Shown here piece after piece: positions 1-39,555 of a stretch of DNA of 39,555 nucleotides; the stretch's first letter is position 1; each line of letters starts with the position of its first letter. The position numbers and the translations under genes are program-made. This DNA comes from Thermofilaceae archaeon. GTDB taxonomy: Archaea; Thermoproteota; Thermoprotei; Thermofilales; Thermofilaceae. The stretch covers positions 1 through 39,555 of the forward strand of contig JAVYWK010000018.1 in NCBI GenBank assembly GCA_038727095.1, read 5' to 3'. Under the pieces are notes generated by a model that saw nothing but the letters and a program-made list of their open reading frames with translations, had not been told where the DNA came from and did no database searches.

Positions 1-49
1 GCTAACCAGGAGGCTCCGCTTTCCACGCGGCAGAGTGCCCGGCGCGTAG

Positions 50-385
50 TCAGGCGATCTTGATCCAGTACTTGGAAGCGTCCCTCAGCACGGCGCTCTC
101 CTGCAGCCTCTCCGCGAACTCATCCGGCGTCAGCGGTATCGCTTCCACGAATGGCCTTATCCCCGCCTTCCACTGCAGCTCGTTGATGAGGTCGAGCCTC
201 TCGAGGAACCTCATCCCCCGGAAGTCCTCGGAGACTATCACCAGGTCGACGTCGCTGGTCTTGAGCCAGGTGCCCTTAGCGTAGCTGCCGAAGAGGTAAG
301 CTTCCCTCACCCTGATTCTCCGAGAGAGCAGCTCTAGGAGAGAGCGCGCGGCTCTAAGCGCGGCTTCGAAGGAACTCTCTGACAA
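50..385 (-). CDS. Minimal nucleotidyltransferase (MNT) antitoxin
   Basis: LFGSYAKGTWLKTSDVD = GS-X10-DxD motif; 111 aa; overlaps the end of the upstream HEPN gene. Confidence 0.9.
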   Translation of the reverse strand: MSESSFEAALRAARSLLELLSRRIRVREAYLFGSYAKGTWLKTSDVDLVIVSEDFRGMRFLERLDLINELQWKAGIRPFVEAIPLTPDEFAERLQESAVLRDASKYWIKIA

Positions 386-764
386 GCCTTACCACCTCGC
401 TAGCCAAGTCGTAAGCCCTTAGAGCCTCAACTCTATCCACCGACTCGCTTGGAAGCCCGCCCGCCGCGTCAGGGTACCGTGTCACCGTGTAGTACTTGTT
501 CAGTATGAAGATCTGATCCTCTATATCTCTAGGCAGTGAAAAGCCGGCTTCCTTGAGCAGAGCGTAGAGCTCAGTGACCGTGTGTATACGCGGCGGCTCC
601 TCCCTCCTCACCACGAAGAACAGCGCTTTCAGCGCTTTCTCGACCGCCTGCTGCGAGAAAAAGGCCGCCCTGAACCATCTCCCCCCGTTCAAGGCTATCT
701 TAGCGTCCTCTAAGTCCTCGCCAGCAGCCCTGAGCCAGAGCTCCACCTCCCTACGCACTTGCAC
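354..764 (-). CDS. HEPN domain protein (COG2250-type), partner of MNT 50..385
   Basis: WL..A.EDL, AAFFSQQAVEKALKA, PRIH and YYTVTRYP motifs typical of archaeal HEPN proteins paired with MNT. Confidence 0.9.
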   Translation of the reverse strand: MQVRREVELWLRAAGEDLEDAKIALNGGRWFRAAFFSQQAVEKALKALFFVVRREEPPRIHTVTELYALLKEAGFSLPRDIEDQIFILNKYYTVTRYPDAAGGLPSESVDRVEALRAYDLASEVVRLVREFLRSRA

Positions 765-1059
765 TACAACATTAATGGCCCGCTTCCCTAATATCTTTTC
801 CTACAGCTTAGATCCAACTTCCCAGCACGCTTGCCGTCCAAAAGTACCTCAAGGATCCAAGAAGTCCCGCGTAAATGGACGAGAGGGCTTCTCCCTGCCA
901 CCTCGTCGTACCCGTACCCTCCTAGAGAGGTTATGCTTCAGCCTCTTTATGCCCCAATTCGCCGTGCTCACCGGGGACCGGCAGCCGCCGGATGGGGGTA
1001 AGATCCCGACACACTAAAGCTGCATAGGCGTTAAATAAGCCTTGTAGCTGCACTTCCTC

Positions 1060-1449
1060 ATGATGTCGCGCATCCGCGAGGTAGAGCTCTTGAGAAGGAG
1101 GGCGAGATCCTTCCTCGCGAGAGCCCTGGAGAGCTTTGACGCGGGGGATTACGACATAGCTGTCTTCCTTGCGGAGCAGGCGGTGCAGCTTCACCTTAAA
1201 TCGGTGCTGCTGGAGAAGGTGGGTGATTACCCCAAGGTTCACTCGATAATGACTCACGCCTCGATCCTCGCTAGGCTGCCCGAGTGTAAAGGGCTCACAA
1301 GCTTCCTCGAGGAGAATAGAGCTAAGGTCGGCCTCCTGGAGGACGCCTACATAGCTTCGAGGTACTTGGTGAGGGAGTACACCAGGGAGGAAGCTGAAAT
1401 CCTCGTAAACTTCGCGAAAGAGGTTTTGAAGCATGGAGAGCTACATTGA
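1060..1449 (+). CDS. HEPN domain protein (COG2250-type)
   Basis: AVFLAEQAVQLHLK, PKVH and AYIASRY motifs; TATA-like ttaaata at ~1031-1037; overlaps downstream MNT. Confidence 0.9.
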   Translation: MMSRIREVELLRRRARSFLARALESFDAGDYDIAVFLAEQAVQLHLKSVLLEKVGDYPKVHSIMTHASILARLPECKGLTSFLEENRAKVGLLEDAYIASRYLVREYTREEAEILVNFAKEVLKHGELH

Positions 1450-1774
1450 CATACTCGTAAAGAGAGCCGAGATGGTTAGGAACTGGAGGGAGTACGCTGC
1501 CAGGGTTGCGGAGGCTGCTAGAGCTGTTCTCCCGGGGGCGAGGGTTTACGTTTTCGGGAGCGTGGTGAGGGGCGAGCACACCGGCGGCAGCGACGTCGAT
1601 ATACTGGTACTATCGGAGAGCCTTCCAAGGAGCGGCTTAGAGAGAGCGAAGATAAAAGTAGAGATAGAGGAGCTCGCAGGCCTCCCGCTGTACCACCCGT
1701 TCGAGATCCACTTGGCAGACAAGGAAGAGGGAAGGTGGTACCTCAGCAGGATCAAAGAGCTAGTGGAGTGCTGA
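1433..1774 (+). CDS. MNT antitoxin
   Basis: VFGSVVRGEHTGGSDVD = GS-X10-DxD; PFEIHL tail; overlaps the HEPN stop. Confidence 0.9.
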   Translation: MESYIDILVKRAEMVRNWREYAARVAEAARAVLPGARVYVFGSVVRGEHTGGSDVDILVLSESLPRSGLERAKIKVEIEELAGLPLYHPFEIHLADKEEGRWYLSRIKELVEC

Positions 1775-2282
1775 GGATCGGATGCTCCGAGCCGCGCATC
1801 AGCTACACCCCTGTTAATACACGTTAGCACACTCCGGAGGTTCTGGCTGCTTGAACGGAGTGGGATCGGCTCGCAGCAATTCGTGAATTTCGCGGCCCTA
1901 GCTCAGGGCAGACCGCTTTCTCTCCGCGGTGGGTAAAGTCCCTGGCGAGGCTAACAGCCCAGTGAGTTGGGCGAGGGTTCTTCGGCCTTCTCGCCGCTAT
2001 GGTTGCCGAGCGCAAACGATTCCCGGGCAAAGTGGGGGCTGCCTGCTGAGCGGCGAAGCGGACTCACTCTTGACCGCCGTGCTCGAGAGACCGCCTGGCG
2101 TAGGTTGCGACCCTGTTGTGCTCCTCACCGGGTCGTTACCGTGCGTTGAAGCGCCCTGACTCTAGGGTTCTTGGAACCCTTGGGCAACCGATGAAGCGCC
2201 CGCACCATTAGCCAGGCTGGCGCTCGGCAGTTAGAGACGCGGTTTAAGCCGGTGGCTCTAAGCGTGGCACAAGCCTCGATTT

Positions 2283-3365
2283 TCACCTGAGCACAGCTTC
2301 GCCCTCGCTTACTGTGCATGGGTAGACTGATGGCGTGAACACGATCCTCGCCAGCACGCCTTCGGCCTCGATGTTGTAGGAGAGAAGCTTACCCGCACTA
2401 GCCTGCACGCTGTCGTACTCCCTCCAGTTGCCGCTCTGCGTTAAAACCTCCAGGCTCAACGTACCAGCCTCATCGGCCTGGAAGTAGATCGTCTTACCCG
2501 CGTAACCGAATATCGGGATCGGGTGGCTCACCAGACTCCCCGACTCGACAGTTCTGCCTACGAAAGTGTTCCAGGTGCCTGACTCGTAGAGCCTATACAC
2601 GGCAGGCATCACCTCCGACCCTTCGATGACTCTGAAACCCCACTGGGAGACCTCCCAGACCGTCTCCCTCTCCATGTAGTCGTGGTGGTTCTCGATGTCC
2701 AGCACAGTCCTCATCGCCGTGTTGAGCCTGTAAGGTACCGTGAGGATCGCGTAAGGGGGGCCGTTGATCGTGGAGGCACGAAGGTTCGGCGCCGCTACGC
2801 CGACGGCCAGGAGCCTATCGTCAACCCCCCACTCGACAACGTTCCTCGCGACCGCGACCCAGTACTCCCTTTCAGTCTCCCTGTAGTCGCTCGGGAGCAA
2901 CCCTGTGACGTCGACGCTGCGGAGAGCGTGGAGCGTGCCCAGGTAGCAGGATAGCCTCCCGTCGGGGCCGTAGAACCTGAAGTGCGCGACACCGCCGAGA
3001 AACGCGTCGTCCGTCTCGAAACCGAACCAAGCGACCTCCTCCACCCCCAGCTTCGGCGGCCTGCAGTGGAGGCTGAACTTTCCGAACCTGTACGACCTGA
3101 TACTCCTGATCGAGACAACCCTGTAGCCCTTCGGTCTCGCGTAGGTGGCCGCTAAACGGCGCTCAGCAGCTCTCCAGAAGTCGCTCGGCTTCGCCGGCAC
3201 CCACAGGTCTTCCGGCCCCACCCTAGCCCAGCTCATGAAGAACGCGTCAACCCCCCTGCTCAGGAAGCCAGTCCAAGAAAGGATGTCGCGCGAGTCAAAC
3301 TCCTCCCTCAAGGCCCTCCTAACCTCACCCCCGATCGCCTCCCCAAGTTTCGCCGGAAACGCCAC
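2283..3365 (-). CDS. Hypothetical cytoplasmic beta-rich protein, possible ConA/GH16-like jelly-roll plus a C-terminal beta domain (ORF track start 3497; preferred start GTG 3365)
   Basis: Long open frame; minus-strand TTTAAG (3393-3388) lies 23 nt before GTG 3365; segments SYRFGKFSLHCRPP and EYWVAV..NVVEWGVDDRLL resemble GH16/ConA strands; no signal peptide. Confidence 0.6.
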   Translation of the reverse strand: MAFPAKLGEAIGGEVRRALREEFDSRDILSWTGFLSRGVDAFFMSWARVGPEDLWVPAKPSDFWRAAERRLAATYARPKGYRVVSIRSIRSYRFGKFSLHCRPPKLGVEEVAWFGFETDDAFLGGVAHFRFYGPDGRLSCYLGTLHALRSVDVTGLLPSDYRETEREYWVAVARNVVEWGVDDRLLAVGVAAPNLRASTINGPPYAILTVPYRLNTAMRTVLDIENHHDYMERETVWEVSQWGFRVIEGSEVMPAVYRLYESGTWNTFVGRTVESGSLVSHPIPIFGYAGKTIYFQADEAGTLSLEVLTQSGNWREYDSVQASAGKLLSYNIEAEGVLARIVFTPSVYPCTVSEGEAVLR

Positions 3366-3500
3366 GAGAGTTCCAGAGGGAGAGCAGCTTAAAGCCTGTT
3401 GCCCCAAGGTCGCATCGGCGCAGAGTGACCCGGCCGCTCGAAAAACTAGCTGCTTTAAGCTGGTGACGCCGCGATCGACGCCCTCACCCTCGGGCACGGT

Positions 3501-3506
3501 TTTAAA
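3501..3506 (+). promoter_or_regulatory. TATA box for the ADP-ribosylglycohydrolase gene
   Basis: TTTAAA about 23 nt upstream of in-frame GTG 3529, typical spacing for a leaderless archaeal transcript. Confidence 0.55.
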
Positions 3507-3528
3507 CGTGGTGCGGGGGAGTACGTGC

Positions 3529-5406
3529 GTGGAGCTTGTCGAGCTCGACTACTCGACGTACTACGATAAGGTGTACGGCGGCTGGCTGGGGAAGAGCGTC
3601 GGTGGAGCGGTTGGAGCGCAGGTGGAGGGGCAGAAGAGGCTCCACAGCTTCACCGAGGAGACCGCGTTCCCCGAGAAGTGGCCGCCGAACGACGATCTCG
3701 ATCTGCAGGTCCTCTGGCTCCACGCGATCTACGAGAGGGGGCTCCAGCTGACGAGTAGGGATCTGGCTGAGGAGTGGTGGGAGCACTGCTGGTACCACTT
3801 CAACGAGTACGGGCGCTTCCTCAAGAACTTCGCTAGAGGCATTGATCCCCCATACTCGGGCTGGTTCGACAACGAGTACTTCCGAGAGTCGATGGGATCC
3901 CCGATCAGGTCCGAGGTGTGGGGCTTCATCTTCCCGGGCAACCCGGATCTAGCGGCAGCCTACGCCGAGCGCGACGCCGTACTCGACCACTGGAGGGACT
4001 CGGTGTGGGCCGAGCAGTTCTACGCTGCGATCGAGTCGCTATCCTTCTTCGAGAGCGACTTGAACAAGCTGATCGAGACGGGGCTCCGCTACGTTCCCAG
4101 CGGCTCGAAGCTGAGGGCCCTCGTAGAGCTCGTCCTGGAGTGCAGGAGGAGAGGGCTCAGCTGGGTTGAAGCGAGGAGCGAAGTCCTCCGCCGGTTCGGA
4201 AACCCCGACGCGACCTCGGTCCACCAGAACGTGGGCTTTACGCTGATCGCCTTGCTCTGGGGCGAGTACGACTTTGGGAGGACCATTCTCATCGCGCTCA
4301 ACTCGGGCTACGACACCGACTGCACGGCCGCTACAGCGGGGGCGATCCTAGGCGTCATCCTCGGGGCCAGCAGGCTACCGGAGAAGTGGGTGGAACCGCT
4401 GCATGACTCCTTCGAGATGGGCTTCCCCCTGCCGAGGGAGAGCTACCGGATCAGCGATCTCGCCCACGAGACCTGCGCCGCGGGCATCGCAGCCTCGCGC
4501 CTCCTCAACAAGCGCGTCAGGATCGTGAACATGCCGAAGCGCGCCGAGGAGCTTGCGGCGAGGATCCCCATCCGCTCGATCCCCGGGGTGGAGCTCCATA
4601 TCGACTACCTCGGCCTCCCCGCTATCGGAGGAGGTGAGGTGAAGCAGATCGCCGTCAAAATCGTGAACAACGGGAGCAGCGCTCTCAGCGGTTGGCTGGA
4701 GCTCGAAGCGCCGGAAGGGTGGTCCGCGCCGGACCCCATCAGGGTTTCCGTGCCGCCATGCTCGTCTGAAAGCTGCCGCCTCCAGGTCAAAGCGCCAGCC
4801 TCCGGCCTCCTATGGGACCAGAACATCCTCAGAGCCCGCTTCGTGGAGGAAAGCGGGAGAGCGCACATCAGGGAGTTCGGGCTCGCCGGCTCAAAGCTGT
4901 GGCTCGTGCTGGGCCCCTTCTACGACAGCCCCAGCTGGCTGGTGGACAGGGCCGACATCGAGGAGCCGTACGTGGACGAGCGCTTGATCGAGAGCAGAGG
5001 GGAGCTGGAGCTCTTCAAAAGTGCTATCAAGCTGAGCTCCCCCACCAGCCTACTGCCGCTCAACAAGGTTGTAGGATTCGCAGGCGAATGCTGCCTCTAC
5101 CTACTCCACCGCCTCTACTCGCCAGACGAGAGGGACGTCTTCCTCGTCATAGGAGCTCAGGGAGACGTAAAGGTGTGGTTGAACGGGAGTCAGCTGATGT
5201 CATCCTCAAGCCAGGCTGCACGCTCCATCTGGAACCCCCTAATGCACTGGTACCCCGCCCACCTCCGGAGGGGGGAGAACAGGGTCGTCATCAAGTACGC
5301 AAAGAAGACGAGAGAACCCTTGCTCAGCTTCGACGTATACAAGGAGAACGTAGAAAGAAAACAGAGGTTCTCCGTGTGGCAAGTAGACCTCGCCAGTATA
5401 CTCTGA
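3529..5406 (+). CDS. ADP-ribosylglycohydrolase (DraG/ARH) family protein with C-terminal NEW3/Ig-like and PA14-like domains (true start ~3529, not 3145)
   Basis: YYDKVYGGWLGKSVGGAVG N-terminus, NDDLD and GYDTDCTAATAGAILG acidic metal motifs; V.N.G...SG.LEL.APEGW (NEW3-like); WLVLGPF and DVKVWLNG...HLRRGENRVVIK (PA14-like). The 3145-3528 extension overlaps the opposite-strand gene and looks non-coding. Confidence 0.85.
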   Translation: MELVELDYSTYYDKVYGGWLGKSVGGAVGAQVEGQKRLHSFTEETAFPEKWPPNDDLDLQVLWLHAIYERGLQLTSRDLAEEWWEHCWYHFNEYGRFLKNFARGIDPPYSGWFDNEYFRESMGSPIRSEVWGFIFPGNPDLAAAYAERDAVLDHWRDSVWAEQFYAAIESLSFFESDLNKLIETGLRYVPSGSKLRALVELVLECRRRGLSWVEARSEVLRRFGNPDATSVHQNVGFTLIALLWGEYDFGRTILIALNSGYDTDCTAATAGAILGVILGASRLPEKWVEPLHDSFEMGFPLPRESYRISDLAHETCAAGIAASRLLNKRVRIVNMPKRAEELAARIPIRSIPGVELHIDYLGLPAIGGGEVKQIAVKIVNNGSSALSGWLELEAPEGWSAPDPIRVSVPPCSSESCRLQVKAPASGLLWDQNILRARFVEESGRAHIREFGLAGSKLWLVLGPFYDSPSWLVDRADIEEPYVDERLIESRGELELFKSAIKLSSPTSLLPLNKVVGFAGECCLYLLHRLYSPDERDVFLVIGAQGDVKVWLNGSQLMSSSSQAARSIWNPLMHWYPAHLRRGENRVVIKYAKKTREPLLSFDVYKENVERKQRFSVWQVDLASIL

Positions 5407-5439
5407 AAAGTTGGCGAGCCATTTGGTCAGGTACGATAC

Positions 5440-5493
5440 ATTACTTTACTACTTTTCCTCCTTTATAGCATTCATAACGATAAAGATGTTTTT
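5440..5493. terminator. AT/T-rich convergent intergenic region, probable oligo-U terminator(s)
   Basis: ttactttactacttttcctcctttat and gatgttttt between convergent stops at 5406 and 5494. Confidence 0.35.
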
Positions 5494-8376
5494 CTAACCT
5501 CTTTGTGCCCTCCATTCGAGTGTTAGCTTTCTGACGAGTGATGCCACATCCCTTAAGCACTCTTTGGCGAACATCGTGTAAATGGTTACGATTTTCGATT
5601 CCAACTCTACAGCGTACTCGCCGTTTGCTCTCTTGATTCTAACCCTGTTGTAGGATTTAAAGGCTCGTCCCTCCACCTGGAGATATTCGAAGTAGACCAC
5701 GAAGACCGGTCGTTCTTCGTTACCTTCTATCCATCCCGAGACGCTATATACGCTCACCTTGTTTCCCGCCATCTCACTCAGCTTCGATTCGAGGAATTCG
5801 GCAAGCTCCCTTGCTTTCTCCTTACTCCTTACTACGACCGGTATCGGTGTGACGAGAGTGACTTCGCGTTCAACGTCATCTCGCGCGGATTCTTCTGCCT
5901 CTACCATCCACCTCCTTCTCAGAGATGGTACTGCTGCTACAACTGCTTTAGTGGCAGGCGATAGGGCTCCCAGGAGCGCTAGAACCGTTGGAAGAACTAT
6001 GGATAAGAGGAAGGAAGAAGTATCCAGTTTCACATCCACGGGTATCTCTGCACTGGTTGCACTGAATCCTCTGAATGCCGTTAAGCCGGCTAGATACCCC
6101 AAAACACCGCCGGCGAAGCCGATAACGCTGGCCATCATCACGAATACGAGGAAGACTTGGTCGGGGGTTGCTCCCAGTGTGGAAAGCGTGAAGATGTCCC
6201 TCCTTACCTCGTATACGAAGCCGAGAAACGACATGTAGACTATGAGCAGTGCTATGAGGCTGGGGATAAGGAGTTCCACCCCCACTACTTCAATCCGAAA
6301 GCCCGGGTAGTAAATTTCGGTGGGTTTACCAGCTTCAGCGACGTAGACGTTAACATTGCCCAGCAGGCTGAGGACTCTCGCTAACGTAGCGCTATCCGAT
6401 CCCGGGGTTAGTTTCACGTAAACCTTGTTTGTGACCGCTCCAACGAGGACAGCGTCTCCGTAGTAGAGGAACACAACGCTCTCAGCCGGCGGTTTGTAGC
6501 TCGAAGTTCCAACCATGATAGTGGGCAGCAAATCATCCCCGTCTAAGTCCTTGACTTTTGTCAGCGCTCTGCTATCGAAAACGCCAACCACCGTGTAACT
6601 AGATCCACCAATTTCGATAACGTCGCCAACCCTTAAACTGGCTGCTTTGGCCAGGGCGTCGCTGATGATGATTGCACTACTGTGAATCCCTAGGACGCTG
6701 CCCTCCACCATGCAGCAATTCTCCATGAGCATTGCGACTAGTGAGTTTTGGGTTATCCCAAACACGCCCGAGATAGGTAGTCCTCTCACCGTATCGTAGG
6801 GATTCATTGGGAACACCGCTATGGCGCTCGGAGAGATGCTTTGCACCTCGTTTCGGCTGGCGAGGAACGCTAACCCGGCAACATTGACCGGGGTGATCCC
6901 CCCGAAAGCTGCTAACCCGTAGCCGCGGGCGATGAGATACGGGCCGTCAATGGTCTCTGGTACAAATTCCGAGATTTGGTGGCTGACGGCAGTATGCATG
7001 GTAAACGATGTTAAGCACGTGGTACCAAAAGCCATCAAAGCGGTAGTAATGAAGAGTAAGATGGCTCTCAACCTTCGCCGCGCTAGGAAGCTTACAGAGA
7101 AGTTAACCGTTGAGGCGATTAGGCCTTCGAGAGTTGCACCGCTCGCAGTAGATATGGCTTGAACAGGTTTTTGCTTCAATAAAACCCTTAACCCCAGAAA
7201 GGCACCTATGACGGCTGCCGCCGAAGACAGCATGATCGCATTTATTCTAGCTTTTGGCAGCAGTTGAAAAGTAAGAACCCAGGTAACAGCGAATAGCGCG
7301 AAGCTGAAAACCACCTTTAAAGCCCACTTTTGGGACAACCTCAAACCTACTAGGAGGCAGAGGAGCATCTCAGCCCCGGTGAGTAGCAGTGCGTAAGTAA
7401 TGCTAGGCCCAGCTTCAAGTCGAACCAGGTATGTCTCAAGTTTCGATAAGAGGCTGTACGCAAGCCTCTGCCCGAACGCCTCCTGCAGGCTTCCGTCCTC
7501 AACTGCTACGCTCTCAGTGATTGATAACAGTCGTTTACTGCTGCCCAAGTAGTACCCGCTAGACTCGAGAGAGTTGAGGAGGTTACTCACGTTAGCTCGC
7601 AGTTCGCTCAGCTCCCCCCTGTTGGTTAGCAAAACTAGATTAGCGACATCTTCTATAGTCAAGGATCCGTTGGGTTTCGCGTCAAGAACCCACTTGAGCA
7701 ACTCTGCATGCCCCTTGAGCAGTACTCGTACTGAAACCTCTACCTGGCCCAATGGGGGGAGGATGAACCTTGATGCGTAAGAGGACAACTCAGGAACGGA
7801 GCGCCCTAGCAGCATCTGGTAGTTGGGCGTTAACCACTGCAGCTTGTAGGAGAGTTGCTCCGGCTCTAGCATTTGAACTTCAACTGAAATATCTGGGTAC
7901 CTCCCATCCAGGAGAGGTAGCACATTCACAGTTACAGCGAACCCTTCCACTACGGGCCACTCGAGGGTGAGTGCTGTCGAGTTAGCTAGGGTTTTCTCAT
8001 CAATAACCATGATAAAGGGAGTGAGGGGTTCTCCCCTGGAGAAGGGACCTAGGATTGAGAAGCGTTTAACTCCTGCGGGAACGGGTAGGAAAGCTTGGCT
8101 GCCTGAAACTTTGTAAGGGATGTACACTGGCACTTCGATGTAGCGGCGCGCTCCCGGTACTCTGGTGGGAAGGCTTCTCATTACCGTCGTATTGATGACC
8201 ATGAAGCCCTCAATCGGCCGCTGAAAGTTCAAGACGATTACACTCTGGGAAACCTCAGCGGTCATGGAATTACTGGTAAAACCATCCGAGTAAGCACATA
8301 CGCTCGGGAGGAGAAGTACAGAGATTACGGTCATAAGTCCTAGCGCTGCCCGCAAAGTGGGCTTAACGACTTTCAT
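5494..8376 (-). CDS. FtsX/MacB-like ABC-type permease with a large extracellular N-terminal region and a C-terminal soluble extension
   Basis: Signal peptide; ARRRLRAILLF start of a MacB-type extracellular core; LRVGDVIEIGG..YTVVGVF; VYEVRRDIFTLSTLGATP (FtsX ER.REI..L..LG motif); tail from AVPSLRRRW to LTLEWRA. Confidence 0.85.
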   Translation of the reverse strand: MKVVKPTLRAALGLMTVISVLLLPSVCAYSDGFTSNSMTAEVSQSVIVLNFQRPIEGFMVINTTVMRSLPTRVPGARRYIEVPVYIPYKVSGSQAFLPVPAGVKRFSILGPFSRGEPLTPFIMVIDEKTLANSTALTLEWPVVEGFAVTVNVLPLLDGRYPDISVEVQMLEPEQLSYKLQWLTPNYQMLLGRSVPELSSYASRFILPPLGQVEVSVRVLLKGHAELLKWVLDAKPNGSLTIEDVANLVLLTNRGELSELRANVSNLLNSLESSGYYLGSSKRLLSITESVAVEDGSLQEAFGQRLAYSLLSKLETYLVRLEAGPSITYALLLTGAEMLLCLLVGLRLSQKWALKVVFSFALFAVTWVLTFQLLPKARINAIMLSSAAAVIGAFLGLRVLLKQKPVQAISTASGATLEGLIASTVNFSVSFLARRRLRAILLFITTALMAFGTTCLTSFTMHTAVSHQISEFVPETIDGPYLIARGYGLAAFGGITPVNVAGLAFLASRNEVQSISPSAIAVFPMNPYDTVRGLPISGVFGITQNSLVAMLMENCCMVEGSVLGIHSSAIIISDALAKAASLRVGDVIEIGGSSYTVVGVFDSRALTKVKDLDGDDLLPTIMVGTSSYKPPAESVVFLYYGDAVLVGAVTNKVYVKLTPGSDSATLARVLSLLGNVNVYVAEAGKPTEIYYPGFRIEVVGVELLIPSLIALLIVYMSFLGFVYEVRRDIFTLSTLGATPDQVFLVFVMMASVIGFAGGVLGYLAGLTAFRGFSATSAEIPVDVKLDTSSFLLSIVLPTVLALLGALSPATKAVVAAVPSLRRRWMVEAEESARDDVEREVTLVTPIPVVVRSKEKARELAEFLESKLSEMAGNKVSVYSVSGWIEGNEERPVFVVYFEYLQVEGRAFKSYNRVRIKRANGEYAVELESKIVTIYTMFAKECLRDVASLVRKLTLEWRAQRG

Positions 8377-8438
8377 TCTTATTCGTGAAAGCTGGCGAGT
8401 TATCTTAAATAAACTTTTTTTCTATAGTTAATTTCACT

Positions 8439-9509
8439 CTACTGTAGTTCGTGATGCGCCATCATCAGCTTCTCGAGAGCTTCAAGTAGTGCTTCGATAT
8501 TGTTGAGTGGGACGTCGTGGAGAACCTCTGCGGTTATTAAAAGCCCCCCGCGTTTTGATCCGAGGACATCCACGACCTTCCTTATGTGGCTTCTGATATC
8601 ATCGGGGCTCCCGAAGGGGAGTAGGTACTGGCGGTCGATATCCACCTCTATCGCTACCTTCCCTTTCAGCTTGGCTAAACGGTTTAAGCCGTTTACAAGA
8701 TCCTGTACGTTGAGAACATGAACTCCAGCGGATACAAGGTCGTCAGCGATGTCCATAACGTAGCCGTCGCTATGTAACCGTACTTTCGCTCCACCCTTCC
8801 TGACCGTTGAGAATATCTTCTTGTAGCCGGGGAGAAGATGCTTTCTGAAACTAGCAGGAGAGAAGGGTAAACCCCTCTGCGTGCCTAAATCGTCCCCGAA
8901 GCTGACGATATCGACGCCCAATCTCACAAGGCGTTTAACAACCTCAACGTTATACTCTACGACGAGTTCAACAAGCTTCTCTAGCTCTGGTGGCTCCAGA
9001 ACTAGATCCTTAAGGAAGTTTAAGTACCCACGCAAGTACGTGAGGCGGAGGAAGAAAAAGCCGTGAGGCATGAAACCCACCACGAGACCTCCCATCCCCC
9101 TGAAGCCCTCGACAAAAGCCTCTACCTCGCTCCAGGGTATGGGGGGTTCACCCTCCCGCGGCAACCCAGCCTCCGGATCGGGTGGTTTGAAATCCTTCAT
9201 TCTGCTCCAGTCACTGAGAGGGTGTTTGACAACGATACCCTGGAGACCATCAACAGTAAACTTCCACACGCACCCCCATTCATCCCTAAACACTGGGGGT
9301 TTGCCCGCTGGCTTCTGTGAACGAAGCTGATTTTCATCGAACCATGGGAAAAGCAAGCGATGCTTCTTCACTATTCTTATGAGTTTCTCACCGTGCCTCC
9401 TCCAGGTTGGGAGCGGTATCGAAACAAAGCACGGGATATAAGTGGGCGAGCGAAACTCGATAGCACGCAAGTAGTTATCCCTCATGAAGCGAGGGTCCAC
9501 AAGCTGCAT
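8439..9509 (-). CDS. Uroporphyrinogen decarboxylase-fold protein (URO-D/MtaA superfamily), function unknown
   Basis: DEWGCVW, SFGDDLGTQRG.PFSP..FR, LHSDG, DRQYLLPFGSP, VPLNNIEAL; lacks the HemE RQAGR motif and the MtaA HxC zinc motif; TATA (tataaa 9535-9540) 26 nt upstream. Confidence 0.85.
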   Translation of the reverse strand: MQLVDPRFMRDNYLRAIEFRSPTYIPCFVSIPLPTWRRHGEKLIRIVKKHRLLFPWFDENQLRSQKPAGKPPVFRDEWGCVWKFTVDGLQGIVVKHPLSDWSRMKDFKPPDPEAGLPREGEPPIPWSEVEAFVEGFRGMGGLVVGFMPHGFFFLRLTYLRGYLNFLKDLVLEPPELEKLVELVVEYNVEVVKRLVRLGVDIVSFGDDLGTQRGLPFSPASFRKHLLPGYKKIFSTVRKGGAKVRLHSDGYVMDIADDLVSAGVHVLNVQDLVNGLNRLAKLKGKVAIEVDIDRQYLLPFGSPDDIRSHIRKVVDVLGSKRGGLLITAEVLHDVPLNNIEALLEALEKLMMAHHELQ

Positions 9510-9610
9510 TGCCTACTCGATGAAACGATTACTCTATAAATAATTAATGCCACAATAAGAAAAGAGGTAAGTTTAGTAAAATGGTTAGCAAAACTACTAG
9601 TGTAGGCTAC

Positions 9611-11077
9611 TCACTTCTTACGCCTTCTTAAGAGGATAAACGCAACAGCTGCGGCAATAACTATTAGTCCACCTATGCCCGCGTAAAGTAGGATAGGGAT
9701 CCCTTTCTGGAAGAGCTCTGGAACGTCGGGGTAGCTCGCGTCAACATCCGCGGGCTCGATTAAATAGTGCCCCCACTTCTGGAAGCCTTGAGCACCGGGG
9801 GCTATAACCTGGATTATTAAGTGGCCTGTTCCTTTGACGGAGTGCACACCGCTTCCCAGAACGATAAACTGGTCGCGTTTCAGCTCTTTCTGCTGACCGT
9901 TGATCCAAGCAGTCTGATCCTCAGGTGCGAACACGACGGCCATGGATGGTGTAAAGAACCTCACTTCCTGGTTTGGCCTTGAGCCGAGGAAGGTGATACC
10001 ATCACCGATGAAGTCGGGGGAGTCTTCCTGTAGCGTCTGGGCAATCAGCACGCTAATGTCGCCGGTGCTCTGAATCAGCGTGTCGAACCTACCGATGCCT
10101 AAGCTGAGGTACCAGTACCTCCTTTCGGCGACATCGCTCTCTGTAAACTCGTGCTCAGCTATGACGCTCATATCATCTCTCCTATAAACTGTAACTTTAC
10201 CAGGCTCTAACGGAACTATCACCAAGACAGCGCTCCTTCCCGTCTGTCGGTATGTCGCATGGTTTGGAGCCCAGAAGCTCCTTCCAACGTAACCACCCGT
10301 AAGGGCTGGTACATAGATGAGAGCCCCCAGCGCAACGCTACTCACCATAACCTCTCCCGTAGTGGTTAACTTAAACACCGCATCGTACCCAACCGCCGCA
10401 CTGACGCCACCTTGATTGACTCTGGATTGTAGAACAGCCCCAAAAACATCTCGAGGCTTGAGTGATTCTGAAGCTGAGAATCGACCAACCCTATCGACTA
10501 GATTGACGTCTGTTCCCTCCAGAGCGAAGACGTATAGATTGCGGTGAACAAGATCCATGGTATACCCGTACTGGTGGGTCGCGGGCGCGGGCATAAACAA
10601 GAAGTTCTTACCTCTGAACCCGCCTTCGACGCTCGGGTAGAAAGTAGCTACGCCGGAAAAGTAACCTGGATCATAAGCTGACGATCCACCCGTGAGTAAA
10701 ACTCCTACCCTCGCTGAAGCAACTAGCTTGAAGTATGTCCCGTAAGGCACGTAAAAGGTTGCTTTCTCCATAGCATTGAGAAGCGTTGAATTTAGAAGCA
10801 AGCCTGATACCACATCGTAAAGCTCGACTCTAGTCCCATCACGGTAAGCGACAACGTCCAACAGTGCATGCCCCCCTGGGGGAGTGAAGTTTACTTTTAT
10901 ACCCTCAACGAGTTCGTCTAGGCTGGGTAAATCCGTTGATGGCGGTACATATCCGTAATACACGTGTTGCACCGGTTGAGCCCATGCTGCTGGGTAGGTG
11001 AGCAGGTGGGCAATCGCCATAATCATGGAGAACAGCAATACTGCGAGTTTCACTTCAGACTTCATCATCAATGCCAT
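9611..11077 (-). CDS. Secreted, C-terminally membrane-anchored beta-rich surface protein, possibly IgGFc-binding-domain-like
   Basis: Signal peptide ending AAWA-Q; internal repeats FYPSVEGGFRGKNF / YVPALTGGYVGRSF; C-terminal TM helix followed by RRRKK. Confidence 0.7.
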   Translation of the reverse strand: MALMMKSEVKLAVLLFSMIMAIAHLLTYPAAWAQPVQHVYYGYVPPSTDLPSLDELVEGIKVNFTPPGGHALLDVVAYRDGTRVELYDVVSGLLLNSTLLNAMEKATFYVPYGTYFKLVASARVGVLLTGGSSAYDPGYFSGVATFYPSVEGGFRGKNFLFMPAPATHQYGYTMDLVHRNLYVFALEGTDVNLVDRVGRFSASESLKPRDVFGAVLQSRVNQGGVSAAVGYDAVFKLTTTGEVMVSSVALGALIYVPALTGGYVGRSFWAPNHATYRQTGRSAVLVIVPLEPGKVTVYRRDDMSVIAEHEFTESDVAERRYWYLSLGIGRFDTLIQSTGDISVLIAQTLQEDSPDFIGDGITFLGSRPNQEVRFFTPSMAVVFAPEDQTAWINGQQKELKRDQFIVLGSGVHSVKGTGHLIIQVIAPGAQGFQKWGHYLIEPADVDASYPDVPELFQKGIPILLYAGIGGLIVIAAAVAFILLRRRKK

Positions 11078-11155
11078 CTACCCCTCTCTTAAAAAGATTA
11101 CTGAAAAAAGGAATTAAAAAGAATTGTGAGTTGATTACTGCCCAATCCTCTCTTT

Positions 11156-13174
11156 TTAGTAAGCTCTGAACACCATGAACCTTATGATGTTTATCAAGCT
11201 GACCAGCAGTATGCCTGCGATCTCACCCGTGATGATGCCGACTGCTGCAGGAACACCGACCTCTTCGTAGGCTCTCCTGCCTCCAACCTTGATCAACGCA
11301 TATTTAACCGCCCAGACGATTAACGGAGTGAACGTGCCGATATGCCATGTATGGAAGTCGTGCAGCCCCAGCATGAATCCTAAGGGTTCTAGTGGCCACC
11401 ATGGGAACCTCATCCTCAAGAAGATTAGAGCACCGGTTAGGAGGAAGCCTACTAAACCGGGGATGGAAGCGATGCTGAGCCTCGGGTTGTAGAATCCGGC
11501 ATCACCATCCCAGAAGTAGTCCCACTCCTTAGCCACGGGCAGCTCCATAAAGCCCCAGGCGTGCAGCTCGATGAACGTTAACGGTATAGCTATCACAGCG
11601 GTGAGTATAGCACCGATCGTGAGTAGCTTGTAGACGGTATCTGGCTTCACTCCAGCCATCTGGGCTACCTTGAAGCTATCCATGGCGCCCATCATTGTCG
11701 AGTAGTAGGGACCGAAAGTATCGCAACCTGTTCCCCATCTGCATGTGTGAGAGATGATGAATAGCTTGCCGGCGGGGTACTGCGGTGCCGCTGGCATAGT
11801 ATCGCCAGCAAACGGCTTCCAGAAGTGCGCACCCCTTAGGAAGGTAATGTTGGCCGCATAGGCTCTAGCTCTTGTTAAGACAACCACCTGCAGCGTAATG
11901 ATCAGTAGCCCGATGACGGCATCCTGAGGTTCAACATTGCTGGCCGCGAATAGTATTATCAAACCGATCGCGCCTATAACCAGCATTAGGTAGGCTAGTC
12001 TGTAGGATACTTCACCGGGAGCAACACCGGGACCTCCACCGGAGATCGCTGACTTTATCGTACCCCAAATGTACTTCCAGTTAACGAGAATCATGAAGAC
12101 GAGGATGCCGAGAGCCATGCCAGCACTAACAGTCTCCAAGTATAGGGGCTCCGTGTGCCAGATCGCCCACCACTTGCTCCATATGCCCGCAGCGTATATG
12201 CCTGTGTAATAGCCAAAGTAGGTTAGAACTTGTGGCAGTATGACGGCAAAGCCGAGGTGTGCTACCCACATTGAGAGCAATGCGTCCAGCGGAACCAGGA
12301 AGAGGAAAGCGTGTCTTAACGGATCAGTTGCAACAACCACTGGGGCTGCGAGCCCCTGGGATACAGCCGGGTACGCTATAGTTAGCTGGAACTGGCCGGT
12401 TGACCAGCTGAGGTAGTTGGGGTTCGTTAACCAACCGTAGAAATCGGGGAGACCCGGGTACGCAGAGTAGATCATGTAGGGGACGTAGAACAGGAGGCCT
12501 ACCAGGAAAGAGATCTTCAGTATGCGTTTAAACCTATCGGACGTCTTACCCATTGCGGCTTCAGCTACAAGCCACCCCTGCGCGTGTGGGAAGGGAAGCA
12601 CCTCTATTTCGATCCACAGCCTCCTAAGGATCGCAGACCAGCCTAGGAAGAATAGAGCTGCAACAATGTACCAGTATACGTAAGTCGCGATAACCGGTGC
12701 CCACTCGTTCGCGTACACCGCGAAGAGGTTGTGCAGCGAGCCGCGGTAGAACATTCCTCGTACAGCATCAGCGGAGGGCATCCATATCATGGGCAGAGCG
12801 TAACCATGCGTTTCAGCCGTAGCAACCCTAATGTTGAATAGCGCGGCTGGTGTTGTGTAGAAACCTTTAAACACTGTGTACCAGGTTGTTATCATTGTTG
12901 CGATGAAGTAGAGGCATAAACGCTGAGCGTCGAGCTTAACCAGGTTCCTTTCCATGAGGAACAGCATTATCATTGCAAAGACCCAGGGTAGTGGCATAGC
13001 AACTAGTAAGCCACCCGAGGGCCCGTAGTTTATGCCGCCTGTACCCCAGGCGGCTGGTAGGAAGAGTGTAGCCGTTGTTGATATGACTGTCAAAATTGCG
13101 AGGTAGACGATCAGGGAGATCCAATCTTTAGTTGTTAGCGGGCGAACTTCCTCGACTTTTGAGGTAGTCGCCAT
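11156..13174 (-). CDS. OPT-superfamily-like polytopic membrane protein (DUF6785 + DUF6784 type)
   Basis: Many hydrophobic helices; ILRRLWIEIEVLPFP and LRMRFPWWPLEPLGF...KYALIKVGGRRAY motifs characteristic of this uncharacterized family. Confidence 0.75.
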   Translation of the reverse strand: MATTSKVEEVRPLTTKDWISLIVYLAILTVISTTATLFLPAAWGTGGINYGPSGGLLVAMPLPWVFAMIMLFLMERNLVKLDAQRLCLYFIATMITTWYTVFKGFYTTPAALFNIRVATAETHGYALPMIWMPSADAVRGMFYRGSLHNLFAVYANEWAPVIATYVYWYIVAALFFLGWSAILRRLWIEIEVLPFPHAQGWLVAEAAMGKTSDRFKRILKISFLVGLLFYVPYMIYSAYPGLPDFYGWLTNPNYLSWSTGQFQLTIAYPAVSQGLAAPVVVATDPLRHAFLFLVPLDALLSMWVAHLGFAVILPQVLTYFGYYTGIYAAGIWSKWWAIWHTEPLYLETVSAGMALGILVFMILVNWKYIWGTIKSAISGGGPGVAPGEVSYRLAYLMLVIGAIGLIILFAASNVEPQDAVIGLLIITLQVVVLTRARAYAANITFLRGAHFWKPFAGDTMPAAPQYPAGKLFIISHTCRWGTGCDTFGPYYSTMMGAMDSFKVAQMAGVKPDTVYKLLTIGAILTAVIAIPLTFIELHAWGFMELPVAKEWDYFWDGDAGFYNPRLSIASIPGLVGFLLTGALIFLRMRFPWWPLEPLGFMLGLHDFHTWHIGTFTPLIVWAVKYALIKVGGRRAYEEVGVPAAVGIITGEIAGILLVSLINIIRFMVFRAY

Positions 13175-13250
13175 CAGTGAACGTTGAAAACCTTAGGTAT
13201 AAATAGTTTCTGCTCGCAATCTTTTAAAACAGTATAGGTACCTGGTCTTC
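13175..13250. promoter_or_regulatory. Back-to-back divergent promoters for the membrane-complex cluster
   Basis: Minus-strand TTTATA (13203-13198) 24 nt from ATG 13174, with purine-rich BRE-like GAAAC upstream; plus-strand TTTTAAAA (13222-13229) about 22-29 nt from GTG 13251. Confidence 0.6.
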
Positions 13251-16200
13251 GTGAGCGCAAAGAAGCTGCACGTTAGCGTGATACTAGCGCTTTTAATTGT
13301 AGTAACCTTACAGGCTTCGATCTTACAGGTTCCTTTAATAAGCGCGCAACCCGTGGTAGTCACTCCCCGCAGGTTCAATGAGGTGATTGCCTCCCTTGAT
13401 AAAACGCTATTCCAGCAAGAGGTTGAGCTGCTCTCCAAGGAATCCAGGTTTACAGGGTATCCAGGTTTCTTCAAGGCGGCAAACTACATCGCACAGGTTT
13501 TCAGGGAAAACGGTATACCCCCGTATGGGCAAGATTACTTCGAGTGGTTTAACGTAACTGTTCCAATCGTTAAGCAAGCTTGGCTTATAACTGAAAATGG
13601 TAGGAACATTACCCTACTCCCGTTTTACCCGAACTTGGTTAACCCCAGCCAGTACGTTAGTGATGATTGGGATATCTTAGTGTATGTGGGTAAAGGCGAT
13701 CTAAAGGATTTTGATGGAAAGGATGTGAAAGATAAATTCGTTCTAATGGATTATGGATCTGGGTGGAACTACTACAACGCGCTCATGCTAGGGGCAAAGG
13801 GTGTGATCTTCATACCTGAAGACTCATCATCGGTGGATAGGCCGGAGTCCGAGCTGAAACTTACTCTTCTTCCTGTAAACTTTCCTAAACTGTACCTGCC
13901 GCCGGACGAGAAAGGCCTGGAACTGTTAGAGTTGTGCAGGAGATCGGGGTCCCGTGGAATCAGAGTCAAAATCCGCTCTGTAGTGGAGTGGGGAAACGTT
14001 AGAGTTCCAAACGTGGTTGGCTTTGTGAAGGGTACAGACCCGGCAAAATCCCAGAAAATAGTAGTGGTGGCCGCGTACTACGACTCCTTCTGCGCTATCC
14101 CCTCACTGGCGTACGGCGCTACCGATGCTCTCGGCGTGGTTACGCTTCTGCATTTCGCAAGATTTCTAGCGAAGAACCCTCCAAGCTACTCCGTTATAGT
14201 TGTAGCGCTAGCCGGCCACTACCAAGGTCTTTGGGGCGCCAGAGAGTTTGTTGAACGGCACTTCAATGAACTCGAATCTCAGATTATCGCGTTTGCTTCG
14301 ATGAAGCTCGCGAGTGACAGCGATCAGGTTGGTATCTACGCTGTGGGTTCCGCTTACTCTTACAGGTACCTTGACATACTGGTTCGCAGGTACACTTGGC
14401 TGGTTAGCAGGGTTTTCGGACCCTGGCTAGCTGAGATGAGGATGGTTTTAGGAAGCCGCTACGGCGAAAACTTTGTAGACGGTATCCTCGGAAGCCATCC
14501 CCCCTACTTGAGGTCGGCAGTCCCCTACGACCCTCATCTATACGGCTACTTTGCCCCCTCCGCGGTCTTCGGTGCACATGCATGGTACCTACGGACACAG
14601 TACGCGATCTTCGACTCAGAGCCTTTTACGCTCGCGATGTACGGTGGTGGATTCACATTTTACACAACTAACGCTTTTCGGAAATACCAGGGCTCTCCTG
14701 CAGATACGGTATCCAACATCAATTTCGATAACGTGTGGCCTCAAGTGCATTTCATTCACTGCACGCTTTGGGCGATGCTAAATGAGGAGATCAACCTGCC
14801 GACTTCTAAAAGGAGGCTTAGCGACGACTGGGGCTACGTGACTGTTAGCGTTAAAGTGACAACGTACAACATGCTTACATCGTACTGGGACATAGTTAAC
14901 TTCACCCAGTATCCCGAGCTGAGGGGTAGGCTCCTAACCTACATTACGTATGGCGGCTTGAAGTTTGTGCAAAAGGTTGAGGACACCGGTACAGTCACAA
15001 TCCACGGCCTCAAACCCTACATGGGCGGGAGCGTAGATGTGTTTGCAATCGATGAGCACGGTAGGATATTGTGGACAACCGACATGGGCGTCTGGCAGGC
15101 GCCCGGTGGTAAGTGGTTCACTCCCACCTCATACCCCTACGTGAAAATGGTGTCGATATTCGAGTGCGCGTCGATCTTCGTGTTTCTAACGATGCAGCCG
15201 ACCGACTTTAGAACAGTATGGTTTACCGGGATAAATGATGCGAGAGCCCACAGCCCAATGATCAGGCAGAACAGCTTGCAGGCGGACATCTTTGCGATGG
15301 CGTTTGTTCAGCCGGGGATTCCCGCCGAGATTATGCTTAGCGTGGGGACAGGGTTGCCGAGCGTTGTACTGAATAACGCTTCTACCAATCGACCGGAGGG
15401 CTTTGGATACAGGCTAGCAAAGGGGGAGCAGATCGTACTCTCACAATTCCACGTTCTCGAGAACCTTTACGCTGTAGTCAACAGTCGGTACGAGAGCTTA
15501 AGATCGAGGAACGTTATAATCCCCGTCCTCGAGTATTACGCTGACCTTGTGAAGCAGGTTAAAAGGCAGATGGCGGACAATCTACAGACTCTAAGGTATT
15601 CAAACGCGTTCGGTGCTTGCCTGTACGCGTGGGCAGCTCTCCTGAACTGGTATAATTCTCTAATGACTTCACTGTATCAAGTTATTACGTCCGTTGCAGC
15701 CTTCTTTGCCATTTCAATTCTCTTCTCGATACTGTTTGAAAGGTTGACTGTAAGATCCGAGGGGTTGCGGAGGTTAATCAGCCTGCTGGCATTAATTACC
15801 ATGGCCAACTTTGCGCTCTACATCCTGCATCCGGCCTACCACGTCGCCAGCAACTGGGTAATCCTGCTTCTAGCTGTGTCAGCAGTATCTCTTAACATCG
15901 TGCTCCTCTTCATAGCCTTCATGAACGCCTACACGATGGCGAAGGCAACGAGAGAAGCTGCACTAGGTAAGCACTACCTAGAGATCAGCCGTACGGGGCT
16001 TTTCCTTGAAAGCATGGTGATAGCTGTAGAGAACATGAGGAAGCGCAAATTGCGATCAATCCTGATACTTGGCGCTGTCACAGTGATCGCGTTCTCCACG
16101 ATGTCGCTAGCCTCGGTGACTACAGCTCCTGTCTTACTACCACAACCCATTAACGTGACTTACATGCCGAGCTTCGAGGGTCTTTTAGTGAGGGCTTACC

Positions 16201-17705
16201 CGTGGTCCCCAATCAACCCCTATGCTTACAACATGCTTGCTTCCTACCTCGAGGGATCGTGCTATGTATCTCCTCGAGCTTTCATGTACCCCCCATCGCT
16301 GATGGTTGCTATGCCGGGGTTAGCTACGGGGCTCACGTACATTGCGTTCAGCCCGCAGCTTAAGACGCAAGTCTATTCTTTACTGGCGTTAGCTCCCGAG
16401 GAAGCGTACGTGTCAAACATAGATAAACTGCTCGTTGATGGGCGATGGTTCACCGACGACGACGTGTATGCCGTCATATTGACCCAAAGTGTTGCAAACA
16501 GCCTTTCTCAGGAGCTGGGCAGGCAGATCGGAGTGAATTCAACGCTTAACCTATGGAGCATCAACGTTAGAGTGGTTGGAATAATCAAGGATGAGGTTGA
16601 GAGATTCGCGAATCCAGACGCTGAACCCATAACACCCTTAGATCCTCAATCACCGATTGCGCTGCCACAGCACATATTCGCTCGGAACACCATGATCATC
16701 CCCTTCAAGCTGTACCAGAAGCTGGCACCCACCTACGCTGTAACAAACATCGGTATCAGGCCGCTGAACGTGGAGGTAGCAAACCACTTAAAAAGTACAC
16801 TCCCATACGTCATCAACTACCCAATCTACTCATCATTCGGGGGTTCAGTGTCAGCTTGGATCGCTAGGCAGTGGATCAGCGCGATAGGGTTTGAATTCAT
16901 CCTTATACCCGCGATCATAGCTAGCGCAGCCGTATTAGACATGATGCTCGCCAACATTTACGAGAGGAAAAGGGAAATTCACATTTTCATCTCTGTTGGA
17001 ATGGCGCCCTCTCACGTAACTCTCGCCTTCCTCACCGAAGCGTTAACCTATGTTCTTCCCGCCGTGTTCCTGGGTTACGTGGCTGGTGTCCTAGCCACCA
17101 ACTTAATGCTGACTGCCGGTGCCTTCCCAGAAGGTTTGTATCCAAATTACACATCGATGTCGATCTTAATGGTCGTCCTCCTTATAATAGCGATCGTACT
17201 AGTGGCCGCCTACTACCCCTCCACTCTAGCCGGGAAGATAGCCATACCGTCACGCGTTAGAAAGTGGATTGAGGCCGAGAAAGGACCAACGGGGGATGAG
17301 TGGAGGTTGTCCTACCCACTCGTATTAACAACAGCTAGAGAAGTGATAGCGTTCTTCAACTTCGTTAAAGGCTATCTGGAGTCTCTAGCCATCAGAGAGT
17401 CCGCCTACTATGCCGAAAAAGTCGAGATCACTGAGAGGGAGAGTAAGGAGGGGCACGAGCTGCACATGATGGCAAGTTGCAGGTTCGCACCCTATGACCT
17501 AGGTATCAAGAGCGATGTAATCCTCAGAGCGTTCAAGAAGGGTGATTCACCTGTTTACAACTTCGACTTAGTGATCAAGAGACTCGAAGGTTACAGGCAG
17601 GCTTGGCGAACGTCTGCGATCACTGTAGCAGGCGACATCAGGAGGCAGGCGATTGTTTGGCGAAGCCTCAGCCCTGAAGAAAGAGAAAAATACGCTAGGG
17701 TGTAG
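13251..17705 (+). CDS. Fusion of a PA + degenerate M28 peptidase extracellular domain with an FtsX/MacB-like permease (1484 aa)
   Basis: Signal peptide; SRFTGYPG..AA.YI (M28 N-terminus); VYVGKG...DVKDKFVL...GAKGVIF (PA domain); NVVG..IVVVAAYYDS..GATD..GHYQGLWGA (M28 core with substituted ligands); ENMRKRKLRS; IYERKREIHIFISVGMAP (FtsX); tail from AIPSRVRKW to AIVWRSL. Confidence 0.85.
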   Translation: MSAKKLHVSVILALLIVVTLQASILQVPLISAQPVVVTPRRFNEVIASLDKTLFQQEVELLSKESRFTGYPGFFKAANYIAQVFRENGIPPYGQDYFEWFNVTVPIVKQAWLITENGRNITLLPFYPNLVNPSQYVSDDWDILVYVGKGDLKDFDGKDVKDKFVLMDYGSGWNYYNALMLGAKGVIFIPEDSSSVDRPESELKLTLLPVNFPKLYLPPDEKGLELLELCRRSGSRGIRVKIRSVVEWGNVRVPNVVGFVKGTDPAKSQKIVVVAAYYDSFCAIPSLAYGATDALGVVTLLHFARFLAKNPPSYSVIVVALAGHYQGLWGAREFVERHFNELESQIIAFASMKLASDSDQVGIYAVGSAYSYRYLDILVRRYTWLVSRVFGPWLAEMRMVLGSRYGENFVDGILGSHPPYLRSAVPYDPHLYGYFAPSAVFGAHAWYLRTQYAIFDSEPFTLAMYGGGFTFYTTNAFRKYQGSPADTVSNINFDNVWPQVHFIHCTLWAMLNEEINLPTSKRRLSDDWGYVTVSVKVTTYNMLTSYWDIVNFTQYPELRGRLLTYITYGGLKFVQKVEDTGTVTIHGLKPYMGGSVDVFAIDEHGRILWTTDMGVWQAPGGKWFTPTSYPYVKMVSIFECASIFVFLTMQPTDFRTVWFTGINDARAHSPMIRQNSLQADIFAMAFVQPGIPAEIMLSVGTGLPSVVLNNASTNRPEGFGYRLAKGEQIVLSQFHVLENLYAVVNSRYESLRSRNVIIPVLEYYADLVKQVKRQMADNLQTLRYSNAFGACLYAWAALLNWYNSLMTSLYQVITSVAAFFAISILFSILFERLTVRSEGLRRLISLLALITMANFALYILHPAYHVASNWVILLLAVSAVSLNIVLLFIAFMNAYTMAKATREAALGKHYLEISRTGLFLESMVIAVENMRKRKLRSILILGAVTVIAFSTMSLASVTTAPVLLPQPINVTYMPSFEGLLVRAYPWSPINPYAYNMLASYLEGSCYVSPRAFMYPPSLMVAMPGLATGLTYIAFSPQLKTQVYSLLALAPEEAYVSNIDKLLVDGRWFTDDDVYAVILTQSVANSLSQELGRQIGVNSTLNLWSINVRVVGIIKDEVERFANPDAEPITPLDPQSPIALPQHIFARNTMIIPFKLYQKLAPTYAVTNIGIRPLNVEVANHLKSTLPYVINYPIYSSFGGSVSAWIARQWISAIGFEFILIPAIIASAAVLDMMLANIYERKREIHIFISVGMAPSHVTLAFLTEALTYVLPAVFLGYVAGVLATNLMLTAGAFPEGLYPNYTSMSILMVVLLIIAIVLVAAYYPSTLAGKIAIPSRVRKWIEAEKGPTGDEWRLSYPLVLTTAREVIAFFNFVKGYLESLAIRESAYYAEKVEITERESKEGHELHMMASCRFAPYDLGIKSDVILRAFKKGDSPVYNFDLVIKRLEGYRQAWRTSAITVAGDIRRQAIVWRSLSPEEREKYARV

Positions 17706-17708
17706 GCG

Positions 17709-19646
17709 ATGATCGTGAAGAGCGAAGGTAAGGCGCTCACACCGAAAATTATCCTAATGTTCCTATTTACGGCACTTATACTGCAGCCACTCGTTATATA
17801 CTACTTTCTGCTAACGAACAGCTTTTACGCATTCTCTTACTGGATTCCCATCCTCCTCTTTGCTGAAATTGCTAGCTTGGCTAGAGCGGATTTTACCAGT
17901 AAAGAGCTCTTCATGCTCCTAATCTTCCAACCGGTAGCCTTCTCATACTCCCTCTTCTTCATAAACTTCATACGTAACATGTACTTCGCCTACAGCGAGC
18001 CTTCAAAGTACTTCGGCATAGCGCAGCATGTGCCCAGTTGGTGGGTACCGTCTGAGCACATAGTAGCATCATTTTACGAGGAGAAGTGGGTGTTCCTTGA
18101 TCGAGCGTGGCTGCAACCAATCGCTCTTGCACTGGTTTTCATAGCGCTAACCATCATGATAGATCTATCGCTCGGCTACTTGAGCTACATGCTGTTCGTT
18201 GTTGAGGAGCGATTGGAGTTCCCCTTTGCACGCGCTACCGTTGCGATGGTGACAACACTGGCTAACAGAGAGCCGACCACATTGAGGACGCTCTTCGCCG
18301 CGACAGCTGCCGGTATAATCCTGAATCTCGTCTTAAAATTCCTGCCTTTCATGCTCTCAGTATTCCTTCTCGGTGGAACATTCGTAGTGGGTGGAATACC
18401 ATTCTACGGCTACGATTTCACCGGGTATCTGGATTACGTCCTACCCGGAGCAGCCTTCCTAATCGTAACTGACCCACTAGCGTATGTGAGCGGCTTATTG
18501 ATACCACCGGTAGTCGCCGTCACACAGTTCATCGCAAGCTTCACCCTCTACTTCGTGGGTACACACCTGATAACGCGATTCGATCTCTGGCCGCCCGAGA
18601 GCAAGTGGGTGACTGGTTGGGGCTACTGGACACTACAGTTCAGGAGCATGCTATACTTCTACGTCTCCCTGCTCATTGGCCTGAGCCTAGCAGCGATGGT
18701 GATCCCCCTGGCAATGAATCCAAAACCGCTGGCACGCGCTTTCAGGTCGCTCAGAACGATGAGCGCAAGAGGGGGCGTTTCAGCAAACCTTCTGTTAGCG
18801 CTATTTTTCGGCTCATCGGTCACCGCTAGCCTTCTCGCCTGGTACCTAACGGGGTTCAGGTTCCCGGTCTACATACTCCTAATCCTCTTCGTCGGAGGAT
18901 CGTTCTTCGCGACCTACATCGCTACAGCCTCGGCGGGAGTTACAGTCTTCGGGACAAGCGTTCCCTACCTGAGGGAACTAATGATATACGTGTCCGGTTA
19001 CGATAAGAGGGATATCTGGTTCGTCCCTATGCCAGCCCTACTGTCCAGCGCTCCTCTCGGTACAGCAGCAGCCACGCTGTCCTCACCTCTAGGCGGCTCA
19101 TCGATTGCGCAGGCTCTACTGCAGGCCGACGTCGTGGGAGTTAAACACTCGGATTTTGTGACTACGTACATGCTGCTCATCGTAGTAAACCTCGTTAGCA
19201 GTTTCATTTTCGCAAACATCTTCTGGAGTATATCTCCGATCCCCTCTAGCGCCTACCCGTACACAATCACCGGCTGGCCTGTAGACGCCGTTAACTGGGC
19301 GCGAATGCAAGTGTGGATCTGGACCGGCTACCTCTTCAGGCACACGTGGATCGCATTGGGCTTCGCCGTGGGCGCGGCCCTTTTTGCAGTCTCGAACTTC
19401 GTCCTTAGAGCGCCCTACCTACTGATCGTCGCTCTAACCGGTGCAGGTATGGGAATCCCGTGGGCCTTCTCCCAGATGCTAGGCTCTTTGATCGGAAGGA
19501 GAGCTCTCAGCAAGATGCTGGGGGAGAAGTGGGGCATGTACTCGTACCTCATCGTGACGGGCATCTTCCTGGGGGATGCAGTAATGGAGATGCTCAGAGT
19601 GTTGATGATAATCCTAGCTCGAGCCCAGTGGCTGCTGCCCTTCTAA
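17709..19646 (+). CDS. OPT-like polytopic membrane protein (putative transporter), co-transcribed with the M28-FtsX fusion
   Basis: Starts 3 nt after the upstream stop; highly hydrophobic; LFVVEERLEFPFA motif matches EIEVLPFP in 11156..13174; FWSISPIPSSAYPY. Confidence 0.75.
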   Translation: MIVKSEGKALTPKIILMFLFTALILQPLVIYYFLLTNSFYAFSYWIPILLFAEIASLARADFTSKELFMLLIFQPVAFSYSLFFINFIRNMYFAYSEPSKYFGIAQHVPSWWVPSEHIVASFYEEKWVFLDRAWLQPIALALVFIALTIMIDLSLGYLSYMLFVVEERLEFPFARATVAMVTTLANREPTTLRTLFAATAAGIILNLVLKFLPFMLSVFLLGGTFVVGGIPFYGYDFTGYLDYVLPGAAFLIVTDPLAYVSGLLIPPVVAVTQFIASFTLYFVGTHLITRFDLWPPESKWVTGWGYWTLQFRSMLYFYVSLLIGLSLAAMVIPLAMNPKPLARAFRSLRTMSARGGVSANLLLALFFGSSVTASLLAWYLTGFRFPVYILLILFVGGSFFATYIATASAGVTVFGTSVPYLRELMIYVSGYDKRDIWFVPMPALLSSAPLGTAAATLSSPLGGSSIAQALLQADVVGVKHSDFVTTYMLLIVVNLVSSFIFANIFWSISPIPSSAYPYTITGWPVDAVNWARMQVWIWTGYLFRHTWIALGFAVGAALFAVSNFVLRAPYLLIVALTGAGMGIPWAFSQMLGSLIGRRALSKMLGEKWGMYSYLIVTGIFLGDAVMEMLRVLMIILARAQWLLPF

Positions 19647-19710
19647 AAGGAATACTTTAGCACCCAGTCATTCTTTCATCGTTTAAGCCGCTCAATTTTT
19701 TAGAAGAAAA

Positions 19711-22062
19711 ATGTCGGGAAGGCTCGTGAGTAGAGCTTCCTCGCCGCAGCGGTTGAGGCGCGCGTGCGGCTTGATAGTGCTAGCCATCACTGCCCTAGCC
19801 TTGGCGTCGGTTAGGACGGTCCTTGTAGGTGGGGAGGTGGCTGGCTGGGACCACTCCTTCCACTTCACTAACGCGTACCTCACCTACTTCTTCTTCATGG
19901 CGGATGGACACCCCATCGGCTACGACCCTTGGCACATGTACGGATGGCCTCCAAACCTCTACTACAACCCGGGGACAACGCTGTTCGTAGCGTTCACCCA
20001 CAGCATCCTCTCGCCCCTGCTCGACATGAAGTCTACGTACAGCCTCTGCGTCGCGCTCAGTTACGCGCTGATGGCTCCCGCCGCTGCGGTGCTCGCGCAC
20101 GCGTTAACCGGATCCCCCCTCGCCGCCACTACGGCCGCCCTAGTTGCGGTCACAGTCTTCGATGAGGAGAACTCTTGGACGGATGCCGGCTGGCGCCAAG
20201 TGTACTACATTGGGATGTGGCCCCAGCGGTGGGGGATTGTGACGGGGTTGGCATCGATCGCTCTCCTCGTGTACGCTATCAAGAGGCGCGGCTTCGAGGC
20301 TCTCCCGCTGCTAGCAGCCTCCACCCTGCTCATGGCGTGGTCCACCTTCACTCACGTGATGATGGGCGCTGCCACAGCCGTTTCTGCCTTGGTGTTTGCT
20401 CTCTTTGAGGCTTCCAAGGCGATCTTCCAGCGCTCTTTCAGAGATGGAGGAAGGGTTGTCGTGTTAAGCGCCTTGTGGCTGCTCTGGTCTCTAGCTCTAC
20501 TGGCCTTCTGGCTCGTCCCCATGCTTGAGACGAACGAGAGGTACCACGGGCTTCGAACGCTCACCTGGGAGGTTGGGCCCGGGATCGTGTTCACGATTCT
20601 AGCCTCCTACCCCGCCTACCTCAACGTGCTGGCCCTCGCAGGCCCACTGCTGACCACCGTTAAACGGAGAAAGCCCATTCCTTGGATCCTCTATGCAGCT
20701 TGGGTTGTTCTGACTGCGGCGACCGTCGCGTCCGCTGGAGGAGCTTTACCGCGCGAAGCTATGGGTACATTCACCCTCCTATCGCTCTGCTTCGCCCTAC
20801 CCCTGTACTCTTGGTCCGGTGGCGAGGGGGGCCTCATCCTGCTGCCCACACTAGCTCTGCTGCTACTGTGGCTGGCTACGGGACCGAGGACCTACGTGAT
20901 CCTGCTCCCCGGTGCGAAGCTGAGCTTCGAGAACCTCCCCGTCATTGAGTGGTTTGGGTACGGCAAGTTCGCGGGGTACGCACGCTACATCCTATTGATC
21001 AGCTTCTCAGCCACAGCGGCCGCGTTCATCTCGAAGGCTGCGGGGTGGGCCCATCGTAACCCCGGTCAGGATCGCTGGGTGGCAGCCCTAGCTGTGGCTT
21101 CACTGGCGGTTGCCGGGCTTTACCTGCCGGCTCTCTCTGGAATGCTCAGGAACACCGATTTCGTCACTCAATCGAAGAAGTTCAGGTTCATCGAGGAGTT
21201 CCCCCTGTACAGCAACGTGAGCGACTTCATCTCCGCCCTATCAATCCTGGGGTTGAGCAGTAACACGTACCTGCTCGTGCAGGACCTCAGCGACAACTTC
21301 GCTGATTGGGTCACCTTCTGCCACAACCACTTCGTCTACGAGTTCCCCCTCTACCTAGGCGTCCCCATTGTAGGAGGCATCGTCTGGACCCGCTACGCGA
21401 CGCAGCCCATCTCAACGACGGAGTACTCGAGGCTCTTCACGGTCGATATCGGCCACTGGGCGCAGAACGTGGAGACGTTCCACCGGATGCTCAGTGAGCT
21501 TGGGATCTCCTACGTTGCGACCTTCGACTGGAGGCTCAAGGAAGCGCTCAGGTCCAGCCCCCTCTTCGAGGAAGTGGTGTCCGTGCCGCCCTACACGCTC
21601 TTCAGGACGAGGAGCTTCCACCCGTTAATCACGGTGGAGGGGGCTGAGGTGAGGGATGTCGTCATTCGACCCAACCTCATCCGCTTTACGCTCAAAGCCC
21701 ACCCGCTCCAGGAGTACGAGGTTTGCGTTAGGCTGATCCGGTTCCCCGGGCTCACCGTCACTACCTACCCGGAGGCCGTCTCGATCGCCATCTCCAGCTA
21801 CAACCCATGGGTGGCTGACGAGGTTTCGAGAGCTTGGGGCTACAGGGTTGAATCGAGAATCCCCTTCATCAAGCTCACCTTAGTTCCGCTCGCGGACGAA
21901 ACGGTCGTGGAGATCCGCTACAGGCCTGGCAGCTGGGGCGACAGCGTCTCGCTGGTAGCCGTTCTAGCCGCATCCCTCGCGCTGCTACAGCCCATCCTAG
22001 CCTACTTGCACGCTTTCGCTCGTTTCAAGCTGGCCTGGCGACAGCAGCGTTCACCGTTTTGA
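19711..22062 (+). CDS. Multi-pass membrane protein of the PTPS-related/YfhO-like group, probable GT-C-fold glycosyltransferase
   Basis: GWDHSFH then WHMYGWPPNLYYNPG in the first external loop; many TM helices, AFWLVP, extracellular C-terminal domain with LSELGISYV, final TM; TATA tttaag ~24 nt upstream. Confidence 0.65.
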   Translation: MSGRLVSRASSPQRLRRACGLIVLAITALALASVRTVLVGGEVAGWDHSFHFTNAYLTYFFFMADGHPIGYDPWHMYGWPPNLYYNPGTTLFVAFTHSILSPLLDMKSTYSLCVALSYALMAPAAAVLAHALTGSPLAATTAALVAVTVFDEENSWTDAGWRQVYYIGMWPQRWGIVTGLASIALLVYAIKRRGFEALPLLAASTLLMAWSTFTHVMMGAATAVSALVFALFEASKAIFQRSFRDGGRVVVLSALWLLWSLALLAFWLVPMLETNERYHGLRTLTWEVGPGIVFTILASYPAYLNVLALAGPLLTTVKRRKPIPWILYAAWVVLTAATVASAGGALPREAMGTFTLLSLCFALPLYSWSGGEGGLILLPTLALLLLWLATGPRTYVILLPGAKLSFENLPVIEWFGYGKFAGYARYILLISFSATAAAFISKAAGWAHRNPGQDRWVAALAVASLAVAGLYLPALSGMLRNTDFVTQSKKFRFIEEFPLYSNVSDFISALSILGLSSNTYLLVQDLSDNFADWVTFCHNHFVYEFPLYLGVPIVGGIVWTRYATQPISTTEYSRLFTVDIGHWAQNVETFHRMLSELGISYVATFDWRLKEALRSSPLFEEVVSVPPYTLFRTRSFHPLITVEGAEVRDVVIRPNLIRFTLKAHPLQEYEVCVRLIRFPGLTVTTYPEAVSIAISSYNPWVADEVSRAWGYRVESRIPFIKLTLVPLADETVVEIRYRPGSWGDSVSLVAVLAASLALLQPILAYLHAFARFKLAWRQQRSPF

Positions 22063-22133
22063 ACATCCCCGTTCAAGGCGCTGGCTACATTAACCGAGCA
22101 CGCGTCAACCTCACGGTGGGAATTGTGGGTAAA

Positions 22134-23522
22134 ATGCTTAAGCTGGGTAGAGGAAGGCTTACAGCCATCCCCGCTCTGCTAGCGGCGGTAGTGATCGTGA
22201 GCGTAGCGTTCGCCTGCTACAGCCCCTCGGACGCCTACGCGATTGAAGTCGTCTTGAACAAGCCGGGCGTCAGCTACGACCTCAGCGCGCTCACAGGCGT
22301 CGCACGTGTCGAGTACGCTGGGGGAACAGGTTACGCCTACCGGAGCCGCTTCGACCCGCGGCTGATTGTGCTGTTGTCGGAGCAGGAGGTCTTCGGCGGC
22401 CGCCACCTTGCGGTGAGAGTGCAGGTCCCGCTCACGTTCGCGGTCCGGACGATCTACAGGTGCGTTCTACCACCCCTGCTCCAGTGCTACAGCGGGCAGC
22501 TGAGGGAGAACGTCTCCATCAGCCTGCAGCCGGGGACGGGTGAGGTGACCATAGATCTCGGCACCCTATCCTTCCGCTCCGCCAGCTTCGTCAGGTTCAA
22601 GCCCGATCTGGTGGCCGTGGGTCATGCAAACCTGACGGTGAGCGGGCTGCTGGTTCTGGAACCCTTCCCCGAGCTTCGAGGGGCTGGGGGCGAATACCGC
22701 ATCCCTATGCCCTGCCTGCTCAGCGTGAACGAACCCTGCTACAGGATCATGATGCTGATACCCGGCTACGACGCACCCATTCGGATCGAGGAGGGGATGT
22801 ACGGTGTCAAGCTGACGCTGTCATGGCAGTCCAGCTCGAGAGCCGAGCTAATCCATAAGCGGCTCGAGGTCTACTGCGAGTGGAAGGTGCTGCCCCAACC
22901 CCCTGAGAAGCCCGGTTGGTCGCTCGAGGAGGGGGTGATGACTAGGAGGGTGGGCTCATCGTCAATCTCCGTCAACCTCAGGGAGCGGATATGCGAGATC
23001 GTTGTTCCCGGCGAGGCTGAGCTGCCGAGAGATGCAGAACTGGAGCTCGCGGAACTTCTGGAGAGCATCGGGTTGAAGGGGTTCGCGCCAAGCTTCACGC
23101 GCACCGTGGAAACCTCGACGGAGCCCGCTTTCGAGATCGAAGAAGCCCAGGTGAGGAGCGCTCTGAAGGCTGAGCTGGAATGGCTGATCGGGGAGGGCGT
23201 TGTGAAAGGCTTGGAGGCCGGCGATGCAGCCTCGATCGCTGCGTTGGCCGCGCTCGGCAACGCCGGCTTCAACAGTAGGCTCGTCTGGTACAACGGGAGC
23301 TGGACTCCATACAACCAGGTTCCCGGCGCTAGCATGCTCAGGTGCGCTCCTGCGCCTGCGGAGAAGGTTTTCACAGCCGAAAGCCCAGAGTACCAGCAGC
23401 TAGAGACAGCGCAAAGGAGGGCACGCGCGCCAACGCTCCCACCTTTACTTGTGGCAGGCGTGGTAGCGCTAGCCGCAGCGGCAGCGTCCTACATACTGGT
23501 TAAAAGGATCCTCAGGCTGTAA
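22134..23522 (+). CDS. Cys-rich secreted protein with C-terminal membrane anchor; resembles Thermococcales heavy-Cys/CGP-CTERM-type surface proteins (preferred start ATG 22134)
   Basis: Signal peptide then ACYSPSDAYAIEVVLNKPG; ELEWL...GVVKGL...GNAGFNSRL; several Cys; C-terminal TM + KR. Family resemblance is from memory. Confidence 0.6.
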   Translation: MLKLGRGRLTAIPALLAAVVIVSVAFACYSPSDAYAIEVVLNKPGVSYDLSALTGVARVEYAGGTGYAYRSRFDPRLIVLLSEQEVFGGRHLAVRVQVPLTFAVRTIYRCVLPPLLQCYSGQLRENVSISLQPGTGEVTIDLGTLSFRSASFVRFKPDLVAVGHANLTVSGLLVLEPFPELRGAGGEYRIPMPCLLSVNEPCYRIMMLIPGYDAPIRIEEGMYGVKLTLSWQSSSRAELIHKRLEVYCEWKVLPQPPEKPGWSLEEGVMTRRVGSSSISVNLRERICEIVVPGEAELPRDAELELAELLESIGLKGFAPSFTRTVETSTEPAFEIEEAQVRSALKAELEWLIGEGVVKGLEAGDAASIAALAALGNAGFNSRLVWYNGSWTPYNQVPGASMLRCAPAPAEKVFTAESPEYQQLETAQRRARAPTLPPLLVAGVVALAAAAASYILVKRILRL

Positions 23523-23537
23523 GAGCGGTGCTCAACT

Positions 23538-23978
23538 TTGAGGAGGACTCCCGTCGAGGTCAGCGGAACCCTCGCGCGCGTCTACTTCGCGCTACTGAAG
23601 AGTGGGAGGCCGCTGGGCGTTAGAGAGGTGCAGAGGCTCGCGGGCTTGAGTAACCCGAGCTCCGCGAAGCACTACCTCGACCGGCTCGTGGAGATGGGGT
23701 TGGCCGAGAGGATGCAGGAGGGGTATGTGGCGAGGGTGAGCAACGACTCTTTGATGTCCGTGTACATCGGCCTGCTGGGCAGCGTCGTCCCACGGCTCGT
23801 ACCCTTCGCCGTATTCAGCACCGTCCTCCTAGCCGTCTACAGCCTCATAGCCAACCCCCCGCTGGAGAGCGTTATAGTCGCAGCCGTACCGACGGGGCTG
23901 CTCTGGGCCGAAGGAGTCCGACTACTTCTCCTCGCCAGAAAGCTCCTAGGGAGAGGTACTCAGCATGCAGAACCGTGA
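23538..23978 (+). CDS. Winged-HTH transcriptional regulator with C-terminal TM helices
   Basis: RVYFALL...PLGVREVQRLAGLSNPSSAKHYLDRLVEMGL wHTH followed by two hydrophobic segments. Confidence 0.8.
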   Translation: MRRTPVEVSGTLARVYFALLKSGRPLGVREVQRLAGLSNPSSAKHYLDRLVEMGLAERMQEGYVARVSNDSLMSVYIGLLGSVVPRLVPFAVFSTVLLAVYSLIANPPLESVIVAAVPTGLLWAEGVRLLLLARKLLGRGTQHAEP

Positions 23979-24177
23979 GAGCAGAGCCAAGCATCAGATA
24001 CGAATCCGCCAGCAATCGCAGCGTAGAAGGCTTGGCCGCGCACTCGATTCTGAAGCTGATTTATAGGCTTAATTCCGATTCGGATGAAAATGGAGAGAAG
24101 GTATATGGTGATGAAGAGAGTGGTGTCAGTGAGTGAATTTTATAAGTTGAGAATAGATTCTCGCTAGGGAGAAGCCT

Positions 24178-24534
24178 TTGGGGTTCGTTAAGGTGAAGGC
24201 GAAGGTGTGGAACGTCGAACATCCAGATGACGTGAGGGAAGTGACGTTGCTGGCGGATACCGGTGCCATATACACAGTGCTCCCGGAGGCCTTCCTAAGA
24301 TCCCTACGCGTCAAAAGCATCGGGAGGAGGAGGTTCAGGCTCGCTAACGGCCAGGTCATCGAAAGGGAGGTTGGAATCATCGGTGTAGAGGTGAATGGTA
24401 TTCGGACGTACACCATAACGGTGTTCGGGGACGAAGGCGTCTACCTGCTGGGCGTCGTCACCCTGGAGGAGCTCGGCCTGGAAGTTGACCCAGTGAAAGG
24501 AGAGCTCAAACCACTCGAGCTACTGCTCATGTGA
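24178..24534 (+). CDS. Clan AA (retropepsin-like) aspartyl protease
   Basis: LLADTGAIYTVLP catalytic DTG; LANG flap; LLGVVTLEELGLEVDP. Confidence 0.85.
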   Translation: MGFVKVKAKVWNVEHPDDVREVTLLADTGAIYTVLPEAFLRSLRVKSIGRRRFRLANGQVIEREVGIIGVEVNGIRTYTITVFGDEGVYLLGVVTLEELGLEVDPVKGELKPLELLLM

Positions 24535-24582
24535 AGAAGAATAGGTGCCATTTCAAACGTAAGACTTGTACATGGAAATCCT

Positions 24583-24972
24583 TCATTTCCGCATTGCCTT
24601 CACGGTTTTAACAAACTTTTCCATCTTCTCAATCAATTCCACCATCTCGAGGAGCTCCCGCTCGGTAATTCTATAGTACTCGTGTGCGATTAAATTCCTT
24701 AGAAAGATCAGCCTCTTCGCGCTCTCAAGGGTTTCCCTGTCAATCAAGGCGTGTTGGTACAGCAATTCAAACGTCTCTCTGTACGTTGAGGGGAAGCCGA
24801 GCCTTCTCTCGGTGACAACCCACTCTCCTACCTCTATGAGCGCGTTTACGGCTTGGAAGCATTCCATCGCCAGCGTGTTGTAAACGAAATAGTCTGAGAC
24901 ATCCCTCTTAGCAACTTCCTTCGCTTTTTTTGAATGGGTTTCAAACCTCAGGATTAGATCCACTATCCTCAT
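24583..24972 (-). CDS. hepT: HepT-like RNase toxin (DUF86 HEPN)
   Basis: LRNLIAHEY = R-X4-H-X-Y motif; overlaps the MNT stop. Confidence 0.88.
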   Translation of the reverse strand: MRIVDLILRFETHSKKAKEVAKRDVSDYFVYNTLAMECFQAVNALIEVGEWVVTERRLGFPSTYRETFELLYQHALIDRETLESAKRLIFLRNLIAHEYYRITERELLEMVELIEKMEKFVKTVKAMRK

Positions 24973-25348
24973 ACAAAACCTTCCTCTTTATCCTTTCATA
25001 CATCCACGCAGTATCCAGGTACTCCCTGAGCACTCTGCGCTTTACTTCGAGGAGTTCTTCTTCGTCGCGGCAGAAGACCACCCTCCCGTTCTTCAAAACC
25101 TCGAACTGTATGTGCAGCGGTAAACGGTGGAACAGCACAACGTCAAAGTAGGGCGAGTACATGCTGCCAATCTCAGCCTCCACCTGCTTATCAGGCTTCC
25201 TAACGATAACCGCGATGTCGATGTCCGAGGTACCCTTCATAGCACCCCTAACGTAGGAGCCAAAGAGGATAATAGCTAGAGTCTCTGGAAATTCTTTAAT
25301 CCTTTCTATTAAAGAGCTAAGCTCATACTCACCCCTCACCTTCCTCAC
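24941..25348 (-). CDS. mntA: MntA-like adenylyltransferase antitoxin (start probably GTG 25348 or 25339; ORF track start 25426)
   Basis: LFGSYVRGAMKGTSDID = GS-X10-DxD; DVVLFHRLPLHIQFEVLKNG; TATA (tataaa ~25387-25392) implies a start downstream of it. Confidence 0.85.
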   Translation of the reverse strand: MRKVRGEYELSSLIERIKEFPETLAIILFGSYVRGAMKGTSDIDIAVIVRKPDKQVEAEIGSMYSPYFDVVLFHRLPLHIQFEVLKNGRVVFCRDEEELLEVKRRVLREYLDTAWMYERIKRKVLYEDSGSNPEV

Positions 25349-25619
25349 CCCTCCAAGAGCAACACGCCTTCCCATCGGTACAGGAGTATAAAGGGATTGC
25401 AGCGAGTTAAAAGTGGCTGCGCGCACGGGCGAGCAGCTAAACGCAGAAGACAGGGGGTATCAGATATGAAGGCATATCGCGAACTGTGAGTCCCAAAGTG
25501 TTCGCAAACTCCCTCTTTCTTCGAGATCACTGCAAGCCTAAGAGAGAAGCTGGAGCGGGAGATGGGTCGAGAGCCCACCTGGCTCATTATCGATACAACT
25601 ATGAGACTTAAAAGAGTGG

Positions 25620-25835
25620 GTGAAAGTCAAGCACGCGGAGGTAAGGCGTAGAGTTTACGTAGAGGGAAGTGTATTTGAGAAAGTGCTGCCAAAGGGCTTC
25701 TACGGGGTCGAGATCTGGAAGAAGGGGTACGAGGCCGTAGTCGTCTTCCGCGTCCCCCCATTCCGTGACGCAGAGGTTCCCGTCCTACTCTTCAGGGGGC
25801 GCGACGTCGACGATCGGAGGATCATTCGCCCCTAA
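25620..25835 (+). CDS. Small hypothetical protein or gene remnant
   Basis: 71-aa ORF with protein-like composition; no recognised motif. Confidence 0.35.
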   Translation: MKVKHAEVRRRVYVEGSVFEKVLPKGFYGVEIWKKGYEAVVVFRVPPFRDAEVPVLLFRGRDVDDRRIIRP

Positions 25836-26034
25836 AGGTGGTTGAAGTGGAGAGGGTTTTCATCTACTCACGGTTACAGTCGCGATCGCGGCAGTGAAGG
25901 TGAGGAAAGTGGGTTGTAGTAAGGATACCCCAACACTTTCTTTAACCCCGCTGCGCTGTCTGAGCTCTTTAATCCAGTCCAATGGTATTGCGCAGAACTC
26001 TCCACAGGCGATCGTCAAGTCGCTAACACCTTGC

Positions 26035-26461
26035 TCATCGAACTGGGGAGCCGGGCAGCTGAGCAGGTAAGTGCACCGCTGGGGCTTCGCGAGCGTAGGC
26101 AACGTTCGAGTCCATGGTGACTACTACCGCGTCCAGCTGTTTAGCTAGGGCAAGGAGGTAGCAGTCCGCTAGCGAGAGTTTCTGCCAGTGCTTCAGCTTC
26201 AGTGCCGCTGCTTCAAGCGTGAGCTGCTCGTCCACCGCCCATGACCTTGATGGGGCTGCGCCTAATCAGTGCGTTCCTCGATAACGCGGCTTCCCAGCCG
26301 AACACGTGGGCGTAGTTGTAGAGGAACTCTGCCAGATTCACTTCGCAAATGTAGACTGCGTAGCCGCGCTCGTAAGCCGCTTCAACGTACTTCCTCGCAT
26401 CCTCCCTGCCGGCGAAGTAGAGAGCGAGGACCCCGGCGTCAAGAACGTAGTTCCTCTTCAA
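26035..26461 (-). pseudogene. vapC: Frameshifted PIN-domain (VapC) toxin
   Basis: N-half YVLDAGVL...EVNLAEF (26461-26240) and C-half VDEQLTLEAA...LSLADCY...VVVTMD (26235-26035) are in different frames; one extra base at ~26236-26239 (ATG GGC G GTG). Confidence 0.85.
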
Positions 26462-26687
26462 GCTCTTCCCTCCTCGCCTTGTGGATCAGCTTAACTACCT
26501 CGAGGGCTTTCCCGCCGTCGATGCCGAACGCGCTCCTCAGATCCAGGGGAGTGAGCAACCGCACCTCGCTCTCATCTACGACAAGGTCTAGGTAGGAGCC
26601 CTCAACGATGCCGAGCCTCTTCCTGATGGCTGCGGGGATCACGATAACCCCCTTGCGGTGCACTTTAACCCTATACCTCTCAACCAC
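26439..26687 (-). CDS. vapB: AbrB/MazE-fold antitoxin
   Basis: VKVHRKGVIVIPAAIRKRLGIVEGS; overlaps the start of the PIN gene. Confidence 0.88.
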   Translation of the reverse strand: MVERYRVKVHRKGVIVIPAAIRKRLGIVEGSYLDLVVDESEVRLLTPLDLRSAFGIDGGKALEVVKLIHKARREELEEELRS

Positions 26688-26696
26688 GCAAGAATG

Positions 26697-26900
26697 TTAA
26701 ACACATGTACCGATAAGTTTAACGTTAAACCGTAAGCTTCGAGGCTCTGCGCGAAGCCCTGGCGCTGCAACGATCAGGAGGTTCATGTGCTTAGTAATCG
26801 CAAAGTTTTGCCTCTCGTGCTCTCTACCAGCATCTCCCAGCTTCCTTCTGAGCTCCTCGCTCTTTAGCGGGAGTAAAGCTCTCTCCGCCAGCTCCCCCAT
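26697..26900 (-). pseudogene. C-terminal fragment of a GT4 glycosyltransferase (TreT trehalose-synthase-like)
   Basis: ELAERAL...EELRRKLGDAGREH.RQNFAITKHM resembles the GT-B C-terminal helix region; no upstream catalytic domain. Confidence 0.55.
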
Positions 26901-27056
26901 GCTCCGAGCTGTAAGCTCCGCAGAACTCGCACACCCCCTCTTCCCCGAGACCGCTGCGCGCCTAAAAAAGGTGCTAGAAGAGTTAAGGTCTTAGACCGCT
27001 TACACTTAACGCTAACTTAAATACGCGAGCACAAGTGCACTCTGGGGGGCGGGGGG

Positions 27057-27461
27057 GTGGACAAGAATATCGAGGAGGGGCTGCGCTGGCTCGACCAAGC
27101 AGAAGCCGACCTCAAGACCGCTAAGGATTGCCTTACGGATGGCAACTACTACGCAGCAGCGTTCTTCGCGCAGCAAGCAGCTGAGAAAGCTCTCGAGGGT
27201 TTCCTCTACTCGAAGGGTTACAGAGCGCTGCTAACGCACTCGGTGCTGGACTTGGTGGGCGAGGCTTCAAAGCTTGAAAGCGGGTTTGGGAGGTTTGTGG
27301 ACTTCGCTAGGGAGCTGGATAGGCACTACATAGGCTCAAGGTACCCGAATTTCTACCCCTCTGGCGCCCCCTACAGGTACTATACGGCTGAGGTGGCTGA
27401 GAAGTGCGTGTACTACGCAGAATCGATCTTAGTAGAAGTGAGGAAGTTCTTGCAAAAGTAG
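27057..27461 (+). CDS. HEPN domain protein (COG2250-type)
   Basis: WLDQAEADL, AAFFAQQAAEKAL, THS, LDRHYIGSRYPN; TATA-like cttaaata ~27016-27023. Confidence 0.9.
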   Translation: MDKNIEEGLRWLDQAEADLKTAKDCLTDGNYYAAAFFAQQAAEKALEGFLYSKGYRALLTHSVLDLVGEASKLESGFGRFVDFARELDRHYIGSRYPNFYPSGAPYRYYTAEVAEKCVYYAESILVEVRKFLQK

Positions 27462-27772
27462 AGAGGTACAAGGAGGCTATCGTCAGGAGGTTGAAGCCGA
27501 AGAAGATCATCCTCTTCGGCTCTTTCGCTAGAGGCGACTACAGCGAAGCTTCTGACATCGACTTAATCGTCGTAGCGGACTGGAGCGAGCCGTTCCTCGA
27601 CAGGATCAAAGTGCTGCTAGAGCTGAACGATCAGATGCTGCCCGTAGAGCCCATCGGCTACACCGAAGAAGAGCTCAGGAGAATGATCGAGAATGGAAAC
27701 CCCTTCATACTGAAAGCCCTAGAAGAGGGCGTGGTAATCTACGAGGAAAGCCACCCTACCGAGAATGAGTAA
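27404..27772 (+). CDS. MNT antitoxin
   Basis: LFGSFARGDYSEASDID = GS-X10-DxD; YTEEEL...NPFI..ALEEG. Confidence 0.9.
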   Translation: MRVLRRIDLSRSEEVLAKVERYKEAIVRRLKPKKIILFGSFARGDYSEASDIDLIVVADWSEPFLDRIKVLLELNDQMLPVEPIGYTEEELRRMIENGNPFILKALEEGVVIYEESHPTENE

Positions 27773-28188
27773 GCCGGACAAGCACAGAGCCCTCGGCCCC
27801 GCGGGCTTGGTGAAAAACAGAGAATGAGAGTTAAACAGAGCATGGTCTTTAAGACTACGCTTACAGAGTTACCCCTAAGGCAGGGCCCAGAACCCCCGGC
27901 AGAAAAGAGCTGAAAGAAGCTCTCTAAGCGTGCAAAGCCCTAGCCTCAAGCATGAATAAAATGGCAGTCAAAACCATCAACCAGTACGTTCTCACGCTAG
28001 AAGCCAAACGCTTTAAACTAAAGTCGAGGGGAGAACACATCTGGCCAAAAAGCTAGCCTCTAAAAATCGTTGCAGCTGCTTTCCCGAACCCTTGCCCCCA
28101 ATTTCCTGTGGCACCCTTTTCCCGAATAGAAGGCAGTACTCATGGAAAAGGGTTATATTAGAGCCGCTTCTACAGCTGCTGAGCCTTC

Positions 28189-29379
28189 GTGGTCGTGCTG
28201 CCGCCTTTAAACCGCAACTTGAAGCTCCTCCTAGCTGAGGGCGCTGTTAGCGCGCTTGCTAACGGTCTCTTGATACCGGTACTCGCCCCCTACATGCTCC
28301 ACCTAGGCCTTAAAGGGAGTGATGTAGGCTTGCTTAGCGGTGTAATGGGCTTCTCGACAGCACTGTCCCTCGTGCCAGCCGCTTACCTTGCTGACGCGAA
28401 GGGCCGGAAGCCTCTAGCGCTTGCTGCTGCTTCGGCTAGCCCCCTTTCCCTTCTCCTACTCCTGGCTGGCAGCTCAGCGGCGCTTGCCACAACATACGCT
28501 CTCTTCGGCTTTCTTAACGCTGCCATCAGTGTTTCTCTTGGCCCTCTCTTCGCCGACTCTGTTGAGAGGGATAAGCACATGGATGCTGTATTCTCGATGT
28601 CTCAGGTTCTCTTGCTTGTATTCTCTTCTATAGGAGCTGCGCTCACCTGGCCCTTCCTGAGCTTGAGCGAGTATCTAGGCGGCCTGGTAGGCGCTTACAG
28701 GGCAACCATCGTATTCTCCTCAATTCTCTACGCTGTGTGCATCCCTTTGCTCTACGGCGTGAAGGAGACGAGAAGGAAGAGGGTAGAAGGTTTTAGCTTG
28801 AAAGTCTCGTGTGCAGCTCTTAAGCTGGCGGGGTTGAGCGCTTTGATGGCTTTTGGTGCGGGTGTTGGTGTCTGGAACATCAACTACTGGTTCTCGCGCA
28901 AGTACGGTGTTGAGGCGGGTGAGCTGGGAGCGCTGAGCATAGCAGGGAACTTGATGATGGCTACCGCCACCGCGCTAGCGCCGGTGGTATCCTCCAAGCT
29001 GGGGACAGTGGCCGCTGTAGTGCTGCTACAGCTCTCATCCATACCCCTGCTGTTAGCGGTAGCTCTATCCGCGGGCTTTTTCTACGCTGCAGCTATCTAC
29101 ACGCTTAGAAGCGCGATCATAAACGCTACTAACCCTCTGGTTTCGTCGCTGCAGATGCGCCTAGTGAAGCCCGAAGAGAGAGCGAGGATGAGCATGCTGA
29201 ACACGCTTGCCTGGCAGGTTGCTGGAGCTGCTGGCACAGTGCTCGGCGGCCACCTCATGGATTTGTGGCTCGACCTACCCATCTACCTCGCCTGCCTCAT
29301 CTACCTCACCCAAACAATAATCTTCTACGCCGCGCTGAGGTCGTACGGAGGTCGAGAAGGGAATTCAGCTCGGGATTGA
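28189..29379 (+). CDS. Major facilitator superfamily transporter
   Basis: About 12 TM helices; motif A (AYLADAKGRK) and its repeat (VSSKLG); PEERA. Confidence 0.88.
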   Translation: MVVLPPLNRNLKLLLAEGAVSALANGLLIPVLAPYMLHLGLKGSDVGLLSGVMGFSTALSLVPAAYLADAKGRKPLALAAASASPLSLLLLLAGSSAALATTYALFGFLNAAISVSLGPLFADSVERDKHMDAVFSMSQVLLLVFSSIGAALTWPFLSLSEYLGGLVGAYRATIVFSSILYAVCIPLLYGVKETRRKRVEGFSLKVSCAALKLAGLSALMAFGAGVGVWNINYWFSRKYGVEAGELGALSIAGNLMMATATALAPVVSSKLGTVAAVVLLQLSSIPLLLAVALSAGFFYAAAIYTLRSAIINATNPLVSSLQMRLVKPEERARMSMLNTLAWQVAGAAGTVLGGHLMDLWLDLPIYLACLIYLTQTIIFYAALRSYGGREGNSARD

Positions 29380-29492
29380 ACCCCTTTAACGCTAGGAGCG
29401 GGAAAAGCTGCGCCACCTCGGCGGCAGTTTCGGTAGAGAGGGCTTAGGGCGAGCGGACGGCTTCAAAAGGCTAGTGTCAGCGTGCTGCTGCG

Positions 29493-29903
29493 CTAGAGAT
29501 CCCTCCACGACGCGACCTCTACGTACTTAGCAGCAACTCTCCTCAGCTTCTCATCCTCTGTTATAAGTGGCACTCCGAAGGCGATGCTAGCCGCCAGATA
29601 GCTAGCATCGTAGAAAGTGATACCGTTGTCCACGGCTAGGTTTAGAATAGCAGAGTACCCTAGATCCCTCCACCCCACCTTGATAACGCCTTTCACCAGG
29701 AGGAGCTTACCTATAGCCAGAGCGGTGCGCTCTACTTCCTCTCGGCTGGCAACCCCCCTCACTACCTGCTTCCACAAAGCATTGCCAATCTCGTAGAAGG
29801 CTAAGTCTAAAGTCGCAAGGCCGTCGAGCTTGCCCAGCAGGGCCTCCTCCTCAACGTTCTTGATCATCAGCAGTAGAGAGCTTGCGTCGACGATTGCCTT
29901 CAC
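29493..29903 (-). CDS. vapC: PIN-domain (VapC) toxin, intact
   Basis: IVDASS, YEIGNALW, ITFYDASY and LITEDEKL: acidic tetrad present. Confidence 0.9.
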   Translation of the reverse strand: MKAIVDASSLLLMIKNVEEEALLGKLDGLATLDLAFYEIGNALWKQVVRGVASREEVERTALAIGKLLLVKGVIKVGWRDLGYSAILNLAVDNGITFYDASYLAASIAFGVPLITEDEKLRRVAAKYVEVASWRDL

Positions 29904-30124
29904 CGCTCCTCCCTGGAAGCCCTAACTGCCTGGATAATCTCCTCGTCGCTGAGCTTTGAAAGCGCTCTCCTAGCCTCAGCTAGCGATTTAACCAGAAGCT
30001 CCCGCTCCCTTCTCTCAACTTCCTCCTCAAGAGCTCTTCTAACCACTTCGCTCACGTTTATGTTCAGCTCTTTCACCTTCCTCTTAAGCTCTCTGCTCAG
30101 CCTCACGGTTATGATCTCCGTCAT
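29900..30124 (-). CDS. vapB: RHH (CcdA/VapB-like) antitoxin (preferred start ATG 30124)
   Basis: MTEIITVRLSRELK...INVSEVVRRALEEEV; 4-nt overlap with vapC; TATA (tatataa ~30150-30156) 26 nt upstream. Confidence 0.85.
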   Translation of the reverse strand: MTEIITVRLSRELKRKVKELNINVSEVVRRALEEEVERRERELLVKSLAEARRALSKLSDEEIIQAVRASREER

Positions 30125-30289
30125 TACATTAAACGTAATACGCATACCGTATATAAGCTTTAGCAGCTGCGCTTCAGCGGAAGCTGGCTCTAAGCTGTTC
30201 GGCGCTGAACTCGAACAGCCGCGCTCCCGGCTGAGACCCCGACGCTACCCTGTTCTCCACCACCTAGTGCATGGTGCAGACTGCGCGAG

Positions 30290-30431
30290 CGCCGAAAGCT
30301 CTCCCCTCCCAACCTCGAAAAGACACACCCCTCAGTGTCTCCACGATGCGCTTCTTCCCCTTGAAGAGGCGGCCCCCTTCACGCGTCTCAAACCTCTTCA
30401 CAAGCCCTTTCGCGACAATCGCGCTCTGCAA
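30290..30431 (-). pseudogene. N-terminal fragment of an ABC transporter ATP-binding protein (not in ORF track)
   Basis: From TTG 30431: QSAIVAKGLVKRFETREGGRLFKGKKRIVETLRGVSF, then a frameshift to EVGRGEL; breaks off before Walker A. Confidence 0.7.
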
Positions 30432-30469
30432 ACGCTGGCGCGCTCGCCCTCCCAGCGGTCCGCGAGGCC

Positions 30470-30883
30470 CTAGCGCTGGTAGGGGTTAACCACCTCGATA
30501 CCACACCGGGAAGCTTGAGCTAGCAGCTGCTTGTCGAAAGTCAGAAGCGGGATCTTAAGCCTCCTAGCAGCAGCCAGGATCGCTTTATCATTATACCTCG
30601 CCAGCGAGATTCCCTCACCTTCAACCCTCGCCACGGCCCACCGAATATCTTGCTCAATCACAGGGGCTACGCGGAGCTTTTCATGTCTTAGCAGTCTTGA
30701 GATAAACTCTAACGTGCGCTCACGGCCCAGGAGCTCGTGCAGAGCTCAAACCACCTCGTGAAGCACGAGAGTAGGAGTCACCCATGCTGAAAACTCTTCA
30801 AGCAGCCTCCAGACCTCAGCGTGGTAGCTCGAGTTCTTCACAGCTCTATAGATGTAGACGTTACTGTCTACTACTACTTCCAT
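30470..30883 (-). pseudogene. vapC: PIN-domain (VapC) toxin interrupted by one in-frame TGA
   Basis: ATG 30883: MEVVVDSNVYIY...TLVLHEVV*ALHELLG...RYNDKAILAAA...LLTFDKQL; TGA at 30748-30746 where Trp (TGG) is plausible; both halves share a frame. Confidence 0.88.
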
Positions 30884-31115
30884 CGAGCACACCCAGTTGG
30901 CGTAGCGGCCCCCGGCAGATCGCCTCCTCTATATCCTTCTCCGCGACAAACCTCTCAAGCTCGAAAGCCGGCAAATTTTTCTCAACTTTCTCGATAACTA
31001 TCCTTCCTTCAGCGACGGTAACTCTCAACAAGTCACCAACTCTGATCCCCAGCTCCCTCCTCACCTCAGCCGGTAGCGTCACCTGATAGCTCCTAGTTAC
31101 CTTCACGATAGGCAT
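30861..31115 (-). CDS. vapB: AbrB-fold antitoxin (preferred start ATG 31115)
   Basis: MPIVKVTRSYQVTLPAEVRRELGIRVGD; AT-rich promoter at ~31136-31160; overlaps the PIN start. Confidence 0.85.
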   Translation of the reverse strand: MPIVKVTRSYQVTLPAEVRRELGIRVGDLLRVTVAEGRIVIEKVEKNLPAFELERFVAEKDIEEAICRGPLRQLGVLDGSSSRQ

Positions 31116-31224
31116 GCCTACTATACTTATTAGACTTTTTAATTTATTTATTTCTACTTTATCTCCAGTACCAGCCCACCCCCAAGTCCCAGCAGTGGCT
31201 AGCGCAAGTTTCAATGAAGCTAGT

Positions 31225-31566
31225 TTAGTGCATCGCGCTCACCCTGGAGTAGTTCCTCTCCTTTCCCGCGAAGACAGCTTTCGCCGCTAGGGCTGGGAAG
31301 CTGCGCACCACGTAGCGGTAAAGGTCACGGGTCGCCGTAGGGCTGGCGCGGTAGAGGAGGAGGGAGAGGAGCTTCGTAGCCTTCTCATCGGCCATGATCG
31401 CTCTCAGGGCGAAGCTCTGCAGAGCCGGCGAGCTGTACATGATCCTAGCCATGCGTAGCCCGTAGTCGATCCCTGGCCACAGCTCGGAGCGCCAGCTCTC
31501 CTCGTAGATCTTGAGCGCTGCAGGGTCCTCCTTGTCAAGCGCTTCCCTCACAGCTCTCGTGGCGAG
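31225..31566 (-). pseudogene. C-terminal fragment of a geranylgeranyl reductase-family flavoprotein
   Basis: ATRAVREAL..EDPAALKIYEESWRSEL...GLRMARIMY resembles the GGR C-terminal helix; no FAD-binding N-terminus upstream. Confidence 0.55.
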
Positions 31567-31617
31567 GAACATACAGAGATACGAGTCCTACAGGCGCTGG
31601 GGTACAGCGAGAGGCCT

Positions 31618-32097
31618 ATGGCAGTTCGGCTGGTGGACCGCCAGCCTGCCTATCAGGAACTGGCAGGACGAGTGGCACGCGAGAGGTTGGAGGCCGGTCT
31701 TCACATGTACGAGCACGGCCTCTGGGTCAGAATCTTCTGGTCTAGGTGCTGGGGCTGCGTCCAGCATTGTTATAAGACTGTGGTGGTTGTTGAGCCGGGG
31801 AAGCACGAGAGGCTAGTGAGCGAGCTGAAGGGGAAGGGCATTCCCATTACTAGGCGGATTGCAGCGGAGCTTTACCCGAAGACGTACGAGGTTCACTTCA
31901 CTGCTGTGGAGTATGAGCTAGCTTACACTTTAAGCAAGGGTGACCGCGAGTGGGTGAAGCGGCGGCTGGCCCACTTCGAAGACTGGCTCAAAGACCCTAA
32001 CCTACCGCAGGAGCTAGCACCCAGGTTTAAGTCCCTGAAGGAGAAGCTCCAAGGCATCTTCAGCAGCTGTCAATTGCGCTTCGACTTCTTCTCTTAA
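31618..32097 (+). CDS. Hypothetical protein, possibly 5'-truncated, with a CxxCxxxC cluster and a PIP-box-like C-terminus
   Basis: 159-aa ORF; CWGCVQHC; ends QLRFDFFS; no promoter-like AT tract upstream. Confidence 0.5.
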   Translation: MAVRLVDRQPAYQELAGRVARERLEAGLHMYEHGLWVRIFWSRCWGCVQHCYKTVVVVEPGKHERLVSELKGKGIPITRRIAAELYPKTYEVHFTAVEYELAYTLSKGDREWVKRRLAHFEDWLKDPNLPQELAPRFKSLKEKLQGIFSSCQLRFDFFS

Positions 32098-32473
32098 GAC
32101 TTTCTAGCTTACTGCAGCCGGCGTGGATGGTGAGCTTACTTCATTCAAGCCTCTCGACTACTCTGCAGCTTTAACTGTGATCCAGGTGCCGGTTCTCAAT
32201 TTTCCGTGGTACTCATTTTCCTACATGAAAATCGCTTCCCTCCGTGCTCAGGTGTTTGCACTACCTTTCAGACTTCTCCCTATCGAGTTTGAAAACGAGC
32301 TGGGTTTCAACCGGTTAAACCAGAGTTAAAAGGGTCGGTGAGCATCGAAAGGGAGAGAGTGCTGGCAAGGAGCTGAGGAGCGAGAATAAAGAGAACCGTT
32401 TCAGGCTAAACCCCACTGAAACTCGCGAAAATTGTATAAAAAGGTCTTTAAGTTTAGGGAAAGGGAGTGGGGA

Positions 32474-33868
32474 CTAGGCTGCGCGTTTTCTCCGGAGCAC
32501 TAACGCTAAGGCTATGATGACTATTACTACGACTAGTATTATGAGCCACGGGATTACCGAAACTATTAGAGCTTCCGGAGCCGGGCCCTCTTGGGTTTCT
32601 TCACTTTTTCTGCCTACTATTAAGCTTCCTGTTAGGCCGTTAACGTCGATAGTGTATGTCCCTTCGCTTGCTGGTGTATAGGAGAAGCTTACCGTCGTAG
32701 ACTTGCCCGCGTCTAGCGTGACAGTCTTAGTTTCAACAACCTGGTTGTTGACTTTCAGTGTGACATCGTACGTGCCGGGTTGCCCGCCAGTATTCTTAAC
32801 GTTGACAGAGATCATCGATGAGTCCCCCACTTTGATGGAGCTGGGGTTTATGCTCAAGTCGCTGACCTCGAACTTCGCCGGCGAGATTTTCGAAACAGTG
32901 ATAGTGAATGTTATGCCGTCGATCTCAACGGTGTACGTGCCCTCTGCGGCGAAGGACAGCGTGTGATTCAGGCTTTTTGTCTCACCAGGGTTCAGGACGA
33001 CTAGTGAGCTCTTCTCGACTTTTCCGTTTACAGTAATCGTCAGGTTGCGAGCGCCCATAGCATCGCCCGTGTTGGAGACTACGATGGTGATCTTGTCCTC
33101 CTCGTTTGGCGCTACTTGCTCCTTGTACTTCACGTCAGCGATCGTGATGTTCGGCCTCGGCTGGGGGCTCACCAGTTCGATCGTTAAGAGCTCGATGTCG
33201 AGCCACCTCTGGCGGTCAGAACTCTCAAGATACAGCTTAACCACTATGTTGCCGAAGCTCGTGGGAGCGAACCAGTACTCAGCAACCCTCCTAAACGGTT
33301 CGGGCGCACTAGAGTATCCTTCCCACCTCCACTTGTAGACAAGAAGCTGAGTGGGCCCCACCGTCCTGAGCTCAAACCCGAGAAAAGTAACTCTTCCGTA
33401 GCCGCCCTCCGCAAGGTTGTACAACACGGCAAACTCCCAAGTCCTAGTGTGCGTACCGATATAGGTCATCCAGATAACCAGCAGCTGGCTCCAGAACAGC
33501 TCAGCAACCGCCCCCGTGTGGACCTCCCCTTTAAGCTCTACCTGCAAGCACTTACCAGTGGACTTCGAGACCCATAGGGTTGCGACCGTCGCTTCTTTGC
33601 CCTTCGGGTAAATTTCGAGCTTAACCTTCCACGTAGCCTCTCCTTGTACAGTCTCCTCTCCGAGAACTTGGAAACCCATCTCTCCAGAATTCCCATCGCT
33701 GTCTGCGTAGCGGTACCTGATCTGCTTGACGTTATTCAGCAGGATCGCTATGCTTTCATACTCCGTTTGCGCGTAAACTTGAGGGCTCCAGCCTAACGAT
33801 AGTGCTACTAGAAGAGCAAGGCAGAATGCAACCACCCTCCTCGTTTTTAAACTATAAATTTCTTTCAT
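32474..33868 (-). CDS. Cell-surface protein with two CARDB/Ig-like domains and a C-terminal TM anchor
   Basis: Signal peptide ending VYA-Q; two repeats V.NTG...L.VN...L..G....EGTYT; TM + RRKR; TATA (tatataa 33898-33904). Confidence 0.85.
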   Translation of the reverse strand: MKEIYSLKTRRVVAFCLALLVALSLGWSPQVYAQTEYESIAILLNNVKQIRYRYADSDGNSGEMGFQVLGEETVQGEATWKVKLEIYPKGKEATVATLWVSKSTGKCLQVELKGEVHTGAVAELFWSQLLVIWMTYIGTHTRTWEFAVLYNLAEGGYGRVTFLGFELRTVGPTQLLVYKWRWEGYSSAPEPFRRVAEYWFAPTSFGNIVVKLYLESSDRQRWLDIELLTIELVSPQPRPNITIADVKYKEQVAPNEEDKITIVVSNTGDAMGARNLTITVNGKVEKSSLVVLNPGETKSLNHTLSFAAEGTYTVEIDGITFTITVSKISPAKFEVSDLSINPSSIKVGDSSMISVNVKNTGGQPGTYDVTLKVNNQVVETKTVTLDAGKSTTVSFSYTPASEGTYTIDVNGLTGSLIVGRKSEETQEGPAPEALIVSVIPWLIILVVVIVIIALALVLRRKRAA

Positions 33869-34303
33869 TAGATTTCGGTAAATGGAAGCGTTCAGACTAT
33901 ATAAGGAATTCGTTTTAGATAAAAATCTTCTACATTAAGAATGTCGAAGAACTCTTTAGTTGAAGGCTTTCTTCAAGTAACCTATGGGAAGAGTGAGGAG
34001 GATTTCTTACCTCGGTACTCTAGGCTTAGCTTAACAGCTGAAGACGCATAGCAAGCGGACTTGAAGGAGTTAAAGCACGGGAAGCTCCCTCCTCAGAGCT
34101 AGGCGCCCACGCCTGGATACGGCTCTACCATCCCTTGAAGCTGAGCCAGTTAGCTCTCCCCAAGCTAGAAGGCGTGAGAGAATAGATAAAAGAAGAGTAG
34201 AACAGCTCTGACTCATCATGTGCTCTACGGCTTCGGGAACGTAATTTGAGCCGATAGCTACAGATAGGCTTAGCGAGCACCGCTACCCTCCAATCCTTTA
34301 GCG

Positions 34304-34708
34304 CTAAAGAGTTTCCGGCTTAATGCGCGTTAGCCCAGGCACATTTTCACAGGCTTTGTCGAAAGAAATTATTTTTTTACCATCTAGGTTCAACGCGGTC
34401 GCGGCATAATGCGAGTCAAAGAAAGACAGGTTGAGCGTCTGCTCCAAGTACACGCTCGTAAGCGCTACGTCAGGTGTTAGTGCCACGTACTCCACGCTCG
34501 GTAGTGCAGCGAGAGCAGCTAAGCCCTTCAGGAGCCTACCCTCCCTCTTCTCGCTCCTACAGATGGGTTCCACTCGAGTGGACTGATGCTTGAATCTTTA
34601 CGCGGAGCTCACCCCTCCTGAGTTTCTCGAATACCTCTCGGCAATTTCGTGGTTTGGGTCGTACTCGCTCAAGTATGCGAAGATTGCGTCGTTCTCCAGC
34701 AGGGGCAT
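34304..34708 (-). pseudogene. vapC: Multiply frameshifted PIN-domain toxin
   Basis: ATG 34708 MPLLENDAIFAYLSEYDPNHEIAER / FEKLRRGELRV / ...LSFFDSHYAATA...IISFDK, spread over several frames. Confidence 0.8.
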
Positions 34709-34714
34709 GAAGTA

Positions 34715-34946
34715 TCATCTCCGTGCCTCCTTTTCAGCGTTGAGCTCGGCTTGCTTTCTCAGTTCTTTAAACGGCCTCATTGGTGTTGAACGCGACGTGG
34801 AGCGCTTTAAACGGGTCTGAGGGTATGGGGACTACTTTGAGATGATCCCCGGTTATGACCAGTACTTTCTTTTCAATGCCGAGGGACGCACTAACCCGCT
34901 TCGGGATCGTCAACAGACCCTTGCTGTCGAGCTCCAGTATGCTCAT
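34715..34946 (-). pseudogene. vapB: Frameshifted AbrB-fold antitoxin (not in ORF track)
   Basis: ATG 34946 MSILELDSKGLLTIPKRV..SLGI...DPFKAL, premature TAA at ~34769-34767; the natural tail PFKELRKQAE...EARR* continues in another frame to TGA 34717-34715. Confidence 0.8.
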
Positions 34947-35232
34947 CCCACCTTGATAACATTACATTAGAACTTAATTAAAGCGTGTGAGATTTAAACT
35001 TTTATCGCTTTTTTCAGTGAGCAGAACCTAAGCTTTAGCCTTTTTGCCTAAAGGTGGAAGCAGGGGGTTAGGGACTTGTTTATAGAAACGATGAACGCAG
35101 TACTTCGAGGGCGACTGGGCTCTGCACCGGAGTTACGGTAGGGCTGGAAGTGCTGGTGAGGGGTATGCGGGATAGTCTTATAGATGTGAGCACCGCTAGC
35201 ATTAAGCCTACCTTGCCGCAGGGTTGGCGTCG

Positions 35233-35661
35233 ATGCCTGAGGTTGACGTGAAGAGGGTTGAAAGGCTGCTCGCCGAGATCGAAGAGTCCCTGAGCGTTAT
35301 TAGCGAGGCTCTGAGCGGGAGCATGGACGAGTTTCTCTCTGATATCAGGTCTGTTTACGCGGTGAGGTACGCCATCGTAAAGACCGTCGAAGCAGCCGTC
35401 CTGGTTGGTATCCACATACTCGAATCGAAGTACGGCGCAGCCGTAGAGACGTACTCGGAGGTTTTCGAGGAGCTAGGCAGGAGGGGGGTGGTGTCTAGAG
35501 ATGTTAGCGAGGGTTTAAGGAGGCTCGTCGGCTTGAGGAACATCCTCGTCCATCGATACTGGAGCGTGGATGACGCCAGAATTTATAAAGAGGCGAAGGA
35601 GGGCGGTATAAACGTTGTGAGGAAGTTTGTCAATGAGGTTAAGAGGTGTATTGCAGGTTAA
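35233..35661 (+). CDS. hepT: HepT-like RNase toxin (DUF86 HEPN)
   Basis: LRNILVHRYW = R-X4-H-X-Y; ETYSEVFEEL; ATG 35233 (ORF track start 35224). Confidence 0.88.
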   Translation: MPEVDVKRVERLLAEIEESLSVISEALSGSMDEFLSDIRSVYAVRYAIVKTVEAAVLVGIHILESKYGAAVETYSEVFEELGRRGVVSRDVSEGLRRLVGLRNILVHRYWSVDDARIYKEAKEGGINVVRKFVNEVKRCIAG

Positions 35662-36046
35662 GGCCCGCAGCATGCCCATGGAGGAGCGCGAAGCCGTGAT
35701 AAAGCTGGTAAGCAGGGCTCTAGAGGAAAGAAAAGAGATAGTCTTCGCAGTAGTCTTCGGGGGTTTCCTCGAGAGGCCTGTCTTTCGAGACCTAGACGTG
35801 GGAGTCTACCTTGGGGGCTTCCGAGGAGATGCTATCGACGCCGCAGTTTACGCCGAGGGTCTGTCGGTGGAGCTGACGAAACGGGCGGGCGTACCCGTCG
35901 ACGTAGTGGTGCTGAATTACGCCCCGATGTGGTTAAGGCTCAGAGCGTTGAAAGGAAGGGTTATCGTAGATAAGGACCCGCTGCTTAGGCTCGCGTTAAA
36001 GCTAGCTGCAATAGACAACACCATAGCATCCTGGAAAGCACCTTGA
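35627..36046 (+). CDS. MNT-like antitoxin with an atypical GG-X8-DxD motif
   Basis: VFGGFLERPVFRDLDV, VDVVVLNYAP; overlaps the HepT stop; start may be TTG 35651. Confidence 0.8.
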   Translation: MSMRLRGVLQVKARSMPMEEREAVIKLVSRALEERKEIVFAVVFGGFLERPVFRDLDVGVYLGGFRGDAIDAAVYAEGLSVELTKRAGVPVDVVVLNYAPMWLRLRALKGRVIVDKDPLLRLALKLAAIDNTIASWKAP

Positions 36047-36163
36047 AGCCGCCCAATCGTGAAGGAGGCGCATCGCGCCCCCTCCAATGACGCAGCCCAT
36101 AGTCCGGATCGGATTTAAGCGGTGATATTTTTAGGGTGCCGCCTGAAGTGGATCACAGGATGC

Positions 36164-36271
36164 GTGGTGCACGTGGAGGTGAAAGCTAAGGTAGGGAGGA
36201 TCATCTCCTCTCGGGTCTCGAGGGCTCGGGGAAGGATTGGGAGGATCGTCTCCCCTCGAGTTTCCAGGTGA
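36164..36271 (+). CDS. Putative ~35-aa Arg-rich peptide with an internal duplication (not in ORF track)
   Basis: VVHVEVKAKV-GRIISSRVSR-ARGRI-GRIVSPRVSR*; stop overlaps the next ATG (TGATG 36269-36273). Confidence 0.4.
   Translation: MVHVEVKAKVGRIISSRVSRARGRIGRIVSPRVSR
36194..36268 (+). repeat. Imperfect 30-nt direct repeat, period 45 nt
   Basis: gggaggatcatctcctctcgggtctcgagg (36194-36223) vs gggaggatcgtctcccctcgagtttccagg (36239-36268); 5 mismatches. Confidence 0.8.
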
Positions 36272-36713
36272 TGGGGTTGGTTGTCAGGGTTAGAGTGAGG
36301 TTGAAGGCTCTCAAGGGGAGGAGGGGGGAGGTTGTCAAGAGCGTGGCTGTGGCTAACGCGGGGTACGAGTCGGAGGGCCCCGAAGTAGTGATCCCAGTGA
36401 GGGTTGCTGAGAGGCTGGGTTTATGGCCTAAGCTCCCGGAGGGGACGGAGGTTCAAGCTTACGAGGTTGCCGGGGGGCTCAAGGTTAGTCGTACGTGATT
36501 GAGGACTGCCTAGAGGTTCAGGTGGTTGCGGAGGACGCGGCCTCCGACCCGGTTAGGACGGTGGCGGTGGTGATGGAGGGGGAGAGCGAGATCCTGCTGA
36601 GCGACGTCTCGATAAGCGCCCACCGGATAGTCATTGAAGACCCGAAGAGGGGGCTCTGGAGGTTTAGAGGAGAGGAGAAGTTGAGGAGGAGCGAGAGCCC
36701 GGAGTACTGGTAG
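36268..36713 (+). pseudogene. Retropepsin-fold protein with Asn in place of the catalytic Asp, split by a frameshift
   Basis: VAVANAGYE...IPVRVAERLGL (frame 1) continues as SYVIED...EILLSD...IEDPKRGLWRF (frame 2); one base is missing near 36487. Confidence 0.65.
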
Positions 36714-36914
36714 AGAAACCGCACTGGGAGCGCTCACTGGCATGGTTAATGGTGAAACTTTAGGGAGCGCAGCTGTGGAAAGGGGCGAGATAACCCGTCT
36801 CATCTCCGGGAGCGGCGGGTTCTGCAGGCTCTTCCTCGAGCTCCTCAGGAGCTTAGTGTGAATCGGCAACGATCGATAAGCTTTTAGTGAGCGCGTGAAA
36901 CGTAAAGGCGGGCT

Positions 36915-37277
36915 ATGGGCTACTTAAGGGTTAAAGCCCTCGTAGGGAGCGCGGAGGGGGGCCCGTGTAAGGAGCTGAGCTTCCTGGTCGACACGGGAGC
37001 CTTCTACACGGTGATCCCGCCCTCCGTCGCCGAGGAACTGGGGATCAAACCGTACGCCAGGACCAGGCTGACGCTTGCCGATAAGCGGGTTATCGAGGCG
37101 GGAGTATCCCTAGCGTACATGAAGATCCTGGACAGAGAAGGGGTGCTCCCTGTGGCGATCCTGGAGTCCCCTGAACCGCTCCTCGGTGCCACAGCCCTCG
37201 AGGGGCTCGGGCTGAGGGTGGACCCGGCGACAGGGAGGGTGGAGCACTCCAGACCCTACGGGCTAGCGCTGCTCTGA
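36915..37277 (+). CDS. Clan AA (retropepsin-like) aspartyl protease
   Basis: FLVDTGAFYTVIP; LLGATALEGLGLRVDP. Confidence 0.88.
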   Translation: MGYLRVKALVGSAEGGPCKELSFLVDTGAFYTVIPPSVAEELGIKPYARTRLTLADKRVIEAGVSLAYMKILDREGVLPVAILESPEPLLGATALEGLGLRVDPATGRVEHSRPYGLALL

Positions 37278-37345
37278 CCTTCCAGCTTAATGCCGCGAAA
37301 ACGAACAGTGAGATTGCCGCGTCTGGCGTAAAAGGTGTGTGAAGG

Positions 37346-38374
37346 CTACCTGAGTTGCTCGCCCCACCTTTCCCACGCGGTGTTCAGCTCGTCCCTGACG
37401 TAGAAGTCCTCCAGCTTCTCCACATACCCGCTCCGCCTGTGGAGCACAACGTAGTGGCCGGTGAACTCCGTCACTCTCCCGATGACGGTGGCCCCCACAC
37501 CCAGCTTTTCGAGGATTTTCAGTGCCTCGCCCACCCTATCCTGGGGGATTGTTGCCACGAGGACGCCCGAGCTGATCAGCTTGAGCGGGTCGAGGCCCAA
37601 AGCACTAGTCATGATCGCCGTCTCCTCGGCTAACGGCACCCTCTCCACCCAGACCTCTATCGTCCTGCGGGACGCGTAGGCCACCTCGGCTAAGCCGCCA
37701 AGGAGACCGCCCTCGGTGGGGTCGTGCATCGAGGATGCCAGCTGGGCTTCAGCTAGGGCGAGAGCTTCCCTCACCACGCTGACCCTCCTCAGAAACTGCC
37801 TACCCTTCTCGAGGATCTCATCGGGGACGCCCATGCTCCGCAGCACACTCCCGAAGTCCGTGGCGAGTATCGCCGTCCCCTCGACTGCCACGGTCTTTGT
37901 CATTATCACCGCGTCGCCCTCTCTCGCGCCCGAGGTCGTCACGACCCGACCCTTCTCGGCGACGCCGAGCGCTGTCATCGAGATGAGAGGCCTTGATAGG
38001 CCCGGCGTGAACTCGGAGTGCCCGCCGACCACCATTACGCCCAACTCCTTCGCGGCTTCGTCTATCTGAGATGTGATTCTATCCACGAGCTCGGGGTTGG
38101 CGCCCTCGGGCAGGTAGAGGACGGAGAGGAGCCACCTCGGCTTAACACCCCGAACCGCAACATCGTTGCACGCGATATGGACGGCCAGCCACCCCATGCT
38201 CTCAACAGCCCCGGTGATCGGATCCACGTGAGCTACGAGAACCCTCCCACCCCCCAAGTCTATCACGGCCGCATCCTCGCCTATCGTTGGCCCCACGATG
38301 ACATCGGGGTCGGGAACACCAACTCTGCTCAGCACGTACTTGGTCAGCAGATCGGGTGGAAGCTTACCCGACAT
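37346..38374 (-). CDS. AIR synthase (PurM/HypE/ThiL-like) family protein
   Basis: GEDAAV, DPITG, NDVAVRG, GGHSEF, MHDPTEGG, ISSGVL; lacks the C-terminal PRIC Cys of HypE. Confidence 0.85.
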   Translation of the reverse strand: MSGKLPPDLLTKYVLSRVGVPDPDVIVGPTIGEDAAVIDLGGGRVLVAHVDPITGAVESMGWLAVHIACNDVAVRGVKPRWLLSVLYLPEGANPELVDRITSQIDEAAKELGVMVVGGHSEFTPGLSRPLISMTALGVAEKGRVVTTSGAREGDAVIMTKTVAVEGTAILATDFGSVLRSMGVPDEILEKGRQFLRRVSVVREALALAEAQLASSMHDPTEGGLLGGLAEVAYASRRTIEVWVERVPLAEETAIMTSALGLDPLKLISSGVLVATIPQDRVGEALKILEKLGVGATVIGRVTEFTGHYVVLHRRSGYVEKLEDFYVRDELNTAWERWGEQLR

Positions 38375-38437
38375 GCCCGCACCACGAACGTCGGTTCAAG
38401 GGGATTTAAAAATGAGTTACGATAGGTGGGCAGGCCG

Positions 38438-39553
38438 CTAGGGTAGGCTGCGGAAGAGCTGCTTAACCACCTTTGCTGAGAGCTTCGGTTGCCGATCCCT
38501 GGTGTAAACCCCCTTGCGGTTGAGGACAGTCCTGCCCGGGTTCTGCGGCGTCCGAAAGTCGGCGAAGTTCCAGATGTGCAAGCCCTGGATGTAGTCGAGC
38601 TTCCCCAGCTCCTCGACGTACCTCTTCAGGAACTCGGCTTGGTACTCCTCGCTCCACATCGCTGGTGGATCGCAGTGCACCCCAGCTACAGCGTCCGCGC
38701 CGAACTCTGCTATGATGATCGGCTTGCCCGGGTGCATATGGCGCACCTTCTCCACCTCCTCTAAGGCCCTCTTGACACCGGCCTCAATGTCGCCCCACTC
38801 CGTGTACCAGCCGTAGTACAGGTTGAGGGATACTACGTCCGCGTACCCCAGCGCTTTATCCCTTGAGTGCGCGAGCGAGGCAAACGTGACAGGCCTGGAG
38901 GGGTCCAGCTGCTTCGCGTACTCGATCAGCTCCCCCACGAACAGCGCGGCCTCCTCCCAGTAGGTGGGCGGCTCGTTGGCGACGCTGTACATTATCACTG
39001 AAGGCCTGTTCCCGTGCTCCTCAACCATCTCTCTAATGACGGCTTTAGCCTTCTCGAGGATCCTCGGGTCCTTGAACCACTTCCTCGCCTCCTCCTGGTT
39101 CGGAAACAGTCCGGGGAAGCCGGAGAGGCAGATCGTCGATTCAAGGATCACGAGGAAGCCCATCTCGTCGGCCAAGTCCAGGTGCTCCTCGCTGTACGGG
39201 TAGTGAGTCGTCCTGAAAGAGTTGGCTCCGAGCTTCTTCATGAGGTAGAAGTCCCTCACGAGAACGGCTCCGGGCACGTGCTTCCCCGTCCCCGGGTAAT
39301 CCTCGTGCCTACCAAAACCCTTCAGGTAGACGGGCCTATCGTTCAGGTAGACGCGCCCACCTTCGACGCGCACGCTCCGGAAGCCGATCCTCTCCTCAAC
39401 CGTATCGACGGGTTTACCGCCTTTCAGCAAGCTGACGCGGAGCGTGTAGAGGTTCGGCTCGTCCGGGGACCACGGCTTTACACCCTCGACTCTTCGATCG
39501 AGCGTTGCGATGCCTTCCCTGCAGCCGATCTTTTCCGAGAGCAGCAGGTCCCG
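38438..39553 (-). CDS. uidA: GH2 beta-glucuronidase-like glycoside hydrolase, 5'-truncated by the window edge
   Basis: WSPDEPNLY, GFGRHED, NSFRTTHYPY, SVANEP (acid/base), IIAEFGAD (nucleophile), WNFADF and NRKG (NxKG glucuronidase signature); frame open to the window end. Confidence 0.88.
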   Translation of the reverse strand, partial: RDLLLSEKIGCREGIATLDRRVEGVKPWSPDEPNLYTLRVSLLKGGKPVDTVEERIGFRSVRVEGGRVYLNDRPVYLKGFGRHEDYPGTGKHVPGAVLVRDFYLMKKLGANSFRTTHYPYSEEHLDLADEMGFLVILESTICLSGFPGLFPNQEEARKWFKDPRILEKAKAVIREMVEEHGNRPSVIMYSVANEPPTYWEEAALFVGELIEYAKQLDPSRPVTFASLAHSRDKALGYADVVSLNLYYGWYTEWGDIEAGVKRALEEVEKVRHMHPGKPIIIAEFGADAVAGVHCDPPAMWSEEYQAEFLKRYVEELGKLDYIQGLHIWNFADFRTPQNPGRTVLNRKGVYTRDRQPKLSAKVVKQLFRSLP

Positions 39554-39555
39554 CT

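Follow-up and report, generated by a model that had tools for sequence, protein, structure and literature searches.

An M28-FtsX fusion gene and two genes for predicted OPT-fold proteins form a recurrent membrane module in archaea and bacteria, probably driven by an ATPase encoded in trans

A large protein that fuses an M28 pseudo-peptidase ectodomain to a MacB/FtsX-type membrane domain (M28-FtsX), together with two predicted OPT-fold proteins, A1 and A2, makes up the core unit of a repeated and widely conserved membrane system. The cluster described here, from a 39,555-nucleotide stretch of a Thermofilaceae archaeon genome (the window), is one copy of this modular, multi-copy system. An ATPase probably drives the module in trans, as part of a shared engine that is encoded at other sites and consists of a single-copy FtsX protein that lacks an ectodomain and two paralogous MacB-type ATPases. 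A full-text literature search found no description of the module, nor any characterised system combining FtsX and OPT proteins, in line with the initial annotation of this DNA.

That annotation had drawn six open reading frames between positions 5494 and 19646, and their coordinates and lengths all agree with those below. Chance is excluded as an explanation of the cluster by the homologues found for every large reading frame and by the recurrence of the gene order in other genomes. The genes considered are the following.

Positions 5494-8376, minus strand: FtsX960 (960 aa), also a large FtsX protein but lacking the M28 domain; accessory
Positions 8439-9509, minus strand: URO-D-fold enzyme (356 aa; Pfam URO-D); accessory
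Positions 9611-11077, minus strand: anchored surface protein, beta (488 aa; hydropathy); accessory
Positions 11156-13174, minus strand: A2, a DUF6785/DUF6784 protein (672 aa), divergent from M28-FtsX; core
Positions 13175-13250, no strand: divergent intergenic region of 76 nt with two TATA-like boxes
Positions 13251-17705, plus strand: M28-FtsX fusion (1484 aa), the core gene of the module
Positions 17709-19646, plus strand: A1, a polytopic protein of predicted OPT fold (645 aa), starting 3 nt past the M28-FtsX stop codon; core
Positions 19711-22062, plus strand: polytopic protein (783 aa), 64 nt downstream of A1, probably a GT-C-type glycosyltransferase (a lead only)
Positions 22059-23522, plus strand: anchored protein (487 aa) with a C-terminal part resembling the CGP-CTERM Cys-rich type, overlapping the 783-aa gene by 4 nt
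Positions 23538-23978, plus strand: small HTH protein (TrmB/IclR-like), the last of the plus-strand gene row
Positions 38438-39553: GH2 gene, confirming the one that the initial annotation placed later in the window

The divergent region indeed measures 76 nt when read on the sequence, and its two boxes, tataaata (13198-13205) and ttttaaaa (13222-13229), each lie ~25 nt upstream of their own start codon; it is a putative promoter region. Pfam searches bore out the domain calls made earlier, giving FtsX and MacB_PCD in the 1484-aa and 960-aa proteins, Peptidase_M28 in the former and URO-D in the 356-aa protein. The NEW3 and PA14 domains attributed to the adjoining 753-aa gene did not reappear, ADP_ribosyl_GH being its only Pfam match at E ≤ 0.01.

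M28-FtsX begins with an N-terminal anchor, followed by a PA/M28 pseudo-peptidase ectodomain, three extra transmembrane (TM) helices, a MacB/FtsX-type unit of four TM helices with a periplasmic core domain, and a C-terminal cytoplasmic alpha/beta domain. Its Pfam matches are FtsX (PF02687, 3.8e-14), Peptidase_M28 (PF04389, 6.1e-10) and MacB_PCD (4.4e-06), with FtsX and MacB_PCD over the cut-off and the Peptidase_M28 match confined to profile positions 1-92 of 193. The parts lie as follows.

Positions 13389-14303, plus strand (about aa 47-351): PA/M28-like part of the ectodomain, with His-Trp/Tyr in place of the Glu-Glu pair
Positions 15681-15893, plus strand (aa 811-881): three extra TM helices before the FtsX unit, from hydropathy; helices 2-39, 45-71 and 75-115 in the AF2 model of the C-terminal half
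Positions 15990-17252, plus strand (aa 914-1334): type VII ABC (MacB/LolC/FtsX-like) membrane domain with its periplasmic core domain
Positions 17253-17702, plus strand (aa 1335-1484): C-terminal cytoplasmic alpha/beta domain, with AF2 topology beta-alpha-beta4-alpha

Peptidases of family M28 rely on a catalytic and metal-binding set of His, Asp, Glu-Glu, Asp and His. Compared with PDB sequences, the profile of the M28-FtsX family matches best the PA-domain aminopeptidase 2ek8_A (E 1.1e-25), whose 'AEE' is aligned to 'GHW' in the family, so that the catalytic Glu-Glu pair is lost and the earlier description of the domain as a pseudo-peptidase is upheld. The window copy has Tyr at the first metal-binding His ('AAYYDS') and Lys at the later conserved Asp position. 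The same profile also matches the transferrin receptor (E 2.5e-07) and nicalin (E 5e-05), two PA-domain M28 pseudo-peptidases acting as receptors or scaffolds, which share with M28-FtsX the M28 fold with a PA insert and the missing Glu-Glu pair. Unlike them, M28-FtsX is prokaryotic and joins the ectodomain in a single chain to an ABC-type membrane domain, and its closest solved relative, 2ek8_A, is an active bacterial aminopeptidase.

In a Foldseek search, the predicted model of the FtsX half matched MacB (5lil_A, E 1e-12) and also LolCDE, YtrEF, HrtBA, BceAB and FtsEX, and residues 120-540 of the model gave VIA Z scores of 12-17 against MacB, LolC/E and FtsX. These type VII ABC systems have in common with M28-FtsX the four-helix FtsX unit, the periplasmic core domain between TM1 and TM2 and the coupling-helix motif, by which MacB-type proteins contact their ATPase; this motif, 'ERxRE', is invariant in 53 sequences. 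M28-FtsX differs from them in having no fused or adjacent ATPase in the window, in its three additional TM helices, its N-terminal ectodomain of ~800 aa with the PA/M28 part and its C-terminal cytoplasmic domain of ~150 aa, in the presence of six to ten large FtsX paralogues per genome against one small FtsX, and in the constant adjacency of the large fusion to OPT-fold genes. The C-terminal domain, which is conserved in FtsX960 too, gives only weak KA1/AMPK-CTD-like matches (Z 8-9) and is not a nucleotide-binding domain.

The AF2 model of A1 (pLDDT 87.5, pTM 0.88) points to an OPT fold: the only PDB matches below E 0.1 in Foldseek are the two barley YS1 structures 7wst_A and 7wsr_A (TM-score 0.61-0.65), the former at E 8.1e-08 and TM-score 0.61/0.64, and the next unrelated match stands at E 0.15. 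No Pfam family was found for A1 or for the 488-aa protein, and the OPT profile (PF03169) did not match the window's A1 at E ≤ 1; one of the six A1 paralogues of the genome does match it (E 5.3e-12), and the neighbours of A1 in the Atlas partly carry OPT. A2 matches DUF6784 (3.1e-14, 53.4 bits) and DUF6785 (3e-10, 39.7 bits), both above their cut-offs, and alignment of the two proteins by hhalign (probability 99.65%, E 4.4e-25, 593 columns) makes A2 a distant OPT-fold paralogue of A1 at the level of profiles. The shared E.L.FP motif reported earlier is found as E167-R-L-E-F-P172 in A1 and E191-V-L-P-F-P196 in A2, aligned to each other by hhalign, and the OPT-like assignment of both proteins is sustained by this alignment together with the likeness of the A1 model to YS1 and the Pfam match of one paralogue. 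While A1 shares its overall predicted fold with the OPT/YSL family, the window's A1 lacks the Pfam match, two divergent paralogues stand side by side, and the pair is tied to an FtsX fusion.

Five further full-length M28-FtsX paralogues are encoded elsewhere in the 1.86-Mb genome, and all six copies adjoin an A1 paralogue, with a DUF6785 gene also present at five of the six loci; whole-genome totals are six M28-FtsX, six A1 and seven A2 genes. The six paralogous modules share only 25-28% identity. Beyond this genome, 63 related loci were collected from Thermofilaceae, Bathyarchaeia, Brockarchaeota, Calditenuaceae, Nitrososphaerota, Armatimonadota and Planctomycetota, of which 40 were evaluable, with the gene complete and ≥2.2 kb of sequence on either side. 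A1 lies within 300 nt of the fusion in 33 of these 40, while 27 have A2 and 25 have both, and A1 stands directly behind the fusion in all four bacterial loci with a downstream flank. The co-localization across archaea and bacteria that the initial annotation had proposed to look for thus holds for M28-FtsX and both OPT-like genes. Five of the 40 loci, all from one subfamily, have neither A1 nor A2 near the fusion.

The absence of an ATPase, a defining feature of the machine as first described, holds in cis: none of the 55 genomic ABC_tran matches falls on the window's contig (C18), and there is no ABC ATPase on C10, C8, C42 or C31, contigs that carry four of the other paralogous modules. It does not hold genome-wide. 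One small FtsX without an ectodomain is encoded on contig C2 with a MacB-type ATPase partner, and the search for an orphan LolD/MacB-type ATPase, suggested at the outset, yielded one on contig C11 (8829-9563) that is 74% identical to this partner. The distribution of both components was followed in 251 Thermoproteota genomes, which are kin and not independent samples, with a close ATPase homologue defined by a best E ≤ 1e-95, a threshold set after seeing the gap in the distribution from 2.7e-96 to 2.4e-85. Large FtsX proteins and close ATPases each occur in 62 genomes, together in 60, each alone in two, with neither in 187; close ATPase relatives are thus found in 60 of the 62 genomes with a large FtsX and in two of the 189 without. 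The small FtsX is present in 57 of the 251 genomes, with one match per genome, and 56 of these belong to the 62; A1 is present in 49, all of them among the 62 and none among the 189.

In two complete archaeal genomes, an operon of the order small-FtsX/ATPase/ATPase lies ~7 kb away from the module, and in three Armatimonadota M28-FtsX and A1 share one gene row with another FtsX and with an ATPase that has 63% identity to its archaeal counterpart. Each of the four bacterial genomes has exactly one ATPase at 61-63% identity (next best ≤51%), which is placed within the archaeal clade (support 100/99). These observations argue for the use of the trans-encoded ATPase. Two points bear on this reading: the ATPases always have their own small FtsX somewhere, and the two could form a separate transporter merely sharing its phyletic range with the large FtsX proteins; and the ATPase docking site could be filled by the extra C-terminal cytoplasmic domain.

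These data establish the gene anatomy, the folds, the homology of A1 with A2, the conservation of gene adjacency and the joint occurrence of the ATPase and small FtsX with the large FtsX proteins across genomes. A physical complex, the use of the trans ATPase, the direction of transport and the substrate are inferred: M28-FtsX and the OPT-fold pair would form one machine, powered by an ATPase in trans, for ATP-assisted capture and OPT-mediated import, probably of glycosides, a reading that we consider evenly poised between right and wrong. ATP hydrolysis would set the FtsX membrane domain in motion through the kind of mechanotransmission seen in MacB and LolCDE; the moving membrane domain would drive the ectodomain, and extracellular substrate would be captured and passed to A1 and A2 for import. 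The translocation pathway is most likely made up of A1 and A2, which may pair as a heterodimer. TRAP and TTT systems are binding-protein-dependent secondary transporters, and offer a functional analogy only, with no homology expected, in that an extracytoplasmic capture component feeds an ion-coupled carrier; as receptor they use a small binding protein, either soluble or lipid-anchored, and they involve no ABC parts. A bolder formulation, doubtful as it stands, would be a new hybrid transporter class in which one shared type VII ABC engine, consisting of the single FtsX without an ectodomain and the two paralogous ATPases, partners in trans with any of up to ten giant FtsX 'heads' that are interchangeable. 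Each head would mechanically feed its own heterodimeric OPT-fold permease, and ATP-driven capture would be coupled to ion-driven translocation.

Clues to the substrate come from neighbouring genes. Of the 63 related loci, 20 encode GFO/IDH/MocA oxidoreductases, genes for GH4, PfkB, fucose-isomerase-like, GH57 and xylose-isomerase-like TIM-barrel proteins adjoin modules, and the window itself holds the GH2 gene and an ADP-ribosylglycohydrolase gene. The sugar theme is a minority among module neighbours (GFO/IDH/MocA in 10 of 147 sampled ORFs), and the neighbours of several modules are housekeeping genes. The glycan or glycopeptide substrate guessed at first fits these sugar-catabolic neighbours as far as a glycan or glycoside is concerned; a glycoside or oligosaccharide appears most likely, a peptide less so.

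The neighbours also bear on the opposite direction of transport, which we regard as improbable, though the best placed of the competing explanations. Here, the OPT-fold pair would move a lipid-linked or free glycoconjugate precursor outward, the MacB-like fusion would extract it or place it at the surface in the manner of LolCDE and MacB, and the GT-C-like gene product and the anchored proteins would be clients. The type VII ABC systems characterised so far act outward or at the outer face, the GT-C-like gene lies behind A1 and has a paralogue adjoining another large FtsX, and the cluster encodes two anchored surface proteins. However, six paralogous modules as divergent as those of this genome better fit substrate-specific uptake than one assembly pathway, the GT-C-like gene is present in only four of the 63 loci, the commonest neighbours encode cytoplasmic sugar-catabolic enzymes, and the OPT-family members characterised so far are importers.

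Slightly less probable again is that the genes are co-regulated but function separately, A1 and A2 as ordinary ion-coupled importers and M28-FtsX as an independent surface protein, for example in binding or processing, that works on the same substrate at an upstream step but not in a complex with them. Consistent with such independence, in the one genome examined of the subfamily lacking A1 and A2 near the fusion (G098), these two genes lie 700 kb from the fusion and are still adjacent to each other, and a search of longer proteins gave no M28-FtsX/OPT fusion, which is weak evidence. Against it, in most loci the stop codon of the fusion overlaps or almost abuts the A1 start codon (gaps of -54 to +37 nt), as is typical of co-made subunits, their adjacency persists across the archaea-bacteria divide, and A1 is confined, in the genomes sampled, to those with a large FtsX. 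The ATPase-independent hetero-oligomer of the initial annotation, in which the two FtsX proteins would gate the substrate or pass it on, either passively or with drive from the ion-coupled OPT pair, fares worst: the five ATPase-free contigs and an extra C-terminal cytoplasmic domain, absent from canonical family members, which might stand in for an ATPase as the cytoplasmic partner, speak for it, but the invariant coupling-helix motif, the specific ATPase clade that tracks large FtsX proteins across genomes and adjoins the module in some, and the lack of FtsX960 in the other five paralogous modules make it quite unlikely.

The module takes up ~50 kb, ~3% of the genome (arithmetic on gene coordinates), and several uncultured archaeal lineages, Bathyarchaeia, Thermofilaceae and Brockarchaeota among them, have it in multiple copies. 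It also suggests that much of the capacity of these heterotrophs for substrate uptake has gone unannotated, which bears on metagenome-based metabolic reconstructions. DUF6785/DUF6784 would gain a fold, a partner and a likely role, MacB-type mechanotransmission would extend to archaea in a new architecture, and, if the parts do form one machine, this would be the first link of an ABC mechanotransducer with an OPT-fold carrier.

Four components count as lineage-specific accessories: FtsX960, the 356-aa URO-D-like enzyme, the 488-aa anchored beta protein and the GT-C-like gene downstream of A1. FtsX960 (Pfam FtsX, PF02687, 3.4e-12; MacB_PCD, 4.1e-07; both over the cut-off) is 23% identical to M28-FtsX over the C-terminal half, and has the same core of three TM helices, FtsX unit and C-terminal domain; hydropathy gives both proteins an N-terminal anchor, the three extra TM helices and the four of FtsX. 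Its best paralogue in the genome is a 1792-aa protein on contig C12, and an orthologue lies in locus L014. BLAST and HMM listings showed no second large FtsX gene at the five paralogous M28-FtsX loci, and one occurs in only 4-5 of the 63 related loci (L012, L014, L028 and L049, with a fragment in L025), which removes the proposed FtsX pair from the core. The URO-D-like enzyme and the anchored beta protein, likewise first seen as machine parts, recur in 11-12 and nine of the 63 loci, respectively. The former matches Pfam URO-D (PF01208, 8.2e-19) at profile positions 150-345 only and scores 37-48 bits against MtaA/CmuA models with cut-offs of 235-400, which would place it in the URO-D fold family and not with those specific enzymes; by hydropathy, the latter is hydrophobic at residues 9-27, in its N-terminal part, and has its C-terminal anchor at 456-474. 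The 783-aa protein, without a Pfam family match, was linked by an Atlas feature search to YfhO, PTPS_related and DUF6541 clusters at 0.98-0.99; its paralogue is the one adjoining the 1792-aa FtsX. The 487-aa protein is anchored by hydropathy and matches NCBIfam TIGR04292 (8.9e-36, below the cut-off), and the small HTH protein at 23538-23978, with TrmB (1.7e-4) and HTH_IclR (2.3e-4) matches below their cut-offs, is a possible regulator.

The 39.5-kb contig C18 comes from an archaeal genome (G000) of 1.86 Mb that is 92% complete; the DNA runs containing this stretch are hot-spring metagenomes, and its closest related loci are found in Thermofilaceae MAGs, with 62-68% identity in the large protein. 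An ORF listing reproduces the six genes described in the initial annotation, at identical positions and of identical length; the divergent gap does measure 76 nt:

5494-8376, minus strand: FtsX960, 960-aa FtsX-like protein
8439-9509, minus strand: URO-D-fold enzyme, 356 aa
9611-11077, minus strand: anchored beta protein, 488 aa
11156-13174, minus strand: A2, 672 aa
13251-17705, plus strand: M28-FtsX fusion, 1484 aa
17709-19646, plus strand: A1, 645 aa

In agreement with the FtsX, M28 and URO-D domains proposed earlier, the 1484-aa and 960-aa proteins both match Pfam FtsX and MacB_PCD, the former also matches Peptidase_M28, and the 356-aa protein matches URO-D; Pfam further assigns DUF6785 and DUF6784 to the 672-aa protein, and finds no family in the 645-aa and 488-aa proteins. 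Hydropathy backs the description of the 488-aa product as an anchored surface protein and gives both FtsX proteins the same order of N-terminal anchor, ectodomain, three extra TM helices, FtsX unit and cytoplasmic tail. On reading the sequence, the 76-nt gap contains two TATA-like boxes, each preceding a start codon by approximately 25 nt, a spacing that would fit leaderless archaeal transcripts. Scanning the window for tRNAs, Rfam families and tandem repeats returned none, which includes 24000-32400 and 33900-37300, two stretches holding only short ORFs (<165 aa) except for one MFS gene.

The description of A1 and A2 as two OPT-like carriers is correct, since their profiles are homologous and the A1 model matches Yellow stripe 1 of barley, an OPT-family transporter. 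Pairwise BLAST detects no similarity between A1 and A2, but profiles each built from the six paralogues of G000 align over 593 columns (probability 99.65%, E 4.4e-25), the shared E.L.FP motif included. The AlphaFold2 model of A1, computed with a 51-sequence alignment (pLDDT 87.5, pTM 0.88), has two Yellow stripe 1 entries as its sole matches with E <0.1 among PDB structures (TM-score 0.61-0.65), the next row standing at E 0.15, and an Atlas feature search also points to OPT. By sequence, A1 has no meaningful match in the PDB, and Pfam OPT is matched by one of the six A1 paralogues (E 5.3e-12), the window copy having no match. A search for longer, fused proteins related to A1 found none, which carries little weight. 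A1 and A2 are thus anciently diverged paralogues sharing the OPT fold, A2 corresponding to the Pfam pair DUF6785/DUF6784.

The M28-FtsX fusion joins a PA/M28 ectodomain to a MacB/FtsX-type membrane domain. The best solved relative of its profile, built from six paralogues, is the PA-domain M28 aminopeptidase 2ek8_A (E 1.1e-25), and the profile also matches two M28-like proteins that are not catalytic, the transferrin receptor and nicalin. At the positions that we take to be the M28 ligands, Ala-Glu-Glu of 2ek8_A stands opposite Gly-His-Trp of the family in the profile alignment, and two more conserved positions are altered in the window protein, the first His to Tyr and a later Asp position to Lys. 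In a model of the C-terminal 690 residues built with 53 sequences (pLDDT 84), residues 120-540 match MacB, LolC/E, YtrF, HrtB, BceB and FtsX, with Foldseek E values reaching 1e-12 and VIA Z scores of 12-17. An ERxRE motif in the TM2-TM3 loop, which in MacB-type proteins is the coupling helix touching the ATPase, is invariant across the 53 sequences. The last 150 residues are modelled as a beta-alpha-beta4-alpha domain with weak KA1/AMPK-CTD-like matches (Z 8-9), START-like rows in Foldseek and no family that could be named; it is not a nucleotide-binding domain.

The fusion belongs to a module that recurs within the genome and beyond it. G000 contains 13 FtsX-domain matches, ten of them in open frames of 975-1802 aa, and six of these ten are full-length M28-FtsX paralogues with 25-28% identity. 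An A1 paralogue directly adjoins all six, and DUF6785 genes are present at five; HMM counts for the genome are six M28-FtsX, six A1 and seven A2. A scan of one genome per species yielded 63 related loci, from archaea (Thermofilaceae, Bathyarchaeia, Brockarchaeota, other Thermoproteota, Calditenuaceae and Nitrososphaerota) and from two bacterial phyla, Armatimonadota and Planctomycetota. Forty loci have a full-length fusion gene flanked on either side by 2.2 kb or more; among them, A1 lies within 300 nt of the fusion in 33, A2 is present in 27, both in 25 and neither in five, so the objection that homologues do not co-localize fails for the three core genes. Where A1 is downstream on the same strand, its gap to the fusion is -54 to +37 nt. 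Of the remaining two loci, one is ordered A1-A2-fusion, and in the other A1 follows a fusion gene that is split. The five loci with neither gene form one subfamily, and in the one genome of it that was examined A1 and A2 are a divergent pair 700 kb from the fusion. In the seven loci of an M28-FtsX subfamily without OPT-like neighbours (L034, L037, L039, L042, L051, L062 and L068), a constant upstream row of GFO/IDH/MocA, aldo/keto reductase and FAD-linked oxidase genes is found, and in four of them (L034, L039, L051, L062) an unrelated ABC ATPase (36% identity) lies 3-6 kb downstream.

The initial annotation described the cluster as having no ATPase, which is accurate in cis but not genome-wide. 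None of the 55 ABC_tran matches in G000 falls on C18 or on contigs C10, C8, C42 and C31, and on C16 the single match is 13.6 kb from its module. Two small canonical FtsX genes of the genome (on C2 and C4) each adjoin an ATPase, and the search for an orphan ATPase proposed at that stage was productive:

C11, 8829-9563: orphan 244-aa MacB-type ATPase with 74% identity to that on C2
C2, 90283-91689: single-copy small FtsX of 211 aa with adjoining MacB-type ATPase

Contig C11 carries no FtsX; the 184-aa ORF next to the orphan gene, considered as a hidden permease, gave no BLAST match to the small FtsX and, judged by eye, looks soluble. The small FtsX appears to have no ectodomain, because its TM1 and TM2, as read by eye, are joined by about ten residues, which is odd for a family associated with mechanotransmission.

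These genes share most of their phyletic range with the large FtsX proteins. Across 251 genomes of the Thermoproteota, a large FtsX of the kind detected by profile A5 (E <= 1e-20, copy numbers per genome resting on at most four scored matches) occurs in 62, and an ATPase with a best E <= 1e-95 (at least 62% identity, a cut chosen after a gap appeared in the values) also in 62; 60 genomes have both, two only the FtsX, two only the ATPase and 187 neither, counts that are descriptive rather than a test because the genomes are kin. The two genomes with FtsX only are 70% and 89% complete, and the pattern divides three GTDB families (f1, f7 and f30) at genus level. A1 (E <= 1e-30) is found in 49 genomes, all among the 62 with a large FtsX, and the small FtsX (E <= 1e-25) in 57, with one match each, 56 of them among the same 62.

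Gene order adds to this picture. In two complete genomes, the row fusion-A2-A1-GH57-(183 aa) is followed on the opposite strand by a C11-type ATPase, a C2-type ATPase and the small FtsX, the span from fusion to small FtsX being at most 14 kb; the genus of G198 and G046 has a single module, with the ATPase operon 7 kb off. In one further genome a C2-type ATPase is 2 kb from the module, and six genomes of the subfamily whose A1/A2 pair is detached have, by coordinates, a C2/C11-type ATPase 5 kb from A1. Three Armatimonadota (L056, L059 and L065) share one row, fusion-A1-(302 aa)-PqqD-like-FtsX(623 aa)-ATPase-GFO, whose ATPase shares 63% identity with its archaeal counterpart. The four genes after A1 in these loci (about 18100-22200) include a 302-aa protein of no family and a PqqD-like protein; in other systems, PqqD-like proteins act as peptide-binding chaperones. 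Four bacterial genomes have exactly one ATPase match each at 61-63%, the next best being at most 51%, and the bacterial ATPase falls inside the archaeal C2/C11 clade (support 100/99, in a tree without other bacterial sequences). In both bacterial phyla, the FtsX encoded beside that ATPase resembles the archaeal small FtsX most closely. We conclude that an ATPase is absent in cis only, and that a shared engine acting in trans is the more likely reading; a separate transporter of equal phyletic range, made up of the small FtsX and the ATPases, is possible but less likely.

Beyond the observed anatomy, folds, paralogy, adjacency and phyletic co-occurrence, we infer contacts, energy coupling, direction and substrate as follows. 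In an importer, the fusion would act as the extracytoplasmic capture component; the trans-encoded ATPases would power its MacB-type membrane domain, which may form a heterodimer with the small FtsX that lacks an ectodomain, and the OPT-fold pair would provide the translocation path. We consider this importer, taken as a whole, about equally likely to be right or wrong. A complex prediction for A1 with the membrane helices of M28-FtsX scored 0.07 against a mark of 0.32, which is neutral on binding. It seems rather unlikely that the system represents a whole new category in which primary and secondary transport are combined. The component families are known already; the architecture and the pairing are new. 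None of the searched papers mentions DUF6785 or DUF6784, and searches for FtsX with the OPT family in archaea and for a MacB/M28/FtsX-like combination returned nothing relevant and nothing, respectively; in the portions of the literature covered, type VII ABC in archaea gave only a general review, and OPT with Bathyarchaeota or Thermofilum only unrelated items.

As substrates, glycosides or oligosaccharides would be moderately favoured over peptides because of the sugar genes near modules and the ADP-ribosylglycohydrolase and GH2 genes in the window. The GH2 gene is present as had been reported. The 753-aa ORF (3145-5406) was described as an ARH-NEW3-PA14 protein; its ADP-ribosylglycohydrolase domain is found (residues 145-413), and NEW3 and PA14 are not at E <= 0.01. 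Its true start may be further in, since the listed GTG start overlaps a 404-aa ORF on the opposite strand. Module neighbours in G000 include GH4, a PfkB kinase, two fucose-isomerase-like genes and an FAD oxidoreductase; in other genomes GH57, a xylose-isomerase-like TIM barrel and a GFO gene are found, and in Armatimonadota a sugar ABC transporter. GFO/IDH/MocA oxidoreductases are the commonest neighbour family (28 genes at 20 of 63 loci, seven of these loci belonging to the syntenic subfamily). A crude sample of 147 of the 251 neighbour ORFs, from 56 loci, contains ten GFO/IDH/MocA, five xylose-isomerase-like TIM barrel, five URO-D, two PfkB and two UxuA genes; the majority of module neighbours are unrelated, and three G000 modules lie amid housekeeping genes. 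A peptide substrate is possible, given the M28 ancestry and the known substrates of the OPT family.

The other genes of the cluster are less constant. The Thermofilaceae locus L014 retains the entire row of FtsX960, URO-D, beta protein, A2, fusion, A1 and a 783-aa gene; over the 63 loci, beta-protein homologues occur in nine, URO-D-like genes in 11-12, the 783-aa gene in four and a second large FtsX in L012, L014, L028 and L049, with a fragment in L025. FtsX960 and M28-FtsX as an obligatory pair is rejected because the other five G000 modules have no second large FtsX. URO-D-fold genes have ten matches in the 1.86-Mb genome, that of the window included. The 783-aa polytopic protein (19711-22062) resembles YfhO/PTPS_related/DUF6541 (GT-C-like) clusters in the Atlas, which serves as a lead only. 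Its paralogue (C12, 6134-8464) is placed divergently beside a 1792-aa FtsX, an arrangement that suggests large-FtsX modules of a second kind; this FtsX is also the best-matching paralogue of FtsX960.

Traces of the window are also found in the metatranscriptome run X12, as contigs at 90-99% identity:

8335-9462
9753-10462
11625-12556
15059-15652
15909-16585
17589-18724

Word depth, compared among runs that contain more than a small share of the window's words, is uneven in X12 and comparatively even in three DNA runs; X12 is a hint only, because contigs cannot prove transcription, strand or a joint transcript. One X12 contig, seen in no DNA run, links 23419 back to 22143 with an insert of 16 letters at the junction, and may be an assembly artefact or derive from a related strain. 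The 487-aa anchored protein at 22059-23522 matches the CGP-CTERM Cys-rich family below cut-off in its C-terminal third and has a 46% identical paralogue on C4.

Follow-up and report, generated by a model that had tools for sequence, protein, structure and literature searches.

Aminopeptidases of the M28 family that contain a PA domain, such as those of Aneurinibacillus AM-1 (2ek8) and Bacillus subtilis (BSAP/YwaD, 6hc6), carry the PA insert inside the M28 core. The same fold has been put to other uses in the transferrin receptor TfR1 (which also has PA), nicalin and nicastrin, which are membrane-anchored, have lost the metal site and serve in binding, not catalysis; nicalin and nicastrin act within membrane complexes, either as a scaffold or as a gatekeeper. 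Type VII ABC transporters (MacB, LolCDE, FtsEX and YtrF) are built on an FtsX unit of four transmembrane (TM) helices with a MacB_PCD-like outer domain between TM1 and TM2. FtsX modules normally require an ABC ATPase, and among the partners of FtsEX are proteins with a degenerate peptidase fold, EnvC for instance. Transporters of the OPT/Yellow-Stripe-like group (Pfam PF03169; HvYS1, 7wst) operate in the import direction. We know of no characterised OPT transporter that needs a binding partner, and we found no published record of an OPT protein with an accessory binding protein.

Here we describe an archaeal locus that resembles each of these systems in part. The window is the whole stretch of DNA analysed, 39,555 nt from a Thermofilaceae archaeon (GCA_038727095.1, contig JAVYWK010000018.1), and all features are numbered along it (Table 1). 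The central gene encodes a giant membrane protein with eight TM helices and an extracellular head, and is flanked by genes for two permeases. Searches of the literature for an M28–FtsX fusion, including those for M28 pseudopeptidases, FtsX and archaeal OPT proteins, returned no report of one among the papers listed, and a search for DUF6785/DUF6784 also found nothing.

Table 1. Features of the locus, numbered along the 39,555-nt window (residue numbers are those of the 1,484-residue protein)
Feature	Position	Strand	Basis
Whole gene, M28-like/FtsX giant membrane protein, 1,484 aa, GTG start	13251..17705	+	ORF, homologs, sense-strand metatranscriptome reads
N-terminal signal/anchor helix, residues 6–24	13266..13322	+	Hydropathy window
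PA + M28 aminopeptidase-fold head, residues ~38–530; PA-like insert ~100–250	13362..14840	+	AF2, Foldseek, VIA, Pfam M28
AYYDS, 275–279: Y276 in place of first His ligand; framework Asp D278 invariant	14073..14087	+	Alignments
GATD, 289–292: D292 (T291 in other register) at bridging-Asp position	14115..14126	+	Alignments
GHYQGL, 322–327: H323 in place of catalytic Glu, Y324 in place of Glu ligand	14214..14231	+	Alignments
SMK, 350–352: K352 in place of Asp ligand	14298..14306	+	Alignments, tree
YQGSPADT, 479–486: G481 at second His ligand; framework P483 and D485 kept	14685..14708	+	MAFFT; weak second stretch of 2ek8 alignment
Family-specific outer beta-rich domain (~530–730) and helical stalk (~732–805)	14838..15665	+	Secondary structure of the model
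Three extra transmembrane helices, 811–829, 842–860, 870–888	15681..15914	+	Hydropathy; helices in model
MacB/FtsX-type module: TM1 936–954, outer MacB_PCD-like domain ~955–1215, TM2–4 1216–1320	16056..17210	+	Pfam, family profile, TM map
C-terminal cytoplasmic domain, conserved, ~1321–1484	17211..17702	+	Near-invariant columns in family alignment
Partner 1, OPT/Yellow-Stripe-fold permease, 645 aa, 3 nt downstream	17709..19646	+	Pfam OPT matches in its family; AF2 and fold search
Partner 2, DUF6785/DUF6784 permease, 672 aa, divergently transcribed	11156..13174	-	Pfam, hhalign

The head and its relatives of known structure

The homology of the head to M28 proteins is far above chance level. Pfam Peptidase_M28 (PF04389) matches residues 254–351 (E = 6.1e-10; 39.6 bits, cut-off 21.3), a match limited to positions 1–92 of the 193 in the profile, and a profile of the family finds the aminopeptidase 2ek8 in the PDB at E = 3.4e-31. 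The AF2 model of the head (pLDDT 94, pTM 0.90) matches the aminopeptidase of Aeromonas/Vibrio proteolytica (1amp; VIA Z 28.2, rmsd 2.4 Å, 265 of 291 residues), BSAP (VIA Z 29.3) and 2ek8 (Foldseek E = 5.9e-22), which are its best matches in sequence and structure alike. The superposition proposed in an earlier note on this DNA, made from the sequence by eye, thus finds the fold intact. Domain order is also that of BSAP and 2ek8, and the PA insert recognized in that note is indeed there: the two enzymes align over 383–391 of their 406–412 residues. The family profile matches the PA domain of ZNRF3 weakly (E = 0.004); Pfam PA (PF02225) gives no match to the 1,484-residue protein and is listed for 4 of 99 relatives.

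The differences from the M28 aminopeptidases lie in what has been added and in what is missing. About 50 residues have been inserted in the head after the D352 strand and before the DSEPF motif, and outer domains together with membrane modules add another 950 to the protein; unlike the secreted enzymes, the protein is anchored in the membrane. By its alpha/beta aminopeptidase fold and its Pfam score the head belongs to M28, but it does not have the set of five zinc ligands or the general-base Glu.

Membrane anchoring and the loss of the metal site are shared with TfR1, nicalin and nicastrin. A special kinship to the transferrin receptor or nicastrin is not borne out, however: TfR1 reaches a VIA Z of 26.8, against 28–29 for the aminopeptidases, and the family profile finds it at E = 4.7e-12 (nicalin, 3.1e-8), against 3.4e-31 for 2ek8. 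Nicastrin was not among the matches listed. Because the head is no nearer to TfR1 and nicalin than to the active enzymes, its loss of the site is independent. Past the shared core there was no match to the helical dimerisation domain of the TfR type, the aligned ranges ending near model residue 500, and the protein differs from TfR1, nicalin and nicastrin in its membrane part and its partners.

The former zinc site

Column equivalences rest on two kinds of alignment: HMMER alignments with 2ek8 and with BSAP, and a MAFFT alignment that included seven canonical M28 proteins. The canonical H/D/EE/D/H set corresponds to Y276, D292, H323-Y324, K352 and G481, with at most one ligand kept. All five motifs that the earlier note had picked out by hand (AYYDS, GATD, GHYQGL, SMK and YQGSPADT) are found where it placed them. 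Its count of about one surviving metal ligand in five was right or even generous, given the ambiguity between T291 and D292, and the catalytic Glu is gone, with H323 in its column. The second His has been replaced, as was claimed, although by G481 in the alignment and not by the Q480 with which it had been paired. The bridging Asp can be placed at either of two neighbouring residues, since this loop lacks one residue relative to canonical M28 proteins: the alignment to 2ek8 points to T291, whereas those with BSAP and with the canonical proteins (MAFFT) give D292, the equivalent adopted here. The framework motifs D278, G329, P483 and D485 are retained. The general-base Glu has been replaced, as have four of the five ligands, and the alignments accordingly support the view that the head would be unable to act as a canonical co-catalytic zinc M28 peptidase.

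The family to which the protein belongs comprises 433 clusters at 50% identity (E ≤ 1e-30), spread over several archaeal and bacterial phyla. The homologs (n = 99) are about 1,400–1,670 residues long, and 121 of 138 further representatives have at least 1,300 residues. A word-based search for a stand-alone head returned 13 matches, which comprised a partial sequence (P0101), a 102-residue fragment and weak canonical M28 proteins but no stand-alone form.

Glu is absent from both EE columns in all 234 aligned relatives, and 210 of them have His at the catalytic-Glu column (323). D278 is invariant and an acid stands at 291 or 292 in 232 rows, while His is present at column 276 in 78 rows and at 481 or 482 in 19; column 352 is Asp in 201 rows and Lys in 6. 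The His/acid/acid triad is retained by 67 relatives. At the other end, 15 relatives, the 1,484-residue protein among them, have neither H276 nor an acid at 352 nor H481/482. A tree (FastTree) nests the protein in a clade of 70 rows (support 96) with the signature x-T-D-H-[YW]-D. K352 is limited to a clade of four rows (support 100), and appears to be a late, derived change common to those four sequences.

In an alignment of 68 clade members, the residues that replace the ligands occupy some of the best-conserved columns, which answers the earlier question of whether the YYD and GHY residues are conserved. Entropies are 0.11 for H323, 0.26 for Q325, 0.32 for T291, 0.38 for D292, 0.49 for column 352 and 0.80 for Y276, against a median of 1.70 over the 496 columns of the head. 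Because the replacement residues are so strongly conserved, the pattern supports a site that was remodelled and is probably under purifying selection, rather than one in recent decay. The two roles first suggested for the ectodomain, a binding pocket or a rebuilt His/Tyr site, fared less clearly: a remodelled, conserved site fits both and does not separate them.

This conservation bears on whether the head has a small-ligand site at all. It could instead be purely structural, as a spacer, in oligomerisation or surface-layer contact, or as an assembly chaperone for the OPT-like permeases. Nicalin and nicastrin, in the roles given above, are precedents for such a part, and the large outer domains at residues 530–805 are additional to the head. 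Against this, the former active-site columns are among the most conserved of the head, which would be unexpected if only the fold mattered, and the six diverged paralog pairs in one genome suggest different specificities. We therefore think a purely structural head unlikely.

The near-universal His at the catalytic-Glu column raises the alternative that the head is still a hydrolase, with H323 as general base in a rebuilt His/Tyr/Asp/Lys pocket that is metal-free or holds one loose metal, and that it trims peptides for the adjacent OPT importers. Besides the 67 relatives, the paralog C10_8685 in the same genome keeps His276, the acid and Asp352, presumably the ligands of one of the two zinc ions in the Aeromonas aminopeptidase (AAP). 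Furthermore, the family profile favours 2anp, which has the E151H substitution, over wild-type 1amp (1.4e-13 against 1.3e-11). The present protein, however, lacks H276 and D352 as well as the second His; D292 and H323 are the most that it could offer a metal, and the E151H form of AAP acts with both zincs in place. To our knowledge, there is no metal-free M28 hydrolase. Hydrolysis by this head is thus quite improbable. For the family the case is different: because 67 of the 234 relatives keep the triad and Glu151-to-His AAP is reportedly 'functional', as the titles of PDB 2anp and Bzymek et al. 2005 have it, some members may still be hydrolases, and binding without cleavage need not be the ancestral role.

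The membrane base and the flanking permeases

The fusion of the head to a permease of the FtsX/MacB type, claimed from the sequence at the outset, is confirmed by Pfam (FtsX, PF02687, 53.2 bits; MacB_PCD, PF12704, 27.5 bits, cut-off 27) and by the family profile, which matches MacB (5lil, E = 4.7e-17) as well as YtrF and LolC/E/F. The TM map shows the four-helix FtsX domain with its outer domain between TM1 and TM2. Compared with type VII transporters, the N terminus has gained a fused head of 800 residues and three further TM helices, there is no ATPase gene in cis, and the conserved partners are secondary transporters of the OPT fold instead of ATPases or adaptors. The C-terminal domain matches no known family in Pfam or NCBIfam. 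For a dead peptidase on an FtsX base, FtsEX with EnvC may serve as a functional analogy.

No ABC ATPase gene adjoins any of the six paralogs in the genome and none is near this locus; among 80 related loci, 10 have an ABC-like ORF within flanks of about 10 kb, and in none is it adjacent. The FtsX base may serve as an immobile scaffold. Alternatively, an ATPase of the LolD type from another locus may drive it; the genome has three of these, one of which (C11:8829-9563) has no FtsX neighbour.

Both flanking permeases have the OPT/Yellow-Stripe fold, partner 1 by its model and partner 2 through hhalign. Barley YS1 (7wst/7wsr; E = 4.8e-8, TM 0.64/0.68) is the only match of the AF2 model of partner 1 (pLDDT 88), other structures giving TM values of about 0.1. 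In hhalign, the two partners align over 606 columns (probability 99.9, E = 4.3e-34), and partner 2 is a distant paralog of partner 1. Both are very divergent. Neither permease itself matches Pfam OPT, and partner 1 has no Pfam match at all, but OPT is matched by 10 of 48 members of the partner 1 family (best E = 1.2e-17) and by 4 of 36 of the partner 2 family (best E = 6.9e-9). The profile of the OPT-like family found nothing significant among PDB sequences (one match, E = 0.69), and only the fold search reached HvYS1.

The pairing recurs beyond this locus. An OPT-like homolog lies within 500 nt at 62 of the 80 related loci, and a homolog of partner 2 is present at 47. The 1.86-Mb genome contains six M28-FtsX/OPT-like pairs, an OPT-like gene standing beside each of the six paralogs. 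Six related loci with room on both sides (L061–L064, L072 and L073) have no OPT-like neighbour. A complex prediction for partner 1 (645 residues) with residues 732–1030, which span the stalk, the three extra TM helices and TM1 of FtsX, scored 0.07 (mark, 0.32), a value that speaks neither for nor against contact.

The locus is transcribed, as hot-spring metatranscriptomes show. Run X4 contributes 179 reads, whose strand bias reverses at the divergent promoter in the way that sense transcripts would produce; the DUF6785 gene has a depth of 4–11, and the M28-FtsX and OPT-like genes one of 0.4–2.9. Contigs from run X1 cover 29 of 30 bins, and one crosses the 17705/17709 junction, although contigs cannot show a single transcript.

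The membrane base could also be read as part of a MacB/BceAB-like machine for export or detoxification, in which a distant ATPase drives FtsX, the head senses or expels peptides (for example, antimicrobial ones) and the OPT-like proteins serve in export or recycling. Such a machine would have the FtsX/MacB_PCD module seen here and could draw on the LolD-type ATPases, above all the one without an FtsX neighbour, and relatives are named 'ABC-type antimicrobial peptide transport system permease subunit' by JGI. ATPase linkage is not conserved, however, and the conserved partners share the fold of importers. Six copies in the 1.86-Mb genome of a likely peptide-fermenting archaeon would also fit nutrition better than defence. 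An export machine is, in our view, very improbable.

A candidate import module and its implications

The reading that we prefer is that the pseudo-peptidase head binds cargo for OPT-type importers instead of cutting it, and we give it about an even chance. Weighing against it are the scarcity of ABC ATPase genes near an FtsX base that would normally need one, the six related loci that lack an OPT-like neighbour, the 67 relatives with a His/acid/acid triad and the fact that no OPT transporter is known to us to depend on a binding partner. Since Y276, D292, H323-Y324, K352 and G481 stand in place of the ligands, the zinc site is gone and the head would not work as a zinc aminopeptidase. The old active-site pocket is predicted to have been rebuilt as a conserved polar pocket lined by Tyr, His and Asp, which would capture a peptide-like ligand outside the cell without cleavage. 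From its MacB/FtsX-type base, the head could then present or gate cargo for the neighbouring OPT-fold, proton-driven permeases, so that head and base together would supply a secondary importer with the binding module on which it depends. We infer ligand binding, a physical complex, the direction of transport and the nature of the cargo alike. The same applies to the 'receptor' role given to the head in the earlier note, for which the new support is genomic and comes from the pairing with OPT-fold permeases.

Only tentatively do we go as far as the full arrangement, in which the pocket functions in ligand binding and the protein serves as the cargo-capturing subunit of an undescribed kind of importer, a dead aminopeptidase on an ATPase-less MacB/FtsX scaffold that feeds OPT/Yellow-Stripe permeases. 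A bolder variant starts from the Fe(III) ligand set of transferrins, which resembles Tyr/Tyr/His/Asp: by analogy, Y276, Y324, H323 and D292 might bind a hard metal, or else a metal chelate, on behalf of the Yellow-Stripe-like partner. This variant is weakened because column 324 is Trp in 15 of the 68 clade members.

In public records, relatives are named 'M28 family peptidase' or 'FtsX-like permease'. Were such proteins counted as extracellular peptidases, the extent of protein breakdown by Bathyarchaeia, Thermofilaceae and other archaea of sediments and hot springs would be overestimated. The family is large, occupies six loci in a 1.86-Mb genome and is transcribed, yet we found no paper on it. 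The six paralogs, in which the binuclear metal site appears to have been stripped stepwise while the His at the general-base position was kept, may offer a natural series from enzyme to pseudo-enzyme. If the binding reading is true, a pseudo-aminopeptidase on a MacB-type base with OPT-fold permeases would be a new build of binding-module-dependent secondary transporter, and the prokaryotic proteins of the OPT superfamily (DUF6785/6784) would gain a testable role.

Architecture and fold of the giant protein

The degenerate peptidase site lies within the first third of a gene for a giant protein, in which an extracellular head (PA plus an M28 aminopeptidase-like part, residues about 38-530) stands on a MacB/FtsX-type membrane base. 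A hydropathy scan predicts eight membrane helices (residues 6-24, 811-829, 842-860, 870-888, 936-954, 1216-1234, 1264-1282 and 1302-1320), which places residues about 30-805 and 955-1215 on the extracellular side and 889-935 and 1321-1484 on the cytoplasmic side. We found 99 homologs of about 1400-1670 amino acids (E ≤ 0.001), the nearest 95% identical, and an exhaustive search with the head returned 3190 cluster representatives (E ≤ 0.001), of which 970 reach E ≤ 1e-10 and 433 reach E ≤ 1e-30. At least 1300 amino acids are present in 121 of 138 newly fetched representatives. Given these numbers and lengths, the reading frame is a genuine gene.

Coordinates of the giant gene, its protein domains, its paralogs and other features in the window and elsewhere in the genome (C8, C10, C11, C12, C16 and C42 are other contigs)
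Feature	Location	Strand	Description
Giant gene	13251-17705	+	1484 aa; GTG start
Peptidase_M28	residues 254-351		Pfam E 6.1e-10, 39.6 bits (cut-off 21.3); profile positions 1-92 of 193 only
MacB_PCD	residues 1042-1117		Pfam 27.5 bits (cut-off 27)
FtsX	residues 1216-1330		Pfam 53.2 bits
OPT-like partner	17709-19646	+	645 aa, polytopic; 3 nt 3' of giant gene; without Pfam match
DUF6785/DUF6784 partner	11156-13174	-	672 aa; divergent, upstream of giant gene
M28-FtsX paralog	C10:8685-13127
M28-FtsX paralog	C8:6396-10898
M28-FtsX paralog	C10:58273-62760
M28-FtsX paralog	C42:2649-7100
M28-FtsX paralog	C16:15478-19977
LolD/MacB-type ATPase	C11:8829-9563		without FtsX permease of its own
Second FtsX + MacB_PCD protein	5494-8376	-	960 aa; no M28 head; 5 kb upstream
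Exported protein	9611-11077	-	488 aa; C-terminal membrane anchor; no Pfam family
783-aa protein	19711-22062	+	family unassigned
Paralog of 783-aa protein	C12:6134-8464
Giant FtsX protein	C12:8523-13901		1792 aa
ADP-ribosylglycohydrolase-domain ORF	3145-5406	+	753 aa; domain at residues 145-413
Overlapping ORF	2283-3497	-	404 aa

For residues 30-880, an AlphaFold2 model based on an 80-row alignment has a mean pLDDT of 94.0 and a pTM of 0.90. Its top Foldseek matches are PA-containing M28 aminopeptidases (2ek8, E 5.9e-22; BSAP; PaAP); transferrin receptor 1 (TfR1) and glutamate carboxypeptidase II/III come next. VIA-align places the head model on BSAP with Z 29.3 (383 residues aligned), on 2ek8 with Z 28.6, on the Aeromonas aminopeptidase 1amp with Z 28.2 (rmsd 2.4 Å, 265 of its 291 residues) and on TfR1 with Z 26.8. 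Judged by these structural matches, the head contains the PA insert and the two halves of the M28 core, of which Pfam detects only the first. The modelled head keeps the aminopeptidase fold intact but lacks the zinc apparatus.

The former zinc site

The five motifs singled out in the earlier note lie where it had placed them: AYYDS at 275-279, GATD at 289-292, GHYQGL at 322-327, SMK at 350-352 and YQGSPADT at 479-486. Equivalence with M28 columns was fixed by phmmer against the PDB, by an 80-member family profile against the PDB (2ek8, E 3.4e-31; BSAP, E 1.1e-18) and by a MAFFT L-INS-i alignment including seven canonical M28 proteins returned by a search for shorter forms. All three alignments agree that Y276 replaces the first His ligand, H323 the general-base Glu, Y324 the Glu ligand and K352 the Asp ligand. 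The second His ligand corresponds to G481 in a weak second HMMER stretch and in MAFFT, anchored by the conserved T/S-P-x-D. The bridging Asp pairs with T291 (2ek8 alignment) or D292 (BSAP alignment and MAFFT), a register uncertain by one position because the loop lacks one residue relative to canonical enzymes. Thus, the estimate that about one of five metal ligands remains and that the catalytic Glu is gone holds up; at most one ligand is kept in alignments to M28. In the AlphaFold2 model, strands end at Y276 and K352, and H323-Y324 follows a strand and a Gly, like the canonical ligands.

An alignment of the N-terminal 800-850 residues of the giant protein, its 99 homologs and 138 further representatives gave 238 rows, and site residues were counted in the 234 with letters at columns 278, 323 and 352. 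No row has a Glu at either column 323 or 324, the catalytic Glu and Glu ligand of canonical M28; column 323 is His in 210 rows. An acid occupies column 291 or 292 in 232 rows and column 352 is Asp in 201, with His at column 276 in 78 and at 481 or 482 in 19. H276, an acidic residue at 352 and His481/482 are all missing from 15 rows, the giant protein among them.

In an outgroup-rooted FastTree phylogeny (local supports only, with long-branch warnings), the giant protein is nested deep in a 70-row clade (support 96) with the signature x-T-D-H-[YW]-D, and K352/G481/S482 is limited to a four-row subclade (support 100). Among 68 signature-bearing sequences, column entropies are 0.11 for H323, 0.26 for Q325, 0.32 for T291, 0.38 for D292 and 0.80 for Y276. 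The median for the 496 columns of the head is 1.70, so the replacement residues rank among its best-conserved columns. It follows that the former zinc site has been rebuilt and is under selection; it is no relic. The same pattern speaks against the rival reading of a purely structural head.

The genome (1.86 Mb, 52 contigs, of which the window is C18) has nine M28 matches, of which six fall in open frames 1488-1530 amino acids long, and its six full-length M28-FtsX paralogs are 25-28% identical in pairwise BLAST. All six retain His323. The paralog at C10:8685 keeps the His, Asp-Glu and Asp; those on C42 and C16 keep His and Asp with a Glu-Glu loop; those on C8 and at C10:58273 have lost more ligands, and the copy in the window most. 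Among the 234 relatives, a non-canonical hydrolase based on H323 is plausible for the 67 that carry a triad of His276, an acid and an acid at 352, given that the titles of PDB entry 2anp and its paper call an E151H aminopeptidase 'functional'; for the copy in the window such activity is unlikely. For that copy, the pseudo-peptidase reading of the earlier note is supported by the lost ligands and Glu and by a pocket that, from the alignment, appears rebuilt and conserved.

OPT-fold permease partners and the missing ATPase

The two flanking permeases represent distantly paralogous families (hhalign probability 99.9, E 4.3e-34, 606 columns). Pfam OPT (PF03169) matches 10 of 48 members of the 645-aa family, with E 1.2e-17 at best, and 4 of 36 DUF6785/DUF6784-family members, with E 6.9e-9 at best. 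An AlphaFold2 model of the 645-aa permease (pLDDT 88.1, pTM 0.88) matches the barley Yellow Stripe 1 transporter alone (7wst_A, E 4.8e-8, TM 0.64/0.68); other rows of the structure search have TM near 0.1.

Scanning a single genome for each species gave 225 matching stretches, 180 of which encode a relative. We analysed the best 80 loci, which come from Thermofilaceae, Bathyarchaeia, Brockarchaeota, other Thermoproteota, Armatimonadota and Latescibacterota. In 62 of them an OPT-like homolog sits no more than 500 nt from the giant gene (same-strand and downstream in 53); in 6 it is more distant, and 12 have none. Five of these 12 (L005, L029, L034, L056 and L069) end within about 270 nt downstream; L061-L064, L072 and L073 have room on both sides and L045 has 3.7 kb of downstream sequence. 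A DUF6785 homolog occurs in 47 of the 80 loci. Within the genome, an OPT-like paralog adjoins all six M28-FtsX paralogs; its placement varies (downstream, upstream or divergent), and three pairs overlap by 8-19 nt. The six pairs total about 38 kb, or 2% of the genome. The giant protein is obligately paired with OPT-fold permeases.

Searching for Walker-A and signature motifs, we counted 32 ABC-like ORFs across the genome. None adjoins any of the six paralogs, and only 10 of the 80 related loci contain such an ORF, never adjacent to the giant gene. Three LolD/MacB-type ATPases stand apart (254, 234 and 232 bits versus ≤ 161 for the rest), two of which adjoin their own small FtsX permease. The head is fused to a MacB/FtsX base without an ATPase in cis. 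A MacB/BceAB-like role in export or sensing is a rival reading of the giant protein; compared with type VII ABC systems, the giant protein has the permease features but lacks the ATPase. In L061-L064, an ABC-ATPase-like ORF lies 4-7 kb downstream, and these loci with L072 and L073 may represent an ATPase-using version of the system. The 960-aa protein could, by analogy with LolC and LolE, be a partner of the giant protein; separate homologs occur in few related loci (for example, L003, L006, L021 and L060).

Among other neighbours, the 488-aa protein has a weak GPS-CTERM-like match (E 5.9e-4, below cut-off) and relatives in 12 of 80 loci by tblastn, with four homologous ORFs, three in tandem, in L020. 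The 783-aa protein has relatives in 4 of 80 loci and a sole genomic paralog, divergent from an adjoining giant FtsX protein. The 753-aa and 404-aa ORFs overlap by about 350 nt, so one start, or one ORF, is probably wrong. G+C is 0.50-0.52 at 6-18 kb, the membrane-protein block, versus 0.58-0.62 at 2-4, 20-24 and 36-38 kb.

Transcription and proposed function

The locus is transcribed. In raw reads of a hot-spring metatranscriptome (X4, about 5% of the run sampled), 179 reads map to 11000-19800 with an identity of ≥ 95%, and 89 reach ≥ 99%. The first-mate strand switches on passing from the DUF6785 gene (minus strand) to the giant and OPT-like genes (plus strand), the pattern expected of sense transcription in a stranded library. 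Depth is 4-11 on the former and 0.4-2.9 on the latter, a difference of about 4-10-fold (11000-13057 versus 13940-19800) at low depth in a single run. In a second metatranscriptome (X1), contigs with 95-99% identity span 29 of 30 bins. Two further runs yielded no matching reads, an outcome with no bearing on transcription.

We suggest that the head is a cargo-binding module and that it would hand this cargo to, or gate it for, the OPT-fold permeases; the ancestry of the head and its partners make peptides the simplest candidate. The receptor function proposed in the earlier note is plausible but unproven. Like the transferrin receptor, nicalin and nicastrin, the giant protein is a membrane-anchored M28-fold pseudo-enzyme; it is no nearer to these than to M28 enzymes, and its metal site was therefore lost independently. 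It is homologous to family M28 yet fails the catalytic criteria. Among the literature listings searched, no publication deals with the M28-FtsX fusion or with DUF6785/6784. New here are the residue-by-residue account of the site and its statistics across the family, the sequence in which ligands were lost, the series of paralogs within one genome and the evidence of transcription. The giant protein places an M28-fold pseudo-enzyme in an architecture and a partnership that are new.
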